From Nitrospirota bacterium (GTDB lineage Bacteria > Nitrospirota > Thermodesulfovibrionia > UBA6902 > DSMQ01): 55,196 nucleotides of DNA. The notes below the pieces were generated by a model, which had not been told where the DNA came from, made no database searches, and saw only the letters and a list, made by a program, of their open reading frames with translations. The DNA is taken from positions 1-55,196 of the forward strand of contig JACQXF010000057.1 in assembly GCA_016208855.1 (NCBI GenBank), read 5' to 3'. Below, one piece after another: positions 1 through 55,196 of the stretch; within the stretch, counting starts at the first letter, position 1; every line of letters starts with the position of its first letter. Made by a program: the position numbers and the translations under genes.

Positions 1-985
1 CGACATCCTTGCCCTTTTCAAGAAGCCTTTTCATGAAGTGCCTTAGGCCGTTTGCGCTTGTGAATATAAGATAGTTGTAAGTCTCTATCCTGCCTATTGC
101 TTCGTCAAGCTCCTTATAACTTGCTGGAGGCGCTATCTGTATTGTTGGAAATTCAAATATCTCTGCGCCAAGGTCTTCAAGCGGCTCATAGTCTTCTGTG
201 TATTCCCTTGTGACTAAAATCCTTTGGCCAAACAGAGGCTTATTTTCATACCACTTTAATGTATCCCTCAGTTTAACCACATTGCCTATTACCATTACGG
301 CAGGGGGGCTGATTCCTTCATCCCTTACAGCGCCTGCAATATCTTTTAGCGTGCTTACAACAACCCTCTGGTCAGGCCTTGTTCCCCATCTTACCACTGC
401 CGCAGGCGTATCAGGAGGCTTGCCATGCCCTATAAGCTTTGAGGTAATGGCGCTGATGTTTTTAATGCCCATCAGAAAGACAAGCGTATCAAAACCGCTT
501 GCAAGCTTTGCCCAGTCTATTGTGCTTTCAGATTTTGCTACATCTTCATTGCCTGTAATAACAGCAAAAGACGACGAGTATTTTCTGTGTGTCAGAGGGA
601 TTCCTGCATACGCAGGGGCTGCTACTGCGGAACTCACGCCAGGGATTACCTCAAATTCAATGCCTTCCTTTACGAGGTCTTCTGCCTCTTCACCGCCCCG
701 GCCAAATACAAAAGGGTCTCCGCCTTTAAGCCTGCATACGACCTTGCCCTCTTTTGCCTTATCCACGAGCGCCCTGTTAATCTCTTCCTGAGTCATTGCG
801 TGCAGGCCGCCGCGCTTGCCAGCGTAAATAAATTCAGCATCGTGCTTTATGTAATTAAGAAGATGAGGGTTCAGATGAAAGTCATAGACAACAACCTCTG
901 CCTTTTGCAGGCACTTAAGCCCTTTTATCGTAAAAAGCCCTATATCCCCGGGCCCTGCGCCGATTATATAAACCTTGCCTTTCAT
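1..985 (-). CDS. cobA: Uroporphyrinogen-III C-methyltransferase fused to uroporphyrinogen-III synthase (CobA/HemD); 3' end runs off the window
   Basis: Absent from the ORF track because it is open to the window edge. My minus-strand translation from ATG 985..983 gives MKGKVYIIGAGPGDIGLFTIKGL...RLKGGDPFVFGRGGEE...IPGVSS (TP_methylase motifs), then ...KPLFGQRILVTRE... (HemD-like). The + ORFs 198..791 and 587..1093 are antisense shadows. Confidence 0.85.
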   Translation of the reverse strand, partial: MKGKVYIIGAGPGDIGLFTIKGLKCLQKAEVVVYDFHLNPHLLNYIKHDAEFIYAGKRGGLHAMTQEEINRALVDKAKEGKVVCRLKGGDPFVFGRGGEEAEDLVKEGIEFEVIPGVSSAVAAPAYAGIPLTHRKYSSSFAVITGNEDVAKSESTIDWAKLASGFDTLVFLMGIKNISAITSKLIGHGKPPDTPAAVVRWGTRPDQRVVVSTLKDIAGAVRDEGISPPAVMVIGNVVKLRDTLKWYENKPLFGQRILVTREYTEDYEPLEDLGAEIFEFPTIQIAPPASYKELDEAIGRIETYNYLIFTSANGLRHFMKRLLEKGKDV

Positions 986-1237
986 TGTTTAGGGTCTTCT
1001 GGAAAGAGTGTGGGTGATTTTTTGCATTTTTATATCTCAGGCAACATACAAGTTAGTATTTTTGGTTCTTCCGACATTTCTGTGGGTATATAATTAGAGT
1101 CTGTTTATAAACTCAACATTAAGACGTCATTACCACAATTTACATGCCATAAGGTATTACCCGAATACATTGTGATGGATTATTAGCCTCTAATCATGAT
1201 ACTTGTATTACAAGGTAATACCTAAGGGGGTTATATT

Positions 1238-1360
1238 ATGGCATCAAGGCAAAATGCTGACCTTATAATTACCGGAGACAAACATCTTTTAAATTTAGAA
1301 CCATTTGAAAATATCGGCATCCCAAATGTTGCAGGATTTTTATATTCGTTGTCTGATTGA
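1238..1360 (+). pseudogene. PIN-domain (VapC-like) C-terminal remnant, 40 codons
   Basis: ATG 1238, TGA 1358..1360. MASRQNADLIITGDKHLLNLEPFENIGIPNVAGFLYSLSD resembles only the C-terminal ...TGDKxLL... end of PIN toxins. The N-terminal two thirds are missing. Confidence 0.45.
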
Positions 1361-1366
1361 TCTTCT

Positions 1367-1408
1367 CTGTAGCAAGCTGCAGGGAATACGCTCACTATCC
1401 ATTTAACT
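1367..1408. repeat. REP-like unit (hairpin with caag loop + gaatacgctcRctWtccatttaa tail)
   Basis: ctgtagcaagctgcagg-gaatacgctcactatccatttaa closely matches cccgtggcaagaccacgggg-aatacgctcgctttccatttaa at 25788..25830. Confidence 0.6.
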
Positions 1409-1453
1409 TAAGGGTGCGGTCAATACTCCTATCGGCGGGCGTCAATCTGCGGT

Positions 1454-2623
1454 TTACAGCATAAAACCGTATATGATATTTTCAATTTCGCTGAATTTCT
1501 TTGAGACTATCTTAAAGTCCTCTATATTCAACTGTGTAGAGAGCCCCTTAAGAGCGCTTAAGTCTGAGGGTCTTGGATTAACTTTTACTTCGTATGCTGT
1601 TTTTTTATTTAGGATAAAATCAATCTCTGCTCCGCTTTTTCTCTGATAGTAGTTAAGTTCGCCCTTAAGCCTTAGATTTTGAAACACGCTGTTTTCAAAA
1701 AGCCTTCCTGTATCTAAATTTGCAAAGTGATTAGCAAGTCCTGTGTCGCACAGATAAACCTTTGGCGTCTTTCTAAGCTCAGAACTTTTCCCCATGCTAA
1801 ACGGTTTTATAGATTTAATAAAATACGTGCCTTCTAAAAAAGCAATATATTCGTTTAGCGTTGGGCGTGAAATGCCGAGGTCGCTTGCAATTTTCTGGAC
1901 GTCCAGCTTTGAGCCTATACGCTGCATTAGAAGAAGCATTAAATCGCGAATTACATTGTTCTTGCGGAAATCTCCAATCTGCATGATTTCAAGCTGAAAG
2001 AAAGAGGTGAATATATCCTCCAGTGTCTTTTTCTTTTCATCTATGCTTGTTTTTAAAACAACGCCCGGGAAACCTCCAAAGGTCATATATTCGTCATACA
2101 GTAAAGATATTGATTCAAACTCTGTGCGGGTTATATGTTTTGCCTCATCAGGCATCTTGAAAGAACTTTCTTTGAATACAAGAAACTCCCTAAAGGTTAA
2201 CGGGAAGATCTCAAAAATGTACTTCCTCCCGGCGAGCGATTCTGTAAAAAGATTTTTTAGGTAAAAACTTGCAGAACCTGTCAGAAAGAACTTTGCTTTA
2301 TAGTGATCAATAAAATACTTAACAATTGACGGCAGGTTTCTTACAAATTGTATCTCGTCTAAAAATATAAAAGCCCTATGGGTAAAATCAACTCCAAGAA
2401 ATTCAAGCGATGCCTTAATCCTATCGTAGTTTTCTTCCTCAAGATATTTTCTGTTCAACGGATTTTCAAGGTCTAAAAAAAGCTTGTTTTTTGTCTGGAT
2501 TTCGCTGTATATGCCCTGAAGAAGCGTGGTTTTGCCTGTCCGCCGCATTCCAGTAACAATAATTGCCTCTGAAGCGTCAATATACTTTTTAATCTCTCTT
2601 AGTATTATTCGCGACTTTATCAT
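1454..2623 (-). CDS. AAA+ ATPase of the AAA_14/DUF4143 type, function unknown
   Basis: Walker A GMRRTGKTT and Walker B FIFLDEIQ, with the length and layout typical of DUF4143 ATPases. The ORF track starts at TTG 2659. I prefer ATG 2623 (MIKSRIILREIKKY...). Confidence 0.8.
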   Translation of the reverse strand: MIKSRIILREIKKYIDASEAIIVTGMRRTGKTTLLQGIYSEIQTKNKLFLDLENPLNRKYLEEENYDRIKASLEFLGVDFTHRAFIFLDEIQFVRNLPSIVKYFIDHYKAKFFLTGSASFYLKNLFTESLAGRKYIFEIFPLTFREFLVFKESSFKMPDEAKHITRTEFESISLLYDEYMTFGGFPGVVLKTSIDEKKKTLEDIFTSFFQLEIMQIGDFRKNNVIRDLMLLLMQRIGSKLDVQKIASDLGISRPTLNEYIAFLEGTYFIKSIKPFSMGKSSELRKTPKVYLCDTGLANHFANLDTGRLFENSVFQNLRLKGELNYYQRKSGAEIDFILNKKTAYEVKVNPRPSDLSALKGLSTQLNIEDFKIVSKKFSEIENIIYGFML

Positions 2624-2730
2624 AAATATTACTTTACAAAAAGTAAGACTATTTGTCAAATATAATTTATCATATGGTATTAATACTCGCCATGGAAAGT
2701 CAAAAAATCAATAGGTTAGCGGATTATTTT

Positions 2731-2782
2731 ACATACAGCCCCTTATTCCCCCTTAACAAAGGGGGAATAAGGGGCTGTATGT
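2731..2782. repeat. Perfect 22-bp-stem palindrome (acatacagccccttattccccc / loop ttaacaaa)
   Basis: Arms 2731..2752 and 2761..2782 are exact reverse complements. It belongs to the C4-6...G4-6 core family also seen at 30363..30400, 40007..40037, 41303..41355, 42036..42120 and 47197..47234. It lies just downstream of murA. Confidence 0.85.
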
Positions 2783-2906
2783 CTGAACAAGCAAAAGCCT
2801 CGGAGGCAGGCTGGATGCCTGCCGAGAATGAGACGAAAAATTAGACCCATCAGGTGTTAAGTATGCTTATGAAAAATGCGGGTTGGTTAGATTATACATT
2901 GACATC

Positions 2907-4157
2907 TTACTTCACCCTTCTTATCCTTGCGCCAAGGGGCTTGAGTTTCTCCTCTATCTTTTCATAGCCCCTGTCAAGGTGATATACCCTGTCAACAATG
3001 GTTGTGCCTTTTGCAGCAAGCCCTGCAATAACAAGCGATGCAGATGCCCTTAAATCAGTCGCCATAACAGGCGCGCCTGTTAAAGACGGAATGCCCCTGA
3101 CAGTTGCTAAAGAGCCCTGTATTTTTATATCAGCGCCCATTCTTTTCAGCTCTGCCACATGCATAAACCTGTTCTCAAATATGCTCTCTGTAATAAGGCT
3201 TGTGCCCTCCGCAATAGACATCAATGCCATAAACTGAGCCTGCATATCAGTAGGAAATCCCGGATATGGCATAGTCTTTACGTCCACAGGCCTAAGCTTC
3301 CCGGGAGCCTTGAACACTATGCCGTCCGCCTCTTCATTAATAGTCAGCCCCGCCTCTTTAAGCTTAATTATCACAGAGTCAAGATGGGGGAAATTACAGT
3401 TTTTAATCTTTATCTCGCCGCCTGTGATGCCGGCTGCAGCCATAAATGTTCCAGTCTCAATCCTGTCGGGTATCACGCTGTAGTTCAGGGGCTTAAGACT
3501 GCTTATGCCTCTTATCTTAATTACGCTTGTACCTGCGCCCTGAATATCTGCGCCCATTGATATTAATGCATTTGCAAGATCAACCACCTCAGGCTCCATT
3601 GCAGCGTTTTCAAGCACGGTCGTCCCCTCTGCAAGACACGCTGCCATCATCAGATTCTCTGTGCCTGTTACAGTGATAGTATCAAAGTAAATAGTTGCGC
3701 CTTTAAGCCTCTTTGCCCTTACCACTGCATATCCTTCTGTCAGCTCTACTTCTGCGCCCATTTTTGTAAGCCCCATAAGATGCAGGTTTATAGGCCTTGC
3801 GCCAATGGCGCATCCTCCTGGAAGCGACACCTTTGCCTCGCCCATCCTTGCCACAAGCGGCCCCAGGACGAGCACAGAGGCGCGCATTGTCTTTACAAGG
3901 TCATAAGGCGCGTCTATTGAGGTTATGTTTTCTGCTTGGAGAGAGACCTTGCCGTCTTCAATATGAAAGCCGATTCCAAGATGGGCAAGGAGTGCGCCCA
4001 TAGTTGTAATGTCTTTAAGGCGCGGAATATTGGATATAATGCTTTCTCCGGAGGCAAGTATTGCGGCTGTCATTATGGGAAGAGCGGCATTTTTTGCCCC
4101 GCCTATTGTTACTTCTCCATTTAACCGTATACCGCCTTCAATTATTAACTTATCCAC
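2907..4157 (-). CDS. murA: UDP-N-acetylglucosamine 1-carboxyvinyltransferase
   Basis: 416 aa, full-length MurA-like ([24 protein letters not shown]...). GTG start at 4157. Overlaps the prmC stop. Confidence 0.95.
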
Positions 4158-5055
4158 TGCATGCCTTCTTCTTTGCCTTTATTATCCTCTCAACTTTAGC
4201 GTAGTCCTTTATAATCTCTACGTCCGAATATCCTGAAGATTCCATTATCCCTGCGATATCTTGAGCCTGTCCCATGCCGGCCTCAAGCATGAGAGTACCG
4301 CCTTCTTTAAGAAGTCTCACAGAGGCAGGTATCAATTTTCTGTATATGCTTAAACCGTCTTCTCCACCATCAAGGGCTATTATTGGCTCCCAATTTTTTA
4401 TCTCTGGCTGAAGGTTCTTTATGTCTGCCCTCCTTATATAAGGGGGGTTGGAGATAATTAAATCAAAACTCAGCGGCGAACAGGCATCAGTAAACAATTC
4501 CCCCATTGGTTTTAACACGTCTCCATTTAAGAAGGCAATATTGCTGACTCTGTTTATTACGGCATTAGTCTTAGCATAGCGTAATGCCTCCCCGGATATA
4601 TCAACACCGCAGACAAAGGCGCGTGGGAACTCCCTCGCAATTGATATCGCAATACAGCCCGAGCCTGTACATAAATCAAGAACATCTAAGCTAACGTGAG
4701 AGGAGAACCCTTTTATGCCTGACGCCTGATGCCTGAGAGTCTTTATAGCCTCTTCCGCAAGAAGCTCTGTCTCAGGCCTGGGGATTAAAACGCCCTCTCC
4801 AACTATAAGGTTAAGCCCTAAGAACTCCTCATACCCGAGGATATACTGAAGCGGCTCATACCCGAGCCTTCTTTGGAGCATCTCCTTTAGAGAGCCTGCT
4901 TCCTCCTCGGTAAATTCAGGATTGTCCCTGAATATTTCTGTAGTATCAATATCAAGACAATGCCTTATCAGTATCTCTGCCTCTTTCTCTGCTGATTCTA
5001 CCCCGTGATGTTTAAGAGTCTTTGCAGTATCATGCAATATATTAAGCGCCTTCAT
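4150..5055 (-). CDS. prmC: Release-factor glutamine N5-methyltransferase (HemK/PrmC)
   Basis: NPPY motif (IISNPPYI) and SAM loop [11 protein letters not shown]. Sits directly downstream of prfA. Confidence 0.9.
4717..4737. repeat. Three tandem heptamers (gcctgac gcctgat gcctgag) in frame inside prmC
   Basis: 21 nt, which is 7 codons. It is the only heptamer-type coding insert I saw outside the 25-55 kb region. Confidence 0.5.
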
Positions 5056-5062
5056 TTTATTT

Positions 5063-6130
5063 TTATAACTCCTTCAGCTTCTCAGCCTGATAGTGTGTAG
5101 TGAGGCTATCAATAATCTCGTCAATGTCGCCTTCAATAACCATCCCGAGCTTATGCAGCGTAAGTCCTATCCTATGGTCTGTCACCCTGTTTTGAGGAAA
5201 GTTGTATGTGCGTATCTTCTCGCTTCGGTCTCCTGTGCCTACCTGAGATTTTCTTGCGTCAGCCAGCTCCTTTTCCTGCTTCTCCATCTCTACCTCATAG
5301 AGCCTTGAACGGAGAACCTTCATGGCCTTTTCCCTGTTTTTTATCTGCGAACGGCTGTCCTGGCACTGCACTATCAGCCCTGTCGGGATATGAACAATCC
5401 TGACTGCTGAATATGTTGTGTTTACTCCCTGACCGCCGGGGCCTGATGCACAGAATGTATCAACCCTCAGGTCTTTTTCCTCTACCTTGACATCCACATC
5501 CTCAGCCTCAGGAAGCACCGCAACCGTGGCAGTAGAGGTATGAACCCTGCCGGATGTCTCTGTCTGAGGGACTCTCTGCACCCTGTGAACCCCGCTTTCG
5601 TATTTAAGGCGGCTGTATGCGCCTTTACCCTGAATAGAGGCTACTACCTCTTTTAACCCGCCAAGCCCTGTGGAACTGATATCTATTACCTCAACCTTCC
5701 ATCTTTTTGCTTCTGCATATTTTGAGTACATCCTGAAAAGCTCTGAGGCAAAAAGCGCTGCCTCCTCGCCTCCGGCGCCTGCCCTTATCTCAAGAAAGAT
5801 ATTCTTCTCATCCCTCGGATCCTTTGGTACAAGCATAAGCTTCAGCTTATCCTCAAGCCCCGGCTTCTTCCCTTTAAGCTCCAGAAGCTCCGCCTCTGCA
5901 AGCTCTTTCAGCCCGTCTTCTCCGCCAGCAGATAAGATTTCCTCTGCCTCTTTTATATCAGAAATGAGCTTTTTATATTCCCTGAACTTTTTCACAAGCT
6001 CCGATATCTCCGCCTGCTCCTTTGTGTACTTCTGATATACAGTAAAGTCCGAGAATACGGCAGGGTCGCTCAGAAGCCTTGTAAGCTCCTCGTATTTGTT
6101 TTCTATTGTCTCAAGTTTTTCAAGTAACAT
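5063..6130 (-). CDS. prfA: Peptide chain release factor 1
   Basis: GGQ motif ([11 protein letters not shown]) and RF1-type PxT tripeptide (PQT). 355 aa. Confidence 0.95.
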
Positions 6131-6157
6131 AGTAAGTTAACCTCAAAAAGTACATTT

Positions 6158-6322
6158 AATGTGGCATGGATGCCTGAAAAAGCTCTATTCGCAACTCCTC
6201 AGCATGTCAGTACATAATCAGTAAGTTCATTAACTTATGCAAAGACCTATATAAAGATTATGTAATGACATGCATCAAATCCTGTTGCTTTATAGAGGTT
6301 TTGAAGGCATTCATGCCACGTT
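6158..6322. mobile_element. MITE-like element, family B, copy 1 (~165 bp, ~30-bp terminal inverted repeats)
   Basis: Left end aatgtggcatggatgcctgaaaaagctctat; right end reverse complement aacgtggcatgaatgccttcaaaacctctat. About 80% identical by eye to 29731..29896. Confidence 0.75.
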
Positions 6323-6335
6323 ATTTCCTCCAACA

Positions 6336-6378
6336 AATAAAAAAAGGAAACTCATATAAAAATTACGGATGAGTTTCC
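6336..6378 (-). terminator. Rho-independent terminator downstream of rpmE
   Basis: On the minus strand: stem ggaaactcat (6369..6378 rc) / atgagtttcc (6346..6355 rc), followed by a T7-8 run (A run 6338..6345 on +). Confidence 0.75.
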
Positions 6379-6397
6379 TTTTAGTCCCTCAGTACAG

Positions 6398-6601
6398 CTA
6401 ATTTTTCTTTGCGTATTTCTTTTTGAACTTCTCAACCCTTCCTTCAGCGTCAATAAGCTTCTGCTTGCCGGTAAAGAACGGGTGACACTTAGAGCATATA
6501 TCTACATGGATTGTAGGCTTTATTGATTTTGTCGTAAAGCTCTCCCCGCATGCACATACTGCCTTTGCATCTTTGTATACAGGATGAATTCCCTCTTTCA
6601 C
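6398..6601 (-). CDS. rpmE: 50S ribosomal protein L31
   Basis: (M)[10 protein letters not shown]...CACG...[14 protein letters not shown]...[13 protein letters not shown] 6601 has a GGAGG 7 nt upstream. The ORF track starts 2 codons earlier at TTG 6607. Confidence 0.95.
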
Positions 6602-6724
6602 AACCAACCTCCGTTAAGTTTTTAATTAATAGAATATTGGGCCTGAATGCTTGCAAACTTGTTAGCTTTTTAGCCCCAATGAAGTTTTATTAGGGATTAG
6701 GATAACAAAATACTAAGGATTTTT

Positions 6725-7057
6725 TCAATCATTCCGGGAAGAAGCAATAAACTGGACCCCTGCTTTTATGTCCGGCGCCTCTCCGGCTGTCCACCTTACT
6801 ACACCCACAGGGTTTACTGCAGCAATCTCAGAGTCATTAAATTTAAGGACATGGCCTTCTTCCAGCGGAAAGCTTGTGGCAAGGCATGCGCCCCCCCTGC
6901 TTATATCAATACACTTGCCCTCTGCTGATAATTTTTTAAGTTCGTAAGATTCCAGCACAGTAAGTGAAAACCCAACAGGCAAATTACACACACCTCTTGG
7001 GTATTTTCTTCTGTCTGCAAAACTGCTTGAATGATTTATAATAACTCTGCCTTCCAT
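6725..7057 (-). CDS. PilZ domain protein (c-di-GMP receptor family)
   Basis: RxxxR (DRRKYPR) plus D/NxSxxG (DISRGGA) motif pair. 110 aa. Confidence 0.75.
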   Translation of the reverse strand: MEGRVIINHSSSFADRRKYPRGVCNLPVGFSLTVLESYELKKLSAEGKCIDISRGGACLATSFPLEEGHVLKFNDSEIAAVNPVGVVRWTAGEAPDIKAGVQFIASSRND

Positions 7058-7110
7058 TTCTTGATAGCTTCCCAGCCACAGGCTTACAAGCTTGTTAGCT
7101 TTCTCGCTTG

Positions 7111-8283
7111 TTATACAGAAGCAACCGCTTCTTCCTTCTTCAAACTTGCAGCCTTTCTCAATGCCGCCTCTTTAACCTCATTATAGTTGAATGTCCCGGT
7201 AATAGCGGTTACAGGGCATTTGGCCGTGCAAATACCGCAGCCTATGCATCTTTCCTGCTCTATAACATGCAGTTTCTTAGTCTCCCCGTGGGCTGCATTT
7301 ACAGGGCAGACCTTCATACATATACCGCAGCCTATACATTTTTCTGTAACAAAGGCCTTTGGCCTTCTTGGTATATAATCCAGTATAGCATGTGTAGGGC
7401 ACTTAGCCACACAAAGCCCGCAGACCTTGCACTTATCAATATTGATGCTGGAGAGGTTATTCTCTACTACCGGCGCATTATAAGGGCAGACCTTAACGCA
7501 GGCGCCGCAGGCAATGCAGCCTATATTGCAGTTCTTCCTCGTCTCTGCGCCCTTATCCCTTGAATGGCACCTTACAAGCACCTCTTTTTTGGCAGGCAGA
7601 ATCTCTATTACTTTTTTAGGACATGCCTGGGCGCATTTTCCGCAGGCTGTACATTTTTTGGGGTCCACAAGAGGGATATAATCCTCGCTCATTGTCATTG
7701 CATCAAAAGGACAGACCTTCACACAAGTCCCGTAGCCAAGACATCCGTAGCTGCAGGATTTATCTCCACCGCCTGCAAGTATGGCTGCCCGGCAGTCCTC
7801 TATGCCTTCATATTTAAATCTCTTTCCGGCCATGGAGATCCCGCCCTGACAGAATATTCGCGCTATGCGGGGCTCAAGCTCCTTTGCCTTCTTCCCTGTT
7901 ATCTGCGCCACTGCCATGGCTGTGGCAGCTCCGCCAGGGGTGCAGAGGTTCGGTGAAACATCGGGGTTAAGCACAACTGCCTCTGCATACTGCTGACAGC
8001 CTGCAAAGCCGCAGGCTCCGCAATGGGCATTTGCAAGAGTGCCAAGAACCTCTTCAATACGCGGGTCAAGCTTTACCGCAAACTTCTTTGCAGCAAAGGC
8101 AAGGCCGACACCAAATACAGCGCTTACGCCTGCTACAAATATCACTGTAAACTTCACTACCTGGGCTAAGTTTACATACTCCTTTGCCTCAACCGCCCCT
8201 CCAACGCCAAGCATGGGAAGAGGGATGTGGTTTATTAGCTCAATTAGGTCAAACAGTATTTTTGTAATGTTTAAATCAAACAT
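7111..8283 (-). CDS. rnfB: Rnf complex subunit B, extended poly-ferredoxin form
   Basis: N-terminal TM segment, CGACGFAGCQQYAEAV Fe-S motif, then multiple CxxCxxCxxxCP 4Fe-4S motifs. Last gene of the rnfCDGEAB order. Confidence 0.9.
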   Translation of the reverse strand: MFDLNITKILFDLIELINHIPLPMLGVGGAVEAKEYVNLAQVVKFTVIFVAGVSAVFGVGLAFAAKKFAVKLDPRIEEVLGTLANAHCGACGFAGCQQYAEAVVLNPDVSPNLCTPGGAATAMAVAQITGKKAKELEPRIARIFCQGGISMAGKRFKYEGIEDCRAAILAGGGDKSCSYGCLGYGTCVKVCPFDAMTMSEDYIPLVDPKKCTACGKCAQACPKKVIEILPAKKEVLVRCHSRDKGAETRKNCNIGCIACGACVKVCPYNAPVVENNLSSINIDKCKVCGLCVAKCPTHAILDYIPRRPKAFVTEKCIGCGICMKVCPVNAAHGETKKLHVIEQERCIGCGICTAKCPVTAITGTFNYNEVKEAALRKAASLKKEEAVASV

Positions 8284-8383
8284 GATACAACCTCTCTGGA
8301 TTCAAATGTTCAAATTTTTGCGATGATAATTTTGAAATTTATTGTTCACTTGAACCCTCTAACCCTTAAACCCTATGTTACTT

Positions 8384-8971
8384 TCACAACGTTATCAGCC
8401 CTGAAAACCCTGTGAATGCCAGGGCTATAAGCCCTGCAACCACAAAGGCTATCGGCAGCCCTCTAAAGGGCCTCGGCACATCAGCAAGCTCAAGCTTCTC
8501 CCTTATGCTTGCCATTATGGTAAGGGCAAGGGCGAATCCAAGTCCTGAGCCGAGGCCGAATGCCAGGGCCTCAATAAAGCTATAGCCTTCACCTGCATTT
8601 ATCAGGGGAACGGCAAGTATTATGCAGTTTGTTGTAATCAGGGCAAGGTAAATGCCAAGCTTATGATAAAGCACAGGGCTCGTCTTCTTCATAATAGTAT
8701 CCGCAGTCTGCACAAGCGCAGCGACGACCCCGATAAAAACAACTATCCTAAGAAATGTTATATCAAGCGGAACCATCAGCCCAAAAAATATAAGCCAGCT
8801 TACTGCTGCGCTGATAACCATTACTGAAACAAAGGTTATGCTCATTCCTACGGCAGTCTCCATCCTCTTTGAGACGCCAAAAAATATGCAAAGCCCCAGA
8901 AACCTTGTAAAGACAAAGTTGTTTATCAGTGATGCGGAGACTACTAATTCAAGAAGTTTGGTAAAATCCAT
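8384..8971 (-). CDS. rnfA: Rnf complex subunit A
   Basis: 195-aa polytopic membrane protein, ...SASLINNFVFTRFLGLC..., RnfA/NqrE-like. Confidence 0.9.
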   Translation of the reverse strand: MDFTKLLELVVSASLINNFVFTRFLGLCIFFGVSKRMETAVGMSITFVSVMVISAAVSWLIFFGLMVPLDITFLRIVVFIGVVAALVQTADTIMKKTSPVLYHKLGIYLALITTNCIILAVPLINAGEGYSFIEALAFGLGSGLGFALALTIMASIREKLELADVPRPFRGLPIAFVVAGLIALAFTGFSGLITL

Positions 8972-9013
8972 AATGCCTCCTCACTTTAACAGGAGCGTTG
9001 TAAACTACCAGCA

Positions 9014-9643
9014 TTAGTGCCCCCCGGCGCCTCCAGCGCCTTTGCCTCCAAAAAACCTTATATCAATCCAGTTGAAAAATCCCATAAGCAAACCAAATGC
9101 AAAAAATCCTCCTGCAGGCAGTACCATTATTAATAACGGTTTGCCTCCTGCAATATCCAATCCAAGGAGCGTGCCTTTTCCCAGAAGCTCTCTAAAAAAG
9201 CTTATTACTATCATTGCAAGCAAAAAGCCAAGCCCCATGCCGACCCCGTCCATCATTGAGGGAACTATCTTATTCTTACTTGCAAAAGACTCTGCCTTTG
9301 CAAGTATTGATGCAAAGGCAACTATAAGCTGTATGTATAACCCTATCTGTTTATAGGCTTCTCTTGCATAGGCTGCCATTGTCATATCTATAACGCTTAC
9401 CCATCCTGCTATGACAATCATGTATATAGGCAGTCTTATGCGCGGGTTGATAAACTGCCTTATGGAAGAAACTGTCATATTCACCATTACCTGAACAAAC
9501 AAAACAGCAACACCCATAAGGATGCCGTTCTTCATGCTCGCTGTAACGGCAATGGCAGGACAGAGACTTATAGCCATCCTGAAAAGGGTGTTCTCCTTAA
9601 ACATACCATTTTTTATTAATTCCCAGTTAGTGCCCTGCTGCAT
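9014..9643 (-). CDS. rnfE: Rnf complex subunit E
   Basis: 209-aa membrane protein, NqrD/RnfE-like (...ENTLFRMAISLCPAIAVT...). Confidence 0.9.
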   Translation of the reverse strand: MQQGTNWELIKNGMFKENTLFRMAISLCPAIAVTASMKNGILMGVAVLFVQVMVNMTVSSIRQFINPRIRLPIYMIVIAGWVSVIDMTMAAYAREAYKQIGLYIQLIVAFASILAKAESFASKNKIVPSMMDGVGMGLGFLLAMIVISFFRELLGKGTLLGLDIAGGKPLLIMVLPAGGFFAFGLLMGFFNWIDIRFFGGKGAGGAGGH

Positions 9644-10211
9644 CTTTTGCCTCGCCTGATAACTTATCCCTGAGCGCCTTTACCCCGCTTCTAAGTCCGT
9701 CTTCTGTTACGGCCCTGCTTGATATGGTGGCTCCTGATATTGCCTGAATTTTATCCTTTGTCTCTTCTTTTACTATAACAAGATTATCAAGGGTCTTGCC
9801 ATTAAATTGCCTCAGAAAATAATCCTTCTCTATCTCGTCCCCTAAGCCCGGAGTCTCTGCATGGCTGAGGATGCTTACCTTTTTTAAAGTAAAGTTTTTA
9901 TCTACCGAGGCAAGCATGTTTATGTAACTTGAATAGCCCTTGCCAAAACTCTGAATAATGTAGCCAATCTCCTCATTGCCTTTTTTAGCAGTGTAGTATT
10001 CCGCATGCTTGCCGTGCGGCTCCCATGTGCCGGAGACCTCTATCTTATCAGCCTCAGGTATCATCTTTTTAAGCGCCCTCTCTTTTTCTTCCTTCTGCTT
10101 CACATACATTATCGGCGAGGCCTTTGCATAAACAAAGGCAAGGATCAATCCGCCGATAACATAAATAACGACAAGATTCAGCGTTACCTTTACTATATCT
10201 TTTGTGGTCAT
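9627..10211 (-). CDS. rnfG: Rnf complex subunit G (FMN-binding)
   Basis: N-terminal TM segment plus FMN_bind motif SGATISSRAV. Confidence 0.9.
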   Translation of the reverse strand: MTTKDIVKVTLNLVVIYVIGGLILAFVYAKASPIMYVKQKEEKERALKKMIPEADKIEVSGTWEPHGKHAEYYTAKKGNEEIGYIIQSFGKGYSSYINMLASVDKNFTLKKVSILSHAETPGLGDEIEKDYFLRQFNGKTLDNLVIVKEETKDKIQAISGATISSRAVTEDGLRSGVKALRDKLSGEAKDAAGH

Positions 10212-11209
10212 TTCTTTACAGTGCCAAAAGGAACGGTCTTTACAGCCCTGTCAATAAGAGGCGCAAAACAGTTCATTATCAGTATTGCAAACATTACCCC
10301 TTCAGGGTAGCCGCCTTTAAGCCTTATGAGCATTGTGACTGCGCCGCAGCCAATGCCAAATATTATCTGCCCCTTTCTGATGGAAGGGCAGGTTACATAA
10401 TCTGTTGCCATAAAGAATGCACCGAGTATAAGGCCTCCGCTTAAAAGGTGAATAACAGGGTCTCCTGTAAAGAAAGCGCCCTTTCCGCCAAAGACCCATG
10501 CTATCAGCGCTACGGTCCCTAAAAATGACAGGGGTATATGCCATGTAATATATCTTCTGTAAAGCAGAAAGGCAGCGCCTAAAAGCAAGGCCACCACAGA
10601 GGTCTCGCCGACTGAGCCGGCCCTGTTTCCCAGAAGAAGCTGCATATAGAGATTAGACTTATCGCCAAAGGCCTCAAGGAGTTTTCCTATTCCTTCCTCT
10701 TTTAATATTCCCAAAGGGGTGGCTGTAGTTTTAGCATCAAGCGCAACAAATATGGCTGTAGGCTCTTTCCATATAGTCATTGCCTTTGGCCATGTTATAA
10801 GCAGAAATGCCCTGCCTATAAGGGCAGGATTAAAGATGTTATAGCCAAGTCCGCCAAAGAGCTGTTTTGTGATAACAACAGCCATAAAAGAGCCGGCTAT
10901 CGGAATATAGAATGGCAGGCTCGGCGGAAGATTCATCCCAAGTAAAAGCCCTGTCAGAAAGGAGCTTCCATCGCTTACCGTAATCTTTTTTTCAAGCGCC
11001 TTCTGATATAGATATTCTGCAAGGACTGATGTAATGACACAAAGGGCTGTGACAAATAATGCCCCAGGCCCAAAATAATAAAGAGACATTAAAAAGGCAG
11101 GCAAAAGCGCAAGGCTCACAGACCACATGATACGGCTTACTGTCTCCTCGCCTTTTACATGAGGACTAACTGAGACTATCAGTTCGTGTTCTTTTTTTTC
11201 ACCAGCCAT
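10208..11209 (-). CDS. rnfD: Rnf complex subunit D
   Basis: 333-aa polytopic protein, NqrB/RnfD-like. Confidence 0.9.
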   Translation of the reverse strand: MAGEKKEHELIVSVSPHVKGEETVSRIMWSVSLALLPAFLMSLYYFGPGALFVTALCVITSVLAEYLYQKALEKKITVSDGSSFLTGLLLGMNLPPSLPFYIPIAGSFMAVVITKQLFGGLGYNIFNPALIGRAFLLITWPKAMTIWKEPTAIFVALDAKTTATPLGILKEEGIGKLLEAFGDKSNLYMQLLLGNRAGSVGETSVVALLLGAAFLLYRRYITWHIPLSFLGTVALIAWVFGGKGAFFTGDPVIHLLSGGLILGAFFMATDYVTCPSIRKGQIIFGIGCGAVTMLIRLKGGYPEGVMFAILIMNCFAPLIDRAVKTVPFGTVKK

Positions 11210-11240
11210 TTATCTCCCTTTGTCTCTACTCGTCTGAATT

Positions 11241-11378
11241 TACTAATCAGTTCATTAGTATGAAGACACGTTTGTCATGCCCGCAGGTAGTAAGCGGGCA
11301 TCCAGTGCCTTTCTGGATTCCCGCTCAACAGACTGCTGGAATGACGCTTATGTATGCTTACTTATGAACTCCTTAGTA
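11241..11378. mobile_element. MITE-like element, family A, copy 1 (138 bp), in the rnfC-rnfD spacer
   Basis: TIRs tactaatcagttcattagta / tacttatgaactccttagta (17/20 complementary). Near-identical copy at 49651..49787. Internal gtcatgcccgc...gcgggcatccag and ctggattcccgc...ggaatgac sub-hairpins. Flanked by a 16/17 direct repeat tttgtctctacYcgtct (11219..11235 and 11385..11401). Confidence 0.8.
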
Positions 11379-11409
11379 TCTCTATTTGTCTCTACTTGTC
11401 TATTTTTAA

Positions 11410-12720
11410 TCATGGCTTCACCATACTCTTTGCCAGCCTGAAAAACTGCACCATCGGCCTGTTTGACGGGCACACATAGGCGCAGGAGCCGCACTCAAAG
11501 CAGTCAAAAAGATTATACTCCTTTGTTTCCTCATAATGCCCTTTTTCTGATAATATGCTTAGCATTGAGGGGTTAAGCCCCATCGGACATATATCTATAC
11601 AGCTTCCGCATCGGATACAGGCAAAGTATTCATCAGAGGAGATGTAATCGTCTTCTGTTAAAATTAGTATCCCTGATGTGCCTTTAACCACAGGGACACT
11701 CAGCGAGCCCTGCGCAAAACCCATCATGGGGCCGCCCATAATTACCTTAACCACTTCATCTGTAAAGCCTCCGCATTGCTCTATAAGCTCTGACATAAGG
11801 GTTCCAATCCTTACAAGAAAGTTCTTTGGTTCCTTTATGCCCCTGCCTGTTACAGTAACCGCCCTTTCTATAAGAGGCTTCCCATATCTCAGGGCTTCAT
11901 ACGCAGCAAAGGCAGTCCCCACATTCTGAACAACCACACCCACATCCATAGGAAGCCCCCGGCTCGGTATCTCCCTTCCGGTAATAGCCTTTATAAGCAT
12001 CTTTTCAGCGCCCTGCGGGTATTTCACCTCAAGCGTTATTACTTCAATATCCGGCTCCCCTGAGGCTGCGTCCCTCATCTTCTCTACAGCATCGGGTTTA
12101 TTATTTTCTATTCCTATATAGCCCTTTGTAACTCCGACTGCCTTCATAAGGAGCTTTAAGCCGTTAATTATCTCCAGAGGATGCTCCAACATCAACCGGT
12201 AGTCAGCCGTCAGGTAGGGCTCACATTCAGCGCCGTTAAGTATTACGTAGTCTATCTGCTTCTCTTTTGGAGGGGAGAGCTTTACATTTGTAGGGAATGC
12301 TGCGCCGCCAAGCCCTACAATGCCTGCATCTTTTATAAGGGTCTTGATTTCGTCAGCGCTTAAATTCAGATAATCAGGGGTTTCTTTTAATGCAAGCCCC
12401 TCATCCAGGCCGTCGCTTTCAATTACCACAGAGGGTATCACCCTGCCTGAAGGATGAGGAAAATCTGCTATGGCAATGACCTTGCCTGATATTGATGCAT
12501 GCACAGGGGCAGAGACAAACCCCTGCTGCGCGCCTATGACCTGATATTTTTTTACAGAGTCGCCTATTGCCACCACAGGATTTGCAGGCGCCCCTGTATG
12601 CTGGCTTAATGGAATCACCACCCTCTTAGGAAGGGCAGCCTTAATAATAGGGCAATGAGCGCTTAGCCCCTTTGCCTCTTCAGGATGCACGCCTCTTTGA
12701 AATGTAGCCAGCTTAGACAT
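11410..12720 (-). CDS. rnfC: Rnf complex subunit C
   Basis: 436 aa, with C-terminal 2x CxxCxxCxxxCP (CIRCGSCIDICP, CFECGSCAYVCP). First gene of the rnf operon. Confidence 0.9.
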   Translation of the reverse strand: MSKLATFQRGVHPEEAKGLSAHCPIIKAALPKRVVIPLSQHTGAPANPVVAIGDSVKKYQVIGAQQGFVSAPVHASISGKVIAIADFPHPSGRVIPSVVIESDGLDEGLALKETPDYLNLSADEIKTLIKDAGIVGLGGAAFPTNVKLSPPKEKQIDYVILNGAECEPYLTADYRLMLEHPLEIINGLKLLMKAVGVTKGYIGIENNKPDAVEKMRDAASGEPDIEVITLEVKYPQGAEKMLIKAITGREIPSRGLPMDVGVVVQNVGTAFAAYEALRYGKPLIERAVTVTGRGIKEPKNFLVRIGTLMSELIEQCGGFTDEVVKVIMGGPMMGFAQGSLSVPVVKGTSGILILTEDDYISSDEYFACIRCGSCIDICPMGLNPSMLSILSEKGHYEETKEYNLFDCFECGSCAYVCPSNRPMVQFFRLAKSMVKP

Positions 12721-12838
12721 TAATTATCCCTCAATTCTTCTGTGAAACCCTGCGATAAGCCACTTATGATTACCATTTAAAACCCTTCATGTCAATTAAG
12801 AATTAAGAATAAGGCCATTAGTAAGGGCTTTATTTCTG

Positions 12839-13912
12839 TCATTCTGACTTCTCAATCGCCTTCAATATTATCTTGCCTTTATAAGTATTAAGCGCGCTTC
12901 TTAGCAAAGAGCCATCCTTTGCTGATTTCTCTATGCCGTCTCCCGCAAGCAATTTAATATATGCAAGCGTCCTGTTAGTAAGGGCAATTGTGGAGGTCCT
13001 TGGATACGCGCCCGGCATATTGGCAACCGTATAATGTATAACTCCGTCAACCTCGTATATAGGGTTGTCATGTGTTGTCGGTTTTGTGGTTTCTATGCAG
13101 CCCCCCTGATCAACAGACACATCAACTATTACAGAGCCTTTCTTCATCTTAGATACAAGCTCTCTTGAAATCAGCTTTGGGGTCTTTGCCCCTGCGACTA
13201 ACACCGCCCCTATTACAATATCGGCTTTCAGTGCCTCGTTTTTAATATTTTCTGATGTGGCTGGCAGTGTATCAGCCCTGCCGTTAAAGAGTTCATCTAT
13301 CTTTTGAAGCTTATCTATCCCCCTGTTTATTACAGTAACCCTTGCGCCCATTCCAAGGGCAACCCTTGCAGCATTCATCCCTACAACCCCAGCGCCTAAT
13401 ATAAGCACCTTTGCAGGCAAAACTCCTTCAACTCCTGTAGGAAGTATGCCATTGCCTCCATAAATCTTCTGCAGATAAAACGCCCCCATTAAAGGCGCCA
13501 TCCTGCCGGCAATCTCGCTCATAGGCTGAAGAAGCGGAAGCGCGCCATGTTCCTCAAGAGTTTCGTAGGCAAAGCCGGCAATATTCTTTCTTAACAACAC
13601 ATCAGTAAGCTCAGGGTTTGGGGCAAGATGGAGAAAGGTGAATATTGCCTGTCCATCCTGTAAGAGTTCGTACTCTTCAGGCAAGGGCTCTTTTACCTTG
13701 ACGATTAACTCCGCCCCTTTAAACAGAGCGGCCTTGTCAGTAATCTTTGCGCCAGCATCTGAGTAGTCTTTATCTGAAAAACCGCTTCCCTCTCCGGCGC
13801 CGTTTTCTATAATTACTTCATGCCCGCTGCCTTTAATTTCTTTAACGCCAGAGGGTATAATACCAACGCGGTATTCATGTCTTTTTATCTCTTTTGGGAC
13901 CCCTATAATCAT
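12839..13912 (-). CDS. ald: Alanine dehydrogenase
   Basis: MIIGVPKEIKRHEYRVGIIPSGV... and NAD loop ILGAGVVGMNAA. 357 aa. Confidence 0.9.
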   Translation of the reverse strand: MIIGVPKEIKRHEYRVGIIPSGVKEIKGSGHEVIIENGAGEGSGFSDKDYSDAGAKITDKAALFKGAELIVKVKEPLPEEYELLQDGQAIFTFLHLAPNPELTDVLLRKNIAGFAYETLEEHGALPLLQPMSEIAGRMAPLMGAFYLQKIYGGNGILPTGVEGVLPAKVLILGAGVVGMNAARVALGMGARVTVINRGIDKLQKIDELFNGRADTLPATSENIKNEALKADIVIGAVLVAGAKTPKLISRELVSKMKKGSVIVDVSVDQGGCIETTKPTTHDNPIYEVDGVIHYTVANMPGAYPRTSTIALTNRTLAYIKLLAGDGIEKSAKDGSLLRSALNTYKGKIILKAIEKSE

Positions 13913-14040
13913 TAGCAGATATCTTAAGCCAAAAAATATTTTTCAGCAACTAAGGTATGGATTATGCTTATTGCGAAACCTTGCAGAATGCGGCAGGATA
14001 AGAGGGGCTTAAAGAACAAGCCCCTCTGTTAATACTCTTT

Positions 14041-15054
14041 TTACCTATAAGAAAATCCTGCCACCCAATTGGCGGGATCCATTATCTCTAAGCTCTCAGG
14101 GTCTTGCACTATTGTGTGATAACCAACACGCAAATTATGGTCCTTCAGAACCTTTTTTGCGTTTTTATAGTATCTGGAAGAACCATTATTGCCATATTTA
14201 GAGCTGTCTCTAAGGGTAGAGCCCTGCCCCTCATTAAACTTTAAATAAGTCGCTAAATTGTCAGTAATCTTGCATTCATCTGACATGCCAAGCTCTTGTT
14301 TCATACATGCCCTAATCTGCGCCTCTGTCCTTGCCTCTTTCCAGAATCTAAGTTCATCCATTGTACCTTTAAACCAATGCTTAATGCCGGGATGTGTCTC
14401 ATGATTTTTTCTGCTGTCGCCTATTGTCTCTTCAGGGGTTATAGCCTGATTCGCACCAATAAATATTGGGCCTGAGTCAGCCATTGCCATGACGCCTGTT
14501 TTAGGATTTGGGTGATTATCATCTGCGCCCTTCACAGCATTGCCGTCAACATAAACTGTCAGCGTGCCTGAAGCCGTATTTAGCACTCCTGCCAGATGAT
14601 GCCATTCGTTGCTAACCGGAATAAGCGTATAGGCGACTGCTGCATACCATACGCCTTTGCTTTTTACAGCAAATTTGACACAGCTGTAATCCATGCTGTC
14701 ATGGCATCCTTCAAGCGCATATTGGGATGCTCCCTTCCAGAGATACAATGCAAAACCATCACTTGTTTTTCTATTGGATAGGTTGCCAGCAGCAATAATA
14801 ACGCCGTTTGCTGCTTTTTCAGGCCTTACCCATACCTCAACTGTCATGCTTGTATTCTTGAAATCAAATCCTACAGGATGCAGCCTTGGGTCAGAAAGAG
14901 AGACAAGATTGTACCACCATGCATAATTGTCATTAGATGTCTCAGAGGCAGGGAAATACAAGGCATAATCTCCTTTCTCGGCACCATAACCAGCGCTGAT
15001 TAAGATTAATACTAAAAACATGGAGCTGAATAACAGCCATTTTGTCTTTTTCAT
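14041..15054 (-). CDS. Secreted LamG/concanavalin-like domain protein
   Basis: Signal peptide MKKTKWLLFSSMFLVLILISAGYGA. LamG-like pattern ...WHHLAGV...LTVYVDG...DELRFW. The call rests on motif resemblance only. Confidence 0.55.
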   Translation of the reverse strand: MKKTKWLLFSSMFLVLILISAGYGAEKGDYALYFPASETSNDNYAWWYNLVSLSDPRLHPVGFDFKNTSMTVEVWVRPEKAANGVIIAAGNLSNRKTSDGFALYLWKGASQYALEGCHDSMDYSCVKFAVKSKGVWYAAVAYTLIPVSNEWHHLAGVLNTASGTLTVYVDGNAVKGADDNHPNPKTGVMAMADSGPIFIGANQAITPEETIGDSRKNHETHPGIKHWFKGTMDELRFWKEARTEAQIRACMKQELGMSDECKITDNLATYLKFNEGQGSTLRDSSKYGNNGSSRYYKNAKKVLKDHNLRVGYHTIVQDPESLEIMDPANWVAGFSYR

Positions 15055-15250
15055 CTTACCACCCCCTTCTTTTTAGACTGGAAACAGTCTGTTAGTAATA
15101 AAAATTGCTGCCTTGTTTTTATGCTCCTTATAAAGGAAAATTAGCATATTAAGCAGGAATGTCAAGGTAAATTTAGGGATTATCGCTAATGTGTTAAAGG
15201 TATTGTCCCGCCTCTATAAACCTCGGAATAATGCTCTTCAGAAAATTTTC

Positions 15251-15279
15251 TTGACAAGGCTTTCTATTAGGACTACTAT
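15251..15279 (+). promoter_or_regulatory. Putative sigma70-type promoter of the fdn operon
   Basis: TTGACA (15251..15256) - 17 nt - TACTAT (15274..15279). AAGAGG RBS at 15287..15292, ATG at 15298. Confidence 0.5.
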
Positions 15280-15297
15280 GTGCCTTAAGAGGCGCTT

Positions 15298-18200
15298 ATG
15301 TCTTTATCAAGACGAAACTTTCTTAAGGTTACTGGCGGCTCCATCCTTGCAGGCTCCTTGGGCGTAGGGGTTAAACCTAAAACTGCGCACGCCCGGCGCA
15401 TTAAAATTAAAGACGCAAAAGAGTCAAAAACAATCTGCCCTTACTGCTCTGTTGGCTGCGGCATTATGGTTCATACCTTTGATGGCAAAGTTATTAATGT
15501 GGAGGGAGACCCTGAGCATCCCATTAATGAAGGCACGCTCTGTTCAAAAGGACAGTCACTGCATCAGATTGTACATAATCCCACAAGACTGACAAAACCA
15601 CGCTATCGCGCGCCCTATGACACGGAATGGAAAGAGGTTGAATGGGACTGGGCGCTAAATGAGATAGCGAAGAGGATAAAGCAGACCCGCGATAAAACCT
15701 TTAAACTGACATCCCTGTCCAAAGTAAAAGAAAAACAGCCTGACGGCACAGAGACAGAGGTTAAAAAGGAGTTCGTTGTCAACAGGACTGACGGCATTGC
15801 CCATGTAGGAAGCGCTGCCCTTGATAATGAAGAGTGCTACATGCTTCAGAAGCTTCTCCGCTCATGGGGGCTTGTCTATATTGAACATCAGGCGCGAATA
15901 TGACACTCTGCAACTGTAGCGGCTCTGGCAGAGTCGCTTGGCAGAGGGGCAATGACAAACCATTGGATTGACGTAAAGAACTCTGATGTAATCCTTGTCA
16001 TGGGCGGCAACCCTGCAGAGAATCACCCGGTCTCAATGAAATGGATAATGAATGCAAAGGAGAAAGGGGCAAAGCTCATTGTAGTTGACCCAAGATTCAC
16101 AAGGACTGCTGCAAAGGCGGATATATATGCCTCTATACGCTCAGGGACTGATATAGCATTCCTTGGAGGCATGATTAAATACATCCTTGATAACAAACTC
16201 TACTTCAGGGAATACGTCGTTAATTATACTAATGCCTCATACCTTGTAAATCCTGAATTTAAGATGCCCGGCGAACTTGACGGGGTTTTCTCAGGATACG
16301 ACCCTGCAGCCAGAAAATACGATAAAAAAACATGGTCGTATCAACTTGATGAAAACAGCATTCCTAAAAAAGAGCCTGCGCTAAAAGATCCAAACTGCGT
16401 ATTTCGGCTTTTAAAGAAACACTACTCACGCTACACGCTTGATACGGTCTCAGCCATAACAGGCACGCCAAAGGAAAAACTCATTGAGGTTTATAAGGCA
16501 TTTTCCTCAACAGGGAAGCCTGACAGGGCAGGGACAGAACTCTATGCTATGGGATGGACACAGCATACCGTAGGCACGCAAAACATCAGGGCAATGGCAA
16601 TAATACAATTGCTTCTTGGAAATATCGGCATAGCAGGCGGAGGCATAAACGCATTAAGAGGCGAGTCTAATGTTCAGGGCTCAACAGACCATGGGATTCT
16701 TTTTCATATACTGCCCGGCTATCTCCCTGCGCCCACAGCAACACTCTCTGACCTTAAGACATATATTGAAAAGCATACTCCAAAAACAAAAGACCCAAAG
16801 AGCGTTAACTGGTGGGGCAACAGAGGCAAATACATCACAAGCTATCTGAAGGCAATATACGGCGATAAGGCTGCGAAGGATAATGACTTTGGTTATGCGT
16901 GGCTTCCAAAGCTTGATGAAGGCATGAATGCATCGTGGCTTATGCTTTTTGACCATATGCTAAAGGGCAAATTTGACGGGTTCTTTGCATGGGGACAAAA
17001 CCCTGCCTGCTCAACAAGCAATGCAAACAAGGTGCGGAAGGCTTTATCAAAATTAAAGTGGATGGTAAATGTGAACCTCTTTGACAATGAGACAGGCTCA
17101 TTTTGGAAAGGGCCGGGGATGAACCCAAAAGATATACAGACAGAGGTCTTTCAGCTTCCTGCATGTTCATGCGTAGAGAAAGAAGGAAGCATTACAAACT
17201 CAGGAAGACTTGCCCAGTGGCGGTATAAGGCAATAGAGCCCATAGGCCAGACAAAGCCTGACTCAGAGATAATGAATGAACTCTATTTTAGAGTTAAAAG
17301 ACTCTACCAAAGGCACGGCGGCAAATTCCCTGAACCGATACTAAATCTTTCTTGGAGATATGGGACAAAAGACTCTGACGGAAGGATTAAGAAGGTTGAT
17401 ACGCATCTTGCGGCGAGGGAGATTAATGGTTACTATCTTGAAGACATCTATGACAAGACAGCAGACCCTCCAAAGCTTATTGGCAAAAAGGGTGAATTAT
17501 GCACAAACTTTGTAACACTGCAGGCAGATGGGACAACATCATGCGGAAACTGGATATACAGCGGAAGTTATACGCAAAAAGACGGCAAGGTTATAAACAT
17601 GATGGCAAGAACAAAGAAAAGCGACCCCACAGGGCTTGGTCTTTATCCTAAATGGGCGTGGTGCTGGCCATTAAACAGAAGGATACTCTATAACCGCGCA
17701 TCTGTTGACCCCAAAGGCATGCCGTGGGATATAAAGCGCGGTGTAATAAAATGGAGCTTAACAAAATTAAATCCTCAGACCAATAAGCCCGGTATATGGG
17801 AAGGCGATGTGCCTGACGGCCCTGCACCGCCAATGGCAGATGAAAAGGCAGGCAAGTATCCGTTTATTATGAGGCCTGACGGCATGGGGGCTATATTTGG
17901 GCCAGGGCTTGCAGACGGCCCATTCCCTGAGCATTACGAGCCTCTTGAATGTCCTCTTTCAGAGAATCCTATGTCTAAAAAACAGAGGATAAATCCAACA
18001 GTAAAGCTCTTTTATACAGATAAAAACAGTCTGGCAGAAGATATCTATGCAAATAATGACAGCCGCTATCCAATAGTTGCTACAACATACAGGGTCACAG
18101 AACATTGGCAGACAGGCGTGCTCTCAAGGCATATACCCTTGCTCCTTGAGACAGTGCCTCAGCAGTTTGTAGAGCTAAGCAAGGAGCTTGCAAAAGAAAA

Positions 18201-18465
18201 GGGAATAAAGAACGGCGATAAGGTCAATGTTGCATCTTTGAGGGGAAAGGTCTGGGCAGTTGCGTTTGTGACAGAGAGGTTTAAGCCATTTAAGATTATG
18301 GGCAAGACTGTTCATCAGATAGGAATGCCATATCATTTTGGATGGCAATTCCCTGAGGACGGAAGCGCAGGAGACAGCGCAAATCTCCTTTCCCCGACCA
18401 TTGGAGACGCAAACACAATGATACCGGAGACAAAGGCGTTTATGGTAAATATTGAAAAGGCATAG
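15298..18465 (+). CDS. fdnG: Formate dehydrogenase alpha subunit, Tat-exported, selenocysteine-containing (one CDS with in-frame TGA)
   Basis: Twin-arginine leader MSLSRRNFLKV. ORFs 15298..15903 and 15952..18465 share one frame and are joined through TGA 15901..15903: ...EHQARI-U-HSATVAALAESLGRGAMTNHW, the canonical FdnG/FdhA Sec context. Confidence 0.93.
15901..15903 (+). other. UGA selenocysteine recoding codon
   Basis: See fdnG. A candidate SECIS stem, ctctgc 15906..15911 / gcagag 15928..15933, lies directly downstream. This stem evidence is weak. Confidence 0.8.
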
Positions 18466-18468
18466 AGA

Positions 18469-18638
18469 CAGGACAAAGGGGCTATATGCCTCATAAATTC
18501 AATAACAGCGACAGGATATTAAGTAAAAGTCTAAATAAATTTTGGAGATGACTATTTTACATTTAAGCATATTATATAAATTTAAGGGATAAAGGAGTCG
18601 CTAATTGACTTTATTCGTCATACAGCCCCTTTATCCTG
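18469..18638. mobile_element. MITE-like element, family C, copy 1 (170 bp), in the fdnG-fdnH spacer
   Basis: TIR caggacaaaggggct / agcccctttatcctg. Subterminal segments (ctcataaattcaataacagcgac; gtcgctaattgactttattcg) recur in inverted orientation at 22259..22428. Confidence 0.75.
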
Positions 18639-18668
18639 ATTATTTTAGATAGCAATGAGAGGCGATAT

Positions 18669-19421
18669 ATGTTAAGAAAGGCGTTACTCATATCTCCAGA
18701 AATATGCATAGGATGCAGAGGATGCCAGATTGCATGCAAAGAGTGGAATAATCTCCCTGCCGATGAGACTAAGAATGAAGGCACTCTTGAGAACCCCTCT
18801 GACCTGACACCAAATTTATATAATAAAGTAAGATTTATTGAGGTCCCTTCAGAAACAACCCCTCTTAGATGGCTCTTTGTAAGCCAAAGATGCATGCACT
18901 GCGATGACGCTGGATGCATAACAATATGTCCTGCGCCAGGGGCGCTGTTTAAAACAAAGGAAGGCGCAGTCGCCTACGATAAAGACAAATGCATTGGCTG
19001 TAAATTATGCGCCTCTGCGTGTCCCTTTAATATCCCCAGGTTTGATAAAAATGACAAGATATCCAAATGCCATCTTTGCTCTGACAGGATTTCTGAAGGA
19101 CTCTCCCCGGCATGCGCAAAGACATGTCCTACAGGAGCGATAAGATACGGGCAAAGGGATGAGATAATAAGCAATTCACAAAAGGAAGGATACGAAAAAC
19201 TCTACGGACAGGCTGACCTTGGAGGGCTTGGCGTTCTTTACGCCTTTAAAGACGCTCCAAAGATCTACGGCATGGATGAGCAGCCTGCAGTGCCTGAAAC
19301 AGTGCTCCTCTGGCATAATGTCTTAAAACCTCTTTCATACCTTGGCCTTGGAGGCGCAGTGGCTGCCTCATTGCTTCACTACATCGCCTTTAAACCTAAA
19401 AAAGACGAAGAGGATAAGTAG
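18669..19421 (+). CDS. fdnH: Formate dehydrogenase beta (4Fe-4S) subunit
   Basis: Four Cys clusters (CIGCRGCQIAC, CMHCDDAGC, CIGCKLCASACP, CHLCSDR...C) and a C-terminal TM anchor. Confidence 0.9.
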   Translation: MLRKALLISPEICIGCRGCQIACKEWNNLPADETKNEGTLENPSDLTPNLYNKVRFIEVPSETTPLRWLFVSQRCMHCDDAGCITICPAPGALFKTKEGAVAYDKDKCIGCKLCASACPFNIPRFDKNDKISKCHLCSDRISEGLSPACAKTCPTGAIRYGQRDEIISNSQKEGYEKLYGQADLGGLGVLYAFKDAPKIYGMDEQPAVPETVLLWHNVLKPLSYLGLGGAVAASLLHYIAFKPKKDEEDK

Positions 19422-20033
19422 ATGAGCAATAATATGATTAGAAAGGCAAGCGCTTTTGAGATATTAAACCACTGGGTTTTGGCGCTTAGTTTTTTTGTGC
19501 TTATGATAAGCGGGTTTGGATTCCTCTTTCACCTTGAAGGCTTGAACTCTGTATTTGGCAGTTTTAATCAGATGAAGGCAGTGCATAATTATATTGGCAT
19601 TGTATTTACTGTCTCGCTGCTCCTTACAGTATTTTATTACCTGCCTGTTTCCCTTAAATTCAGCGGCGATGATATAACATGGTTTTTAAAAGGCGGCGGA
19701 TATTTTTCTAAAAAGACTGAAACGCCTCCTCAGGATAAGTTAAACGCCGGACAAAAACTTTACTACATCTTCATTCTTATTGCAGGCATTGCAATCGCTG
19801 CCACAGGCTTTATTATGTGGCTGAGGCCTCCTCTTGCAGATATAAGAAAGTGGATTTTAATATCTCACTTTCTGCATAACATAAGTTTTGACTTCATGGT
19901 TATCGCCATGCCATTTCATGTATATCTTGCAACCCTTGCAAACCCCGGGACATTAAGGATAATGGTCTATGGCACTGTCCCGATTGAATGGGCAAAGAAA
20001 AGACACGGCAAGTGGGTTAAGAGAGCAGAATAA
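19422..20033 (+). CDS. fdnI: Formate dehydrogenase gamma (cytochrome b) subunit
   Basis: 203 aa, 4 TM segments, conserved His residues. Start abuts the fdnH stop (TAGATG). Confidence 0.8.
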   Translation: MSNNMIRKASAFEILNHWVLALSFFVLMISGFGFLFHLEGLNSVFGSFNQMKAVHNYIGIVFTVSLLLTVFYYLPVSLKFSGDDITWFLKGGGYFSKKTETPPQDKLNAGQKLYYIFILIAGIAIAATGFIMWLRPPLADIRKWILISHFLHNISFDFMVIAMPFHVYLATLANPGTLRIMVYGTVPIEWAKKRHGKWVKRAE

Positions 20034-20147
20034 CTATCAGAATTCCAAGGAATTTTTCTATTAAAAACTTGACCGAAGATTGTCGGCAAGATCACAAAAG
20101 AGATGAATCAAATAAGAACCGGCGGCGCAATACCTGTTAGATGAAAT

Positions 20148-20348
20148 TCAATCGCCAAAGACATCTTTGAAAAATTTATCTTTGTCGAGCCTGCCCTGCC
20201 ATAAACGGTGTCTTTTTACGGATTCAATTCTTTTCTTTGCAGGCACGGCAAGAAACCTTGTTGTTTCCACAGGGCCTAATTTTTCCATCAGGATATCTAT
20301 GGCTTTCCTGAAAAGATTTTCCTCGCTTATGTATTGGGCGGATTTCAT
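20148..20348 (-). CDS. Small hypothetical protein (66 aa from MKSAQYI...), coupled to the PIN remnant
   Basis: ATG 20348 overlaps the TGA of the upstream PIN fragment (ATGA). No family recognised. Confidence 0.4.
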   Translation of the reverse strand: MKSAQYISEENLFRKAIDILMEKLGPVETTRFLAVPAKKRIESVKRHRLWQGRLDKDKFFKDVFGD

Positions 20349-20527
20349 TTCAGATTCTCCTTTATACAAAACTCTATCGGATTTATCGTTAATATTTTAA
20401 CATCGCCTCTAACTGCTTTCTTTAATATTTTATCATCACATGTTATAAAAAAGTCACCCGAGTCTTCCGCAAAAGCCAAATGAGCAGCATCTGCAACCCC
20501 GAATTTAAGTGAAAACAGTGCAAAAGG
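20345..20527 (-). pseudogene. PIN-domain C-terminal remnant without a start codon
   Basis: My translation: PFALFSLKFGVADAAHLAFAEDSGDFFITCDDKILKKAVRGDVKILTINPIEFCIKENLK*. It begins in frame directly after the nupC TAG (20528..20530). D..H.A.A....FITCD motif typical of the VapC C-terminal half. Confidence 0.5.
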
Positions 20528-21832
20528 CTACCTGCTTAAAAGTATTGACCCGCCTGTAAAAAAAGTCCCTGCAACTGCTGCTGTCATAAGGCAGGCAAGG
20601 GTTGCTGCTATGAGCGCGCGGGGGCCTACTGCCGAGAGGTCTGCTGTTCTTTTAGGCGCAAGGGCAGCGGTGCCTCCGACAAATATGGCAAGTGAGGCTA
20701 CATGAGCAAATCCGCAGAGCGCATAAGTGGCAAGAAACGCAGAGCGAGGGTCATGAAGCAGCCCTTTTTCCATAAGCGAAGAAAGGTCCATATATGATTT
20801 TGTCTCTGTAAGTATAACCCGCTCGCCTATCAGCTTTGATACCTCATACGCATCAGAAGGCGGAACCCCTATAATCAATGTAAAGGGATAAAATGCATAC
20901 CCTAAGAGCCCTTTTAATGACCAGTCAATATTTATACTTAAAAGATTATTAAGCCTTACTCCTGTGCCTGTGAAAATAAAGTCTATAAGCGCCACTATGC
21001 CAAGGAATGCTACAAGCATAGTGACAACTCCTGCCGCAAGTTTGGCTCCTGCATTTGCGCCGTTCATAACTGCCTCCATAAGAGAGGACTCTTTTTCATA
21101 GTAAGGCATTACATCAAGCCCCATCGTTTCTGGCTTTTCAGTCTCAGGCATTATGAGCTTAGACATTACTATGGCTGCGGGGGCTGATAGAAATGACGCT
21201 GACACAAGGTGCCCTGCTATTGTAGGGAATTGTTTTTGCAGAATCATTACATAAATAGCAAGCACGCTTGATGCAATGGTTGCCATGCCTGCTGTAAGCA
21301 CAGTACATAACTCAGAGCGCGTCATCTTTTCAATATATGGCCTTATTGCTGTGGCAGACTCTACGCCTACAAAGATATTGCTTGAGGTGCACATAGACTC
21401 TGCGCCGCTTATCTTCATCAGGCGTGTAAATGCCTTTGCAAATATTCTTATAAGCCATTGCATTACTCCAATGTAATAAAGAATTCCCACAAGGCTTGCA
21501 AAAAATATTATTGTTGGAAGCGTCTGGAAGGCAAAGATAAAGCCCAGGGACTCTCCGCCCCATTCGTCTTTTGTGCCGGGCGGAAGCGCAAGCCTTCCAA
21601 AGATGAATTTAGCGCCGTAGCTTGCCACATCAATAACTTTTATCAGCGTGTCGTTTATAAACAGAAATACATTCACCCCTGCAGGCACAACAAGTATAAA
21701 TACTGCAAATACCATCTGAATTGCAGTCCCCCAGAGCACTGCCTGATAGTTTATAACACGCCTGTTTGCTGAAAATATCCACGCAGTAAAAAGCAGTATA
21801 AAAATACCAGCAAAGCTTATGAGGTTATACAT
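20528..21832 (-). CDS. nupC: NupC-family (CNT) nucleoside transporter
   Basis: 434-aa polytopic protein with CNT-like conserved blocks (...NIFVG..E....I.PY...MT.SEL...). Confidence 0.85.
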   Translation of the reverse strand: MYNLISFAGIFILLFTAWIFSANRRVINYQAVLWGTAIQMVFAVFILVVPAGVNVFLFINDTLIKVIDVASYGAKFIFGRLALPPGTKDEWGGESLGFIFAFQTLPTIIFFASLVGILYYIGVMQWLIRIFAKAFTRLMKISGAESMCTSSNIFVGVESATAIRPYIEKMTRSELCTVLTAGMATIASSVLAIYVMILQKQFPTIAGHLVSASFLSAPAAIVMSKLIMPETEKPETMGLDVMPYYEKESSLMEAVMNGANAGAKLAAGVVTMLVAFLGIVALIDFIFTGTGVRLNNLLSINIDWSLKGLLGYAFYPFTLIIGVPPSDAYEVSKLIGERVILTETKSYMDLSSLMEKGLLHDPRSAFLATYALCGFAHVASLAIFVGGTAALAPKRTADLSAVGPRALIAATLACLMTAAVAGTFFTGGSILLSR

Positions 21833-21869
21833 AATCTCCTCCGCTGTATTACGTTAATCTGCATGGCAG

Positions 21870-22202
21870 CTAAAACTCCGGGAAAACCTTTACCTCAAGC
21901 GGCGTCCCATTTCCAAGGTCGGCTTTCGCTGACAATATCCCGCCCTCAATATAGGAGAGACTAAAGCTCCCGAACCCTGCCCTTACAATAGCCTTTGCAT
22001 CAGCAGGGCAGCCGTCTTCACAGCCTGCAACGCCTTTGATCATCCTTTTAATGAGCCTGTCTATTGAAAAGCCGCTCAAATTAACGCCGTGCTTTGTGCC
22101 AAATCCCACTATATCCCTGAGCATCCCTGCCTCATCAAACATAAAGGGATTATCAATATTAAAAGCTATAGATTCTTTGCCAATCTTAACGTCTATCTCC
22201 AT
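21870..22202 (-). CDS. Hypothetical protein
   Basis: 110-aa ORF with no recognisable motif apart from CEDGCP. Confidence 0.4.
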   Translation of the reverse strand: MEIDVKIGKESIAFNIDNPFMFDEAGMLRDIVGFGTKHGVNLSGFSIDRLIKRMIKGVAGCEDGCPADAKAIVRAGFGSFSLSYIEGGILSAKADLGNGTPLEVKVFPEF

Positions 22203-22258
22203 TTACACCCTCCGAATTTTTTATTTTACAAATCAAAACAACTGCCGTCTAAAAAAAT

Positions 22259-22428
22259 TAGAACATGGGGGCTGGATGCCGAATAAAGTCAATTAGCGGC
22301 TCCTTAGCCCCTTAATGTATGCAATATTCTCTTAATAGTAAATGTACTTCTATTTGCTTTAAGTTCACTTAATATCAATATCATGTCGCTGTTATTGAGT
22401 TTATGAGGTATTTAGCCCCCATGTTCTA
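22259..22428. mobile_element. MITE-like element, family C, copy 2 (170 bp, inverted relative to copy 1)
   Basis: TIR tagaacatgggggct / agcccccatgttcta. Internal matches to 18469..18638 in reverse orientation. Confidence 0.75.
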
Positions 22429-22446
22429 TTGCGGACAGGTATGCGT

Positions 22447-22926
22447 TCAAAAGCTCTTCCATATTTCTATTCCAAATATTATCGGTATCCCGGCAGAAGG
22501 CTCAAGCAGATGAAGTTCCCTTGTCTTTATTAAGGTGTATGAATATTGTATTTCACCAAGCGCCTGTATCTTTTTCCCCATAACCTCACCTGCTACGGTT
22601 ATCTCCCTGCCTGTGCTGTAGATTGCCGGGTCAAGATAGCCATCGTATAGAATTAAAAATCTTCCATGTGATATGTCTGTATTCTCAGGCCTTCCGCGTG
22701 AATCCAGAGGCTTCTGGAGCACCTCAATATATGTTCCTTCAGACGTATTCAAGGAGTGCACTATAGCGCCTCCCAATATTACTATCTTGCCCTTATGCCC
22801 TTCGGGATTTTTAAATAACTCTGCCGGTGTAATACCCTTGTCAGCGCTCTGCCTTAGTTCCTGAGAGATAACATGGGCACAACCCAGAAAAGATAAAATT
22901 GTGAGAACTAAAAATAGTCTTTTCAT
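22447..22926 (-). CDS. slp: Slp-family outer-membrane lipoprotein
   Basis: Lipobox LSFLGC. Slp-like blocks GKIVILGGAIV...YIEVLQKPLD...GRFLI...YLDP. Confidence 0.7.
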   Translation of the reverse strand: MKRLFLVLTILSFLGCAHVISQELRQSADKGITPAELFKNPEGHKGKIVILGGAIVHSLNTSEGTYIEVLQKPLDSRGRPENTDISHGRFLILYDGYLDPAIYSTGREITVAGEVMGKKIQALGEIQYSYTLIKTRELHLLEPSAGIPIIFGIEIWKSF

Positions 22927-23519
22927 TTTTTCTTTAGATACCCCTGCAACTGCCTTATCGCCCTGCCCCTGTGGCTCATTGCATTTTTCTCATCACCGCT
23001 CATCTCTGCAAATGTCCTGTTATGCCCCTCAGGATAAAACACAGGGTCATAGCCAAAGCCGTTCTCACCCTTTGGCTCTCTGCCTATTATACCTTCAACA
23101 TAACCCAAAAATGTATTAATCTCTCCTTCGGGAGAGGCAATAGCTATACAGCAGACAAATCTTGCCTTTCTTTTTTCATCAGGGATATTTGCCATTTCAT
23201 TAAGGAGTTTTTCAACGTTCTTTTTATCGTCTGACGGCTCTCCGGCATACCTTGCAGAAAACACGCCCGGCGCGCCGCCAAGGGCGTCCACCTCAAGCCC
23301 TGAGTCATCGGCAATTGCAGTTATGCAGGTGCGCTCTGCAATTGTCTTTGCCTTTTTCACTGCATTTTCCTCAAAGGTCTCTCCGTCTTCCACTACATCA
23401 GGATATTCAGGGAAGTCCTTAAGCGTAAAGACATTATCAAGGGGAATGCCAGCGTCTTCAAAGATATCTTTTATCTCTTCAATCTTTTTTTTGTTTGTTG
23501 TTGCAAGGACAATGTTCAT
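22923..23519 (-). CDS. rdgB: Non-canonical purine NTP pyrophosphatase (XTP/dITP diphosphatase)
   Basis: MNIVLATTNKKKIEE... and GFGYDPVF...MSHRGRA. Confidence 0.9.
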   Translation of the reverse strand: MNIVLATTNKKKIEEIKDIFEDAGIPLDNVFTLKDFPEYPDVVEDGETFEENAVKKAKTIAERTCITAIADDSGLEVDALGGAPGVFSARYAGEPSDDKKNVEKLLNEMANIPDEKRKARFVCCIAIASPEGEINTFLGYVEGIIGREPKGENGFGYDPVFYPEGHNRTFAEMSGDEKNAMSHRGRAIRQLQGYLKKK

Positions 23520-23547
23520 GCTATTTTCTTGTTGGTTTTGGGTATCC

Positions 23548-24519
23548 CTATGTTAGCCTTGCTGCGAGTTTTATCGCCTCAAGCATGCTCGTTGGGTTTG
23601 CCTTGTTCTTCCATGCTATATCAAATGCAGTCCCATGGTCAGGAGATGTCCTTATTATCGGAAGCCCTACAGTCATATTTACGCCTGTATCAAAATATAA
23701 CATCTTAAATGGCGCCAGCCCCTGATCATGATACATACACACAACTATATCAAACCCGCCGTTGTATGCCTTATTAAAAAGCGCATCTGCAGGAAAAGGG
23801 CCTGAGGCTAACACCCCTTTCTTCTTTGCTTTCTCTACAGCAGGCATTATTGACTTTATCTCCTCATCTCCCATGATGCCTGCCTCTCCTGCATGAGGAT
23901 TAAGCCCTGCAACAGCGATTTTTGGTTTCTTGATGCCAAGCATTCGGGCGCCTTTTTTTGCAAGCATGATTGTCTTAAGCACAAGCTTCTCATTTATAAG
24001 ATTCGGCACATCTTTTAAAGGCACATGTATTGTGGCAAGGACTACTTTCAGCCTCTCGCTTACAAACATCATTGCAAAATCTTTTGTCCTTGTAAGCTCT
24101 CCCAGCATCTCTGTATGTCCGGGCCATGAATAGCCAGCAAGCTTAAGCGATTCTTTTGATATAGGCGCTGTAACAATTGCATCAACCTGCTTTTTCTGTG
24201 CAAGCTCAACTGCTTTTTTAATATAGCTTACCAATGCCCTGCCGGCCTGAGCAGATGGAGCACCTTTTTTAAAAGGCTTGGCTGATTTAATATCAATTAC
24301 CTCTATTATGCCTGCTGCGGGCTTTGACTCTGAAGGGTTAGATATGAGCCTGACCTTAAGCGGAAGCCTTGTAAGATTAACTGCTTTTTTAATTGTCCTC
24401 GCATCGCCGATTACTATCGGATTACAATAATTTCTAATCTCAGAGCAGTAGAGCGCCTTAACAATTACCTCAGGCCCGATGCCTCCGGGCTCTCCCATTG
24501 TTATGGTTATCTTTTTCAT
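23548..24519 (-). CDS. pdxA: 4-hydroxythreonine-4-phosphate dehydrogenase
   Basis: ITMGEPGGIGPEV... and ...YHDQGL..K.....GVN.T.GLP.IRTSPDHGTAFDIA. Confidence 0.9.
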   Translation of the reverse strand: MKKITITMGEPGGIGPEVIVKALYCSEIRNYCNPIVIGDARTIKKAVNLTRLPLKVRLISNPSESKPAAGIIEVIDIKSAKPFKKGAPSAQAGRALVSYIKKAVELAQKKQVDAIVTAPISKESLKLAGYSWPGHTEMLGELTRTKDFAMMFVSERLKVVLATIHVPLKDVPNLINEKLVLKTIMLAKKGARMLGIKKPKIAVAGLNPHAGEAGIMGDEEIKSIMPAVEKAKKKGVLASGPFPADALFNKAYNGGFDIVVCMYHDQGLAPFKMLYFDTGVNMTVGLPIIRTSPDHGTAFDIAWKNKANPTSMLEAIKLAARLT

Positions 24520-24911
24520 TTTTTCTCTGGCAAAGCCACAATGGCATCCATCTCTATCTGCACATCAAGCGGCAGCCTTCCAGCCTGAATAGTAGTCCTT
24601 ACAGGAGGATTCTCTGTGAAGTATTCCTTATAAACCTCATTGAACCTTCCAAAGTCCTCCATGTCTGAAAGATAACATGTCACCTTAAGGGCATCCTGCA
24701 TACCTGCGCCTGCATCTGTGATAATGGCCTTCATATTATCAAGCACCAACTTTGCCTCTTCTTCAATGCTGCCCCTAAGCAGCGTGTTTGTCTTAGGGTC
24801 TATTGGTATCTGCCCTGACAGATACAACAAGCCCTGATGTATTACAGCCTGAGAATAAGGCCCCTTTGGTTTTGGGGCATTTTCAGAAGTAAAGATTTTC
24901 TTTTTTGACAT
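24516..24911 (-). CDS. ridA: RidA/YjgF-family reactive intermediate deaminase
   Basis: 131 aa. ...APKPKGPYSQAV...LYLSGQIP... typical RidA. Confidence 0.85.
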   Translation of the reverse strand: MSKKKIFTSENAPKPKGPYSQAVIHQGLLYLSGQIPIDPKTNTLLRGSIEEEAKLVLDNMKAIITDAGAGMQDALKVTCYLSDMEDFGRFNEVYKEYFTENPPVRTTIQAGRLPLDVQIEMDAIVALPEKK

Positions 24912-24914
24912 AGC

Positions 24915-25709
24915 TCACCTTCCGTCTAACCTCTGGCGTATATACTCCCCTACCAGAGTTATTACATTTTGTATCTCCTCTGTCTGAGGCAGGAAAGAAA
25001 CAATGCGGTTGATATAACCTCTGTCTAACAACAGCCTGCAGGTTGCCTTAAAGTTAAGGTCATAAATCCATGAAAGCTGCATAAGCCTGAAATCATTTAA
25101 TGTTTTAAGTCCTGTGTAAGATGGTATCTGCTTTTTATAAACGCAAGAAAGCACATCCTTAGAATATTCAGGGCTGTCAGGCAGTCCAAAGGCAGTTGCA
25201 GAAGCCCTTTGTTCATCAGGGCTTTCATAGTACTCAATGAATACCCGGTATATATCAAGCTTGTCAGCATCACGGATTAATTTTAGGAAAAATGTCTTTT
25301 CGCTCTCTTGCAGATTGGGTATTTGATAGACGCCATGGAACTTTACCGAGTCTAAAATTAAATCCTGTTCGCCTGTTGGAAGGCGCTCTAAGACTTTATT
25401 CTCAATAAGCGTCTCCACCCCGAGGAGTCCGTGGCTGACAGAGATACTGTCATTGAAGGTTTTATATTTTGCGTACTGAGGGAACCTGCCGACATCATGG
25501 AAAAGGGCTATTGTTTCAGCTATTAGGTCAGTGTTCTGTGCTCTGTGTTCTGTGCTCTGTGCCAATATTTCTTTTATATTCTCACATACATTATGGATAT
25601 GCTTTTCTTTTAATGAATAGTTTCTATTGTCCTCTTCATTGGCTGAATAAAAGGAATTGCAGTAATGAGAAAACCAATTTTTAAAAAAATCTAAATCGTC
25701 TCTTGTCAT
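24915..25709 (-). CDS. HD-domain phosphohydrolase
   Basis: H...HD (LFHDVGR) motif. The ORF-track N-terminus (TTG 25748) merely reads through the REP hairpin, so I prefer ATG 25709 (MTRDDLDFF...). Contains an 11-codon heptamer insert (STEHRAQNTDL). Confidence 0.75.
   Translation of the reverse strand: MTRDDLDFFKNWFSHYCNSFYSANEEDNRNYSLKEKHIHNVCENIKEILAQSTEHRAQNTDLIAETIALFHDVGRFPQYAKYKTFNDSISVSHGLLGVETLIENKVLERLPTGEQDLILDSVKFHGVYQIPNLQESEKTFFLKLIRDADKLDIYRVFIEYYESPDEQRASATAFGLPDSPEYSKDVLSCVYKKQIPSYTGLKTLNDFRLMQLSWIYDLNFKATCRLLLDRGYINRIVSFLPQTEEIQNVITLVGEYIRQRLDGR
25531..25563. repeat. Hep-1 solo arm (CTGTGYT heptamers) in frame in the HD gene
   Basis: gtgttctgtgctctgtgttctgtgctctgtgcc, translated as STEHRAQNTD on the minus strand. 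Confidence 0.8.
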
Positions 25710-25720
25710 GCTTTGATATT

Positions 25721-25830
25721 CCCTGCGGCAAGACCGCAGGGAATCCAATGTAAGGAATTTTATTATTTATTACATTCGCTCGCTAATCCCGTGGCAAGAC
25801 CACGGGGAATACGCTCGCTTTCCATTTAAT
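25721..25830. repeat. Two REP-like hairpins with identical caagac loops
   Basis: ccctgcgg-caagac-cgcaggg (25721..25741) and cccgtgg-caagac-cacgggg (25788..25807), the latter with tail aatacgctcgctttccatttaat. Same family as 1367..1408. Confidence 0.7.
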
Positions 25831-25945
25831 AATAAGCTTTTTAATGTTATTTTGTGAATAGCGGCGAATGAATCAGAGTTTGTTGGTTTATAAAAAACAT
25901 GATAGAATCTTTAAAACAGCAGGGAAATCAAAGGAGAGGATAAAG

Positions 25946-26605
25946 ATGTTTCTGAAAATCGGGCATCGAGGGGCAAAGGCATATGAAATTGAAAATACTT
26001 TAGACAGCTTTCAAAAGGCGATTGAATCAGGTATAAATGCCGTAGAGATGGATGTGCGAAGGGCCAAAGACGGGAAGTTAGTAATAATCCATGATGACAA
26101 TTTAAAAAGGATTTTCGGCATGGATATCTTAATCAGTCATACACCGCTTGCGGAGCTGAAACAGCTCACAGAAAATAAAATGCTTACGCTTGAAGAGGCC
26201 CTGCAATTCATAGATAAAAAATTAGAAAGAATTTTAATAGAACTAAAAGAGGTTGGCTACGAGAAAGAGGTCATAGATGCCGTAAAGAAGGGAAAACTGA
26301 AAGACAGAGTAATTATTGTCTCATTCCATGAGCAAGCGCTTTTAAATACCAGAAAATTAGATAAAGAAATTGAAACAGGCCTAATTTATGCAAAACATAA
26401 AAGGCCTATTGACGCTGCCCTGAGGCTAAATGCCCAATATCTTGTGCCTCTGTACAGGTTTGTTCATACCAAAAATATAGAGGATGCCCATAAAAATAAT
26501 CTTAAGGTAATTGTCTGGACAATAAATACAAAAAAGGAAGCCAAAGAATACATTGCAAAAGGCGTTGACGGAATAGCCACTGACAAGCCTGATATTTTTA
26601 CCTAA
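25946..26605 (+). CDS. Glycerophosphodiester phosphodiesterase (GDPD family)
   Basis: MFLKIGHRGAKAYEIENTL...VEMDVR...DGKLVIIHDD. AAGGAGAGG RBS at 25931..25939 supports ATG 25946 over the ORF-track start 25868. Confidence 0.85.
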   Translation: MFLKIGHRGAKAYEIENTLDSFQKAIESGINAVEMDVRRAKDGKLVIIHDDNLKRIFGMDILISHTPLAELKQLTENKMLTLEEALQFIDKKLERILIELKEVGYEKEVIDAVKKGKLKDRVIIVSFHEQALLNTRKLDKEIETGLIYAKHKRPIDAALRLNAQYLVPLYRFVHTKNIEDAHKNNLKVIVWTINTKKEAKEYIAKGVDGIATDKPDIFT

Positions 26606-26627
26606 ATTGAGCGATTTGCGTCCACCA

Positions 26628-26797
26628 ATAGAAGGCTTGAATGGCTGAAAAGAATTTGTGCAACACCTTTAGCATGTCATGCTGCAAGGCCTGAATACAC
26701 TTATCAAGTGTATTCATCAATGACAAGATTTGCAGTATGACATTATGATTATTCATCGTTGCAGTTCAAAGTCTTTGAAGACATTCAAGCCTTCTAT
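26628..26797. mobile_element. MITE-like element related to family B (170 bp), nested in a 16-bp inverted repeat
   Basis: TIR atagaaggcttgaatggctgaaaagaatttgtgcaac / gttgcagttcaaagtctttgaagacattcaagccttctat. Shares ...tagcatgtcat... with family B. The outer perfect IR cctaaattgagcgatt (26601..26616) / aatcgctcaatttagg (26819..26834) brackets it. Confidence 0.7.
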
Positions 26798-26840
26798 ATA
26801 AAACATCTGTCTATTAAGAATCGCTCAATTTAGGTGTAAG

Positions 26841-28175
26841 TTAATACATGTACTCATACTCCATCTGATCAAGAGATTCTTTTCTTATAACGTATTCAAG
26901 CTTGCCCTCGGCAAGGAGCTTAAAGGCGTACTTAATCATCTCTTTGTAAAATTCGCAGAACTCTGCCTTGCGGTACAAGTCTCCCCTTCCATACATCTCC
27001 GCAGGGCATGGGGAGCCGCATATATGCCTAAAGTCGCAGGCAGCGCACTCGTCAATGCGCTCAACCATTCTTGTCCTCGCAAGCTTAAATGGTTTGGAAT
27101 CCAACGCCTTTTGGATTGATTCCTTGAATATATTGCCTCCTGAAAACTCCCGGTATCCAGTGAACTCACCACATGGAAGCATATCTCCGTTTGCAGCCAC
27201 TGTCAGAAATGTCCTGCCTGCGCCGCAAGGCGATATATCGCACATCATCCTTCTTGCGGTCGGCGCTATTATCGCAATTATTATATTTGCGAAATTGCCT
27301 ACTACAATCTGACGGCCTGTTTTCTTTGTAAGCGCCATTGCAGTTTCAACTGCGCCAATTAATGCCTTTGCCATTACAATATCATCTGCCTTCACCTGTA
27401 ATGACGGCTTCTGGGTCACTCTCACCGGATTAAACAACACAACAGGGATCTTCAGCTTATGGAGAAACTTTACGTGCTCAGAAAGATGGCTTACATTAAA
27501 TTTATTGACTGTTGAAATAACATTAAGCCCTTCATATCCTTTAAACCACTTGATCGCCTGTACTGCCTTATCAAAATTGCCGTTGCCTTTTGTAGTTGCC
27601 CTTGAACGATTGTTTATGACAGCATCGGGCGCATCAAGGGATATGCCCACCCCTGTCCTGTATTTCTTTAAAAACTCGACATCATTTTTTTCAAGCAAGA
27701 GGGCATTGGTCTGAATACCAAAGAATAACTTCTTGTGGTATTTTTTTATGGCATCAAAAATGATATCCTTGACCAAAAGCGGCTCCGCAGCATGAAAAAC
27801 AATAACAGGGTTTTTCTTTGCCTCCTTAAAGTGCTCAACTATTTTCTGCAGCGCCTTGTCAAGCTCTTCGCCTGTCATTTGTATGCCGTTTTTTCTGAGG
27901 TCAGAAGGGATATAGCAATATGGACAATTTGCATTGCACCTGTCAGTAGGGTCAATATAGATGCAGTTTAACGGCTCATTAAACCTGAAGTTATGCATCT
28001 CAGTATCAAGATGCTCCTGCTGGCTCTTATAAAGCGCCATAATGTCCTCGGGCAGCATAACATTTGAGTCTCCATTTTTTGGCAGCATACTCCAGAATAC
28101 ATTGTCAGGGTCAAGGGCAAGCTGCCAGTCCCTGTCAATGTCAATTAAAGAAAGCCCTCTCTGCTTTTCATTCAT
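26841..28175 (-). CDS. Radical SAM / SPASM-domain enzyme (peptide-maturase-like)
   Basis: CNANCPYC (CxxxCxxC) after a ~85-aa N-terminal extension. C-terminal SPASM signature CGAGRTFLTVAANGDMLPC ... CAACDFRHICGSPC (Cx2Cx5Cx3C). Confidence 0.9.
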   Translation of the reverse strand: MNEKQRGLSLIDIDRDWQLALDPDNVFWSMLPKNGDSNVMLPEDIMALYKSQQEHLDTEMHNFRFNEPLNCIYIDPTDRCNANCPYCYIPSDLRKNGIQMTGEELDKALQKIVEHFKEAKKNPVIVFHAAEPLLVKDIIFDAIKKYHKKLFFGIQTNALLLEKNDVEFLKKYRTGVGISLDAPDAVINNRSRATTKGNGNFDKAVQAIKWFKGYEGLNVISTVNKFNVSHLSEHVKFLHKLKIPVVLFNPVRVTQKPSLQVKADDIVMAKALIGAVETAMALTKKTGRQIVVGNFANIIIAIIAPTARRMMCDISPCGAGRTFLTVAANGDMLPCGEFTGYREFSGGNIFKESIQKALDSKPFKLARTRMVERIDECAACDFRHICGSPCPAEMYGRGDLYRKAEFCEFYKEMIKYAFKLLAEGKLEYVIRKESLDQMEYEYMY

Positions 28176-28202
28176 ACTTTTTTCTCCTCCTTAATTAAGT
28201 TA

Positions 28203-28296
28203 ATTGTTCAAGCCGTTCAAAACGTTCAAGCTGTTCAAACAGTTTAAACGGCTTGAACGACTTAAACAGCTTTAACTGTTTAAATAACCTGAACGG
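28203..28296. repeat. Array of ~9-nt units (GTTYAARNN) in the peptide-rSAM spacer
   Basis: gttcaagcc gttcaaaac gttcaagct gttcaaaca gtttaaacg gcttgaacg acttaaaca... Same unit family as 50584..50628, 50800..50848, 52914..52977, 54048..54096 and 54506..54537. Confidence 0.8.
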
Positions 28297-28320
28297 CCCG
28301 GCCATTTATACTGGCCGGGC
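28296..28320 (-). promoter_or_regulatory. GC-rich intercistronic hairpin between precursor-like ORF and rSAM gene
   Basis: gcccggcc (28296..28303) / ggccgggc (28313..28320), 9-nt loop, no clear U tract. Could act as an attenuator or mRNA-stability element. Confidence 0.4.
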
Positions 28321-28353
28321 TATCCAGAATAATGCTCTTGCAGGCAACGCTGT

Positions 28354-28512
28354 TTACAGAAGCGTCTTTTTCTTAGGCACATCGCCGTACATCACAAAAT
28401 GGGTCAGACCATTGGCTGTCTTTGCGCACTTAAGATGGAAAGAAACTGAAGCCTGCCTGCTCTCTGCCTTCTTACAGGACTTATCACTTTTAGACTTTTT
28501 GCCCTGCATCAT
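28354..28512 (-). CDS. Unannotated 52-aa peptide, candidate RiPP precursor
   Basis: Too short for the ORF track (<60 aa). AAGGAGGTG SD lies 4-5 nt before ATG 28512. My translation: MMQGKKSKSDKSCKKAESRQASVSFHLKCAKTANGLTHFVMYGDVPKKKTLL*, with stop at 28354..28356. Confidence 0.65.
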   Translation of the reverse strand: MMQGKKSKSDKSCKKAESRQASVSFHLKCAKTANGLTHFVMYGDVPKKKTLL

Positions 28513-28514
28513 TT

Positions 28515-29696
28515 TCACCTCCTTTCTGCCTGATACGCAGGCACGTTATCCGCTATTAAGGATAATTCCCTTAGCAGTAACTTATTCGCCTTGCGGCTTT
28601 TTACCGCCACCCTTATATATGAACTATCAAGCCCATAAAAATTTGCACACTTCCTGATAAGGATGCCTTTCTTTCTTAGCGTCTCATATACATTCTCTGC
28701 GCCATCTATCCTTAATAAATAAAAATTAGCTTCCGAAGGAAAAAATTCAATGCCTGACTTCTTAAAGCCTTCCTCTAAAAATTTCTTCTCTCTTTTTATT
28801 AAAGCAAATGAAGCCTCTCTGTATGAAGCATCCTCAAGCGCCATAACCGCTGCCTTTTGCGCAAGCATATTTACTGTCCACGGCTCCTTCATCCCTCTTA
28901 ATGCCCCTGTTAAATGCAAGGGGAAAACGCCGTATCCTATCCTTAAGCCCGGAATGGCGTAGAACTTTGTCATAGACCTTAAGACTATAAGATAGGGATT
29001 GTCCTTAACATATCTAATTACAGATTCCTCAGGAGAGAAATCAATAAACGCCTCATCAACCACAAGATAGCATTTAACTTTCTTTGCGGCCTCAGCTATT
29101 TTAAGGACATCATCCTTTGCTAGCAGCCTGCCTGTCGGATTGTTCGGGTTACAGAGAAAAGCCAAAAAAACAGAGCCCAGAGTCCAGAGCCCAGAGCCCA
29201 GACTATCTTTACTATTTTTTTTGTCTGTGTTCTGTGCTCTGTGTTCTGTGCTCTGAATCATTTCCGTCATTGCCGATATAAATTCATCAGGCCTTATGTC
29301 AAAGTTATCTTCTTTCCTTAATTCATAACTCATAACTCTTAACTCATAACTTGATGTCCTGCATGCCCTTTCATAGTCTGAAAATGTAGGCTGCGGCATG
29401 AGAAGCCTTTCGGGCTTCAGGACACGGGCGATTAAGTAAATTAATTCCGTGCTGCCGTTTCCGCAGATAATGCTCTCAGGGTCAATTCTGTGATACTCTC
29501 CAAGCCTCTCTCTAAGCTCTGCCGCCTCAGGGTCAGGATAATGAATGAGGCTGTTTATATATTTTTTAATTTCTGAGCGTATCTCCTTTGAGACGCCGAG
29601 CGGATTTATAGAGGCGCTGAAATCAATAATCTTCTGTGCTGCTATGCCAAGTTCTTCTGAGGCCGTGTAAATGTTTCCGCCGTGTCCTGCTTGCAT
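28515..29696 (-). CDS. cobD: L-threonine-O-3-phosphate decarboxylase (CobD, class I/II aminotransferase fold)
   Basis: N-terminal GHGGNIY signature. PLP Lys region SMTKFY. ATG 29696 has a GGAGAAGGG RBS (ORF-track TTG 29732 is less likely). Carries two repeat inserts. Confidence 0.85.
   Translation of the reverse strand: MQAGHGGNIYTASEELGIAAQKIIDFSASINPLGVSKEIRSEIKKYINSLIHYPDPEAAELRERLGEYHRIDPESIICGNGSTELIYLIARVLKPERLLMPQPTFSDYERACRTSSYELRVMSYELRKEDNFDIRPDEFISAMTEMIQSTEHRAQNTDKKNSKDSLGSGLWTLGSVFLAFLCNPNNPTGRLLAKDDVLKIAEAAKKVKCYLVVDEAFIDFSPEESVIRYVKDNPYLIVLRSMTKFYAIPGLRIGYGVFPLHLTGALRGMKEPWTVNMLAQKAAVMALEDASYREASFALIKREKKFLEEGFKKSGIEFFPSEANFYLLRIDGAENVYETLRKKGILIRKCANFYGLDSSYIRVAVKSRKANKLLLRELSLIADNVPAYQAERR
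29171..29255. repeat. Hep-1 bipartite element (CAGAGCC arm / loop / GTCTGTGYT arm) in frame in cobD
   Basis: Arm 29171..29203 cagagcccagagtccagagcccagagcccagac. Arm 29223..29255 gtctgtgttctgtgctctgtgttctgtgctctg. Peptide QSTEHRAQNTDKKNSKDSLGSGLWTLGS. Confidence 0.85.
29324..29351. repeat. Four tandem heptamers (cataact x3, cttaact) in frame in cobD
   Basis: Peptide SSYELRVMSYEL. Confidence 0.7.
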
Positions 29697-29730
29697 TATC
29701 CCTTCTCCATTATCCAAAAAAATGCATTTC

Positions 29731-29896
29731 AAAATGGCATGGATGACTGAAAAAGCTCTATTCGCAACATATTAGCATGTCATTACATAATCAGTAACCG
29801 CATAAATTTTATACAAGAACATTTATAAAGATTATGTAATGACACACATCAAATTTAGTTGCATTATAGAGATTTTGAAGGCATCTATGCCATTTT
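29731..29896. mobile_element. MITE-like element, family B, copy 2
   Basis: aaaatggcatggatgactgaaaaagctctat...atagagattttgaaggcatctatgccatttt. The right end overlaps the stop codon (29895..29897) of the upstream ORF. Confidence 0.75.
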
Positions 29897-31307
29897 ATTT
29901 ATTCCCTTCACTGCATTTTTGGGTTATCAGCCTATAAAGCAACCCATCTATCCTGTCAATAAGGGCCTTAAACATCCCGCCATGGCTCTTTGAGTTCCCA
30001 AAAAGCTCTGCCCTTATTTCCTGAATCTTTGGGTCATCGCACTTTTCATATGTTATGTATCCGTTCTGCATAGCGAGCCTCTCTAAAATCAAAAGTTGCC
30101 TTGCTTTTTCTGCAAATGGCATCAGCAGTTTTTTAACTCTCTCTAAGTCCAACTTCTGACCCCTGACCTCTGACCCCTGACCCCTAAGCATTTTCACAAT
30201 CTCTTTTATCATCACATAAAGGGTGCAGTATTCAAGCCCCCTTACGCCTCTGCGCCACTGCAGAAGCATTGGATTACGCCAATACCAAAGAAAGTTGCGA
30301 ATGCCAAGATTGATTAAGTCAGAACACAGAACACAGAGCTCAGAGCCCAGACTATCTTTAATCCCCCCTTGCCCCCCTTTAGCAAAGGGGGGATGGGGGA
30401 ATTTGTCTGTGTTCTGTGTTCTGTGTTCTGTGTTCTGTTCAGCAAGGTATTCCCATAAATTCCTTAAAACCATGGCGCCGTTATCATCATCTATGGTATC
30501 AAAATGTATCAATGACAATATCACTTTGCCCTTGCCAAAATTGCCCTCTATAACCGCTGGCTCATCTTTTAGCCTCTTAGGGTCAAGATTAATCTTGTAA
30601 ATTTCTTCCATAGCCTGCCAGTCCCCGTTTTCTTCAGTATCGCCAACATTTAAATCTGAACTAAAGGCATCTGGCAGCGCTTCTCCATAAGCTGCGAGTA
30701 TTTTTATCTCCTTATCATCAACCAAAAACTGTGAAGGCCACCAGGCGTTAAAGATACGTGACGAGTGACGAGTGACGAGTGACGAGTTTAAGAAATTTTC
30801 TCTACTTGTTACTCGCAACTCGTTACTTGTTACTGTATTCATCCATATAGGATGTTTATTTATGTTTAGATATATCCTTCCATTAAAGCTCGGCACCCTG
30901 TCCTTTGTCGGCTTTCTTTTCACATTCAAAAGCCCTATGCCGTCTTCTGTAGCGAGACCTGCACCCCCGCAAAAGCCAAGGTAATTGCCTCCGCTTTTCA
31001 CAAACTTTTTTACCTCTTTTATGCCGTCTTCGCCAAACGCCTTCAGCTTATTTGACGCCCAGCCTCCGGGTATAAATAATAATTTATAATCTTTGAGCGC
31101 TCCAGCCTTTATATCTGCTGAGCGGATAAGATCAAAGGGAAGATTTGAATTTGTTAATGTCTTATATGCCATCAAGCCCCACAGGAAAGACTCATCCCAG
31201 AGAAAGGCAACAGTAGAAAGTGACGAGTGACGAGTGACGAGTGAGGAGTCTTTATCTTTTAACTTGTTACTCGTTACTATTGACTTGTTACTGTATTTTA
31301 TTTTCAT
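29895..31307 (-). CDS. Class I glutamine-amidotransferase-like (BPL_N-type) domain protein, function unknown
   Basis: ...LLFIPGGWASNK...SGGNYLGFCGGAGLA... (nucleophile-elbow-like GFCGG). The C-terminal ~130-aa helical region is unassigned. Interrupted by at least 4 repeat inserts. Confidence 0.6.
   Translation of the reverse strand: MKIKYSNKSIVTSNKLKDKDSSLVTRHSSLSTVAFLWDESFLWGLMAYKTLTNSNLPFDLIRSADIKAGALKDYKLLFIPGGWASNKLKAFGEDGIKEVKKFVKSGGNYLGFCGGAGLATEDGIGLLNVKRKPTKDRVPSFNGRIYLNINKHPIWMNTVTSNELRVTSRENFLNSSLVTRHSSRIFNAWWPSQFLVDDKEIKILAAYGEALPDAFSSDLNVGDTEENGDWQAMEEIYKINLDPKRLKDEPAVIEGNFGKGKVILSLIHFDTIDDDNGAMVLRNLWEYLAEQNTEHRTQNTDKFPHPPFAKGGQGGIKDSLGSELCVLCSDLINLGIRNFLWYWRNPMLLQWRRGVRGLEYCTLYVMIKEIVKMLRGQGSEVRGQKLDLERVKKLLMPFAEKARQLLILERLAMQNGYITYEKCDDPKIQEIRAELFGNSKSHGGMFKALIDRIDGLLYRLITQKCSEGNK
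30154..30188. repeat. Tandem heptamers ctgaccc/ctgacct in frame
   Basis: ttctgacccctgacctctgacccctgacccctaag. Peptide RGQGSEVRGQK. Confidence 0.7.
30320..30440. repeat. Composite nested element: Hep-1 arms flanking a C6/G6 palindromic core
   Basis: cagaacacagaacacagagctcagagcccagac + ccccccttgcccccctttagcaaaggggggatggggg + tctgtgttctgtgttctgtgttctgtgttctgttc. Second copy at 47152..47273. Peptide ...NTEHRTQNTDKFPHPPFAKGGQGGIKDSLGSELCVLCS. Confidence 0.85.
30757..30834. repeat. Hep-2 bipartite element (GTGACGA arm / loop / TYGTTAC arm) in frame
   Basis: Arm 30757..30786 (gtgacga x4) and arm 30802..30834 ctacttgttactcgcaactcgttacttgttact. Peptide VTSNELRVTSRENFLNSSLVTRHSS. Confidence 0.85.
31218..31292. 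repeat. Hep-2 bipartite element spanning the cbiGH stop and the next ORF's start
   Basis: Arm aagtgacgagtgacgagtgacgagtgaggag and arm cttgttactcgttactattgacttgttact. Loop and arm are nearly identical to those of 31751..31807. Confidence 0.85.
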
Positions 31308-33177
31308 ATCCCCTCGGCGTTATCATCCTGCCCTGATAGAGAGATGTGTTTGAATTTCCTATTATCACTGTTGTCTGCATATCAATATCATGATTAAGCA
31401 TGTCATTCAGGTTTGTAACAACAACACTTTCGTTCTCCCTCATTGCTCCCTTTACTATGCCAACCGGAGTTTCAGGACTCCTGTATTTCAAGATAATATC
31501 TCTTGCCTTATTAATATGCTGCTGTCTGCCCATGCTCTTAGGGTTATAAAGGACAATAACAAAATCAGCCATAGCCGCAGCTTCAAGACGCTTTTCAATC
31601 AACTCCCACGGAGTCAGCCTGTCAGAAAGACTTATAGAGGCAAAATCGTGCATAAGCGGAGCGCCAAGCCTTGCAGCGCAGGCATTCAGGGCTGATATGC
31701 CGGGAATTACCTCCACAGACAGTAACAAGTGACGAGTAACAAGTGACGAGTCTTTGGAATTATTATTGTCTTTAAACTTGTTACTCGTTACTATTGGCTT
31801 GTTACTGCCTTTAAGTATCTCAAACACCAGTCCTGCCATTGCATAAATGCCCGGGTCGCCGCCGCTGATAATAGAAACTACCTTGCCTGACATTGCAAGC
31901 TCTACAGCCTTCCTGCATCTGTCCACCTCCTGAGTCATGCCTGTAGATACAACCTCTTTATCTGAAATCAAATCCTTAATCAAATCAAGATATGTGCCGT
32001 AGCCCACAATAACATCTGACTCTCTAATGGCTTTTTGCGCATATGGTGTAATGTGCTCAATGCCCCCTGGCCCTGTGCCAACGATGTAAAGCTTAGGGAT
32101 TAGGGATTGGGGATTGGGGATTGGATTTAATTTTGATTTGCTTCTTTCTAACCCCCAACCCCTAACCCCTAACCCCAGAATTTCTTTAACTGCTACTGCC
32201 ACTGTTACATTCCCATCTTTTTGTTTTGCCACCGCTAACTCTCCTTTATCTGACGCAAGTATAGCCGCTGGTTCTGCAACGCCATAGGCGCCTGTTGCCT
32301 TAAACACAGCTTCTGATTTCTCTATCCCTTCAACTGTGTTAAGCTCATTTGCTGTAAATGTGTTTATCTTAAAACCGTATTTATCTGCAAATCTTAACAG
32401 TCCTGCTTCGTTTGCCTTTAGATCTATAGTTGCTATAGAACATACGGATAGAAATGACAGGTTATTCTTTCTAAGAACTTTCCGAACAACCTCCTCTATT
32501 TCTTCTGCTGATGTCCCGCTGTTACAGCCTATGCCAAGAATAAGATTTTTGGGATGGAGATAAAGACAGGGGGTTGGGGGTTGGGGGTTGGGGGTTGCTT
32601 TATTCGTAATTATAATGTCTGCCATTACTAAATCAGTTATCTGTAAAAACTCTTCTGGAAGTCTGATGTCTGTGTTCTGTGCTCCGTGTTCTGTGTTCTG
32701 ATCAATATATACCCTCAATGCTCCACTGTTTAAAAACCTTGTTGATATTTCGGGGACTGCGTCCCAATTCTCTATGACCAAGTCATTGCCTTTTGCCCAC
32801 ATATCTATAGACGGCAGATTATTAACATCTGACGCAGTCGTAATAACAGCCTGCCCTCCCAAAAAATATGCAATCTCCTTTGTAATTTTATTCGCTCCTC
32901 CAAGATGTCCGCTTAAAAGGCTTATGATATGTTTTCCTTTTTCATCAAGCACTATAACAGCAGGGTCAGTCCGCTTATCCTTTATCAGAGGCGCAATAGC
33001 CCTGACAACTATGCCTGACGCCATGATAAAAATTAAACACTTACTCTTGTTCCATTCGCCCTGCGCCTTTTCAGCACTAAATTTAATAATCTCTGCATGA
33101 GGATAAAGTTCTTTAAGCCTTTGAGCAAGAATAAACCCGTTGTTTGTTATGTAAAAAATTGTAGTGTTAATTTTCAT
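31288..33177 (-). CDS. cbiGH: CbiG (cobalt-precorrin-5A hydrolase) fused to CbiH (cobalt-factor III / precorrin-3B C17-methyltransferase)
   Basis: N-terminal CbiG-like region (...ASGIVVRAIAPL...GGANKITKEIA...). C-terminal TP_methylase (LYIVGTGPGGIEHITPYA...GGDPGIYAMAG). 629 aa with 4 repeat inserts. Confidence 0.85.
   Translation of the reverse strand: MKINTTIFYITNNGFILAQRLKELYPHAEIIKFSAEKAQGEWNKSKCLIFIMASGIVVRAIAPLIKDKRTDPAVIVLDEKGKHIISLLSGHLGGANKITKEIAYFLGGQAVITTASDVNNLPSIDMWAKGNDLVIENWDAVPEISTRFLNSGALRVYIDQNTEHGAQNTDIRLPEEFLQITDLVMADIIITNKATPNPQPPTPCLYLHPKNLILGIGCNSGTSAEEIEEVVRKVLRKNNLSFLSVCSIATIDLKANEAGLLRFADKYGFKINTFTANELNTVEGIEKSEAVFKATGAYGVAEPAAILASDKGELAVAKQKDGNVTVAVAVKEILGLGVRGWGLERSKSKLNPIPNPQSLIPKLYIVGTGPGGIEHITPYAQKAIRESDVIVGYGTYLDLIKDLISDKEVVSTGMTQEVDRCRKAVELAMSGKVVSIISGGDPGIYAMAGLVFEILKGSNKPIVTSNKFKDNNNSKDSSLVTRHLLLSVEVIPGISALNACAARLGAPLMHDFASISLSDRLTPWELIEKRLEAAAMADFVIVLYNPKSMGRQQHINKARDIILKYRSPETPVGIVKGAMRENESVVVTNLNDMLNHDIDMQTTVIIGNSNTSLYQGRMITPRGYENKIQ
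31720..31807. repeat. Hep-2 bipartite element in frame in the CbiH part
   Basis: cagtaacaagtgacgagtaacaagtgacgag / loop / cttgttactcgttactattggcttgttactg. Peptide VTSNKFKDNNNSKDSSLVTRHLLLS. Confidence 0.85.
32092..32176. repeat. Hep-3 bipartite element (GGGATTR arm / loop / YAACCCC arm), G4-capable
   Basis: cttagggattagggattggggattggggattgg ... taacccccaacccctaacccctaacccc. Peptide GLGVRGWGLERSKSKLNPIPNPQSLIPK. Confidence 0.85.
32568..32598. repeat. Four tandem GGGGGTT heptamers in frame
   Basis: agggggttgggggttgggggttgggggttgc. Peptide ATPNPQPPTP. Confidence 0.8.
32668..32700. repeat. Hep-1 solo arm in frame in the CbiG part
   Basis: gtctgtgttctgtgctccgtgttctgtgttctg. Peptide QNTEHGAQNTD. 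Confidence 0.8.
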
Positions 33178-33305
33178 CTGAAGAACTCAATATTCTCATG
33201 ACTCTCAAAGTCCCCGCCGCTCAAAGGCTGCCCTTCAAAAATATCGGTAACAGCCCTTATGGCCTCTATCCGGTATTCCTGATTGCTGTCAAAGTGGAGT
33301 TTCAT
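33174..33305 (-). pseudogene. 43-codon stump of a Res-like (type III / helicase-type) restriction subunit
   Basis: My translation: MKLHFDSNQEYRIEAIRAVTDIFEGQPLSGGDFESHENIEFFR*. It resembles the characteristic N-terminus (F(D/E)xNQxYQxxAIxAVxxxFxGQP) of Res/DEAD-box restriction helicases. Its ATG overlaps the vsr TGA (ATGA) and its TGA overlaps the cbiGH ATG (ATGA). Confidence 0.5.
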
Positions 33306-33715
33306 GATAGTTTTTCAATTAATGATTTTTGCCATCTATCCGATTGTTTTTTTCCCAACCGGCATTGCCATAGAACAATCACTTGCCATCCGGTTTTCTT
33401 TAATTGCCGGATATTCTTTTTATCCCGCTCAACATTGCCGCTTATTTTCTTTTCCCAAAACTCCTTCCTCGTTTCCGGCAGTTGTGCCTTTTTGCAGTTC
33501 TTATGCTTATGCCAAAAACAACCGTGAATAAAAATAACGGTTTTGTATTTAGGTAGAACAATATCCGGCTTACCCGGCAAAGTCTTTACATTTTTTCTGA
33601 AACGAAACCCTTTGGAAAAGAGGAATTTTCTTACAACTATTTCGGGCTGTGTTTCATCACCACGAATCTTTGCCATTATCGCACTTCTTTTATTTTTTGA
33701 AAATATATCAACCAA
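33302..33715 (-). CDS. vsr: Very-short-patch repair endonuclease
   Basis: ...KNKRSAIMAKIRGDETQPE...PGKPDIVLPKYKTVIFIHGCFWHKH... TTG start overlaps the dcm stop. Confidence 0.9.
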   Translation of the reverse strand: MVDIFSKNKRSAIMAKIRGDETQPEIVVRKFLFSKGFRFRKNVKTLPGKPDIVLPKYKTVIFIHGCFWHKHKNCKKAQLPETRKEFWEKKISGNVERDKKNIRQLKKTGWQVIVLWQCRLGKKQSDRWQKSLIEKLS

Positions 33716-34742
33716 GATATTTGTCCAAATGTTCTTTGATGTTCATAGATTGAATGTAACTGAACCTCGGAGGAAGCGCATTGCCTATAAGCAAAGCCAA
33801 AGAAGCTTTCGGAATGTTCACCGGGAACTTGTATCTCCTCGGAAACGACTGTAACAAAGCCGCTTCCCGTGCCGTAATGACCCTGTCTTTTTCCGGATGC
33901 AAGAATCTGCCCTTTGAAGGATTCAGACAACCTCCGGTTATCGTTGATGAATAATCGTTCCACCTTAAACGACCGTATATGTCGTTAAATCCGACATTCT
34001 CCTTTTTATGGCACTCTAAAATGTATTTATCAGGCAAGTCTTTCCAACCGCCTCCGTCTTTCGGAATAAGCTGTATTCTTTCCATTACTTCGGGGGTGTG
34101 ATTAGCAGTGATCTTGTGTAAGGGGTCTTTAGTCGTTTCTATCGATTCCAATTTGCCTATGACTTCTTTTACCGTAACTTTTTCCCCGGTTCCATCAGCA
34201 ATATCCATTTCTCCCAACAAAGAACCTACCATTATCAAGCGTTTTCTATTTTGAGGCACACCGTAGTCTTTTACATTTACAATTTTCACTTTTGGACGAT
34301 ACCCAAGCGCTTCAAGTTCTTTCACAACATCTTTAAAGAGATAGTAATTGACCAGCCCCGGAACATTTTCCATCATGATTGTAAGGGGCTTCAGTTCTTT
34401 TACAAGCCTTAAATATTCCAGGATTAGGGCGTTTCGATCATCCCGAACGTTTTGTTTGCGATTCAAACGACGCACGGAAGAAAAACCCTGACAAGGCGGG
34501 CATCCTGCCAGCAAATGTAGCGACTCACCGTTTAATGCCGCAATTATTTCATCGGTGGATACCTTACGAATGTCATTTTCAATAACTTTCGTCTTGGAAT
34601 GATTCATCCGATATGCAAGCACTGCATGCTTGTCAATCTCAATCGCTACTTTTGCAGTAAAACCGGCTTTCACCATCCCTTCGGATAAGCCTCCGCAGCC
34701 TGAGAAAATGTCAATGGCATTATAATGATATATTTTTTTCAT
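33708..34742 (-). CDS. dcm: DNA (cytosine-5)-methyltransferase
   Basis: Motif I DIFSGCGG, motif IV GCPPCQGFS, motif VI MMENVPGL, motif VIII QNRKRL, motif X IGNALPP. Confidence 0.95.
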   Translation of the reverse strand: MKKIYHYNAIDIFSGCGGLSEGMVKAGFTAKVAIEIDKHAVLAYRMNHSKTKVIENDIRKVSTDEIIAALNGESLHLLAGCPPCQGFSSVRRLNRKQNVRDDRNALILEYLRLVKELKPLTIMMENVPGLVNYYLFKDVVKELEALGYRPKVKIVNVKDYGVPQNRKRLIMVGSLLGEMDIADGTGEKVTVKEVIGKLESIETTKDPLHKITANHTPEVMERIQLIPKDGGGWKDLPDKYILECHKKENVGFNDIYGRLRWNDYSSTITGGCLNPSKGRFLHPEKDRVITAREAALLQSFPRRYKFPVNIPKASLALLIGNALPPRFSYIQSMNIKEHLDKYLG

Positions 34743-34776
34743 CTATATCTCTTGTTTACTACTATATCTTCTGACC

Positions 34777-36411
34777 TTAGGTAGATGAATTTACTTTAGC
34801 ATTATCCATTCGAGTTAGTAGATACGAAACTAAACTTAAAATATTTAAACAATCCAGTTCAGTAAACAAAGCAGGAACATTGGTGTCTATTGGTCTGTGC
34901 GATATCGGATTCCTAAAACCAGTCACTACTCCTCTGGATAAATGTCCTTGACCTTCTTGAATATTTATTAGAGATTCCGTGTTCAAATCATTCAATTGTA
35001 TTTCGGGGGGAGAATTAAAGGGTTTGCTTCCAAATATGCGATTGACTAAATCACTTCCATCCTCGCTTCTACCCGTTATATTTCGAATTATTTCACAATA
35101 TATCTGAACCCCTTGACTTGCAGCATCCCCATACTGTTTGTTCGTGTAATATGCTTTAATTCTTTCTCTTATACTATTATGCAAGTGTCTCCAATGTAGA
35201 AGAGGATATTCAGGAATGATGTTATGAAGTGCTTTAATTACAGGAGTGTATTTTTCGAGAGCATCCTCTCCTCCCAATGTTTCGATAATCTGTTTGGCAT
35301 TTTCCTTTACATCATCCGGTAAACTGTTTACCCATTTTTCCGCATCAATGCCTGTCGTTTCTTTTAAATCATTAGTCTTTTTTTCTTTTCTTTTCTTTCT
35401 CCAATCGGCGTTAATTTGTGAAACTATTCCAGAAAGAAAATTTCTAAGTTTTTCCATTTCGGGGTGTTCCCAATCTATGGATTGGCGATTTGTCGAAATA
35501 ACATCTTCATCTAAAAGGTCTATAAAATCTACGCTTATCCACCCGGTAAGATATTGGTAAAAGTGACTTGATGTACTGGTTGAGAAAAATTCAGGCGCAT
35601 TAACAAGCTTTCCTCTTGAAAAAAGGGTTACCCCTCTAAGACCGGAAGAAGGCACTATGGGTTTTTCAGAAGTCAATAGTTGTCCAATAATTTTCCCGGC
35701 ATATCCAGATTCGACTGGAACCAGAAGAGGAGATTCAAGGTTCCATTCAAATTCTTTTGTAAGTAAGCCGTATTTTCTTTTATTATCTATCGAAATTCTG
35801 TCTCCCGAAGGTGATTCGAGTAGCAAATTAAAAGTCTCATCAAAAATGAATATTCGCGATAAACTATCAGCTAATCCCATAAAATCAAAAGGCGTTTTTC
35901 TTTTTAAGCCTGTCATCGTAATAACTGTACCGTCGGAATCCTCTGTGACTGTATTTATAATAGTCGCTCTTGGCCTATAACTGCCTTTCGCTGCCATTAA
36001 ATCATCCCAGTCCAAAACAAATTCATTTAGTTTCCCTGCCTGCCTAGTTAAAACAGTAACGGTCTTTGCTAATCCAAATAGGGCAAGTTTTCCGAGTCCT
36101 TTTTTCCCTGTAGGAAAACGTTTATATTTGTTAGAAGGCGTATCGCCTTCATCATTACGTCTATTGCGACCAATCACAAGAAATTTATTGCTGATTTCAT
36201 CACGTGACAGCCCTATACCGTCATCCTCAATCTTTATTTCTTTTGGGTTTCCATTTGCTTCAATTAAGGTAACGGTAACATTTGTTGCATCGGCATCATA
36301 GGAATTGGAAATAATTTCAGCCAATGCGGGTGCAAGCGTGGAATACATTCGTAATCCAAGGTGCTTGATTGTTTGGGGGTCAAACCGCATCTCAAATGGT
36401 GATTGACTCAT
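34777..36411 (-). CDS. GHKL (HATPase_c_3, MutL/MORC-like) ATPase fused to a C-terminal HEPN domain of the Ymh/TIGR02391 type
   Basis: N box ALAEIISNSYDADA, G1 IEDDGIGL, G2 GKKGLGKLALFG. C-terminus ...NIQEGQGHLSRGVVTGFRNPISHRP...LSLVSYLLTRMD, with the Rx4H dyad encoded at 34897..34914. Confidence 0.8.
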   Translation of the reverse strand: MSQSPFEMRFDPQTIKHLGLRMYSTLAPALAEIISNSYDADATNVTVTLIEANGNPKEIKIEDDGIGLSRDEISNKFLVIGRNRRNDEGDTPSNKYKRFPTGKKGLGKLALFGLAKTVTVLTRQAGKLNEFVLDWDDLMAAKGSYRPRATIINTVTEDSDGTVITMTGLKRKTPFDFMGLADSLSRIFIFDETFNLLLESPSGDRISIDNKRKYGLLTKEFEWNLESPLLVPVESGYAGKIIGQLLTSEKPIVPSSGLRGVTLFSRGKLVNAPEFFSTSTSSHFYQYLTGWISVDFIDLLDEDVISTNRQSIDWEHPEMEKLRNFLSGIVSQINADWRKKRKEKKTNDLKETTGIDAEKWVNSLPDDVKENAKQIIETLGGEDALEKYTPVIKALHNIIPEYPLLHWRHLHNSIRERIKAYYTNKQYGDAASQGVQIYCEIIRNITGRSEDGSDLVNRIFGSKPFNSPPEIQLNDLNTESLINIQEGQGHLSRGVVTGFRNPISHRPIDTNVPALFTELDCLNILSLVSYLLTRMDNAKVNSST

Positions 36412-36534
36412 TTTACACCTCCTTAAAATCTATTCCTGCATCATGCATTATTTCTTCTTTTACTTCCCATTACCTTCTTTACTTCCCTATCAAAATCGCT
36501 CTAAAACGCCACGTCCTGAACTACCCTGAATTTA

Positions 36535-37410
36535 TTATTCCTCTTCCGATTTACCAATTAATCCTTTTGCATCTTTTTCTTCCAGTTCCAGTTTAGGAGA
36601 TGCGCTCTTTACCCTTTTCTCGATAAGCTTTATATGTTCAGCAGGGGGAAGCTGTTCAGGCAGTGTGCCGCCTATACGTTTAATAGCGTCTCTAACTTCT
36701 TTACCGACGTTTTCGTGTGTCCTGATTGCTGCTTGCTGATCTTTTATATTATCTTTTGCTAATTTATCCCGCGTCTGAGTCATGCGGAACTGGTTCGCAG
36801 CTAACTCAGTTGTATCCATGCGGTCCATGAGGTTTTCTTTTTCGGGTATCCTTTTATGTTTCTTTATCTCGTCCCTGCCAAGTCCTCCATACATGCCCTT
36901 ATATCCTGCATCATGAAAAACGCCGAACATTTTATCATGAACACCAGACTGGCGGGCAGCGCCTGATAAAGCTTTAAATTCCTCGGCTGTCTGTTCCCTG
37001 AGTTCCAAACGCTCTACATCAGCAGCAATGGTATCTGATATTTCCTGTCTGCGAGCTTGGATAGCAAAATACTTCTGAGCATTGGCAATTTCCGGCTTGC
37101 GCGGATCGCCATTCTGTGCTATAAGATAACAGGCAAACCGTGACAGATGATAGTCCGTTACTTCTCGAGAGCTTCCCGACCCAATATCAACCATTTTGCC
37201 GACGTCGGCAAAATGGTTTGCAGGGATATTTCCTGATTGTTTGCAAGAGGTTAAAGCCCTTTTGATTGCATCTTCAAAGCGTCTCCATTGTGTATATCCC
37301 AAGAGGGGCTGAATTTCCCGTGCGCTCCAATATTCTGCGCCATATTCATTAAGTTTCTTCAGATCTTCAAAAGACTTGCTTCCCATTGGCACCAAACTTT
37401 TATCTGACAT
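36535..37410 (-). CDS. dinD: DNA-damage-inducible protein D homologue
   Basis: Collinear with E. coli DinD as I recall it (...GAEYWSAREIQPLLGY...SRFACYLIAQNGDPRKPEIA.AQKYFAIQ.RRQE...HGYKGMYGGL...STELAAN.FR.TQT...). Confidence 0.85.
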   Translation of the reverse strand: MSDKSLVPMGSKSFEDLKKLNEYGAEYWSAREIQPLLGYTQWRRFEDAIKRALTSCKQSGNIPANHFADVGKMVDIGSGSSREVTDYHLSRFACYLIAQNGDPRKPEIANAQKYFAIQARRQEISDTIAADVERLELREQTAEEFKALSGAARQSGVHDKMFGVFHDAGYKGMYGGLGRDEIKKHKRIPEKENLMDRMDTTELAANQFRMTQTRDKLAKDNIKDQQAAIRTHENVGKEVRDAIKRIGGTLPEQLPPAEHIKLIEKRVKSASPKLELEEKDAKGLIGKSEEE

Positions 37411-37433
37411 GTCCCCTCCTAAAATAAGGTATC

Positions 37434-37463
37434 ATTATATGCCCACATTTCATATCGTCTTAA
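37434..37463 (-). promoter_or_regulatory. Possible promoter for the dinD island
   Basis: Minus strand: TTAAGA (37458..37463) - 18 nt - TATAAT (37434..37439), then a GGAGGGG RBS before ATG 37410. No LexA box seen. Confidence 0.3.
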
Positions 37464-37520
37464 AATCCACCCCTGCATCCCGCATTTGCAATACGGGGTT
37501 TGTCTTCAACCCGAAAAAAA

Positions 37521-38276
37521 TCACTTCCTATACCCATGCTTAAAGTCCTTATCATATAATCTTGATTCTTTGCCGAGGGATGCCGCTGAAGCCTTAAGAG
37601 AATCTCCAATATAAATCAGCGCAGTCTTTTTAATGCCCGCTTCTTTAACAAGCGTATCAATATCCTTAAGCGCTCCGCGAACGATTCTCTGCTCAGGCCA
37701 TGTTGCTTCCTCAATAACTACGACAGGCGTGTCTTCCGGATAACCATCTAAAAGCTCTTTCTTTACCTTTTCAATCATCCCTACGCTAAGAAATATAATT
37801 AGCGTTGCCTTATGCTTTGCCAGTGCGCTTAGCTTTTCTGTTTCAGGCACAGGAGTCCGTCCTTCAATTCGTGTAAATATAACTGTCTGGCTGATTTCCG
37901 GTATGGTAAGCTCTTGCCCGAGTATGGCGGCCCCTGCCATTGCTGATGAAACTCCGGGGATTACTTCATATTCAATATTCAACTCCCTGAGCCTCTCTAT
38001 CTGTTCTGAGATGGCGCTGTAAAAAGAGGTGTCTCCTGTATGAAGCCTGACAACCACTCTGCCTCTGTCTACTGAATCTCTGATAATATCAATTATTTCC
38101 TCAAGGGCCATTTTTGATGAATCATATATATTCGCACTTAGGCCCTTCAGAAGTTCAGGATTTACAAGGCTTCCTGCGTATATAACCACATCCGCCTTAT
38201 CAAGCATTTTTCTGCCTTTTACAGTTATCAATTCAGGGTCTCCTGGACCTGCGCCTATAAAATAAACCTTTCTCAT
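37521..38276 (-). CDS. cbiF: Cobalt-precorrin-4 C11-methyltransferase
   Basis: MRKVYFIGAGPGDPELITVKG...LHTGDTSFYSA...IPGVSS. No repeat inserts. Confidence 0.9.
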   Translation of the reverse strand: MRKVYFIGAGPGDPELITVKGRKMLDKADVVIYAGSLVNPELLKGLSANIYDSSKMALEEIIDIIRDSVDRGRVVVRLHTGDTSFYSAISEQIERLRELNIEYEVIPGVSSAMAGAAILGQELTIPEISQTVIFTRIEGRTPVPETEKLSALAKHKATLIIFLSVGMIEKVKKELLDGYPEDTPVVVIEEATWPEQRIVRGALKDIDTLVKEAGIKKTALIYIGDSLKASAASLGKESRLYDKDFKHGYRK

Positions 38277-38977
38277 TTCCTTATTATTACCAGTGAAAAA
38301 TAATTCAGGTCTTCATCCCTTACATCATCAAGGTTTTTAAAAATCTTCTCCTCCTCCATGCCTGCCCTTGATATATATACCGACTTATCAATGAGTGCAA
38401 GTTCCCTGAGTGCAGAGCGTATCTTGTCAAACACCCTGTGCACTTTCATAAGAACGACTGTATCAAACTCTCTCAGCGTATCTTTTACATCTTCAATATA
38501 TGTGGCAGGAAGTATCGCAATCTTTTCATCTGCAAGGCCCAGAGATACCCCTGCCGCCCCTGCAGAGGCGTTAATTGACGATATCCCCGGTATAAAAACT
38601 ATCTTCGGGCATGGAGATGCCTTTATAAGTCTCTCATGCACATAAAAGAAGGTGCTGTAAATAGTAGGGTCTCCGATTGTAAGAAAGGCAACATCAATTC
38701 CGTTTTTTAATTTATTTAAAATTGCATTTGCCGCCTTTTCTTTAATGCCTCTTTTCAGACGTTCAATATTGGTGGTAAATAAATCATCGCCGACAATCAA
38801 TATTTTAGAATTTAAAATTTGTCTCTGGGATAGACTTTGAACGGCTTTATTTGTTCGTAAAATGAAACAGGATGTTTCATTGAACAAATACCTCGCAGTC
38901 AAACAGGATGTTTGACGAGAATGAGTGAAAAGGATATCCCCTGCTGTGTCTTTATCCTTCATTGTCTTTCCCCGCAT
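38273..38977 (-). CDS. cbiL: Cobalt-factor II (precorrin-2) C20-methyltransferase with a divergent N-terminus
   Basis: Core ...DVAFLTIGDPTIYSTF...IPGISSINASA...LMKV... is CbiL-like. The N-terminal G-loop is degenerate (DTAGDILFT instead of GxGPGDPxLLT). Alternative start at ATG 38962. Confidence 0.75.
   Translation of the reverse strand: MRGKTMKDKDTAGDILFTHSRQTSCLTARYLFNETSCFILRTNKAVQSLSQRQILNSKILIVGDDLFTTNIERLKRGIKEKAANAILNKLKNGIDVAFLTIGDPTIYSTFFYVHERLIKASPCPKIVFIPGISSINASAGAAGVSLGLADEKIAILPATYIEDVKDTLREFDTVVLMKVHRVFDKIRSALRELALIDKSVYISRAGMEEEKIFKNLDDVRDEDLNYFSLVIIRK
38861..38916. repeat. Twin hairpins sharing the 13-nt repeat aaacaggatgttt, inside the cbiL 5' region
   Basis: aatgaaac-aggat-gtttcatt (38861..38881) and gtcaaac-aggat-gtttgac (38898..38916). 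Confidence 0.7.
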
Positions 38978-40251
38978 ACTATGAACACAGGATTTAAGGC
39001 GCTGAGATGCCTCTTGCCTCCGATAGTCTTTGACCGCGATATTGAGACCTCTGTAATCTCAACGCTAAACCCTCTGTCTTCAAGGCATCGTACTGCCTCG
39101 TTTAAAGTCTCAATGGTTGCAGCATTTACTACAACAATCCCTGAAGTCATTTTTTCTTTAACTACATCAAGAATCTCATTGAGCCTCCCCCCGCTTCCTC
39201 CTATGAAAACCCTGTCTGGCTGAGGAAGCTCAGAAAGCGCCTCAGGCGCTTCGCCTTCTATAATTTTTATAGCAGCAATATTAAATCTATCTTTATTTTT
39301 TTTGATGTTTTCAATCTGCTCTTTATTCTTCTCTACGGCAAAGGCCTTTAGCCCGCGGCACAACCTGACTGCCTCTATGGATACAGAGCCTGAGCCTGAG
39401 CCTATGTCCCAAAAGACGCCGCCTTCCGGGAGCCTTAACTTATGAATAGTTATTGCCCTTGCTTCGTCTTTGGTTATCAACCCTCTTGAATGCGATATCT
39501 CATTTTCCTTTAACCCAAATCCTATTTTTAACCCCTGATCCCCAATCCCTAACCCCTGTATTATCACCAAATTCGGCTGTTGAAAAGACATCTTAGCAAT
39601 CTCCTCTGGCGCGCCCTCTGTAATTTTCTCATCAGGATATCCTAACTTTTCGCATACATATACCATCAGTGACGAGTGACGAGTAACAAGCGACGAGCTA
39701 AGGACTTTTGCTATGGCTGATGGATTATTTTCTTTATCAGTAAGAATAGAAATTTTATTATGCCTCTGAAGCAATGCAGGAATATCTTCTATCTCATACT
39801 CAAGCCGCCTTCTCTTTTTGGGATCAGGGCCTCCATGAAGGCTTATAAACAGAGCATCAGACCATACCTCTTTTATTCTTGAGAACGCTGTCTGTGCGCT
39901 TGAGAGATCAGGCAGTATTTCTACTTTGTCCTTTCCAAATTCCTTTATTGCCCTTCTTCCAATCCCAAAAAATAGGGGATCGCCAGAAGCCAATAGAACA
40001 ATTCTTACACACCCCTGCACCCCTCTTTTTAGAGGGGAATGATTTGAAATTTGGGATTTAATGAAATCTATCGTATCATCCACATTATTTATCACCTTAA
40101 CCTTATCCTTAACTTTTTCAAACTCATTGTATCCCTCAAACACCTCCATAAGCCTGTTGTTCGCAAGGATAACATGAGAATTCAATACAATCTCCCTTGC
40201 CCTCTCATCAAGAGGCCTGAAGCCAACGCCTATAACATAGAGTTTACTCAC
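38959..40251 (-). CDS. cbiET: CbiE-CbiT fusion (cobalt-precorrin-6/7 C5,C15-methyltransferase, decarboxylating; CobL-like)
   Basis: N-terminal CbiE (SKLYVIGVG...LASGDPLFFG) and C-terminal CbiT SAM-MTase (VFWDIGSGSGSVSIEA). GTG start at 40251. Three repeat inserts. Confidence 0.85.
   Translation of the reverse strand: MSKLYVIGVGFRPLDERAREIVLNSHVILANNRLMEVFEGYNEFEKVKDKVKVINNVDDTIDFIKSQISNHSPLKRGVQGCVRIVLLASGDPLFFGIGRRAIKEFGKDKVEILPDLSSAQTAFSRIKEVWSDALFISLHGGPDPKKRRRLEYEIEDIPALLQRHNKISILTDKENNPSAIAKVLSSSLVTRHSSLMVYVCEKLGYPDEKITEGAPEEIAKMSFQQPNLVIIQGLGIGDQGLKIGFGLKENEISHSRGLITKDEARAITIHKLRLPEGGVFWDIGSGSGSVSIEAVRLCRGLKAFAVEKNKEQIENIKKNKDRFNIAAIKIIEGEAPEALSELPQPDRVFIGGSGGRLNEILDVVKEKMTSGIVVVNAATIETLNEAVRCLEDRGFSVEITEVSISRSKTIGGKRHLSALNPVFIVCGERQ
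39529..39558. repeat. Hep-3 solo arm (C-rich on +) in frame in cbiET
   Basis: taacccctgatccccaatccctaacccctg. Peptide QGLGIGDQGLK. Confidence 0.75.
39667..39697. repeat. Hep-2 solo arm in frame in cbiET
   Basis: cagtgacgagtgacgagtaacaagcgacgag. Peptide SSSLVTRHSSLM. Confidence 0.8.
40007..40037. repeat. C4/G4 palindromic core (acacacccctgcacccctctttttagagggg) in frame in cbiET
   Basis: Same sequence as 42036..42066. Peptide SPLKRGVQGCV. Confidence 0.75.
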
Positions 40252-40358
40252 TGCCTGCGATTACCTCGCCTTCATAAGATATAAGATAGACAATAACAGG
40301 AGCCCCTGCTGTTATTGTCTCTGCATAGTTTTTAGCTGCATTACAAACCGCTCTGAAA

Positions 40359-40393
40359 AGTTTTGAGTTTTGAGTTTTGAGTTTTGAGTTAAC
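40359..40393. repeat. Tandem heptamers gttttga x4 in frame in cbiD
   Basis: Peptide NSKLKTQNSKLF. Related array at 49611..49652. Confidence 0.75.
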
Positions 40394-40429
40394 AAAGTCA
40401 AATATTTCCCTTGCTGTATTGAATTCTTT

Positions 40430-40463
40430 CCCCAATCCCCAATCCCCAATCCCCAACCCCTCC
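40430..40463. repeat. Hep-3 solo arm (ccccaat x3) in frame in cbiD
   Basis: Peptide EGLGIGDWGLGK. Confidence 0.8.
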
Positions 40464-40896
40464 AAAAACTCTGCCGCCTTCTTTACATCAATTGCTCCGT
40501 GCCGTACATGAGTCTGCGGGGTTGACATGGCAATTTTTAGCATCTTTGCCCATTGAGCGCATAGATGTATCTTCTCAAACCCGTGTTTTTTAGCCTCCTG
40601 CAAAGAAAACTCCAGATAATCGCCCATCATGACATAAGACTCTTCAGGAAGATGAAACCTCTCCATGTGGGCCCTCTCAGATGTCCTTCCTGCAGAAAGA
40701 ACAATCTCTTTATGTCCCATTGCCTTTGCCACATCCATAGATGATGTAATAGTGGCTGTCCATGCCTCTGTGGATATCGGCCTAACAATGCCTGTTGTGC
40801 CGAGTATGGATATGCCTCCGATTATGCCTAATCTTGGATTAAGGGTTTTTTGGGCCAATTCTTCTCCCTCGGTGACAGAGATGGTTATTTCAACGG

Positions 40897-40970
40897 CAGA
40901 ACTCAGAGCCCAGAGCCCAGAGCCCAGATTGTTTTTGTCTGTGTTCTGTGTTCTGTGTTCTGTGTTCTCC
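40897..40970. repeat. Hep-1 bipartite element in frame in cbiD
   Basis: cagaactcagagcccagagcccagagcccagat / tgttttt / gtctgtgttctgtgttctgtgttctgtgttctcc. Peptide ENTEHRTQNTDKNNLGSGLWALSS. Confidence 0.85.
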
Positions 40971-41100
40971 TTAATTGCTTCCCTCACCGCTTCCTCTATC
41001 ATCCTTCGCGGCACAGGATTTATGGCTGCCTCTCCAATCGGCATCGGAAGTCCAGGCTTTGTGACAACACCGACCCCTTTACCGCCTTTGATAATTAATC

Positions 41101-41122
41101 CTGTCGCACTGTCGCACTGTGG
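41101..41122. repeat. 8-bp tandem duplication (gtcgcact x2) at the cbiD frameshift site
   Basis: ctgtcgcactgtcgcactgtgg. Confidence 0.8.
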
Positions 41123-41195
41123 CGCTAATCTTTGCCCTATTAGTTACATCCGGATCATCCCCTGCGTCTTTTATCACAGAGGCATAAGCTGTTTT

Positions 41196-41232
41196 ATCCT
41201 GAGTCCTGTATCCTGAATCCTGTATCCTGAAT
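41196..41232. repeat. Tandem atcctga/gtcctgt-type heptamers in frame in cbiD
   Basis: atcctgagtcctgtatcctgaatcctgtatcctgaat. Peptide FRIQDSGYRTQDK. Confidence 0.7.
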
Positions 41233-41269
41233 TTATGCCTGCTGCCATCAGGAAAAGGAATCTCTACCT

Positions 41270-41375
41270 CAGAACTCAGAGCCCACAGCCCAGAGCCCAG
41301 ACTTTCACCCCCTCCCTTACCCTCCCCCCTCGAGGGGGAGGGGTGGGTGAGGGGGCTGTGTTCTATGTTCTTAAG
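41270..41375. repeat. Composite element: Hep-1 arms around a C/G-rich palindromic core, in frame in cbiD
   Basis: cagaactcagagcccacagcccagagcccagac + caccccctcccttaccctcccccctcgagggggaggggtgggtgaggggg + ctgtgttctatgttc. Confidence 0.8.
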
Positions 41376-41450
41376 CAAAAGCGTCACCGCTGCCTTTGCC
41401 GCCGCAGCAGCGCAAGCTCCTGTTGTATATCCTGAGCGTAGTCTCTTTTT

Positions 41451-41486
41451 GTCTGTGTTCCGTGTTCTGTGTTCTGCGTTCTGCAT
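41451..41486. repeat. Hep-1 solo arm that supplies the cbiD start codon and first 11 codons
   Basis: gtctgtgttccgtgttctgtgttctgcgttctgcat. Peptide MQNAEHRTRNTD. Confidence 0.8.
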
Positions 41487-41487
41487 T

Positions 41488-42006
41488 TTAATGCTCTATT
41501 CCCCTTCGCGCCTTTACGCCTCTTTTAAAATAATGTTTTATCTCTTTCATCTCTGTTACAAGGTCTGCCTTTGCAATAACATCCTCATGAGCATACCTGC
41601 CGGTAAGAACCAGTTCTATGTAAGCGGGCTTCTCATCCATCAGGGTAAGCAGCTCTTTAACGTCTAACAATTTTTTATGTACTGCAATATTTATTTCATC
41701 TAAAATTATCACAGAGTATTCAGAAGATGTGAGCGCCTTTTTTACATCTTTAAGGCCTTTTTGTGCAGCCTTAATTTCGTCTATAGCAGGCTCTTGCCCT
41801 CTAATGAACCCTGTGCCGTACTGTTTTATGGTAATCAAATCGTTAAACCTCTCCAGCGCCTTATGCTCGCTGCATCGCCTCTTTTTTATAAACTGGGCAA
41901 TGAACACCTTAAGCCCCGCCCCTGCAGCCCTTAGCGCCAGACCAAGCGCTGCCGTGGTTTTGCCCTTGCTGTTTCCTGTATAGACTTGTATGTACCCCTT
42001 TTTCAT
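41488..42006 (-). CDS. cobO: Cob(I)yrinic acid a,c-diamide adenosyltransferase (CobO/BtuR type)
   Basis: MKKGYIQVYTGNSKGKTTAALGLALRAAGAG.KV...QF.K. 172 aa. Confidence 0.9.
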   Translation of the reverse strand: MKKGYIQVYTGNSKGKTTAALGLALRAAGAGLKVFIAQFIKKRRCSEHKALERFNDLITIKQYGTGFIRGQEPAIDEIKAAQKGLKDVKKALTSSEYSVIILDEINIAVHKKLLDVKELLTLMDEKPAYIELVLTGRYAHEDVIAKADLVTEMKEIKHYFKRGVKARRGIEH

Positions 42007-42035
42007 ATTGCCTTTGGTACAAAAATACTTTTATA

Positions 42036-42120
42036 ACACACCCCTGCACCCCTCTTTTTAGAGGGGACTTCTGGAGCCTTCTTTATTTCCCATCTATCAA
42101 GAGGGGATTAAGGGGTGTGT
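42036..42120. repeat. Inverted-repeat element of the C4/G4 core family (intergenic cbiO-cobO)
   Basis: acacacccctgcacccctctttttagagggg ... caagaggggattaaggggtgtgt. Confidence 0.75.
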
Positions 42121-42173
42121 ATTTTCATTCCCCTTTGCGCCCCAAAAGGGCATGTGTTTTACCATCTTCCATC

Positions 42174-43019
42174 TTACGTTTCAGGCCTCAGGGTTTTTAT
42201 TATTTCCCGTCTTGCCTCTCCGATGCTAAGAGGTATTCGTTCAAAAGGAATGTTATCCTCATGCTTTAACCTATAAATCAGTTCGGCAATATGCGGCAGC
42301 CTCAGCTTTATATTCTCCATGTCATCAGGGGCGCTGAATACATCTTCAGGCGCGCCACCGCGTGTAACCCTGCCTCTGCTAAGGATATAAAGCCTGTTAA
42401 GAAAAAGCGGTACAAGGTCAACGCTATGGGTTGCCATTACAATGGTTACACCATTTTCTTTGTTAAGTTTATGAAGAAGCTTCATCATTTTGTACTCTCC
42501 CATCGGGTCAAGCCCTGCGGTAGGCTCATCAAGCAGAAGCAGCTCATGCCCCATAGCCAGCAGCCCTGCAATACATGCCCTCTTTCTCTGCCCGAAGCTC
42601 AAATTATGTACAGACTTCTTTTCAAAGCCGGAAAGCTCAACCTCCTTCAGGGCATTAAGCACTCTTCTTTCAACCTCTTTTGTATCAAGGCCCATATTAA
42701 GAGGGCCAAATGCAACATCTTCAAAAACTGTTGGGGCAAAGAGCTGGTCGTCAGGGTTTTGAAATACAAGCCCGACTTTTTTATATATCTCCTTTGGAGT
42801 AAGCGTCTTTATATCAACTCCGCATAGATGCACACTTCCCTCAAAATCCTTTATCAGCCTGTCCATTGCCCTTAAAAGAGTAGTCTTCCCTGAGCCGTTT
42901 GCTCCAAGGAGGCCAATGAACTCGCCTTTTTTTATATCAAGGCTTATATCGTTCAGGGCGTGCGTGCCGTCAGGATATTTATATATAAGCGACTTAACAG
43001 AAAGCATCATATCATCCAT
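42174..43019 (-). CDS. cbiO: Cobalt ECF/ABC transporter ATPase
   Basis: Walker A GANGSGKTT, signature LSFGQRKR, Walker B LLLLDEP. Confidence 0.9.
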   Translation of the reverse strand: MDDMMLSVKSLIYKYPDGTHALNDISLDIKKGEFIGLLGANGSGKTTLLRAMDRLIKDFEGSVHLCGVDIKTLTPKEIYKKVGLVFQNPDDQLFAPTVFEDVAFGPLNMGLDTKEVERRVLNALKEVELSGFEKKSVHNLSFGQRKRACIAGLLAMGHELLLLDEPTAGLDPMGEYKMMKLLHKLNKENGVTIVMATHSVDLVPLFLNRLYILSRGRVTRGGAPEDVFSAPDDMENIKLRLPHIAELIYRLKHEDNIPFERIPLSIGEARREIIKTLRPET

Positions 43020-43768
43020 ATAACCCCTCCAAAAGCTACAATTAAAACAGCAAATGCAACCTCTCCATGCCTTAGCGGCTCATGCATTAGAAGGGGCAGA
43101 TCCCCTGTATAGCCCCTGAGCTCCATTGCCTCTGACGTCTTCTGGCTCTGATCAATGCACCTAAGGACAAGCGCGCCTGTAAGGACTCCAAAAGAATGAA
43201 GTCCTTTCTTTATCCCTGCATAGCCCAGACGGTTTTTCTGGGCCTGATAGATAGTAACCGCCTCCTCAAGAAAAACAAACAGATACCTGTATGCAAACAT
43301 CATTATCTCTGTGAATTGTCTTGACACTTTAAGCCATGAGAGCGCAGCTACAAATTCTGTAAATGGAGCGGCAAATCCCAAAGCTATCACAAGGGAGACC
43401 CCTCCGATTACCCGGCTTGTAATTCGCATCCCTTCAAGGAGACCGTCTTTATGCCCGGTAATCTCTATTCCGTACAGGTTTAGCGTAAACAAGACCTCCT
43501 GCCCTGTAAAGAATAACTTAAGCAAAAGCACAACCAAAGCTATAAACATAGGCTGTGCAAATCTTATAAACATATGCCTGAGCGGTATCCTCATGGCAAT
43601 ACACAGGGACAAAGAAGATACAGCTATAAATATTGGGAAAAACATCCCTTTAGAGCTAATGACCATCAAAAGCAGGGCAAAGGTAACAAGCGTCTTCACC
43701 CTTGCATCTACACGCGAAAGGATATGCTGTTGCCTGAAATTATCAGCAAAACATTCACATATTGGCAT
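43007..43768 (-). CDS. cbiQ: Cobalt ECF transporter T component
   Basis: 253-aa polytopic protein in the cbiMNQO position. Confidence 0.85.
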   Translation of the reverse strand: MPICECFADNFRQQHILSRVDARVKTLVTFALLLMVISSKGMFFPIFIAVSSLSLCIAMRIPLRHMFIRFAQPMFIALVVLLLKLFFTGQEVLFTLNLYGIEITGHKDGLLEGMRITSRVIGGVSLVIALGFAAPFTEFVAALSWLKVSRQFTEIMMFAYRYLFVFLEEAVTIYQAQKNRLGYAGIKKGLHSFGVLTGALVLRCIDQSQKTSEAMELRGYTGDLPLLMHEPLRHGEVAFAVLIVAFGGVIWMI

Positions 43769-44072
43769 TAAGCTTCTCCTGTCTTTGCTCTGTGTTCTGT
43801 GTTCTGTTCTCTGTCAAAGTCCTCCAATAATACCCTGCCGCAAATCCCCCTATTACACCCCCGATAAGGAACATAAAGAGCAGGAGGTCGCCCTGATCTG
43901 TATTTATAAGCGGTTCCTTTGCGGCCCTGCCGTGCTCCTCTGCATACTTCTCTACAACAGATTCATCAACACCGCCCCACTTGGCAGCAGTAACAAGTGA
44001 CGAGTGACAAGTGACAAGTAAAAGGAGAATTAAAACAATTTGAAATTTGAAATTTGAAATTTGAACTTTCAT
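43755..44072 (-). CDS. cbiN: Cobalt transport protein CbiN
   Basis: Core ...AAKWGGVDESVVEKYAEEHG...GDLLLFMFLIGGVIGGFAAGYYW. The N-terminal TM segment and the C-terminal tail are encoded by repeats. Confidence 0.8.
   Translation of the reverse strand: MKVQISNFKFQIVLILLLLVTCHSSLVTAAKWGGVDESVVEKYAEEHGRAAKEPLINTDQGDLLLFMFLIGGVIGGFAAGYYWRTLTENRTQNTEQRQEKLNANM
43781..43813. repeat. Hep-1 solo arm forming the CbiN C-terminal tail / cbiQ upstream region
   Basis: gtctttgctctgtgttctgtgttctgttctctg. Peptide ENRTQNTEQRQ. Confidence 0.75.
43988..44066. repeat. Hep-2 arm plus aatttga x4 heptamers encoding the CbiN N-terminus
   Basis: cagtaacaagtgacgagtgacaagtgacaagta (43988..44020) and aatttgaaatttgaaatttgaaatttgaac (44037..44066). 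Peptide MKVQISNFKFQIV...LLLVTCHSSLVTAA. Confidence 0.8.
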
Positions 44073-44836
44073 GATATCGCCTCCTCTGCCTTTATTACCC
44101 CGAATTTAACGAGAAGATCAGAGCGTCTCTTATAAAGCAGCGTTATCATCCCTGCAGTCATAACTCCTTCGACAATGCCGAGGGGCAACTGCGTTGGGAT
44201 AAATGCTATAGCTATTTTTGCAAACAATGGCATAAAAGGCTCATTACCCCTGATGCCCGCTGCAAGCTCAACAGATGTGGTAAGATATATTGCCCAGTCA
44301 GATAAAAGCCCCGCAAAGAATGCCGAGATTGCAAGGCTGATATTGAACCTTCTTAAAAGTCTGAAAACGCCGAGACCTACGAATGCGCCCATTACGCCCA
44401 TTGACACTACATCAGCGCCCCATGTGCTAAGCCCTCCATGCGCAAAGAATAACGCCTGGATCAGAAGGGCAACGCCGGTAATCAAGACAGTAATTGATGG
44501 GCCAAGCAGTATCGCGGGAATTGCAGTGCCTCCGGGATGAGAACATGTCCCTGCTGTAGGCACAGGAATTGGCATAAGAGATATAACAAAGACCACTGCG
44601 GTCATAAGCCCCACAAGCGGTTTATAGGAAAGGTCAATCTTTGATATATCTTTTAGCCTCTTTATGCCATAGGCAACAAATGGGACAGACAATGCAAACC
44701 ACAGCGCCGCCCAGTTAAGAGGCAGTATGCCTTCTGAGATATGCATGGCGTTAGCCTCAGTGACGAGTGACAAGTGACAAGTGACAAGTAAAAAAGTGAT
44801 GAATAACAAGTGACGAGTTATATTTTGAATTTTCAT
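44069..44836 (-). CDS. cbiM: Cobalt ECF transporter substrate component CbiM (possibly with a cleavable leader, or starting at ATG 44746)
   Basis: The conserved mature N-terminus MHISEGILP begins at codon 31, preceded by ...LVTEANA. Both ATGs have SD-like sequences (AGGAG before 44836, GAGG before 44746). Confidence 0.85.
   Translation of the reverse strand: MKIQNITRHLLFITFLLVTCHLSLVTEANAMHISEGILPLNWAALWFALSVPFVAYGIKRLKDISKIDLSYKPLVGLMTAVVFVISLMPIPVPTAGTCSHPGGTAIPAILLGPSITVLITGVALLIQALFFAHGGLSTWGADVVSMGVMGAFVGLGVFRLLRRFNISLAISAFFAGLLSDWAIYLTTSVELAAGIRGNEPFMPLFAKIAIAFIPTQLPLGIVEGVMTAGMITLLYKRRSDLLVKFGVIKAEEAIS
44758..44817. repeat. Hep-2 arms encoding or preceding the CbiM leader
   Basis: cagtgacgagtgacaagtgacaagtgacaagta ... 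aacaagtgacgag. Peptide TRHLLFITFLLVTCHLSLVT. Confidence 0.8.
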
Positions 44837-44845
44837 TATATTCTC

Positions 44846-45616
44846 CTAAAATCTCAGCGCCGTACCGGCGAGGATTGAATAATCGGTTTCAGGTTTATTG
44901 AGCCCGCCTTTTAGTCCAATGTCTATATCAAAATTCTCTGCAACTGAATAAATTAATCCGCCCAGCATAAATGCAGGATGCGTATTTGATGTTTTATCAG
45001 GATTTCTTTCCATGCCTATATTTGCAACAGCCTTAAGGTCTTTGACAACCTCAACCTCTCCTGCAAAAGACAAATGCCATATATCTTTTCTGTTGGCATC
45101 TTTATCTGCCTCAAGCTTATAAACATTATGCGTATAACCAAGATTCAAATGAAATGCCCAAGCGTTTATTTCTTTTGTAGTTATAAACATCATGCCGTAA
45201 GACGCCATGCCGCTGCCAAGCCCTTTGTCTTCATCGCCTGTTGGCAAGGTAATGCCGGGCTTCAAGGCAAGGCTTAAATTATCATGTTCATAAAAGCGCC
45301 ATTTCATCTCAATGGACACATCCGATATCCCATACTCATCATTCTTCGTTACAGCATCCTTTGTCCTGATATGCTGATATGGAATGCCAACCACTATATC
45401 CATGTCGTTTCTTATTCCATAAGACAGTATTGCTGCCAATTCTGTAATATTCTCTGTGATGCCGTCTTCATCTTCATGCCTATACTCTCCGTTAATCTCA
45501 ACCTGCGCCTTGCCTTTCCCCTGCGTGCCTGTATCGTCTGTAATTAGCGGGTGAGCAGCAAAGGCTGCTGCTGACCACAAAAATACCACAACCGTTAAAA
45601 TAGTTTTCTTAAACAT
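44846..45616 (-). CDS. Outer-membrane beta-barrel channel (MetA-pathway/phenol-degradation-like transporter family)
   Basis: Signal peptide MFKKTILTVVVFLWSAAAFA, AHPLITDDTGTQGKGK motif, alternating beta-strand pattern, C-terminal ...GTALRF. ATG 45616 has an AAGGAG RBS (ORF-track start 45631 has none). Confidence 0.7.
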   Translation of the reverse strand: MFKKTILTVVVFLWSAAAFAAHPLITDDTGTQGKGKAQVEINGEYRHEDEDGITENITELAAILSYGIRNDMDIVVGIPYQHIRTKDAVTKNDEYGISDVSIEMKWRFYEHDNLSLALKPGITLPTGDEDKGLGSGMASYGMMFITTKEINAWAFHLNLGYTHNVYKLEADKDANRKDIWHLSFAGEVEVVKDLKAVANIGMERNPDKTSNTHPAFMLGGLIYSVAENFDIDIGLKGGLNKPETDYSILAGTALRF

Positions 45617-45640
45617 ATTTTCTCCTTTCATCGAGGTTTT

Positions 45641-45868
45641 GGAACGAGAGGTCTTCCGGCTCAGGGCTTCCTACTTGCCAACCTTCCCATGCCGAAGCTT
45701 CGGCACAGTGGCTTTAGAAGCAGGTTGAGGTTGAGGTTTAGGTTGAGGCTAAGTAAGAATCTTCTGAACCTTAACCTTATCCTTGACCTTATCCTGTTTT
45801 TTCAGGCTTTCGTTCCCTTTACGGCTGCGGGACAGCAGGGGATTTTCACCCCTTTCCGCTTCATCATT
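45641..45868 (-). promoter_or_regulatory. Cobalamin (B12) riboswitch controlling the OM channel-cbiMNQO operon
   Basis: Minus strand reads ...GGAAAGGGGTGAAAATCCCCTGCTGTCCCGCAGCCGTAAAGGG... (45811..45860), GCCACTGTGCCGAAGCTTCGGCATGGGAAGG (45682..45712), and a B12-box-like GAGCCGGAAGACCTCTC (45646..45662). Confidence 0.85.
45721..45795. repeat. Hexamer-built inverted repeat inserted in the variable loop of the riboswitch
   Basis: caggttgaggttgaggtttaggttgaggct / aagtaagaatcttctg / aaccttaaccttatccttgaccttatcct. Confidence 0.8.
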
Positions 45869-45887
45869 CCATAGTTTTTAGTTTTTT

Positions 45888-45921
45888 TCACTTCTCCCTT
45901 CCTACTTCTTACTTCTCACTT
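45888..45921. repeat. cacttct/tacttct heptamer array over the cbiX-cbiC stop
   Basis: tcacttctcccttcctacttcttacttctcactt. Related arrays at 36463..36490 and 50165..50197. Confidence 0.65.
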
Positions 45922-46928
45922 TTTATATCACCTCCTTTCAACATTTTTAACAATGCATTCACTATTGCCACTGCCACAGGCGTTCCGCCTTTTCTGCTCA
46001 GATTGGTTATAAATGGAAACTTCTGAGCCGAAAGTGACGACTTTGATTCAAGCGCCTTTACAAAGCCTACAGGAACGCCGATAACCAACGGAAAGTGACG
46101 AGTAACGAGCGACGAGTGACGAGTGAAAATATCAATAACCTTAAGCAGTGCTGTTGGCGCATTGCCGATAGCGATAATGCCTATGTTGTGGCTGCCTGAA
46201 AGCGCCTTCTCCATTGCTATCTCTGCCCTTGTCCTGCCTGTCTCTTCAGAGAGCCTTATGACATCGTCATCATTGATATTGCAGATAACTTTTCCTCCCC
46301 ATGGCTTAAGCCATCTTTTAATAATTCCTGTCTTCACCATCTCCACATCTGTAAGAATGTCTTTCCCTGCCTTTATTGCCTCAAACCCTGCGCTTATGGC
46401 CTGAGGATGAAAGAGAAGAGTCTTTTTGAATTCAAAATCTGCTGTTGCATGTATTACCCTCTGGATTATGGGAACCTGCTCAGGCGGAAATCCTTTTAAA
46501 TCCGTCTCCTCTGATATTATCTCAAAGCTCCTCTCCTCAATAGCTTCCGGCTTTAAGCCGTTAGCAGCATAAATCCTCTCTGCTACAATCTGAATAAGCT
46601 TGTCATGAATGCCGAGGGGCTCTGTATATATAAATTCCACTTCCGGATATTTATCCTTTGCATCTTTAATCATCTCGGGGATGTCTTTTGTAACATGCAT
46701 GCCTGAGCTTAAAAAATACGGATGAATGATTATCCTTTTCGCCCCATCCTGAACACACTGTTTTATGCCTTCAGGGATGTCAGGCTCTCCGAACTGAAGA
46801 TACGCAGCCCTTACACATCCCTTGCTGCAATCAGAATGAATCACATTATGCAGCAGCCTTCCAACTATATCAATATTATTGGCGTCTTTTTTGGGACTTC
46901 CGTGTCCTATAAGTATTATGTTTTCCAT
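45909..46928 (-). CDS. cbiXC: Sirohydrochlorin cobaltochelatase (CbiX-type) fused to cobalt-precorrin-8 methylmutase (CbiC)
   Basis: MENIILIGHGSPKK...IIIHPYFLSSGMH (CbiX), then ...IIQRVIHATADFEF...AIGNAPTAL...IGVPVGFV...KGGTPVAVAIVNAL (CbiC). AAGGAGAC RBS before ATG 46928 (ORF-track start 46961 lies inside a REP element). Confidence 0.85.
   Translation of the reverse strand: MENIILIGHGSPKKDANNIDIVGRLLHNVIHSDCSKGCVRAAYLQFGEPDIPEGIKQCVQDGAKRIIIHPYFLSSGMHVTKDIPEMIKDAKDKYPEVEFIYTEPLGIHDKLIQIVAERIYAANGLKPEAIEERSFEIISEETDLKGFPPEQVPIIQRVIHATADFEFKKTLLFHPQAISAGFEAIKAGKDILTDVEMVKTGIIKRWLKPWGGKVICNINDDDVIRLSEETGRTRAEIAMEKALSGSHNIGIIAIGNAPTALLKVIDIFTRHSSLVTRHFPLVIGVPVGFVKALESKSSLSAQKFPFITNLSRKGGTPVAVAIVNALLKMLKGGDIKSEK
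46093..46126. repeat. Hep-2 solo arm in frame in the CbiC part
   Basis: aagtgacgagtaacgagcgacgagtgacgagtga. Peptide FTRHSSLVTRHF. Confidence 0.8.
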
Positions 46929-48555
46929 TTTGTCTCCTTCTTGATTTCTGTTTTTCGTCATTCCTGCGAAAGCAGGAATCCAGAGATTCTTCGCTCTGCT
47001 CAGAATGGCAATAAGGAACTGGATTCCCGCCTGTGCGGGAATGACATTCTGTGATAAATTTTATAAAATTCCCTGCAATAGCCGGATTGCTTCCAAAGTG
47101 GATATGTATATAACTTGCAAGCGTGTTCTTAACGCAGTAGCCTTCCACTAAACCAGAACCAAGAACACAGAATACAGAAACCAGACTATTTTTAATCCCC
47201 CCTTGCCCCCCTTTAGCAAAGGGGGGATGGGGGGATTTGTCTGTGTTCTGTGCTCTGTGTTCTGTGCTCTGTACCTTTATCTCTGAATAATGAAACTCAT
47301 GCCCTCTTAGCCCGGCTCCTTTTTTGCCGAGCACGCAGTCATCCTTCAATTCTACTTCCCTGTAGCCAAGCTGGGCCCTTTTCTCTTTCATCATGGTTTC
47401 AAACGGAAAAACCCCTGCCATTTTTTCTATCTTCATTTTTCCATCTTCCGTCTTCCATATCCCTTTTGACAGATACATCAGCCCGCCGCATTCAGCATAA
47501 ACAGGTTTCCCTGAGTCTGCCCAGTCATATATTGCCCTAAGCATATCAGTATTTGCAGATAGCTCGCCTGCATAAATCTCAGGATAACCACCTCCAATGT
47601 AAATTGCATCCACACCCTCCGGTATAGAAGAGTCTTTAAGCGGACTGAACCTCACTATCTCTGCCCCTGCATCTCTTAATAAATCAAGATTATCCTCGTA
47701 ATAAAAACAGAATGCCTTGTCGTAGGCAACGGCAATTTTGATTGACACGGAGACGCGGGGATGCAGTGAGACGGTGATTTTTCTTTGTCTCTCCGTGTCT
47801 CCGTCTCTCAGCGTCCCTATGTCTATCAGTAATCCCACATCCACATGCTTGAGCACCGCATCTGCGAGCCTTTGTATATTATCATCCGTAAGCGGGCTCT
47901 CTTCAGCAACCATTAACCCAAGATGCCTGTGAGGTATCTCAAACTCTATCCCTCTTGGAAGATAGCCAAGCACAGGCACATCGTGCACGCTCCTTTTTAC
48001 CCTTTCATAGTGGCGTTCTGAGGCGATACGGTTGAAGATAACGCCAGCAATATTAGTATCAGAGTGACAGAGTGTCATAGTGTCAGAGTCTTTAATACTT
48101 TGATACTTTAATACTTTGATACTCTGATACTCTGATACTTTGTCACTTTGACACTTATTAGAGGCAAAGCCTCTTACGACTGCTCCTGCGCTCTCTGCCA
48201 TTCCATAGGCATCAACCACAAGAATAATAGGCAGATTAAGCAATGTTGAGAGGTAAGCAGTGCTGAATTCGCCATCATACATTCCCATAACACCTTCAAT
48301 GACCGATATATCAGCAGAGGCGGAATGTTTATCATAGCATTCCCTTACATATCCCTCTCCGCACATCTTTACATCAAGGTTTCTTGCTGGTCTGCCGGTA
48401 ATAAGGCTGTGAAGCCCTGTGTCTATGAAATCAGGGCCTGCCTTAAAGGCCTGCACACTCAGCCCCTTCTTCTTTAGCGCTGCAAGCATCCCAAGCGTTA
48501 TGGTGGTTTTCCCGCATCCGCTGTGAGTGCCTGCTATAATAAAGCCTGATTTCAT
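46876..48555 (-). CDS. cbiA: Cobyrinate a,c-diamide synthase; the C-terminal ~55 codons are read-through of a REP element
   Basis: MKSGFIIAGTHSGCGKTTITLG...KAGPDFID... and GATase part ...YAECGGLMYL. After ...HIHFGSNPAIAGNFIKFI the ORF continues through 46957..47045 and overlaps the cbiXC start. Confidence 0.85.
   Translation of the reverse strand: MKSGFIIAGTHSGCGKTTITLGMLAALKKKGLSVQAFKAGPDFIDTGLHSLITGRPARNLDVKMCGEGYVRECYDKHSASADISVIEGVMGMYDGEFSTAYLSTLLNLPIILVVDAYGMAESAGAVVRGFASNKCQSDKVSEYQSIKVLKYQSIKDSDTMTLCHSDTNIAGVIFNRIASERHYERVKRSVHDVPVLGYLPRGIEFEIPHRHLGLMVAEESPLTDDNIQRLADAVLKHVDVGLLIDIGTLRDGDTERQRKITVSLHPRVSVSIKIAVAYDKAFCFYYEDNLDLLRDAGAEIVRFSPLKDSSIPEGVDAIYIGGGYPEIYAGELSANTDMLRAIYDWADSGKPVYAECGGLMYLSKGIWKTEDGKMKIEKMAGVFPFETMMKEKRAQLGYREVELKDDCVLGKKGAGLRGHEFHYSEIKVQSTEHRAQNTDKSPHPPFAKGGQGGIKNSLVSVFCVLGSGLVEGYCVKNTLASYIHIHFGSNPAIAGNFIKFITECHSRTGGNPVPYCHSEQSEESLDSCFRRNDEKQKSRRRQNGKHNTYRTRKSQKRRQ
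46957..47045. repeat. REP-type element with hairpin ends (gtcattcctgcgaaagcaggaatccag ... ctggattcccgcctgtgcgggaatgac)
   Basis: The ends are inverted copies of each other and each is itself a hairpin. Related motifs occur inside MITE family A. Confidence 0.8.
47152..47273. repeat. Composite nested element, copy 2 (Hep-1 arms + C6/G6 core), in frame in cbiA
   Basis: Collinear with 30320..30440. Peptide QSTEHRAQNTDKSPHPPFAKGGQGGIKNSLVSVFCVLGSG. Confidence 0.85.
47744..47817. repeat. Bipartite inverted repeat (gacacggagacg... / ...cgtctctcagcgtccc) in frame in cbiA
   Basis: Peptide GDTERQRKITVSLHPRVSVS. Confidence 0.75.
48056..48154. repeat. Bipartite heptamer element (gtatcag/agtgaca arm vs tactttga/tactctga arm) in frame in cbiA
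   Basis: Peptide CQSDKVSEYQSIKVLKYQSIKDSDTMTLCHSDT. Confidence 0.8.
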
Positions 48556-49610
48556 ATCAAGCCTCTTACTATTAAAATTACAAGTGCAACTATTACGCCG
48601 CCTAAAGATGTAACCCTCACAATATCCATTGCCCTTAATGAGGCAGGAAGGTAATCTTCTGTCTTTGCCTCTCCTATAAACGGCTTCTCCACAACAATCC
48701 CGCCATATAAAGAAGGCCCTCCAAGCCTTACCCCAAGCGCTCCTGCCATTGCAGCCTCCGGAACGCCGCTGTTAGGACTTGTATGATTCCTGCCGTCTCT
48801 AATCATCATCTTAAATGATGATAGGGGATTGGGGATTGGGGGTTGGGGATTAGTTTCTTTACCAACCCCTAACCCCCAACCCCTAATCCCCAGAATAAAT
48901 GTGGCCGCTACAATTAGTATCCCTGTAATCCTTGCCGGGATAAAGTTTGCAATATCATCAAGCCGGGCTCCAGCCCAGCCGAAGTTTCTGTATTCTTCAT
49001 TTTTATATCCAACCATTGAATCAAGCGTGTTTACTGCCTTATACGCCATTGCAAGAGGCAGTCCGCCAATTGCAAAATAAAAAAGCGGAGCGACTATCCC
49101 GTCAGACGCATTCTCTGCAAGGGTCTCTATGGCAGCCTTCGCAATCCCTTTGCTGTCCAAACTCTTTGTGTCTCTTCCAACAATATGGCTCAGGTTTTCT
49201 CTTGCCTCATATATATTGTCTGCACTTAAACTCTTAATCACTGCCTTTGCTGACCTTATGAGCTCATGCGTTGCAAGGGTGGTTGATATAAGATAAATCA
49301 TAAATAAGGCGGTAAATAGTGAATAGTGAATGGTGAATAATGAATTAACTGCATAAAACATCACATACGTAGAAGATACTATAATTAACACAAGAATAAC
49401 TCCTGCCCATTTTTCTCCTCTCTCTTTTTCCCTCTGTCTGTGTTCTGTGCTCTGTGTTCTGTTATCTAATCTTTTTAGTGTCCGCCTTAAGAAGTTTTCC
49501 ATCTTTGTTACCCCCCATCCCATCACCTTTACAGGATGAGGCACATAACGCGGGTCGCCTATTACAAGGTCAAGGATATAAGCCAATGTCAACATTTCAG
49601 TGTCTCTCAT
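48552..49610 (-). CDS. cbiB: Adenosylcobinamide-phosphate synthase
   Basis: ...LDLVIGDPRY.PHPV...SPNSGVPEAAMAGALGVRLGG... polytopic. Three repeat inserts. Confidence 0.85.
   Translation of the reverse strand: MRDTEMLTLAYILDLVIGDPRYVPHPVKVMGWGVTKMENFLRRTLKRLDNRTQSTEHRQREKERGEKWAGVILVLIIVSSTYVMFYAVNSLFTIHYSLFTALFMIYLISTTLATHELIRSAKAVIKSLSADNIYEARENLSHIVGRDTKSLDSKGIAKAAIETLAENASDGIVAPLFYFAIGGLPLAMAYKAVNTLDSMVGYKNEEYRNFGWAGARLDDIANFIPARITGILIVAATFILGIRGWGLGVGKETNPQPPIPNPLSSFKMMIRDGRNHTSPNSGVPEAAMAGALGVRLGGPSLYGGIVVEKPFIGEAKTEDYLPASLRAMDIVRVTSLGGVIVALVILIVRGLI
48822..48891. repeat. Hep-3 bipartite element in frame in cbiB
   Basis: taggggattggggattgggggttggggatt / agtttctttac / caacccctaacccccaacccctaatcccc. 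Peptide GIRGWGLGVGKETNPQPPIPNP. Confidence 0.85.
49313..49345. repeat. Tandem agtgaat-type heptamers in frame in cbiB
   Basis: Peptide NSLFTIHYSLFT. Confidence 0.7.
49436..49463. repeat. Hep-1 solo arm in frame in cbiB
   Basis: Peptide NRTQSTEHRQ. Confidence 0.75.
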
Positions 49611-49652
49611 AACTTATGAGTTTTGAGTTCTTAGTTCTTAGTTTTGAGTTAA
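49611..49652. repeat. gttttga/gttctta heptamer array upstream of cbiB
   Basis: Its partial inverse (actaaaaaactcaaaat, 49788..49804) lies on the other side of MITE-A2. Confidence 0.65.
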
Positions 49653-49787
49653 TAATCAGTTCATTAGTATAAAGACACGTTTGTCATGCCCGCAGGTAGT
49701 AATCGGGCATCCAGCGCCTTTCTGGATTCCCGCTCAACAGACTGCGGGAATGACGCCTATGTATGCTTACTTATGAACTCCTTAGTA
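49651..49787. mobile_element. MITE-like element, family A, copy 2 (cobQ-cbiB spacer)
   Basis: Roughly 90% identical by eye to 11241..11378, in the same orientation. Confidence 0.8.
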
Positions 49788-49797
49788 ACTAAAAAAC

Positions 49798-51408
49798 TCA
49801 AAATTTTCCTATACAATGTTCCATCCCAAGAAGCCTTAAGATAAAGCAAATATCCACGCTGTTTTTAAGAATGCCTGCCCACTTATTTATTGCGTCTTCT
49901 CTGTATGAATGATAATCAACAGGGGTTTCTCTATGCGGCAGTCCCTTTCTCTGTCTTATGGAATTAAGCATGGCGTTTCTAAAATCATCATTATCAAAGA
50001 TTCCATGTATATATGTGCCCCAGACATTGCCCTCTGTTGAACCGTCTAAAATCAGTGACGAGTGACGAGTGACAAGTGACGAGTTAATATGATAGAGTCT
50101 TTTTATTTTGAATAATCCAATGTCTCCGGTTGTGTTTCCCATATGGATTTCATAACCCTTTAATTTTTCACTTCCTACTTCCCACTTTTCACTTATTATC
50201 TCCGCCTCTACCTGTGAAGTAACCTTTGTCTTCTCAAGCGTTGTCTCTATATCAAGAAGCCCAAGACCGTCCACCTCCTTATGGCTGCTTTCTACGCCAA
50301 AAGGGTCAGATATCTTTTGCCCGAGCATCTGGTAGCCGCCGCATACTCCTATAATAGAACCGCCCTTTGCACATGCCATTTTTATGCTTTCATCAAGGCC
50401 TGTCTCTTTTAAGAAGAGGAGGTCTTTTACGGTATTTTTTGAGCCTGGAATAATAACAATATCCGCATTTTCAATATCAGCATGGTTCCTTGAATAAAGC
50501 AGCTCCATATCAGGCTCATAAAAGAACGGGTCAAAATCTGTAAAATTGGAGATGTATTGCAGCTTGACGACGACTATTTTTATCTGTTTGAACGGTTCAA
50601 ACGGTTTAAACTGTTTAAACCGTTCAAGAATGAGCCCGTCCTCTTCATGCAGCCCAATATCTTTTATATGCGGCAGCACCCCAATCACAGGCCTGCCGGT
50701 CTTGTCTTCTATCATCCTTAGGCCCGGGCGAAGTATCTCCATATCTCCGCGGAATTTATTTACAATGAATGCCTTTATGTAGTCTGCATCACATTTAGAA
50801 TTGTTCAAACTGTTCAAGCCGTTTAAACCGATTGAACGGTTTGAACTGTCTTTTAGCAGCTCCACCGTCCCATAAAATGATGCAAAGACTCCGCCGTGGT
50901 CTATATCTCCCACGAGTATTACGGGAGAATTTGTATAACGGGCAACAGCCATATTTACTATCTCCTGTTTTTGAAGATTAATCTCAGCAGGGCTTCCTGC
51001 CCCTTCAATCACAATAACATCATATTCTTTTGAAAGCCTCTCATATGCTGATGTGACTGCCTTCCATGCCTCATCTCTGAAGGCGTAGTACTCTTTTGCC
51101 TTCATATTTGAATGGACTTTCCCGTTTAAAACTACCTGACAGCCTGCCTCTCCTGAAGCCTTAAGCAATACAGGGTTTATGTCATTGCGCGGCTCAATGC
51201 CTGCTGCCTCTGCCTGCAAAGCCTGCGCCCTTCCAATCTCTCCGCCTTCCCTGGTAATAAATGAATTAAGCGCCATGTTCTGCGCCTTAAACGGAGCAAC
51301 CTTAACGCCAAGGTCTTTTAGAATTCTACAGAGTCCTGCGACAATAGCGCTTTTGCCAACGCCAGAGCCTGTGCCTTGTATCATCAGTGCTTTAGTTCTT
51401 GATTCCAT
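49798..51408 (-). CDS. cobQ: Cobyric acid synthase
   Basis: ...LMIQGTGSGVGKS...FKAQNMALNS... and GATase ...GVCGGYQMLG...GYEIHMG. Four repeat inserts. Confidence 0.9.
   Translation of the reverse strand: MESRTKALMIQGTGSGVGKSAIVAGLCRILKDLGVKVAPFKAQNMALNSFITREGGEIGRAQALQAEAAGIEPRNDINPVLLKASGEAGCQVVLNGKVHSNMKAKEYYAFRDEAWKAVTSAYERLSKEYDVIVIEGAGSPAEINLQKQEIVNMAVARYTNSPVILVGDIDHGGVFASFYGTVELLKDSSNRSIGLNGLNSLNNSKCDADYIKAFIVNKFRGDMEILRPGLRMIEDKTGRPVIGVLPHIKDIGLHEEDGLILERFKQFKPFEPFKQIKIVVVKLQYISNFTDFDPFFYEPDMELLYSRNHADIENADIVIIPGSKNTVKDLLFLKETGLDESIKMACAKGGSIIGVCGGYQMLGQKISDPFGVESSHKEVDGLGLLDIETTLEKTKVTSQVEAEIISEKWEVGSEKLKGYEIHMGNTTGDIGLFKIKRLYHINSSLVTRHSSLILDGSTEGNVWGTYIHGIFDNDDFRNAMLNSIRQRKGLPHRETPVDYHSYREDAINKWAGILKNSVDICFILRLLGMEHCIGKF
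50053..50083. repeat. Hep-2 solo arm in frame in cobQ
   Basis: Peptide NSSLVTRHSSLI. Confidence 0.8.
50165..50197. repeat. cacttcc/tacttcc heptamers in frame in cobQ
   Basis: Peptide ISEKWEVGSEK. Confidence 0.65.
50584..50628. repeat. 9-nt unit array (GTTYAAACN) in frame in cobQ
   Basis: Peptide ERFKQFKPFEPFKQ. Confidence 0.75.
50800..50848. repeat. 9-nt unit array in frame in cobQ
   Basis: Peptide SSNRSIGLNGLNSLNN. Confidence 0.75.
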
Positions 51409-52141
51409 TAATTAGTTTCACCACAGGATATTTATCCCAAAACTCTATGATATTTAAACATCCATAATCCTGTTCAATCCTGAATATATTCTCAAGAGGT
51501 ATTCCCATTATCTCACAGAGGATTATCCTGTTTACGCCTCCGTGAGCAACAATGGCAATGTTTCCAGAACGTAGAGCACAGAACCCAGAACTCAGACTGT
51601 TTTTATCTGTGCTCTGTGCTCTGTGCTCTGTGCTCTGATTACTATGCTCCCCTAATATCTTATTCAACGCCCTTATCGCCCTCTCTCTAACCTCAATAGT
51701 GCTTTCTCCTCCCATAGGGCTATATTTAATGGGATTGCCTGCCCATGCCTCAAACTCCATGGGATATTTATCTTTTATCTCCATAAACGACATGCCTTCC
51801 CATATACCAAAGCTTCTCTCCCTAAGGTCATTAATTACAGATGGCTTTAACCCATGAGGCTTTGCAATTATCTCAGCGCCCCTTAATGCCCTTGTAAGCG
51901 GCGAGCAATAGACAGCATGCAGAACTGGTTTAGCAATTGAGGATGTACCGTGTATTTCCCTAAGGTATTCCTTATGCATTGAGTCGCTGGCGTTACTAAG
52001 GCTCTTAGCTATAAAGTCAGATGCGTCCCCCATTTGTCTGAGACCCTCCTCAGACAAAGGAACGTCAATGCTTCCCTTGTAGCGTTTTACCTCGCTTCCT
52101 TCTGTCTCTCCGTGTCTTATTAGATAAACTTTTGTATGCAT
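51392..52141 (-). CDS. cobC: Alpha-ribazole phosphatase (histidine phosphatase family)
   Basis: VYLIRHGETE...RALR... and HGG. One Hep-1 insert. Confidence 0.8.
   Translation of the reverse strand: MHTKVYLIRHGETEGSEVKRYKGSIDVPLSEEGLRQMGDASDFIAKSLSNASDSMHKEYLREIHGTSSIAKPVLHAVYCSPLTRALRGAEIIAKPHGLKPSVINDLRERSFGIWEGMSFMEIKDKYPMEFEAWAGNPIKYSPMGGESTIEVRERAIRALNKILGEHSNQSTEHRAQSTDKNSLSSGFCALRSGNIAIVAHGGVNRIILCEIMGIPLENIFRIEQDYGCLNIIEFWDKYPVVKLINGIKN
51564..51637. repeat. Hep-1 bipartite element in frame in cobC
   Basis: Peptide NQSTEHRAQSTDKNSLSSGFCALRSG. Confidence 0.85.
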
Positions 52142-52902
52142 ATCATCACCAATGGAAATATTACCTCTGAGACCTCGCTTACTGCCCCAAGCGTATCGCC
52201 TGTTAATCCGCCAAATCTTTTTTTGAAAAATCCCACTGATAAACGGCTGAATATATAGAGTGTCAGCATAGGGATTAGAAAGTGATAAAGAGAGCCTGCC
52301 ATCTTAACATTTATAAGCACGGCCATAAGCGAAAACAGGACAAGCAAAAAACCAGCCATGCGTAACTCCTGCCCACGCGTATTTTCAATAAATATCCTTC
52401 CAAGCCCGTCCTGCCTTGCAGAGCCGCCATGAAAAGCAGATGAAACCATTGCCCATTTTGAAAAAACCGGCATCAGAAACAGTGACAGGTAGTAAGTAAC
52501 AAGCGGCAGGTTAAAAAACAATACATTTAAAGTAAGATATTTAAGCAAGATGCAAAGAACTATCGCTATAACGCCAAAGGGCCCTGCTGTGCTGTCCTTC
52601 ATTATAGAGAGTTTTTTATTTCTGTCAGCCCTTGATGCAATTGCGTCAAATGTGTCTGAAAGACCGTCAAGATGAAGTCCTCCGTTAGTTAAAATAAGCA
52701 CAAGCATAAGAAGTCCGTTTGTTAATTCATGAGGAAAAAGCCTCGTAAAGACTATGCTTGCGACAACAAGCAGCAGCCCCTGAAAAGCGCCGACTATCGG
52801 AAAAAATGCAGAAGCCCTGCCGATATCTCTTTCAGAAATCTCTCCCTCTACCTTTACAGGCACAATTGTCAGGAATTGAAATGCTAATAAAATCTTTTTC
52901 AT
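52120..52902 (-). CDS. cobS: Adenosylcobinamide-GDP ribazoletransferase (cobalamin synthase)
   Basis: ...AFQFLTI.P...GLHLDGLSDT.D... polytopic, 260 aa. Confidence 0.9.
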   Translation of the reverse strand: MKKILLAFQFLTIVPVKVEGEISERDIGRASAFFPIVGAFQGLLLVVASIVFTRLFPHELTNGLLMLVLILTNGGLHLDGLSDTFDAIASRADRNKKLSIMKDSTAGPFGVIAIVLCILLKYLTLNVLFFNLPLVTYYLSLFLMPVFSKWAMVSSAFHGGSARQDGLGRIFIENTRGQELRMAGFLLVLFSLMAVLINVKMAGSLYHFLIPMLTLYIFSRLSVGFFKKRFGGLTGDTLGAVSEVSEVIFPLVMICIQKFI

Positions 52903-52913
52903 ATCTGTAGAAT

Positions 52914-52977
52914 CCGTTCAAATTGTTCAAGCTGTTCAAACCGTTTAAACGGGTTGAACGGTTCAAACGGTTTAAAC
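52914..52977. repeat. 9-nt unit array in the cobT-cobS spacer
   Basis: ccgttcaaattgttcaagctgttcaaaccgtttaaacgggttgaacggttcaaacggtttaaac. Overlaps the cobT stop. Confidence 0.8.
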
Positions 52978-54024
52978 TTTCTCTGCCACCCCTGCCTCTC
53001 CAAAAGTCGCCATCTCCTTATAAATCTTAAGCCCTGCCTCAATTACAAGCATTGCGAGAGCCGAGCCTGTGCCCTCTCCAAGTCTTAAGTCAAGGTCAAG
53101 TATTGGCCTCAGGCCAATCTTCTCAAGGATTGCCTTATGCCCTATTTCCTGAGAGTTATGGGCTGCGAACATGTAGTCCTTTGTCTTTGGCTCAATTTCA
53201 TAGGCTATAAGCGCCCCCGCAGTAGATATAAAACCGTCTACAACCACCGGAATCCTGTTTGCTGCTGCGCCAAGCACCAGTCCCGCAATGCCCCCTATCT
53301 CAGCGCCTCCGATTTTTGAAAGGATATCTATAGGGTCAGAAGGATTAGGTTTATTTACTGAGATGGCGTCTTTTATCACCTGCACTTTGTTATTCCACGC
53401 ACTGTCATTTATGCCTGTGCCCCTGCCTGTAATTTCCTCTACGGGCTTGCCTGTAAGCACCGATGTTATTGCCGCAGACGGCGTTGTGTTGGCAATACCC
53501 ATATCTCCTGTGCCAAAAATTTTGTATCCGCTCCGTGCATACTCATTTGCAAGTTCAATGCCTGTCTCAATGCATTTGAGTGCCTCATCTCTGGTCATTG
53601 CAGGGCCTCTTCTGATATTTTTAGTCCCTTTCATAATTTTCTTTGAGATTAACCCATCAGTATTTCCAAAATCATAATCAACCCCTATATCAACAACCAC
53701 AACCTCTGCGCCTGCATGCCTTGCAAGGACATTTATCCCTGCGCCCCCGCGCAAGAAATTTAAAACCATCTGCGGCGTTACTTCCTTTGGAAATGCAGAT
53801 ACGCCTTCCTCTGCAACACCATGGTCTCCTGCAAATGTAAATACAACTTTTTTATTAAGGTCAGGCATTGTGTTTTCAGCAATTGACACAAGCCTTCTTG
53901 CAAACTCTTCAAGCCTTCCCAGGCTTCCCTGCGGCTTTGTGAGGTTATCAAGCCTCTTTTGCGCAGCCTCAATAAATTTGCCGTTAACCGATTCTACTCT
54001 TGATAAAAACGTTTTTAGCTCCAT
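52972..54024 (-). CDS. cobT: Nicotinate-nucleotide--dimethylbenzimidazole phosphoribosyltransferase
   Basis: ...[12 protein letters not shown]...FAGDHGV...GDMGIANTT...GEGTG. Confidence 0.92.
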
Positions 54025-54047
54025 GATTCCTCCAAATAATAAGTGTT

Positions 54048-54096
54048 AAAACCGTTCAAGCCGTTTAAACCGTTTAAGTTGTTTAAACTATTTAAT
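54048..54096. repeat. 9-nt unit array flanking the four-helix-bundle gene (downstream side)
   Basis: aaaaccgttcaagccgtttaaaccgtttaagttgtttaaactatttaat. Confidence 0.75.
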
Positions 54097-54104
54097 TAAA
54101 ACTG

Positions 54105-54491
54105 TTATTTATATTTCTCTCCCTTAAATTTACTTCTTTTTAAAGATTGGATTAAGTTATTTAGCATTATTGAGAGTTTTTTTAATTTCTCACTTATTTC
54201 CATCATTTCTTTTTCAATAATATAGTTTTGGTCTAATGCTACATAGAGTTGGCATCTTATCTCTCCACATGAACCTTTTGCTATATACAAGAATTGCCGA
54301 AATTCTTGATTCCCACCACGCTCAAACCCTTCTGATATATTAGACATAACAGACACAGAAGCGCGTCTTATTTGATCAACAAGACCAAAGTCTTTTACAA
54401 AGACTTTTTCCTTTGTAATATCGTAAATCAGCCGTGTTATTTCTCTTGCAAGTTTCCAAACTTCTAAATCCTCGAAATATTTAACAGCCAT
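54105..54491 (-). CDS. Four-helix-bundle protein (23S rRNA intervening-sequence protein family, TIGR02436-like)
   Basis: MAVKYFEDLEVWKLAREI...QIRRASVSVMSNISEGFERGG..EF.QFL.IAKGSCGE... GGAGGG RBS before ATG 54491 (ORF-track GTG 54506). Confidence 0.85.
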   Translation of the reverse strand: MAVKYFEDLEVWKLAREITRLIYDITKEKVFVKDFGLVDQIRRASVSVMSNISEGFERGGNQEFRQFLYIAKGSCGEIRCQLYVALDQNYIIEKEMMEISEKLKKLSIMLNNLIQSLKRSKFKGEKYK

Positions 54492-54505
54492 TTTCCCTCC
54501 TTTCA

Positions 54506-54537
54506 CTGTTTGAACGGTTTAAACAGCTTGAACGGTT
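54506..54537. repeat. 9-nt unit array flanking the four-helix-bundle gene (upstream side)
   Basis: ctgtttgaacggtttaaacagcttgaacggtt. Confidence 0.75.
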
Positions 54538-54543
54538 ATAACT

Positions 54544-55056
54544 TTATTTTATTCTTACCGGTATCCCGGCAGCCACCAGATAAACCTCGTCTGCTATCTC
54601 CGCCATTCTCTGATTTAAAAATCCTGCAAGGTCTCTGAACTCTCTCGCAAGTTTATTTTCAGGAACTATGCCCATGCCTACTTCGTTGGAAACGATAAAA
54701 AGTGACGAGTGACGAGTGACGAGTGACGAGATTAAGGATTCTATTTCTTTGCTAACATCTACTCCTTTATGCATGAGATTTGAAAGCCACAGCGTAAGAC
54801 AGTCAATGAGAATTACGTTATATTTATGCTGAATATTATTAATCAACGACACTATATTCAGCGGCTCTTCATAGGTATCCCAGCCCTCGTCTCTTTGCTG
54901 CTTATGCTTCTCTATGCGCTCCTTCATCTCTTCATCATGCGCCTGAGCAGTTGCAATATATGCCTTCCGACCTTTGAGCTTGGATGCCTCTTTCATGGCA
55001 AACGAGCTCTTCCCGCTTCTTGCACCGCCTATAATAAATGTTATCTTTTCGCTCAT
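54544..55056 (-). CDS. cobU: Adenosylcobinamide kinase / adenosylcobinamide-phosphate guanylyltransferase
   Basis: P-loop GGARSGKS, ...ATAQA.DEEM..RI..H...R. One Hep-2 insert. Confidence 0.9.
   Translation of the reverse strand: MSEKITFIIGGARSGKSSFAMKEASKLKGRKAYIATAQAHDEEMKERIEKHKQQRDEGWDTYEEPLNIVSLINNIQHKYNVILIDCLTLWLSNLMHKGVDVSKEIESLISSLVTRHSSLFIVSNEVGMGIVPENKLAREFRDLAGFLNQRMAEIADEVYLVAAGIPVRIK
54700..54730. repeat. Hep-2 solo arm (agtgacg x4) in frame in cobU
   Basis: Peptide SSLVTRHSSLF. Confidence 0.8.
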
Positions 55057-55063
55057 AAATCGA

Positions 55064-55196
55064 GTAGGAGGTAGGTGATTATTTCACCTACCGTCCTCTC
55101 ACACCACCGTACGTGCCGTTCGGCATACGGCGGTTCGTATAGTTATAAAGAACAACTGTAAACATCGGTTAGCCCGACAAGGCCGCTTCTTCGGAA
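55064..55196 (-). mobile_element. 3' end of a group II intron (domains V-VI), continuing beyond the window
   Basis: Minus strand: CCGCCGTATGCCGAACGGCACGTACGGTGG folds as domain V. That gives a CGC triad with a G.U pair, a bulge, and an upper stem GCC-GAAC-GGC. It is followed by a domain VI-like hairpin GGTAGGTG-AAATAAT-CACCTACC and the terminal ...CCTAC at 55064. Confidence 0.65.

Follow-up and report, generated by a model that had tools for sequence, protein, structure and literature searches.

The CbpA/CbpB family was named years ago. It is described by the profile TIGR04163 (rSAM_cobopep, or CbpB) and is characterized by a short peptide commonly encoded upstream of the enzyme and by an association with cobalamin genes, having been defined by bioinformatics alone. 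No experimental literature was found on CbpA, CbpB or TIGR04163, or on a RiPP located behind a B12 riboswitch. Among better known systems, PqqA/PqqE and MftA/MftC each consist of a short peptide with a conserved core and a SPASM enzyme, function inside the cell without an exporter and serve one metabolic pathway; both require an RRE protein (PqqD and MftB, respectively) in addition to further tailoring or peptidase genes. The Fe-S clusters of anSME are fully ligated, and the sulfatase motif that this enzyme recognizes in its substrates is C/S-x-P/A-x-R. Other SPASM enzymes, namely AhbC, AhbD and NirJ, act on siroheme derivatives. Cobalamin riboswitches, for their part, are known to control genes for B12 biosynthesis, for cobalt and B12 transport and for B12-independent isozymes; a peptide and maturase pair was not found described in the literature among these gene classes. 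In the thioether synthases CteB, PapB and Tte1186, auxiliary cluster 1 has three Cys ligands, and the substrate Cys binds the open site of this cluster (PMC10177961).

The stretch of DNA analyzed here, referred to as the window, is 55,196 nt in length. On its minus strand, cobD, cbpA, a hairpin, a repeat array and cbpB follow one another in that order. The features relevant to this analysis are as follows.

28515..29732, minus strand: cobD, encoding threonine-phosphate decarboxylase (TIGR01140, 331 bits against a cutoff of 290.55), directly upstream of cbpA
28515..28524, minus strand: cbpA Shine-Dalgarno sequence (AAGGAGGTGA), as read from the DNA
28354..28512, minus strand: cbpA, an ORF of 52 aa whose product has a conserved core (SFHLKCAKTANGLTHFVMYGDVPKKKTLL) behind a variable N-terminal part
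28390..28428, minus strand: invariant core of CbpA, C29 to M41, C-x5-G-L-T-H-F-V-M, from anchored conservation
28288..28328, minus strand: GC-rich stem-loop past the cbpA stop, with an inner 9-bp GC stem at 28296..28320 and without a canonical U-tract
28206..28285, minus strand: 9-nt-periodic palindromic repeat (GTTCAANNN... / ...NNNTTGAAC), from TRF arrays, non-coding
26841..28175, minus strand: cbpB, encoding a radical SAM/SPASM protein of 444 aa (TIGR04163, Pfam)
27960..28175, minus strand: N-terminal domain of CbpB, residues 1-72, with three β-strands and one long helix
27915..27938, minus strand: radical SAM cluster motif C80-x3-C84-x2-C87, read from the sequence and invariant in alignment A1
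26955..27242, minus strand: SPASM region with eight Cys residues invariant in alignment A1 (C312, C317, C335, C377, C380, C386, C390 and C407)
45651..45857, minus strand: cobalamin riboswitch (RF00174, 41.2 bits against a gathering score of 31.5)

The first-pass annotation of this DNA had raised the CbpA/CbpB family as a candidate and had proposed a search against TIGR04163. This search returned CbpB with 501.4 bits (E = 1.9e-150, equivalog cutoff 375) over profile positions 5-426 of 428, the N-terminal domain included; distant CbpB orthologues score 485-692 bits on the same profile. The window enzyme is a member of the family, from which the pair shows no family-level difference, and the pair is a new member of a known, uncharacterized family. 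The description of the enzyme as a 444-aa radical SAM protein with a CxxxCxxC motif and a SPASM domain likewise stands: Pfam assigns Radical_SAM (65.8 bits) and SPASM (33.2 bits), the SPASM motifs read C-x12-G-x4-C and C-x2-C-x5-C-x3-C, and alignment A1 shows no variation at any cluster cysteine.

Coding evidence for cbpA and the cbpA-cbpB junction

The 52-aa ORF was found on the minus strand with the sequence given for it earlier, as were its Shine-Dalgarno sequence and the adjoining cobD gene. The former runs across the cobD stop codon (TGA, 28515..28517), and 5 nt separate the end of its GGAGG from the ATG. Among related loci, a cbpA-like peptide precedes cbpB in 69 of the 74 from genomes and in 74 of the 75 from metagenomes, and conservation upstream of orthologous enzymes, a check suggested at the outset, thus extends to about 95% of loci. 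The peptides fall into three sequence types distributed over Nitrospirota, Omnitrophota, Planctomycetota and Bathyarchaeia and share the core C-x5-G-L-(S/T)-H-(F/Y). Among 102 unique cores, the Cys and the residues G+6, L+7 and H+9 are each 100% invariant, with position +8 being T or S (54 and 45%) and position +10 being F or Y (70 and 29%); the C-x5-G spacing is kept in 128 of 129 segments. In the window the motif occurs once only.

Nucleotide diversity at the three codon positions of 96 unique type-1 core sequences was 0.10, 0.05 and 0.53, respectively, and the differences comprised 804 synonymous against 160 nonsynonymous changes. This strong bias toward synonymous substitution, taken together with the upstream homologues, indicates on sequence grounds that the small ORF is a genuine translated gene, far beyond what chance would produce. 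It had been presented as unannotated, which describes its homologues well (106 clusters in the protein collection, every one labelled "hypothetical") but not the gene call itself, given that the public protein collection (P0121) and three other assemblies already include the exact peptide as a called gene. The 52-, 54- and 36-aa ORFs gave no NCBIfam or Pfam match at E ≤ 10; either these libraries hold no CbpA model or their model does not reach the lineage of the window. The Lys-rich N terminus pointed out previously is present in the window peptide but is not a family feature, the flanks of the core varying by lineage from Lys-rich to acidic. A charge-based role of the flanks, in contacts with polyanionic corrinoids or nucleic acid, is weakened by the acidic examples. 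The core C-x5-G-L-T-H-F-V-M is presumed to be the site of modification.

The GC hairpin at 28296..28320 was confirmed as a 9-bp stem nested in the larger stem at 28288..28328. The whole cbpA-cbpB spacer of the window, 178 nt in length, folds with -70 kcal/mol (z = -7.9). A hairpin is present at this junction in 73% of 103 unique loci, as compared with 21% of control gaps, and the junction medians are -25.3 kcal/mol per 60 nt and z = -4.5, as compared with -6.5 and -0.5 for control gaps. The median intergenic gap elsewhere in operons that carry cbpAB is -4 nt, and in archaeal loci cbpA and cbpB are tightly adjacent, with a gap of 0-9 nt. A strong hairpin following cbpA is specific to the cbpA-cbpB junction, and part of the signal derives from mobile palindromic repeats that may accumulate in any long spacer. 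Its assignment as an intrinsic terminator was rejected; a U-tract is absent from most examples, that of the window included, and only one weak pattern match was obtained.

The 9-mer array noted next to the hairpin is also present, but it is a copy of a dispersed, genome-wide palindromic repeat and is non-coding. Six more copies were found in the window, against 0.055 expected in shuffled sequence, and these lie in unrelated intergenic gaps and, in frame with the gene, inside cbiP. Across the array runs an ORF of 36 aa (28195..28305, MAGPFRLFKQLKLFKSFKPFKLFEQLERFERLEQLT), an open frame of F/L-K/E-X triplets immediately upstream of cbpB that might be read as the true precursor, or as an additional one, with the three-residue repeats of a triceptide; four related loci (L007, L010, L017 and L052) have open frames of a similar FKP type in their spacers. 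What is conserved in the repeat unit is the hexamer GTTCAA/TTGAAC and not the codons. The motif itself places stops in two of the three frames (TGA within TTGAAC and TAA within GTTTAA), so that the FKx/LEx frame alone is necessarily open. The 36-aa ORF has no Shine-Dalgarno sequence, its ATG lies within the hairpin, its start positions are inconsistent between loci, and most cbpAB loci lack the array altogether. We consequently reject it as a precursor, the probability being negligible, and regard it as an artefact of the repeat element.

Family relationships, domains and possible chemistry of CbpB

Outside its own family, CbpB is nearest to the thioether-forming PapB, its best non-self profile (131.6 bits, cutoff 340), to DynA, which forms C-C/C-N bonds (128 bits), and to anSME (TIGR03942; 124.7 bits, cutoff 349.45). 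These scores are nearly equal, and homology therefore picks no reaction for CbpB. The SCIFF model gave 101.5 bits against a cutoff of 425, and the triceptide models GrrM, YhhB and FxsB gave 95, 99 and 71 bits, respectively, all far under their cutoffs; CbpA contains at most one candidate triceptide motif, H-(F/Y)-(V/I), and the sole ORF bearing the aromatic-X-X repeats of triceptide precursors is the repeat-element artefact described above. Models for PqqE and MftC were not among the 25 best family matches. The closest PDB structures to the AlphaFold model of CbpB (pLDDT 80, pTM 0.85) are CteB, anSME, TigE and ChlB, and also SkfB and SuiB. CteB is the best match both by sequence (5wgg, E = 3e-18) and by structure (Foldseek E about 1e-17, TM 0.70), with anSME (PDB 4k36-4k39) the second-best structural match.

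Ahead of the radical SAM core, CbpB carries an N-terminal extension that is conserved in the family. The first-pass annotation had put its length at ~85 aa and had suggested that it might be an RRE; the extension exists, but measures about 72-75 aa, and the RRE proposal was not supported by sequence or by a fold search with the domain alone. The 72-75 residues gave no Pfam match at E ≤ 10 and no PDB sequence match, the best Foldseek hit of the domain model had E = 1.3, and the fold comprises three strands and one helix as opposed to the three plus three of an RRE. A counterpart of the N-terminal RRE of CteB was thus not detected in CbpB. anSME, for its part, lacks an N-terminal domain and aligns with CbpB from residue 68 onward.

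The substrates of CteB (CteA), PapB (PapA) and Tte1186 contain a Cys that appears essential, as does CbpA, although SCIFF (CteA) has six Cys residues and CbpA a single invariant one. A further distinction concerns the auxiliary clusters. Residues C317, C335 and C390 of CbpB are equivalent to the three ligands of auxiliary cluster 1 in CteB. Upstream of these lies C312 (MCDISPCG), which is present in 136 of 138 CbpB proteins of all three types and is aligned, within this segment, to an anSME cysteine; the surrounding region of the model, residues 308-319, has pLDDT values below 50. This conservation suggests that auxiliary cluster 1 of CbpB may be fully ligated by the protein. Thioether SPASM maturases such as CteB and PapB have a seven-Cys pattern, in contrast to the eight-Cys pattern of CbpB, which anSME appears to share. 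The additional invariant C312, being unlike the thioether synthases, weakens the case for a thioether in CbpA.

The resemblance to anSME raises the prospect that CbpB, instead of forming a cross-link, converts the invariant Cys by two-electron oxidation into formylglycine or a similar carbonyl, the reactive aldehyde then being the functional group of mature CbpA. The pattern C-x4-C-x17-C ... C-x2-C-x5-C-x3-C ... C, with C312 aligned to an anSME cysteine, resembles anSME and not CteB or PapB, anSME is the second-best structural match, and anSME acts on a Cys within a short peptide motif, just as the CbpA core carries a Cys that is single and invariant. The core begins C-A-K-T-A, however, and so lacks the sulfatase motif of anSME substrates, and a scan of the 40 larger ORFs in the window turned up no sulfatase, nor did one appear among neighbouring genes with a label in related loci. 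A grouping of the enzyme with anSME beside a cognate sulfatase, which had been named in advance as an outcome that would speak against a peptide maturase, thus received no support (125 bits against 349). Oxidation of the Cys would also leave unexplained the equal invariance of G-L-(S/T)-H-(F/Y), six residues away. We consider this chemistry unlikely.

An alternative of a different kind is that CbpB acts on a corrinoid or tetrapyrrole intermediate, with CbpA serving as a scaffold, carrier or regulatory small protein. The cbpAB genes occur at many positions between genes for the corrin ring and the nucleotide loop, the cob cluster of the window showed no cbiJ, an RRE was not detected in CbpB, and a SPASM pattern of eight Cys, which may be fully ligated, suits enzymes to which no substrate thiol binds. 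The AhbC and NirJ1 models do match CbpB, albeit weakly at 62 bits, and peptide-maturase models score double (PapB 132 and DynA 128 bits). Furthermore, every one of the best structural matches is a peptide maturase, and strict co-occurrence with a peptide bearing an invariant 8-residue motif is the signature of an enzyme-substrate pair. Action on a tetrapyrrole is accordingly regarded as rather improbable.

Association with cobalamin genes and a model for cbpAB

The connection to B12 proved much stronger than first noted. A cobalamin riboswitch (45651..45857) stands at the head of the cbi operon on the minus strand, the last genes of which are cbpA and cbpB. A 4-kb restriction-modification/Vsr island splits this operon, and riboswitch control of the window copy across this island is putative. 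The distal position described for the pair holds for the window; in relatives the pair is found in mid-operon, cbpAB occurring inside cob/cbi operons at six or more different junctions between cob genes. The type-1 loci have no neighbours other than cob genes. Stand-alone type-3 loci from metagenomes have a cobalamin/AdoCbl riboswitch immediately upstream on the same strand in 15 of 16 cases. The cbpAB genes thus sit behind cobalamin riboswitches in the manner of known B12-controlled genes, sharing the element with cob genes or having their own. Neither cob neighbours nor a riboswitch were seen at archaeal type-2 loci and two Planctomycetota loci, and the B12 link is therefore not universal.

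Neighbour clustering of type-2 and type-3 loci yielded no recurrent neighbour. An ABC ATPase lies near the pair in only 3 of these 26 loci (L068, L070 and L071), where it adjoins cbpAB in divergent orientation and in L068 is accompanied by an ABC-2 permease; a conserved exporter or ABC partner in non-cob loci was rejected on this count. These genes, and an enzyme class typical of antimicrobial RiPPs, are what might be expected if cbpAB were an ordinary secreted or antimicrobial RiPP cassette carried along in cob operons and functionally unconnected with B12. Antimicrobial RiPP cores are usually hypervariable, and the CbpA core is nearly invariant across phyla. Moreover, no leader peptidase, exporter or immunity gene recurs beside cbpAB, the independent placements at six or more junctions are always among cob genes, and stand-alone copies have dedicated B12 riboswitches. 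A secreted or antimicrobial product is considered very improbable.

The best explanation overall, and one we consider probable by a modest degree, is that cbpA-cbpB is a substrate-maturase module under B12 control with an intracellular role in corrinoid or cobalt metabolism. According to this model, cbpA would encode a peptide dedicated to CbpB as the substrate of this radical SAM/SPASM enzyme, and the two genes form a self-contained module without a protease, exporter or other conserved partner. PqqA/PqqE and MftA/MftC may be the closest analogy for how cbpAB works, with the difference that cbpAB comprises two genes alone and lacks an RRE or peptidase. Control by B12 would be exerted through riboswitch-headed cob/cbi operons or through the pair's own cobalamin riboswitch, and cbpAB would presumably be switched on when B12 is scarce. 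Translation of cbpA would start from a strong ribosome-binding site, and the stable hairpin after its stop codon, together with the long spacer, may uncouple the levels of the two products such that CbpA exceeds CbpB. An excess of peptide over enzyme is common to many RiPP operons.

CbpB would then bind CbpA through the conserved core and cleave SAM reductively, and the resulting radical would be expected to take a hydrogen atom within C-x5-G-L-(S/T)-H-(F/Y), with one modification being installed. The single most likely guess, and a tentative one, is an intramolecular cross-link from the invariant Cys to the (S/T)-H-(F/Y) triad, closing a macrocycle of 9-11 residues. Because the eight-Cys SPASM pattern resembles anSME, an outcome other than a thioether is nearly as likely, such as a C-C or C-N cross-link on the His or aromatic residues or an oxidation of the Cys.

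The CbpA product would probably remain in the cell largely uncleaved and take part in the synthesis or handling of corrinoid or cobalt. It might, for instance, be a small cobalt- or corrinoid-binding factor in which the invariant His, with or without sulfur, acts as ligand. Modified CbpA may conceivably be an unrecognized component of anaerobic cobalamin metabolism, a proposal that we put forward with reserve: as a small peptide that bears His and Cys, is matured by a radical SAM enzyme and is produced solely at low B12, it could be a cobalt or corrinoid chaperone, a carrier, or a peptide-derived cofactor, the last of these being required at some point in the synthesis or salvage of corrinoids.

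Cobalamin biosynthesis is generally regarded as a fully mapped pathway. The cbpAB pair has nevertheless been kept by selection in cob operons at many independent positions and in several bacterial phyla, and the pattern of a dedicated riboswitch or a place in a cob operon is, to our knowledge, normally limited to genes that make, import or replace B12. The present analysis supplies for testing a predicted substrate, an invariant eight-residue motif and a likely window of modification, as well as a difference in cluster ligands from known thioether synthases and a regulatory prediction. If CbpA is indeed a component used at low B12, the B12 gene set of Nitrospirota, Omnitrophota, Planctomycetota and their relatives would be incomplete as currently drawn. 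A product that handles cobalt or corrinoid would bring a new kind of player into B12 metabolism and give the RiPP-like peptides a new functional class; otherwise, CbpB would still catalyze an uncharacterized radical SAM reaction on a very simple substrate.

The cbpA-cbpB locus and its peptide

The small ORF, its Shine-Dalgarno sequence, the hairpin, the repeat array and the enzyme motifs described in the first-pass annotation were all present on the minus strand of the window, arranged as follows.

Features from cobD to cbpB
28515..29732, minus: cobD (TIGR01140, 331 bits)
28354..28512, minus: cbpA, 52-aa ORF, read from the sequence
28296..28320, minus: GC hairpin of 9 bp inside a longer stem, 3' of cbpA
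28206..28284, minus: 9-nt-periodic array between the hairpin and cbpB
26841..28175, minus: cbpB, 444-aa ORF with Pfam Radical_SAM and SPASM domains

The cobD stop codon TGA overlaps the cbpA Shine-Dalgarno sequence AAGGAGGTGA, the GGAGG of which ends 5 nt upstream of the cbpA ATG, and a second Shine-Dalgarno sequence lies between the array and the cbpB ORF. The 52-aa ORF had no match in Pfam or NCBIfam, even at E = 10. Orthologous cbpB loci were gathered from reference genomes (77) and metagenomes (80), and the same strand upstream of cbpB was searched with the motif C-x(3-8)-G-[LIMV]-[ST]-H-[FYW]. This comparison, called for in the first-pass annotation, revealed a conserved small ORF 5' of cbpB at 69 of 74 usable genome loci and 74 of 75 usable metagenome loci; where none was found, the upstream sequence was mostly truncated or masked. 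Three sequence types of the CbpA core were distinguished.

Sequence types of the CbpA core
Type 1, Nitrospirota, Omnitrophota and relatives, including the window: ..(I/V)SY(H/R)(L/M)KCAKTANGL(T/S)HFVMYGDVPKKK(M/T)(P/L)L
Type 2, Bathyarchaeia: MSYR(L/M)ECKY(K/R)GAGLTHYVMQS(D/E)xSPF
Type 3, Planctomycetota-like: VIA(Y/S/T)RKSC(K/S)A(K/R)GTGLSHYILMDKKAK

Alignment of 102 unique cores on the Cys showed C, G(+6), L(+7) and H(+9) to be present in 100% of cores each, with variation at +8 (T/S, 54/45%), +10 (F/Y, 70/29%) and -3 (R or H, 99%). In 128 of 129 segments the spacing C-x5-G was kept. In the window peptide the core Cys is residue 29, and the (S/T)-H-(F/Y) triad is Thr37, His38 and Phe39. Among 96 unique type-1 cbpA DNA sequences, pairwise diversity at codon positions 1, 2 and 3 was 0.10, 0.05 and 0.53, and codon differences from the consensus comprised 804 synonymous and 160 nonsynonymous changes. 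On this comparative evidence, which we regard as decisive, cbpA is translated and the peptide is under strong purifying selection.

Toward its N-terminus CbpA is variable, Lys-rich in many lineages and acidic in others, and the start codon is often non-ATG. The core motif occurs once in the window. All 106 clusters of CbpA homologues in the protein collection are named “hypothetical protein”, and a CbpA profile run against 1.84 billion representatives recovered only 20 clusters. At two orthologous loci (L059, 3878-5002, and L121) and in one collection protein (P0238), the core is the C-terminal tail of a longer ORF, which in L059 has 374 aa; P0238 has 102 aa, and its N-terminus is Cys-rich and ferredoxin-like. 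Such ORFs may be true fusions or gene-call read-through.

CbpB family, structure and candidate chemistry

CbpB contains the motifs C80-x3-C84-x2-C87 and C-x12-G-x4-C / C-x2-C-x5-C-x3-C. On the NCBIfam model TIGR04163 (rSAM_cobopep, “peptide-modifying radical SAM enzyme CbpB”), whose curated cutoff is 375, it scored 501 bits. Public records give this name to close homologues as well (58-79% identity); the family suggested in the first-pass annotation was therefore the correct one. The family is already named in NCBIfam, and the window pair is a further member. Distant enzymes, including those of type-2 and type-3 loci, scored 485-692 bits on the same model and therefore constitute one family. 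The AlphaFold model of CbpB (pLDDT 80, pTM 0.85) matched CteB best, followed by anSME, TigE, ChlB, SkfB and SuiB, all of which are peptide-modifying radical SAM enzymes. Sequence comparison placed CteB (5wgg) and anSME (4k36) nearest among solved structures, both alignments beginning only at CbpB residue ~68.

The N-terminal extension, earlier put at ~85 aa and suggested to be an RRE (a PqqD-like peptide-recognition domain), measured ~72-75 aa before the radical SAM core, and its assignment as an RRE found no support. The first ~72 residues are conserved in the family and were modeled as three short strands and one long helix. They gave no Pfam match at E <= 10, PqqD included, and no PDB sequence match, and a domain-only model (pLDDT 77) reached a best E of 1.3 against PDB folds. 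The domain may bind the peptide through strand addition, a speculative reading.

The SPASM region has eight cysteines, each of them invariant in the family alignment. In CteB, auxiliary cluster 1 has only three Cys ligands (C344, C362 and C413), a scheme shared by PapB and Tte1186, in which the open site is bound by a substrate Cys/Sec (PMC10177961). The CteB ligands align with C317, C335 and C390 of CbpB. In contrast to the three-ligand scheme, CbpB contains an additional cysteine, C312, within the motif MCDISPCG, which was found in 136 of 138 enzymes and in all three types. C312 aligns with an anSME cysteine in the same segment, which we take to be the fourth ligand of anSME auxiliary cluster 1. 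Given this counterpart, auxiliary cluster 1 of CbpB is probably closed, a reading drawn from the alignment, the AlphaFold model being poor at residues 308-319.

The next families for CbpB, all far under their own cutoffs, were PapB (132 bits), DynA (128 bits), anSME (125 bits) and QhpD (110 bits). Because PapB, DynA and anSME lie within 7 bits, the reaction is not chosen by homology. For CbpA, a thioether joining its Cys to the (S/T)-H-(F/Y) triad is put forward tentatively, and a C-C or C-N cross-link on the His or aromatic residues of the peptide is a possible, similarly guarded, alternative. Oxidation of the CbpA Cys in the manner of anSME appears unlikely, and some other CbpB reaction accounts for the remaining probability.

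Operon context and cobalamin riboswitches

On its minus strand the window has a complete cob cluster, in which no cbiJ was seen.

Order of the cob cluster
Upstream of the riboswitch, minus: cobT, cobS, cobC, cbiP, cbiB, cbiA, cbiX-cbiC
45651..45857, minus: cobalamin riboswitch
After the riboswitch, in order, minus: outer-membrane-channel-like gene, cbiM-(N)-Q-O, cobA, cbiD, cbiET, cbiL, cbiF
Inserted after cbiF, minus: DinD / restriction enzyme / Dcm / Vsr island
After the island, minus: cbiG-cbiH fusion, 470-aa unknown gene, cobD, cbpA, cbpB

A convergent glpQ-like gene lies beyond cbpB. The distal position in the operon noted in the first-pass annotation thus holds for the window but not for its relatives, in most Nitrospirota of which cbpA-cbpB lies between cbiO and cobA or cbiD. 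Other sites were after cobD, after cbiGH or the 470-aa gene, and at the cbiB/cbiA, cobT/cobS and cobC/cobT junctions. That the pair has moved repeatedly, always among cob genes, argues for selection on co-expression with these genes rather than on one particular neighbor.

Cobalamin riboswitches govern the synthesis of B12, the uptake of B12 or cobalt, and substitutes that do not depend on B12. Type-3 loci are mostly stand-alone, without a cob gene inside 6 kb. At 15 of 16 type-3 metagenome loci, a cobalamin (RF00174) or AdoCbl (RF01482) riboswitch, scoring 52-87 bits, was located directly 5' of cbpA on the same strand; the sole locus lacking a match, L152, has only ~170 nt of upstream sequence. 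One example of such a riboswitch-cbpA leader is L147 5486-5707. Together with the many cob-gene junctions occupied by the pair, these riboswitches bear out the suspected link to B12, for which they are the strongest evidence. No riboswitch was found at the two Planctomycetota genome loci (L070 and L071) or at any archaeal type-2 locus. At three loci a second, divergent cobalamin riboswitch lay back-to-back with the first.

Back-to-back cobalamin riboswitches
L153, 5185-5379(-) / 5542-5729(+): one facing cbpA-cbpB, the other a cobC-cobT-cobS-cbiP operon
L154, 5177-5356(-) / 5535-5717(+): one facing cbpA-cbpB, the other a cobC-cobT-cobS-cbiP operon
L156, 985-1187(-) / 1263-1442(+): one facing cbpA-cbpB

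Several other features of the cluster were observed. The genes at 33302-37410 (minus), encoding a DinD-like protein, a BbrUII/HgiDII-type restriction enzyme, a Dcm methyltransferase and a Vsr endonuclease, sit between cbiF and cbiGH in mid-operon and are probably a mobile restriction-modification island. cbiD (40244-41486, minus) is divided between ORFs at 41079..41486 and 40244..41044, with an in-frame repeat insertion in the C-terminal one; a sequencing problem, a frameshift or a pseudogene could explain the split. Directly behind the riboswitch lies a gene (44846-45631, minus) of the Phenol_MetA_deg outer-membrane channel family, which keeps its position ahead of cbiM in many relatives and may encode an outer-membrane cobalt channel. 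Two function-unassigned genes (24915-25748 and 29895-31307) are kept within the cbi operons of relatives; an HD-domain gene lies between cbiL and cbiF at ~20 loci (e.g. L007, L010, L015 and L020), and the 470-aa protein, with a BPL_N-like domain, is placed after cbiGH.

The cbpA-cbpB junction, repeat elements and proposed role

Other same-strand junctions in these operons have a median gap of -4 nt; after cbpA, bacteria have a spacer of 75-460 nt and archaea one of 0-9 nt. At 103 unique loci with a spacer >= 60 nt, the first 60 nt 3' of the cbpA stop had a median folding energy of -25.3 kcal/mol (z = -4.5; 73% with z < -2), compared with -6.5 kcal/mol (z = -0.5; 21%) for control gaps. This comparison carries a caveat, as mobile palindromic repeats account for some of the junction hairpins and an unlabeled cbiN lies in some of the control gaps. 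The hairpin sequences differ between loci and usually lack a U-tract, and the window gave a single weak match to a terminator-like pattern. The whole window spacer folds as three hairpins (-70 kcal/mol, z = -7.9). The post-cbpA hairpin may be a transcript-stabilizing or attenuating structure that would yield peptide in excess of enzyme. Peptide outnumbering enzyme is known from other RiPP operons.

The 9-mer array, with the 36-aa “FKx” ORF inside it (28195..28305), was rejected as a precursor. This ORF has no Shine-Dalgarno sequence, its ATG falls within the hairpin, and, since the motif itself closes two of three frames, it is a by-product. The palindromic element consists of GTTCAANNN units followed by inverted NNNTTGAAC units, its conserved unit being the hexamer GTTCAA/TTGAAC and not a codon pattern. 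It recurs in spacers and other sites of several related loci and in six further window copies, against 0.055 expected.

Further copies of the 9-mer element
26765-88, 52917-75, 54055-95, 54510-32: intergenic, filling gaps of the cob cluster
50588-627, 50804-45: in-frame within cbiP (49798..51408), reading '..ERFKQFKPFEPFKQ..'

In a second palindromic element, 8-nt-periodic, an A-rich loop separates a CACAGA(A/G)C array from a CTGGGCTC array that is partly complementary to it; the translation reads '..TEHRAQNTD..'. The element lies in-frame in at least six genes (HD-domain, cobD, 470-aa ORF, cbiGH, cbiD and cbiA) and is reminiscent of Rickettsia palindromic elements, and the same repeat family occupies the cbpA-cbpB spacer of L014, L021 and L030.

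Sites of the 8-nt element (minus)
25527-25553, 29223-29249, 30405-30431, 32668-32694, 40937-40963, 47239-47265, 49436-49462

The gap between cbpB and the glpQ-like gene (26600-26835) contains nested inverted repeats (17 nt perfect, 26600-16 / 26819-35; 31 nt at 87%, 26628-58 / 26767-97), within which lies a 52-aa ORF (26598..26756) with no family match; a MITE-like insertion and a bidirectional terminator are both possible readings of the element. At the window edge (55059-55135, minus), RF00029 (group II intron) gave a match of 49 bits.

No protease, exporter or other recurrent gene accompanied cbpA-cbpB, an ABC ATPase being adjacent in only 3 of 26 type-2/3 loci. The association with biosynthesis genes, the near-invariant core and this lack of export or processing genes place the pair nearer to peptide-derived cofactor systems such as PqqA/E and MftA/C than to antibiotics. 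We propose that modified CbpA would be intracellular, induced by B12 starvation, and would aid in making or handling a corrinoid or cobalt; its sulfur and invariant His may take part in this.

Searches of open-access text found no paper, experimental or comparative, that deals with CbpA/CbpB, and the invariant CbpA motif, the dedicated riboswitches, the junction hairpin, the eight-Cys pattern and the absence of an RRE may be previously undescribed. Jointly, these features make the function of cbpA-cbpB directly testable.

Follow-up and report, generated by a model that had tools for sequence, protein, structure and literature searches.

In a Nitrospirota bacterium, about 4.3 kb of DNA separates two genes of vitamin-B12 biosynthesis, cbiF and a cbiG-cbiH fusion, within a stretch of 55,196 nucleotides (the window). 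We hold it about 80% probable that this insert, acquired horizontally and by now partly decayed, is a fragment of a composite restriction-modification (R-M)/defence operon, a reading that includes the proposals made below for its inner triad of genes and for read-through. The fragment would have entered the cobalamin operon of a member of the Thermodesulfovibrionia (Nitrospirota) between cbiF and cbiG, where a spacer of ~10 nt separates the stop of the former from the start of the latter. The fuller form found elsewhere would comprise mod (N6/N4 methylase), a variable slot, a GHKL-ATPase/HEPN gene, dcm, vsr and res (Type III helicase-nuclease); here the slot would be filled by an intact dinD-like cassette between 41-nt repeats, followed by an intact inner triad. 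The insert is real and foreign, yet assembled from already known gene families.

An insert between cbiF and cbiGH

The upstream native flank is cbiF, for precorrin-4 C11-methyltransferase (37521..38276, minus strand; TIGR01465, 342.7 bits, cutoff 259.65), whose product is 80% identical to the CbiF of Thermodesulfovibrionia MAGs, and the downstream flank is the cbiG-cbiH fusion (31288..33177, minus strand; CbiG_N, CbiG_mid, CbiG_C and TP_methylase domains). As judged from the spacer that separates cbiF and cbiG in L006 and L005, native sequence restarts at ~33181 (TCAGATG). The earlier note on this DNA had thus located the island correctly between cbiF and cbiGH, but its limits, 33174-37410, are better set at about 33182..37512. 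It had also listed four complete genes and one gene stump, all co-oriented with the operon, and open reading frames and Pfam, NCBIfam and PADLOC matches agree: on the minus strand, the order is cbiF, a DinD-like gene, GHKL-HEPN, dcm, vsr, a 43-codon Type III res stump and cbiGH, the four genes before the stump being intact. The tight coupling that it described is likewise there in the sequence, with the end of dcm overlapping the TTG start of vsr by 8 nt, and ATGA overlaps at the vsr/stump and stump/cbiGH junctions.

Contiguity of cbiF and cbiG is indeed the rule, as had been supposed, since they lie at most 150 bp apart in 65 of the 77 informative Thermodesulfovibrionia relatives (cbiG or cbiGH), and the island genes occur in none of the 77. 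In the closest relatives, cbiG starts inside the end of cbiF or a few nucleotides beyond it. We found no empty site among genomes above ~82% CbiF identity: the sole near-identical contigs (L085 and L131, run SRR12113402), which may share a sample of origin with the window, carry the island, and the nearest other relatives reach only about 80-82% CbiF identity. The proposed recent acquisition stands as an acquisition, given the absence from 77 relatives, and is recent only in relative terms, with a dS of 0.12-0.19 to the closest outside copy (0.74 for dcm).

The composition of the insert also sets it apart. In tetranucleotide composition, positions 33205-36527 deviate more than any other 3.3 kb of the window (L1 distance 0.332 vs 0.182 ± 0.032; rank 1 of 104), the kind of deviation from the flanks that windowed k-mer statistics had been expected to reveal. 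The AT-richness attributed to the island holds for the GHKL-HEPN gene (GC 0.374; GC3 0.283, z = −3.4 vs 46 other genes), but dinD and dcm showed no GC deviation. The same block (window 36527..33205) matches positions 1068..4391 of L001 with 91% DNA identity over 3.3 kb. Judging by its flanking rsmH and mraZ clusters, the host of L001 belongs to another phylum, Thermodesulfobacteriota, and the copy is GC-deviant there too (0.40 vs 0.47 in the flank). Together with the absence from relatives, this bears out the proposal of a foreign, methylation-linked module between cbiF and cbiG.

The neighbouring DNA is rich in heptamer repeats: TRF reported ~40 arrays with a period of 7 and 3.5 copies or more across 25.5-54.7 kb (~1.6 per kb). 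It reported none within 33182-37512, in line with the observation that the island's coding sequences are free of such inserts; we estimate that ~7 would be expected, although the Poisson P of ~1e-3 is only approximate because cbiF and cbiL also have no arrays. The "tacttcc-type array" formerly placed at 36463..36490 has to be dropped, as TRF does not report it. L001, L086 and L095 have homologous leaders in which this stretch is conserved, so it came in with the block and belongs to the imported leader rather than to a host heptamer insert.

Two other accounts of the site deserve mention. We give next to no credence to the genes being native to the lineage and lost in the sampled relatives; the gap between the near-identical contigs, all of which carry the block, and the next relatives leaves some room for this, but it needs loss in every one of the informative relatives, and it sits badly with the window's compositional outlier, with the similarity to a GC-deviant locus of another phylum and with end genes truncated exactly at the cbi gene boundaries. 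Very unlikely, too, is that a metagenome contig was mis-joined at repeats and that the island does not truly lie between cbiF and cbiGH. Logan contigs L085 and L131, from a different pipeline and overlapping each other, reproduce the cbiF-dinD junction and the interior to 33276 with 99.9-100% identity, and, although this independent coverage (L131) ends there, short of the stump/cbiGH junction, the res stump continues seamlessly into sequence homologous to the relatives' native cbiF-cbiG spacer. In favour of a mis-join, short repeats abound in the window and cbiL differs from that of L085 (350-bp vs 91-bp segment), but the junctions lie away from repeat arrays. We found no integrase, tRNA or flanking repeat that would explain how the fragment entered.

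Remnants of mod and res and the dinD-like cassette

Both edges of the insert consist of gene remnants. The left edge, starting ~11 nt past the cbiF stop, retains the last 19 codons and the TGA of mod, a Type III-like N6_N4 methylase gene (37450..37509, minus strand). In tblastn it shows 84% identity over the last 19 residues of the L002 Mod (LKTNPVLQMRDAGVDFKTI, followed by the stop; E 6e-5), which matches PF01555, and the score of the 41-nt nucleotide alignment was reached by 0 of 2000 shuffles. The right edge is the res stump (33182..33305, minus strand; ORF 33174..33305), the N-terminus of which gives a PADLOC REase_III match (E 3e-6). Compared by blastn with the gene for the 899-aa Res of L001 (ResIII, DEAD and RE_endonuc domains), 33205-33305 corresponds to res nt 1-101 (95/101 matches) and 33182-33198 to a patch at nt 2448-2464 within the RE_endonuc domain (16/17), with an internal deletion of ~2.3 kb. 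These matches agree with the "Res stump" of the earlier note, which lacked the two mod 3'-end remnants of the insert.

The second mod remnant involves a 41-nt direct repeat (family D1, 76% identity) that brackets the dinD cassette at 36409..36449 and 37446-37486. Alignments with the leaders of L002, L101 and L001 identify the copy at 36409..36449 as an older, decayed mod 3' end that now runs into the start codon of GHKL-HEPN; its score was reached by 10 of 2000 shuffles for the window leader and by 0 of 2000 for the L001 leader.

Related loci preserve more of the arrangement. In L001, L088 and L101, vsr is followed by a full Res gene. Mod is the immediate upstream neighbour in L002, L087 and L124, and is found at a distance of one or two ORFs in L088 and L101; L086 lost res independently, after 8 codons. 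What is new here is that the insert, as its sequence suggests, is a trimmed fragment of an operon ordered mod, slot, GHKL-HEPN, dcm, vsr and res. The stumps derive from the N6_N4 Mod and ResIII-DEAD-RE_endonuc Res of Type III R-M systems (EcoP15I-like), full versions of which flank the triad in L088, L101, L001 and L002. Unlike in a standard Type III system, mod and res of the intact relatives are not adjacent but 3-8 kb apart, with other defence genes between them, and here both genes are destroyed. With mod reduced to its last 19 codons and res to 34 N-terminal codons plus a nuclease-domain patch, Type III restriction is no longer functional.

Occupying the slot is a DinD-like gene, intact and with a Bro-N domain (36535..37410, minus strand), a full-length, equivalog-level match to E. 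coli DinD and to the PADLOC candidate PDC-S13 (NF008573, 366 bits, cutoff 242; PDC-S13, E 1.8e-112). In L095, a copy with 86% identity immediately precedes a GHKL-HEPN gene. DinD-like genes recur between R-M core genes, as a table in PMC9881135 shows and as in L119, where one lies inside a Type I R-M system adjoining Dcm/GHKL-HEPN. The gene also contains a perfect 15+15-nt palindrome (37189..37218; arms AACCATTTTGCCGAC and GTCGGCAAAATGGTT), which encodes NHFADVGKMV and is the only perfect palindrome in the window with an arm of at least 10 nt; E. coli dinD preserves it only partly (10/15 pairs), whereas all 30 nt are perfect here. Of 49 distinct genes of the DinD family, 46 keep it, with compensatory changes, and the 30-nt palindrome recurs in phage genomes.

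The GHKL-HEPN, Dcm and Vsr triad

The first triad gene (34777..36411, minus strand) is intact and, from Pfam and NCBIfam matches, combines a paraMORC-like GHKL ATPase (HATPase_c_3, aa 26-162) with a C-terminal Ymh-type HEPN domain (Hypoth_Ymh/TIGR02391, aa 408-537). The GHKL motifs and R500-x4-H505 are invariant across 32 homologues and present here. An AF2 model (pLDDT 76.7) retrieved Hsp90, TRAP1, MORC2 and MORC3 with Foldseek at E ~1e-13, pointing to a predicted GHKL and transducer module that resembles Hsp90, MORC and GyrB. The C5 cytosine DNA methyltransferase gene dcm (33708..34742, minus strand; PF00145, E 1.9e-60; TIGR00675, 162.5 bits) is also intact, its translation containing the FSGCGG, PCQ, ENV, QNRKR and GNALPP motifs. 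The TTG-started vsr (33302..33715, minus strand; TIGR00632, 143.2 bits, cutoff 97.85), for a very-short-patch T:G mismatch endonuclease, aligns to profile positions 1-118 of 119, and its product shares 95% identity with Vsr of L001. Purifying selection acts on all three genes, with dN/dS values of 0.15 (GHKL-HEPN), 0.08 (dcm) and 0.19 (vsr), although most of what the comparison with L001 records may have taken place before the insertion. As in E. coli, the C5 methylase gene is followed by an overlapping vsr, with family scores above cutoff; unlike in E. coli, the pair belongs, together with an ATPase-HEPN partner, to a mobile module of three genes.

Among 47 GHKL-HEPN loci, 8 were contigs too short for a neighbour, and a co-oriented Dcm gene adjoins GHKL-HEPN in all 39 that have flanking sequence, an adjacency seen also in Neisseria gonorrhoeae and Burkholderia. 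The pair often occurs without nearby Mod, Res or even Vsr (L090, L107, L118, L121 and L128), and is therefore independent of the Type III partners. The triad is a recognised, widespread module, previously described only computationally (paraMORC-Ymh or R.NmeAIP type). The NmeAI-type module of Neisseria (M.NmeAI, Vsr and the putative R.NmeAIP; paraMORC-Ymh HEPN, Anantharaman et al. 2013) has the same three genes in an R-M neighbourhood (PMC3710099, PMC2441816), and R.NmeAIP the same GHKL and Hypoth_Ymh architecture (PMC2441816); M.NmeAI methylates CCGG at C5 (PMC4676702). In N. gonorrhoeae L129, Dcm is accompanied by Vsr (59% identity) and by a GHKL-HEPN protein with 40% identity over the full length. 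Unlike that module, the triad described here is nested between Type III mod and res stumps, has a dinD-like cassette in front and lies within a biosynthetic operon. Restriction or RNase activity is predicted in both.

Two enzyme groups help to place the GHKL-HEPN protein. Its residues 6-379 match positions 1-398 of 659 in the profile of the BbrUII/HgiDII Type II restriction enzymes (NF050001) with 219.7 bits, so that the N-terminal ~380 residues, GHKL ATPase and middle region, are homologous. A C5 methylase partner is shared as well, since the partial matches H7 and H8 adjoin annotated cytosine methyltransferases, but the C-terminal ~260 residues of these enzymes, presumably the DNase part, are missing and replaced by HEPN. 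With a score far under the cutoff of 550, the relation looks like an effector swap rather than membership. The PrrC/RloC anticodon nucleases of Type I/III R-M loci also fuse an ATPase to a HEPN-type RNase, and paraMORC-Ymh HEPN fusions in R-M neighbourhoods have been predicted to be RNases of this kind, restrained by, or backing up, DNA restriction (PMC3710099). In PrrC/RloC, however, the ATPase has an ABC rather than a GHKL fold and the partner is a Type I enzyme rather than a C5 methylase; the RNase here is predicted.

In the composite-operon reading, Dcm would methylate C5 in a short host motif and Vsr would repair T:G mismatches arising there from 5mC deamination. GHKL-HEPN, the presumed effector, would be the "restriction" arm, an ATP-driven dimerising clamp that responds to target DNA lacking the modification by setting off a HEPN RNase rather than a DNase, probably leading to translation shut-off or abortive infection instead of DNA cleavage. 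In the literature we found no measured activity of any GHKL-Ymh protein, and the RNase/abortive-infection step is proposed from domain homology.

A possible, if doubtful, alternative is that Dcm and Vsr form a domesticated, solitary epigenetic or repair module, and that the island is neutral or mildly useful rather than a means of immunity. With res and mod gone, and hence both nuclease-bearing Type III partners destroyed, the module may be just such an orphan methylase and repair pair with GHKL-HEPN idle or devoted to something other than restriction; no phage-defence phenotype is known for the family, and effects on fitness have been documented for solitary cytosine methylases that have Vsr-like partners (PMC12907096). 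An inert GHKL-HEPN, however, is hard to square with its intact gene, full set of catalytic motifs and dN/dS, and the pair conserved across the flanked loci is GHKL-HEPN and Dcm, often without the other genes. It is decidedly improbable that GHKL-HEPN instead serves very-short-patch repair as a dedicated accessory ATPase for the stimulation of Vsr, with no effector role in restriction or abortive infection. The idea draws on its position beside dcm and vsr and on the MutL N-terminal GHKL domain, which in E. coli and N. gonorrhoeae binds Vsr and stimulates it (PMC2715241, PMC6116569), but many GHKL-HEPN and Dcm loci have no Vsr within 5-10 kb, and a repair helper would account neither for the invariant Rx4H motif nor for homology to bona fide restriction enzymes.

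Expression and probable read-through into cbiGH

A cobalamin riboswitch (45651..45857, minus strand; RF00174, 41.2 bits, gathering score 31.5) lies ~8 kb upstream on the same strand and heads a co-directional cbiM-Q-O-cobA-cbiD-ET-L-F array. The operon appears damaged, with a frameshift that splits cbiD and a cbiL 5' region that is replaced relative to L085, so selection for its continuity is not assured. The promoter suggested upstream of dinD does exist as a sigma-70-like site (TTAAGA-18-TATAAT, 37434..37463, minus strand; 10/12 matches), but it is only a candidate because promoter-like sites are no commoner in the region than in shuffles (15 vs 18.1 ± 4.4). The single terminator match in the insert was rejected as the PCQ-motif coding sequence of dcm, leaving no credible minus-strand terminator there. 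Given the co-oriented genes, the stop/start overlaps and the lack of a convincing terminator, co-transcription of the island and cbiGH, in which the earlier note saw a necessity, is plausible: read-through from the riboswitch-headed operon would probably account for at least part of the expression of the insert, which would hand transcription and translation on to cbiGH.

Gene content and insertion site of the block

All the genes from ~28 kb to 55 kb of the window are encoded on the minus strand, including a block that separates cbiF (37521..38276, native flank upstream) from a cbiG-cbiH fusion (31288..33177, native flank downstream). Its gene content and order, as described in an earlier note made from the sequence alone, were recovered from the ORF list and three profile libraries. 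The block begins with a DinD-like gene (36535..37410) with a Bro-N domain, whose product matches NF008573 over its full length (residues 9-279 versus positions 8-285 of 288; 366 bits, above the curated cutoff of 242) as well as the PADLOC candidate PDC-S13 (E = 2e-112). It is followed by a gene (34777..36411) for a 544-aa protein, GHKL-HEPN, that joins a GHKL ATPase domain at the N-terminus (HATPase_c_3) to a Ymh-type HEPN domain at the C-terminus (PF09509/TIGR02391); by the C5 cytosine methylase gene dcm (33708..34742), with motifs FSGCGG, PCQ, ENV, QNRKR and GNALPP in its translation; by vsr (33302..33715), with a TTG start (TIGR00632, 143.2 bits; cutoff 97.85); and by a 43-codon ORF (33174..33305), the res stump, with an N-terminal match to a Type III restriction enzyme model. 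The stop/start overlaps reported in the note are indeed present, of 8 nt for dcm/vsr and as ATGA for both vsr/stump and stump/cbiGH. The methylase motifs, the Vsr score and the gene overlap identify dcm and vsr as a very-short-patch repair pair. All these families are already known, and the locus is a new instance of them.

The note had proposed that a recently acquired, methylation-linked module splits the cobalamin operon, since cbiF and cbiG/H are normally contiguous in anaerobic B12 clusters. A CbiF scan with one genome per species yielded 80 loci, almost all from Nitrospirota/Thermodesulfovibrionia MAGs and with CbiF identities of 71–80%, of which 77 were informative. In 65 of these 77, at most 150 bp separate the cbiF stop from the start of cbiG(H), and the two genes often overlap; cbiG is absent downstream of cbiF in eight, and the remaining four contain a different insert of 1.3–2.7 kb. 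None of the 77 carries any of the island genes. The four other inserts bear unrelated cargo: two toxin-antitoxin pairs, HEPN/MNT and Xre/RES (locus L008); an AAA_14/DUF4143 ATPase with a small HicB-like ORF (L012); an ABC transporter (L015); and a RhuM-family gene (L022). The junction has thus been struck repeatedly in the Thermodesulfovibrionia clade, which suggests that it is a recurrent insertion site. The AAA_14/DUF4143 cargo at cbiF/cbiG is accompanied by a duplicated cbiF 3' fragment.

Alignment to the closest relatives indicated that native sequence ends ~8–11 nt past the cbiF TGA and restarts at TCAGATG, just ahead of the cbiGH ATG. Comparison with the native join therefore places the insert at ~33182-37512, and an empty site should run from the cbiF end directly into ...TCAGATGAAAATTAAC. 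The insert lies in a spacer of some ten bases, and no cbi coding sequence was lost; it is thus a clean, well-delimited fragment of a defence island inside a biosynthetic operon, with neither neighbour broken. We rejected a site-specific integrative mobile element, because the three profile libraries revealed no integrase or transposase in the 4.3 kb, there is no tRNA in the window and the longest word common to both junctions is 7 nt; the sole notable direct repeat is internal and brackets dinD. A CbiF protein search retrieved no close relative with an empty site: a single near-identical protein turned up (P0122), encoded on contig L085, which has dinD too, and the next matches show at most 82% identity. 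No recorded sequence was identical to the DinD or CbiGH product in exact look-ups.

Composition also sets the block apart, and 33205-36527 shows the top tetranucleotide deviation among the 3.3-kb stretches of the window (0.332 versus 0.182 ± 0.032; rank 1 of 104), a contrast that the note had expected. The same 3.3 kb (36527..33205) shares 91% DNA identity with contig L001, which contains the closest outside copy, next to mraZ-rsmH-ftsL; the 90%-identity clusters of the L001 flanking genes are named Thermodesulfobacteriota, Desulfovibrionales or Deltaproteobacteria, that is, another phylum. Together with the absence of island genes from all 77 relatives, these results support horizontal acquisition of the module. 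The AT-richness attributed to the island holds for the GHKL-HEPN gene (GC 0.374, GC3 0.283, z = −3.4) but not for dinD and dcm, with GC values within the normal range; in L001 the block is likewise GC-poor relative to its flanks.

The island also lacks the heptamer inserts that are frequent around it, as the note had remarked: TRF found ~40 period-7 arrays in 25.5–54.7 kb and zero in the insert. The supposed tacttcc array at 36463-36490 contains no tandem heptamer and is conserved in the leaders of L001 and of two other loci with the block, L086 and L095. This sequence therefore arrived with the block, and a heptamer-type origin was discarded. The arrays themselves (25531-54730, none in the first 25 kb) have ~4.3–4.7 copies each, of families that include TCTGTGY, AGTGACG, CAGAGCC and GGGATTG; many are in-frame in cbi and neighbouring genes, producing peptide inserts such as NTEHRTQNTDK and SLVTRHSSL, and similar inserts occur in relatives (e.g. 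L005, L020). A distinct repeat family of period 9/18 (GTTCAAACN / GTTTAAACC) is found mainly at gene boundaries (28206-28284, 50586-50846, 52916-52978, 54044-54095 and 54508-54537). At the window end there is a match to a group II intron domain (RF00029, 49.1 bits, 55059-55135, minus strand) beside a very AT-rich ORF (54105-54506, minus strand; GC 0.318, GC3 0.261).

Remnants of mod and res, and the state of the cbi operon

In L001, vsr is followed, via an identical ATGA overlap, by a gene for a Res of 899 aa whose domains are ResIII, DEAD and RE_endonuc. The stump in the window starts with nt 1-101 of this res (95/101 identical), continues with a 17-nt patch equivalent to nt 2448-2464, from the nuclease domain (16/17), and then enters native DNA; res has thus undergone an internal deletion of ~2.3 kb and the loss of its 3' end. 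At the opposite edge, the 60 nt after cbiF (37509..37450) encode LKTNPVLQMRDAGVDFKTI and a stop, a peptide with 84% identity to the C-terminal 19 residues of the N6_N4 methylase (Mod) that directly precedes and overlaps GHKL-HEPN in L002, with an intact mod, and in L087 and L124. A second, older mod 3' remnant, common to L001, L086 and L095, makes up the GHKL-HEPN leader (~36448-36416). Both remnants constitute the top direct repeat of the region (36409-36449 and 37446-37486; 41 nt, 76% identity), and the dinD cassette lies between them. L095 has a dinD copy (86% protein identity) upstream of GHKL-HEPN, and in L088 and L101 other genes fill the slot between mod and GHKL-HEPN. From the stumps here and the fuller loci elsewhere, we deduce that the ancestral order in this sub-clade was mod - slot - GHKL-HEPN - dcm - vsr - res. 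Unlike a Type III restriction-modification system, the window has no intact Res, only the 43-codon stump, and no intact Mod, only its last 19 codons (37509..37453) and the older decayed remnant (~36448..36416). Both Type III genes are dead in the window.

In L086 (93% identical), res is cut after eight codons, an independent loss of this gene; there, the GHKL-HEPN/Dcm/Vsr triad is flanked on either side (L086 1-430 and 3535-3619) by sequences containing AAGGATGGGT, which may be a small repeat element.

Two Logan contigs from run SRR12113402, L085 and L131, match 40035..33276 of the window at 99.9–100%, except for cbiL, and their coverage ends 100 nt before the cbiGH junction; they may originate from the same sample as the window. 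In the window, the SAM-binding N-terminus is missing from CbiL, because its first ~85 codons are replaced by an unrelated 91-bp segment (38736-38827). At this position L085 (1209-1560) has 350 bp that encode a normal CbiL N-terminus (GVGPGDPELLT, with the GxGxGD motif) plus a repeat insert, a difference attributable to either strain polymorphism or assembly. Likewise, cbiD is broken into two ORFs, 41079..41486 and 40244..41044, that do not share a frame, with the frame shift at an 8-bp tandem repeat, CTGTCGCA x2.5 (41101-41120); either cbiD is a pseudogene, or the site is phase-variable, or the assembly is wrong here. The cbi operon may therefore be decaying.

The GHKL-HEPN/Dcm/Vsr triad

Searches with GHKL-HEPN retrieved 2499 relatives at E ≤ 0.001 among the scored candidates. 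The best 120 of these are all of ~545 aa, contain both domains, are 67–94% identical and come from very diverse groups, including Parcubacteria, Planctomycetota, Desulfobacteraceae and Delongbacteria. We examined 47 loci, of which eight are on contigs not long enough to reveal a neighbour; the 39 that have flanking DNA all possess an immediately adjacent, co-oriented Dcm gene, in either order. Vsr is frequent, albeit not universal, among the examined loci, and Mod and Res are confined to the sub-clade nearest the window. The same module, with Dcm adjacent and co-oriented, exists in Neisseria gonorrhoeae and Burkholderia, and annotated records from both genera present the protein as a 'putative membrane protein' or leave it unannotated. 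The triad is thus a very widespread and highly conserved module, with 65–94% protein identity across phyla, that travels between phyla nearly unchanged. A phage vehicle was rejected, since a single-protein scan of viral contigs found no module, a profile scan found one locus (54% identity), and tblastn against phage records gave partial GHKL matches only, one annotated 'ParaMORC3'; the triad is not typically phage-borne.

The window protein has the conserved motifs of both domains. Its N-terminus matches HATPase_c_3 (E = 3e-23) and contains the residues E32, N36, D39, D63, G65, G67 and G102-K108 (ExxxNxxD, DxGxG and the G-rich lid) that are invariant in 32 homologues. The HEPN domain (PF09509, E = 8e-22; TIGR02391, 106 bits, cutoff 39.45) includes the Rx4-6H motif, as R500-N-P-I-S-H505, with R500, P502 and H505 invariant in the same set. 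An AlphaFold (AF2) model of moderate confidence (pLDDT 76.7) retrieved Hsc82, TRAP1, MORC2, MORC3, SMCHD1 and the GyrB 43K fragment in Foldseek (E ~1e-13 to 1e-11), in alignments of ~390–430 columns with target-normalised TM up to 0.5–0.59. These matches indicate a predicted S5-like transducer domain after the GHKL domain, as in MORC, MutL, Hsp90 and GyrB. Sequence searches of solved structures gave weak HtpG matches only for GHKL-HEPN and none for DinD; those for Dcm (DNMT1, M.HaeIII and M.HhaI) do not reveal its target.

Relative to L001, dS is 0.74 for dcm (33708-34742 versus L001 2854-3888), four- to six-fold higher than for GHKL-HEPN (0.19) and vsr (0.12). The triad is therefore itself a mosaic, and these values point to recombination or mosaicism inside the module.

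Residues 6-379 of GHKL-HEPN match positions 1-398 of the 659 in the profile of BbrUII/HgiDII restriction enzymes (NF050001). The score, 219.7 bits versus a cutoff of 550, and the replacement of the C-terminal part (~400-659) by HEPN led us to reject membership in this family, and the protein is better described as an apparent effector-domain swap on a restriction-enzyme chassis. With its GHKL, transducer and HEPN domains and an adjacent co-oriented C5 methylase, it resembles instead the paraMORC(GHKL)-Ymh HEPN, or R.NmeAIP-type, module. A GHKL protein ending in Hypoth_Ymh, R.NmeAIP, was described in 2008 (PMC2441816), and M.NmeAI methylation is C5mCGG (PMC4676702). For paraMORC-Ymh fusions located in restriction-modification neighbourhoods, an RNase function comparable to that of PrrC/RloC was predicted in 2013 (PMC3710099). 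Our literature search found no experimental characterisation of Ymh/PF09509 or paraMORC proteins; a Vibrio WASA paper proved irrelevant to this question.

In the mechanism that we propose, Dcm would mark self DNA, Vsr would limit the mutagenic cost of 5mC and GHKL-HEPN would be the effector. With a probability of around 0.45, slightly short of even odds, GHKL-HEPN is a methylation-gated RNase giving protection of the abortive-infection type. The surviving GHKL-HEPN/Dcm pair could then be read as the autonomous methylation-gated RNase immunity predicted in 2013. [quoted passage not shown] All three genes evolve under purifying selection, with dN/dS ratios versus L001 of 0.15 (GHKL-HEPN), 0.08 (dcm) and 0.19 (vsr). 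The logic of the RNase reading, in which an RNase is coupled to a restriction-enzyme-like sensor, is open to direct test.

A cobalamin riboswitch (45651-45857, minus strand; RF00174, 41.2 bits) heads the co-directional cbiM-cbiQ-cbiO-cobA-cbiD-cbiET-cbiL-cbiF array that contains the island. No credible minus-strand terminator was found in the insert, and the promoter that the note had placed upstream of dinD is a promoter-like site that is not statistically distinctive. From these features, read-through into cbiGH is plausible. B12 could thereby govern the methylation and defence genes, and foreign DNA would have to be traversed for cbiGH to be expressed.

A palindrome inside dinD

The dinD gene contains a perfect 30-nt palindrome (37189-37218; 15+15), of the motif CAYTTTNNNGAS|STCNNNAAARTG. 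Beyond the window, the survey of this palindrome covered loci L133-L212, L213-L292 and L333. Of 49 distinct DinD-family genes of 36–86% protein identity, 46 have a near-perfect palindrome, with compensatory changes, centred on that codon boundary. The mean is 12.2 pairs out of 15 at this boundary in the 49 genes, whereas the other 11,413 codon boundaries average 3.76 ± 1.66; E. coli dinD has retained it only in part (10/15 pairs). Compensatory triplets include GCC/GGC, CGT/ACG, GTT/AAC and CCC/GGG, and a synonymous Asp codon covaries with Val/Ile. Double-change cells number 115 versus 37 ± 5.6 after shuffling, and covariation reaches 0.426 versus 0.158, values attained by none of 500 shuffles in either case; slid controls gave 0.05–0.13. 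Because the compensatory changes even force paired amino-acid substitutions, selection acts at the nucleic-acid level and, on this comparative evidence, the palindrome is a real element under selection across the whole DinD family. A hairpin in the mRNA was rejected, since G.U and A.C mismatches are similarly represented (25 versus 29) and no Rfam family corresponds to the palindrome.

Palindromes of the same type recur in phage genomes, in non-coding parts. At least 120 viral contigs contain the motif CATTTTNNNGACGTCNNNAAAATG, and among 97 distinct sites 61% have complementary NNN triplets. The viral sites are mostly found outside DinD-like genes and are in some cases arrayed in tandem (L219 1373-1468, L220 5941-6003 and L259 9566-9661). 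The palindrome might conceivably be a functional DNA hairpin, cruciform or symmetric site recognised by DinD-like (PDC-S13) proteins and doubling as self-encoded operator and phage-borne signal, although we consider this unlikely. If true, it would give a sensing logic to a widespread passenger of restriction-modification loci; in any case, the palindrome is an unexpected lead on the role of such passenger genes of the dinD family. Rfam motif RNAs are also found near phage palindromes, such as DUF3800-VIII RNA (L259 10116-10179 and L220 6883-6946) and Mu-gpT-DE RNA (L213 7165-7217), and in L213 the palindrome is bordered by the major capsid gene on one side and the Mu-gpT-DE element on the other.

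Follow-up and report, generated by a model that had tools for sequence, protein, structure and literature searches.

A GHKL–transducer–HEPN protein in the R position of an m5C methyltransferase module from a Nitrospirota bacterium: a candidate methylation-sensing effector

Described relatives of the GHKL–Ymh architecture

The architecture considered here has already been described computationally. Orlowski and Bujnicki (2008) recognized an N-terminal GHKL and a C-terminal Hypoth_Ymh domain in the putative restriction endonuclease (REase) R.NmeAIP, and Anantharaman et al. (2013) described, from restriction-modification (R-M) neighborhoods, fusions of the Ymh HEPN domain with paraMORC GHKL ATPases and predicted an RNase role for them. 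The NmeAI system of Neisseria consists of M (C5mCGG), R, and V. In the searchable literature on TIGR02391/Hypoth_Ymh and on GHKL+HEPN proteins, we found no member of the family that had been examined by biochemistry or genetics. The analyzed window, a stretch of 55,196 nucleotides from a Nitrospirota bacterium, contains a further example. Its effector shares with R.NmeAIP and the paraMORC-Ymh proteins the N-terminal GHKL domain, a middle region, and the C-terminal Hypoth_Ymh HEPN domain, and its operon has the NmeAI content of m5C methyltransferase (MTase), R, and Vsr, although the gene order is R-M-V in the window and M-R-V in Neisseria. The first-pass annotation had seen this architecture in no named system, which has to be corrected, as it matches R.NmeAIP (2008), paraMORC-Ymh (2013), and, with its N-terminal two thirds, BbrUII/HgiDII (NCBIfam, PADLOC).

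A locus of N. gonorrhoeae is 40% identical to the effector over residues 1–539, including the motif GFRNPVQH. Its vsr product is 58% identical to that of the window and its partner MTase only 32–36%, and the window recognition site therefore probably differs from that of Neisseria. The Neisseria copies that we compared are disrupted, whereas the window copy is intact: the gonococcal homologue is interrupted by two in-frame stops, the dcm beside it is broken, and a search for an intact N. meningitidis homologue returned only partial entries of 288–311 aa. A 2026 preprint reports that unmethylated CCGG sites are cut in vivo and that this cutting depends on two R-M operons of the gonococcus, NgoAXIV/NgoAXIII, one of which may be the Neisseria member of the GHKL-Ymh family. 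There is one GHKL locus per gonococcal genome, and a second vsr locus also exists. In view of the stops, the broken dcm, and a single locus versus two paralogous enzymes in the preprint, a link of the family to these cuts is unproven.

The Type II restriction endonucleases BbrUII/HgiDII (NF050001; GTCGAC) have a homologous GHKL+transducer engine with the same conserved residues and are also encoded beside DNA methyltransferases. Residues 6–379 of the effector align with positions 1–398 of the 659 positions of NF050001 (E=7.8e-65), with a score of 219.7 bits that stays below the cut-off of 550 bits for full-length equivalogs, and PADLOC REase_II models match the N-terminus as well. Unlike BbrUII/HgiDII, the effector has the HEPN domain in place of the C-terminal 260 profile positions, and M.BbrUII is an m6A enzyme, whereas the window partner is an m5C MTase. 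The nearest relatives of the N-terminal 400 residues form two classes, one of ~540–575 aa with HEPN and one of ~595–665 aa that matches the BbrUII/HgiDII model over its entire length. When eight relatives were tested, the Shedu-like PD-(D/E)xK domain SduA_C was detected in this longer sister class, above threshold in P0230 (4.5e-8) and weakly in P0161 (2.3e-4). On a common chassis, a DNase has been replaced by a HEPN domain, and as both classes share the conserved engine residues, the C-terminal domain is the interchangeable effector.

PrrC/RloC resemble the window protein in that an NTPase regulatory domain is followed by a C-terminal HEPN RNase (predicted as such in the window protein), and in that they are encoded within R-M loci, which in the window clade means between Type III mod and res. 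However, their N-terminal domain is of the P-loop/ABC-like type and not GHKL, so that the likeness is one of analogy, not homology. The window module also differs in that it brings along an MTase and a Vsr of its own, and it is often found without a further R-M system. Shedu type I-D/paraMORC3 (VcSduA) likewise unites three parts in one polypeptide, an N-terminal GHKL ATPase, a middle region that resembles a clamp, and a nuclease effector at the C-terminus, and ATPase and nuclease residues of VcSduA from Vibrio cholerae are both required for defense. In contrast to the HEPN domain and obligate m5C MTase of the system analyzed here, Shedu type I-D has a DUF4263 PD-(D/E)xK DNase and no linked methyltransferase.

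Domain organization and conservation of the effector

The effector is encoded on the minus strand at 34777–36411 by an ORF with an ATG start whose product has 544 aa, and a Shine-Dalgarno-like AAGGAGGTG ends 4 nt upstream of this ATG. A scan for promoters and terminators yielded no more sites than were obtained with shuffled sequence. The homology search returned 2486 homologues, the best 120 of which are all ~540–570 aa long and have both domains. The family has thousands of members that are spread over many phyla of bacteria and occur in at least one archaeon, and those most closely related are often 70–90% identical even between phyla. The ORF is confirmed as a real gene whose product joins a clamp-type GHKL ATPase to a domain predicted to cut RNA, with domain matches far beyond chance level (Pfam, TIGR02391). 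The protein has three parts, an N-terminal GHKL ATPase, a transducer-like middle, and a C-terminal Ymh/TIGR02391 HEPN domain. The ORF, its strand, and every motif quoted in the first-pass annotation were recovered, and the profile searches that it had suggested for both domains gave scores above all cut-offs.

The GHKL (Bergerat-fold) ATPase domain covers residues 26–162 (35926–36336, minus strand) and matches HATPase_c_3 with E=3.1e-23 and 82.7 bits against a Pfam cut-off of 25. Its N box ALAEIISNSYDADA spans residues 29–42 with the key residues E32 and N36, the G1 motif IEDDGIGL spans residues 61–68 with D63, G65, and G67, and the G2 motif GKKGLGKLALFG spans residues 102–113 with G102, K104, G105, and G107. 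We counted conservation over 55 representative clusters with a pairwise identity of at most 50%. E32, N36, D63, G65, G67, G102, G105, and G107 are invariant in 54 of these, and the remaining row is gapped there. The ATP-binding residues are also kept in the nuclease-bearing sister class.

The middle domain (residues ~170–345; 35377–35904, minus strand) is modeled by AF2 with a pLDDT of mostly 84–92. With Foldseek, the whole model aligned to the GHKL and middle domains of Hsp90/TRAP1, MORC2 in complex with DNA, MORC3, and SMCHD1 over ~380–460 columns with E ~1e-13, and the DNA-bound MORC2 ATPase is among the top structural matches. According to this model, the ATPase is followed by a transducer-like (S5-like) domain with a conserved basic residue. 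The conserved residues K/R268, Y287, D298, D303, T307, R309, and W314 are common to the BbrUII/HgiDII-like class, and we therefore rejected the idea of a nuclease motif in this domain that is specific for the HEPN class. R309 is invariant across the 55 clusters and may function as a phosphate sensor.

The Ymh/TIGR02391 HEPN domain comprises residues 408–534 (34810–35190, minus strand). Hypoth_Ymh (PF09509) matches these residues with E=7.8e-22 and 77.8 bits (Pfam cut-off 25), TIGR02391 matches the C-terminus with E=1.2e-30 and 106.1 bits (cut-off 39.45), and among the PADLOC models, Aga_HEPN (2.5e-15) and PD-Lambda-3_B (5.3e-14) match the region. The domain contains the pattern QEGQG...GFRNPISH and, at residues 525–536, the closing-helix motif LSLVSYLLTRMD. 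The Rx4H motif R500-N-P-I-S-H505, the predicted catalytic dyad of the RNase, lies exactly at the codons assigned to it in the first-pass annotation (34897–34914, minus strand, with R500 to H505 reading from 34914 to 34897). H505 is invariant in all 55 clusters and N501 is found in 49. Position 500 is arginine in 47 clusters and lysine in 4, so that 51 of 55 have one or the other, and both R500 and H505 are invariant among 42 close homologues. This near-invariance across the clusters indicates strong selection on the catalytic residues at either enzymatic end. HEPN domains with an Rx4H motif function as dimeric RNases that do not depend on metal. The AF2 model of the domain is all-alpha with a pLDDT of 79. 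When only this domain was compared to the PDB with Foldseek, no match was significant (E-values exceeded 1), and the best ones by TM-score were the HEPN proteins 2hsb (0.48) and 3o10 (0.44). Neither phmmer nor a 24-sequence profile detected a sequence relative of the HEPN domain in the PDB.

The methyltransferase partner and the genomic setting

The invariant partner of the effector is an m5C DNA methyltransferase of the dcm type (33708–34742, minus strand; PF00145 1.9e-60, TIGR00675 1.9e-47), which has the same orientation and starts 34 nt past the effector stop. Wherever the flank of a related locus is available and can be judged, an m5C MTase directly adjoins the effector on the same strand and on either side, in ~20 arrangements. 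These loci span Parcubacteria, Cloacimonadota, Planctomycetota, Proteobacteria, a Methanosarcinales archaeon, and others, and no other gene is conserved beside the effector. Such constant adjacency is a signature of a toxic activity that is restrained by DNA methylation. The defense context given in the first-pass annotation was right, and the neighbors that it had named, dinD, the MTase, and vsr, were all identified by their profiles. Effectors that are 75% identical can pair with MTases that are just 30–47% identical to each other (L005, L006), which would be unusual if the effector read the same DNA sequence as its MTase. An analysis of palindrome avoidance showed depletion of CTAG, GATC, GGCC, and others; none of the depleted palindromes could be assigned to the window MTase, and this approach to its recognition site was rejected.

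The gene for the very-short-patch (VSP) repair endonuclease Vsr (33302–33715, minus strand; PF03852 2.4e-34) overlaps the end of dcm by 8 nt. It is frequent but not universal: most related loci carry it, and the long-flank loci L009, L014, L018, L019, L028, and L030 do not. The module is an m5C DNA methyltransferase together with a GHKL–transducer–HEPN protein, usually accompanied by the Vsr repair nuclease. On the other side of the effector, a dinD/Bro-N family gene (36535–37410, minus strand) matches NF008573 with 1.3e-109 and 366 bits against a cut-off of 242, and it also matches the PADLOC candidate PDC-S13 with 1.8e-112. No DinD match adjoins an effector homologue in the other loci, and dinD was therefore rejected as a component of the system. 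In L028/L029, a dinD homologue with 39% identity is located between the Type III genes mod and res, and the window dinD is a passenger within the island without a conserved partner role.

This island of 4.3 kb lies between cbiF and cbiG, and both of its edges are remnants of Type III genes. At the upstream edge, 11 nt past the cbiF stop, tblastn and translation revealed the last 19 codons and the stop of a mod gene (37450–37509, minus strand), which encode LKTNPVLQMRDAGVDFKTI and are 84% identical to residues 522–540 of the L035 Mod; the C-terminal motif is the same as in the Mod of L002/L003. At the downstream edge, the first 34 codons of a res gene (33204–33305, minus strand) begin with an ATG that overlaps the vsr stop, and the frame then continues into the start of cbiG/H. 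These codons are 94% identical to residues 1–34 of the intact 899-aa Res of L034, and the DNA homology between the window and L034 (91% over 3325 bp) stops precisely at 33205. In the closest relatives (L001, L002, L003, L012, L034, and L035), Type III mod and res enclose the whole cassette of GHKL-HEPN gene, dcm, and vsr. The two stubs are leftovers of a Type III system of this kind. The decayed Res gene noted in the first-pass annotation is real, but the further suggestion that the effector is a restriction-like replacement of Res holds only in part: the effector does fill an R slot, but that of its own M(+V) module, and it did not take the place of Res, as the stubs derive from the Type III system that encloses the cassette in close relatives.

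A proposed mechanism and its alternatives

We tentatively favor the view, which we hold to be quite possible although not yet probable, that the effector is the R-position part of a self-contained restriction-like module of the NmeAI/paraMORC-Ymh type, in which a methylation-sensing clamp activates a HEPN RNase. GHKL ATPases dimerize upon ATP binding. The GHKL+transducer engine would bind ATP and dimerize as a clamp on DNA, similar to MORC, Hsp90, and MutL-type ATPases. Clamping or ATP turnover would be permitted only on DNA without the m5C mark of the adjacent MTase, so that host DNA would be self-protected. Dimerization would bring together the two C-terminal HEPN domains to form an active Rx4H ribonuclease, which would cut RNA (tRNA, rRNA, or mRNA) and thereby halt the infected or invaded cell or the expression of invader genes. 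Vsr would merely repair the T:G mismatches that arise from m5C deamination. DNA binding, methylation sensing, activation by dimerization, and RNA as the substrate are the inferred steps of this model. Points against it are the pairing of effectors that are 75% identical with much less similar MTases, the listing of the family as putative DNA restriction enzymes in REBASE-based literature, the CCGG cuts of the preprint, the conserved D298 and D303, and the non-significant Foldseek matches of the HEPN domain. In essence, this model agrees with an earlier suggestion for this gene, an ATP-gated sensor that licenses a HEPN RNase.

It is also conceivable, although rather unlikely in our judgment, that the effector is an ATP-dependent Type II-like DNA REase that acts at the unmethylated site of the partner MTase and cuts either via the HEPN-like domain or via an unrecognized site in the GHKL/transducer part. 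That the effector takes the R position in an R-M-V operon would fit this, as would the homology of its N-terminal part to real REases of the BbrUII/HgiDII type, the REase_II matches, and the classification of R.NmeAIP, which has the same architecture, as a putative REase in REBASE-based literature. The in vivo CCGG cuts of the preprint, together with the one homologous gonococcal locus, point in the same direction, but the disruption of this homologue, of which each genome has a single locus, weakens the argument. The conserved residues D298 and D303 belong to the shared middle domain, which could conceivably harbor a DNase site. However, we detected no PD-(D/E)xK, HNH, GIY-YIG, or PLD nuclease in the effector with Pfam and NCBIfam, and the fold search with the whole model returned only GHKL-type ATPases and no recognized DNA endonuclease fold. 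HEPN chemistry relies on the 2'-OH of RNA, and HEPN domains are not known as DNA nucleases. Moreover, the sister class bears its own DNase domain exactly at the position of HEPN, which argues for a shared engine without a nuclease. That the effector is, more specifically, a sequence-specific, methylation-sensitive DNA REase and the active R subunit of NmeAI/NgoAXIV-type systems is, in our opinion, distinctly improbable. If DNA were indeed cut via the HEPN fold or the GHKL/transducer part, this nuclease fold would be new to restriction enzymes.

A role as a latent RNase of the PrrC/RloC kind, which guards a host R-M system (Type III here) and is freed by a phage anti-restriction factor without methylation being the trigger, is unlikely as well. 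The prrC gene is located inside the EcoprrI locus, and the nesting of the cassette in six relatives, as well as the Mod and Res stubs in the window, recalls that arrangement. Such a guard function was proposed by Anantharaman et al. (2013). However, the effector is always accompanied by an m5C MTase of its own, many loci (for example L009, L014, L018, and L019) have no other flanking R-M genes, and in L030 the sole other R-M system next door is of the unrelated Eco29kI type. Only stubs of the Type III genes are left in the window, yet the effector ORF is intact with all catalytic residues. Very improbable is the previously suggested function as a MutL-like accessory of the adjacent Vsr in VSP repair. 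Vsr is stimulated by MutL in E. coli and N. gonorrhoeae, vsr adjoins the effector in the window and in most loci, and the GHKL fold brings a weak match to the MutL model TIGR00585 (E=5e-7). This match, however, is confined to residues 27–75 with the N box and reaches 28.9 bits against a cut-off of 180, which is far from equivalog level, and the effector has no MutL C-terminal domain. It is the MTase, and not Vsr, that is never absent, and the conserved HEPN dyad would have no role in VSP repair.

If the favored model of a methylation-sensing clamp that activates a HEPN RNase is true, the GHKL-Ymh family, a computational prediction since 2008 and 2013, would represent a widespread R-M-type system whose signal is DNA methylation but whose target is RNA, and classical self/non-self marking would be joined to abortive-infection effectors. 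The family may also bear on the role in gonococcal pilin variation that has been reported for CCGG-specific R-M operons, with the link being unproven. As the cassette of the window is an intact and compact R-M-V module with all catalytic residues, it is a clean candidate for experiments on this family.

Effector gene, predicted fold, and neighbors

The 544-aa effector ORF of the window (34777..36411, minus strand) starts with ATG, with AAGGAGGTG 4 nt upstream, and is a real gene, as the first-pass annotation had claimed. That annotation is sound: all motifs it quoted were found where it had placed them, with R500..H505 at 34914..34897, and both of the profiles it had proposed for searching were matched. 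Pfam detected HATPase_c_3 at residues 26-162 (E=3.1e-23) and Hypoth_Ymh at residues 408-534 (E=7.8e-22), and the NCBIfam profile TIGR02391 matched at 1.2e-30, its 106 bits being well above the cut-off of 39. The GC content of the gene is ~0.36-0.40 compared with ~0.42-0.45 in the flanking cbi genes.

In an AlphaFold2 model of the effector (42-sequence alignment, mean pLDDT 80), ~380-460 columns aligned by Foldseek (whole model against the PDB, E ~1e-13) with the ATPase and middle modules of Hsp90/TRAP1, MORC2 (including its DNA-bound form), MORC3, and SMCHD1, and the N-terminal two thirds therefore consist of a GHKL ATPase followed by a transducer-like domain. An all-alpha domain was modeled for the last 160 residues. 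For this domain, Foldseek gave no significant match, the HEPN proteins 2hsb and 3o10 fitting best by TM-score, and sequence and profile searches found no solved relative. The HEPN assignment rests on matches to the curated Ymh/TIGR02391 profiles, on the RNxxxH motif, and on the placement of Ymh among the HEPN families by Anantharaman et al.

The neighbors are those already described, all on the minus strand: dinD (36535..37410), the m5C methyltransferase gene dcm (33708..34742), which starts 34 nt past the effector stop, and vsr (33302..33715), which overlaps dcm by 8 nt. A check of homologue neighborhoods, as suggested in the first-pass annotation, covered 35 loci, 23 from species-representative genomes and 12 from metagenome assemblies. 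Wherever a flank exists, an m5C methyltransferase gene directly adjoins the effector homologue on the same strand, either downstream (the effector-methyltransferase-vsr order of the window) or upstream, and the linkage is thus obligate in these loci. Vsr is found in most of them and is absent despite long flanks from L009, L014, L018, L019, L028, and L030. The dinD gene is not conserved beside the effector homologues of the examined loci, and the other neighbors vary (BREX genes, Eco29kI-type R-M, DUF499/DUF1156, integrases, and housekeeping genes). As only the methyltransferase is constant and Vsr frequent, the conserved unit consists of methyltransferase and effector, usually together with Vsr. 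At one locus (L024, 9722-12880), the gene between dcm and vsr of the module encodes a 1052-aa fusion of a UvrD-type helicase with a PD-(D/E)xK nuclease.

Effector relatives with and without a HEPN domain

There are 2486 database relatives of the effector. The best 120 of them have ~540-570 aa (two are shorter), contain both domains, and share 67-94% identity despite their origin in very different phyla; such high identity between distant phyla points to horizontal spread of the family. When the engine (effector residues 1-400) was searched against 1.8 billion cluster representatives, 5379 matches were obtained. Among the 96 full-length representatives listed, 54 belong to the HEPN class (~540-595 aa) and 42 have no HEPN domain, nearly all of these being ~595-665 aa long (one 586, one 770). 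Ten representatives were sampled as the second class, including P0149 as HEPN-class control. Seven of the ten aligned end to end with NF050001, the BbrUII/HgiDII family restriction enzyme profile, and in P0203 and P0180 the match was limited to the N-terminal part. P0230 had a Shedu-like PD-(D/E)xK signature above threshold (SduA_C, 4.5e-8) at the place of the HEPN domain, with a weaker signal in a second representative. In contrast, the effector of the window matched NF050001 only at positions 1-398 of 659 (E=7.8e-65, 219.7 bits versus a cut-off of 550).

Both catalytic sites are conserved in the HEPN class. In a set of 55 representatives with pairwise identities of no more than 50%, the residues that bind ATP (E32, N36, D63, G65, G67, G102, G105, and G107) are invariant, as are R309 and H505; position 500 is occupied by R in 47 and by K in 4 of the 55, and position 501 by N in 49. 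Within the first 340 positions, the two classes have their conserved residues in common, D298, D303, R309, and W314 among them. The simplest reading of these sequence comparisons would be a single common ATP-driven engine with interchangeable C-terminal effectors, which is a DNase in true restriction enzymes (such as BbrUII/HgiDII) and a HEPN domain in the protein of the window. Some members are decayed: L017 (5623-7247) has a frameshift at ~codon 154, and L022 (1050-2369) retains only residues 1-261, with a dcm fragment of 61 aa behind them.

Origin of the island in a Type III operon

In the closest clade of the window (L001, L002, L003, L012, and L034), intact Type III mod and res genes enclose the effector-dcm-vsr cassette, and the L035 cassette has at least mod directly upstream, with overlapping stop and start. 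The L034 effector is 94% identical to that of the window, the DNA is 91% identical over 3.3 kb, and homology ends exactly at 33205. In the window, a Mod stub (37509..37450, minus strand) comprising the last 19 codons, LKTNPVLQMRDAGVDFKTI and the stop, begins 11 nt past the cbiF stop, and a Res stub (33305..33204, minus strand) comprises the first 34 codons, is 94% identical to L034 Res, and continues in frame into the cbiG/H start codon. In view of these stubs and of the nesting in the relatives, the island (Mod stub, dinD, effector, dcm, vsr, Res stub) is a 4.3-kb piece from the interior of a Type III operon and has been inserted between cbiF and cbiG; both Type III genes were lost from it or never transferred. 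This explains the decayed Res gene of the first-pass annotation, which does exist as the Type III Res stub; the effector did not replace Res, contrary to the hypothesis raised there.

The dinD gene (dinD/Bro-N, PADLOC candidate PDC-S13) has its slot between Mod stub and effector. The sole DinD homologue found (39% identity, L028 14716-15582) is inside a separate Type III system, in the mod/res gap of L028/L029, and Type III operons may thus repeatedly carry DinD-like genes as passengers. In L002 (7278-7862) and L003 (2212-2883), the gap that separates Type III mod from the GHKL-HEPN gene contains a different conserved ORF of 194-223 aa, with an RRLSIH stretch and no Pfam match, which may be another embedded defense gene.

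Among the surrounding cbi genes, cbiD (40244-41486, minus strand) is split into a 135-aa ORF matching the CbiD N-terminus and a 266-aa ORF with the remainder, which may reflect a frameshift, a pseudogene, or a small insertion; GC peaks locally at ~0.51 at ~40900-41500. A cbiL-like ORF (38273-38977, minus strand) lacks the first ~70 CbiL profile positions and has an odd N-terminus, with an Enolase_C-like match at residues 53-91 (E=6e-8) before the methylase domain. Short palindromes are strongly depleted over the whole window (observed versus expected: CTAG 2 versus 61, GATC 36 versus 166, GGCC 108 versus 260), TCGA, CGCG, and GTAC occur at ~0.4-0.5 of expectation, and GTCGAC does not occur at all, which suggests that the host genome is under heavy pressure from R-M.

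Known relatives and possible mode of action

The view that the architecture fits no named system did not hold, as GHKL+Ymh has been described computationally in the putative restriction enzyme R.NmeAIP, with an N-terminal GHKL and a C-terminal Hypoth_Ymh domain; the same study assigned a GHKL N-terminus to R.HgiDII and left its C-terminus unassigned (Orlowski and Bujnicki, 2008). Iyer, Abhiman and Aravind (2008) defined the paraMORC families of GHKL ATPases, found in R-M operons together with cytosine methylases and Vsr. Fusions of Ymh HEPN domains with paraMORC ATPases near R-M genes were noted by Anantharaman et al. (2013), who put forward a role analogous to PrrC/RloC. In the NmeAI system, a patch-repair gene accompanies M (C5mCGG) and R. 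The module of the window is best filed as an intact new member of this NmeAI or paraMORC-Ymh type of restriction-like module. We found no experimental study of the GHKL-HEPN family in the literature searched.

One N. gonorrhoeae chromosome (NZ_CP119142.1) carries a single homologous locus (1547369-1558985), 40% identical over residues 1-539 with GFRNPVQH included, and flanked by dcm and a vsr that is 58% identical to that of the window. The GHKL-Ymh gene contains two in-frame stops, at codons 286 (TAA) and 332 (TGA), dcm is broken by a stop and a frameshift, and vsr is intact. In PLSDB, this complete chromosome is listed among the plasmids. The N. meningitidis and N. gonorrhoeae database entries have 288-311 aa and are named "ATP-binding protein, partial". 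A 2026 preprint, which gives no domain information, describes cuts made in vivo at unmethylated CCGG as dependent on the NgoAXIV and NgoAXIII operons; there is only one GHKL locus per gonococcal genome, and a link of these cuts to it is a lead, not evidence.

As to the mode of action, we tentatively prefer a four-step model, which has a reasonable though not dominant chance of being correct. The GHKL-transducer engine would act as an ATP-dependent dimerizing DNA clamp, licensed on DNA that does not carry the m5C mark of the partner methyltransferase; upon dimerization, an active Rx4H RNase would form from the two HEPN domains, and RNA cleavage would then cause cell arrest or block expression of the invader. 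Here, we infer DNA binding, methylation sensing, activation by dimerization, and RNA as substrate. Effectors with 75% identity (L005, L006) have partner methyltransferases that are only 30-47% identical to each other, which would be unusual if the effector itself has to read the DNA sequence of its methyltransferase. Vsr would repair m5C deamination damage, and it is highly improbable that the effector serves as its MutL-like helper, as the first-pass annotation had considered.

A true DNA restriction enzyme would agree with the position of the effector in the R slot and with REBASE tradition, but HEPN chemistry and the lack of any detected DNase fold in the effector (no PD-(D/E)xK, HNH, GIY-YIG, or PLD match) make this unlikely. 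Slightly less likely again is that the effector guards the surrounding Type III system in the manner of PrrC: the nesting of the cassette in a Type III operon speaks for it, but many loci are stand-alone pairs of methyltransferase and effector, and the effector gene of the window is intact although the Type III genes are gone. The architecture is of a known kind that has so far been described computationally. What is new is that its chassis is common with the BbrUII/HgiDII restriction enzymes, with the swap from DNase to HEPN demonstrated, and that the island has a nested Type III origin.
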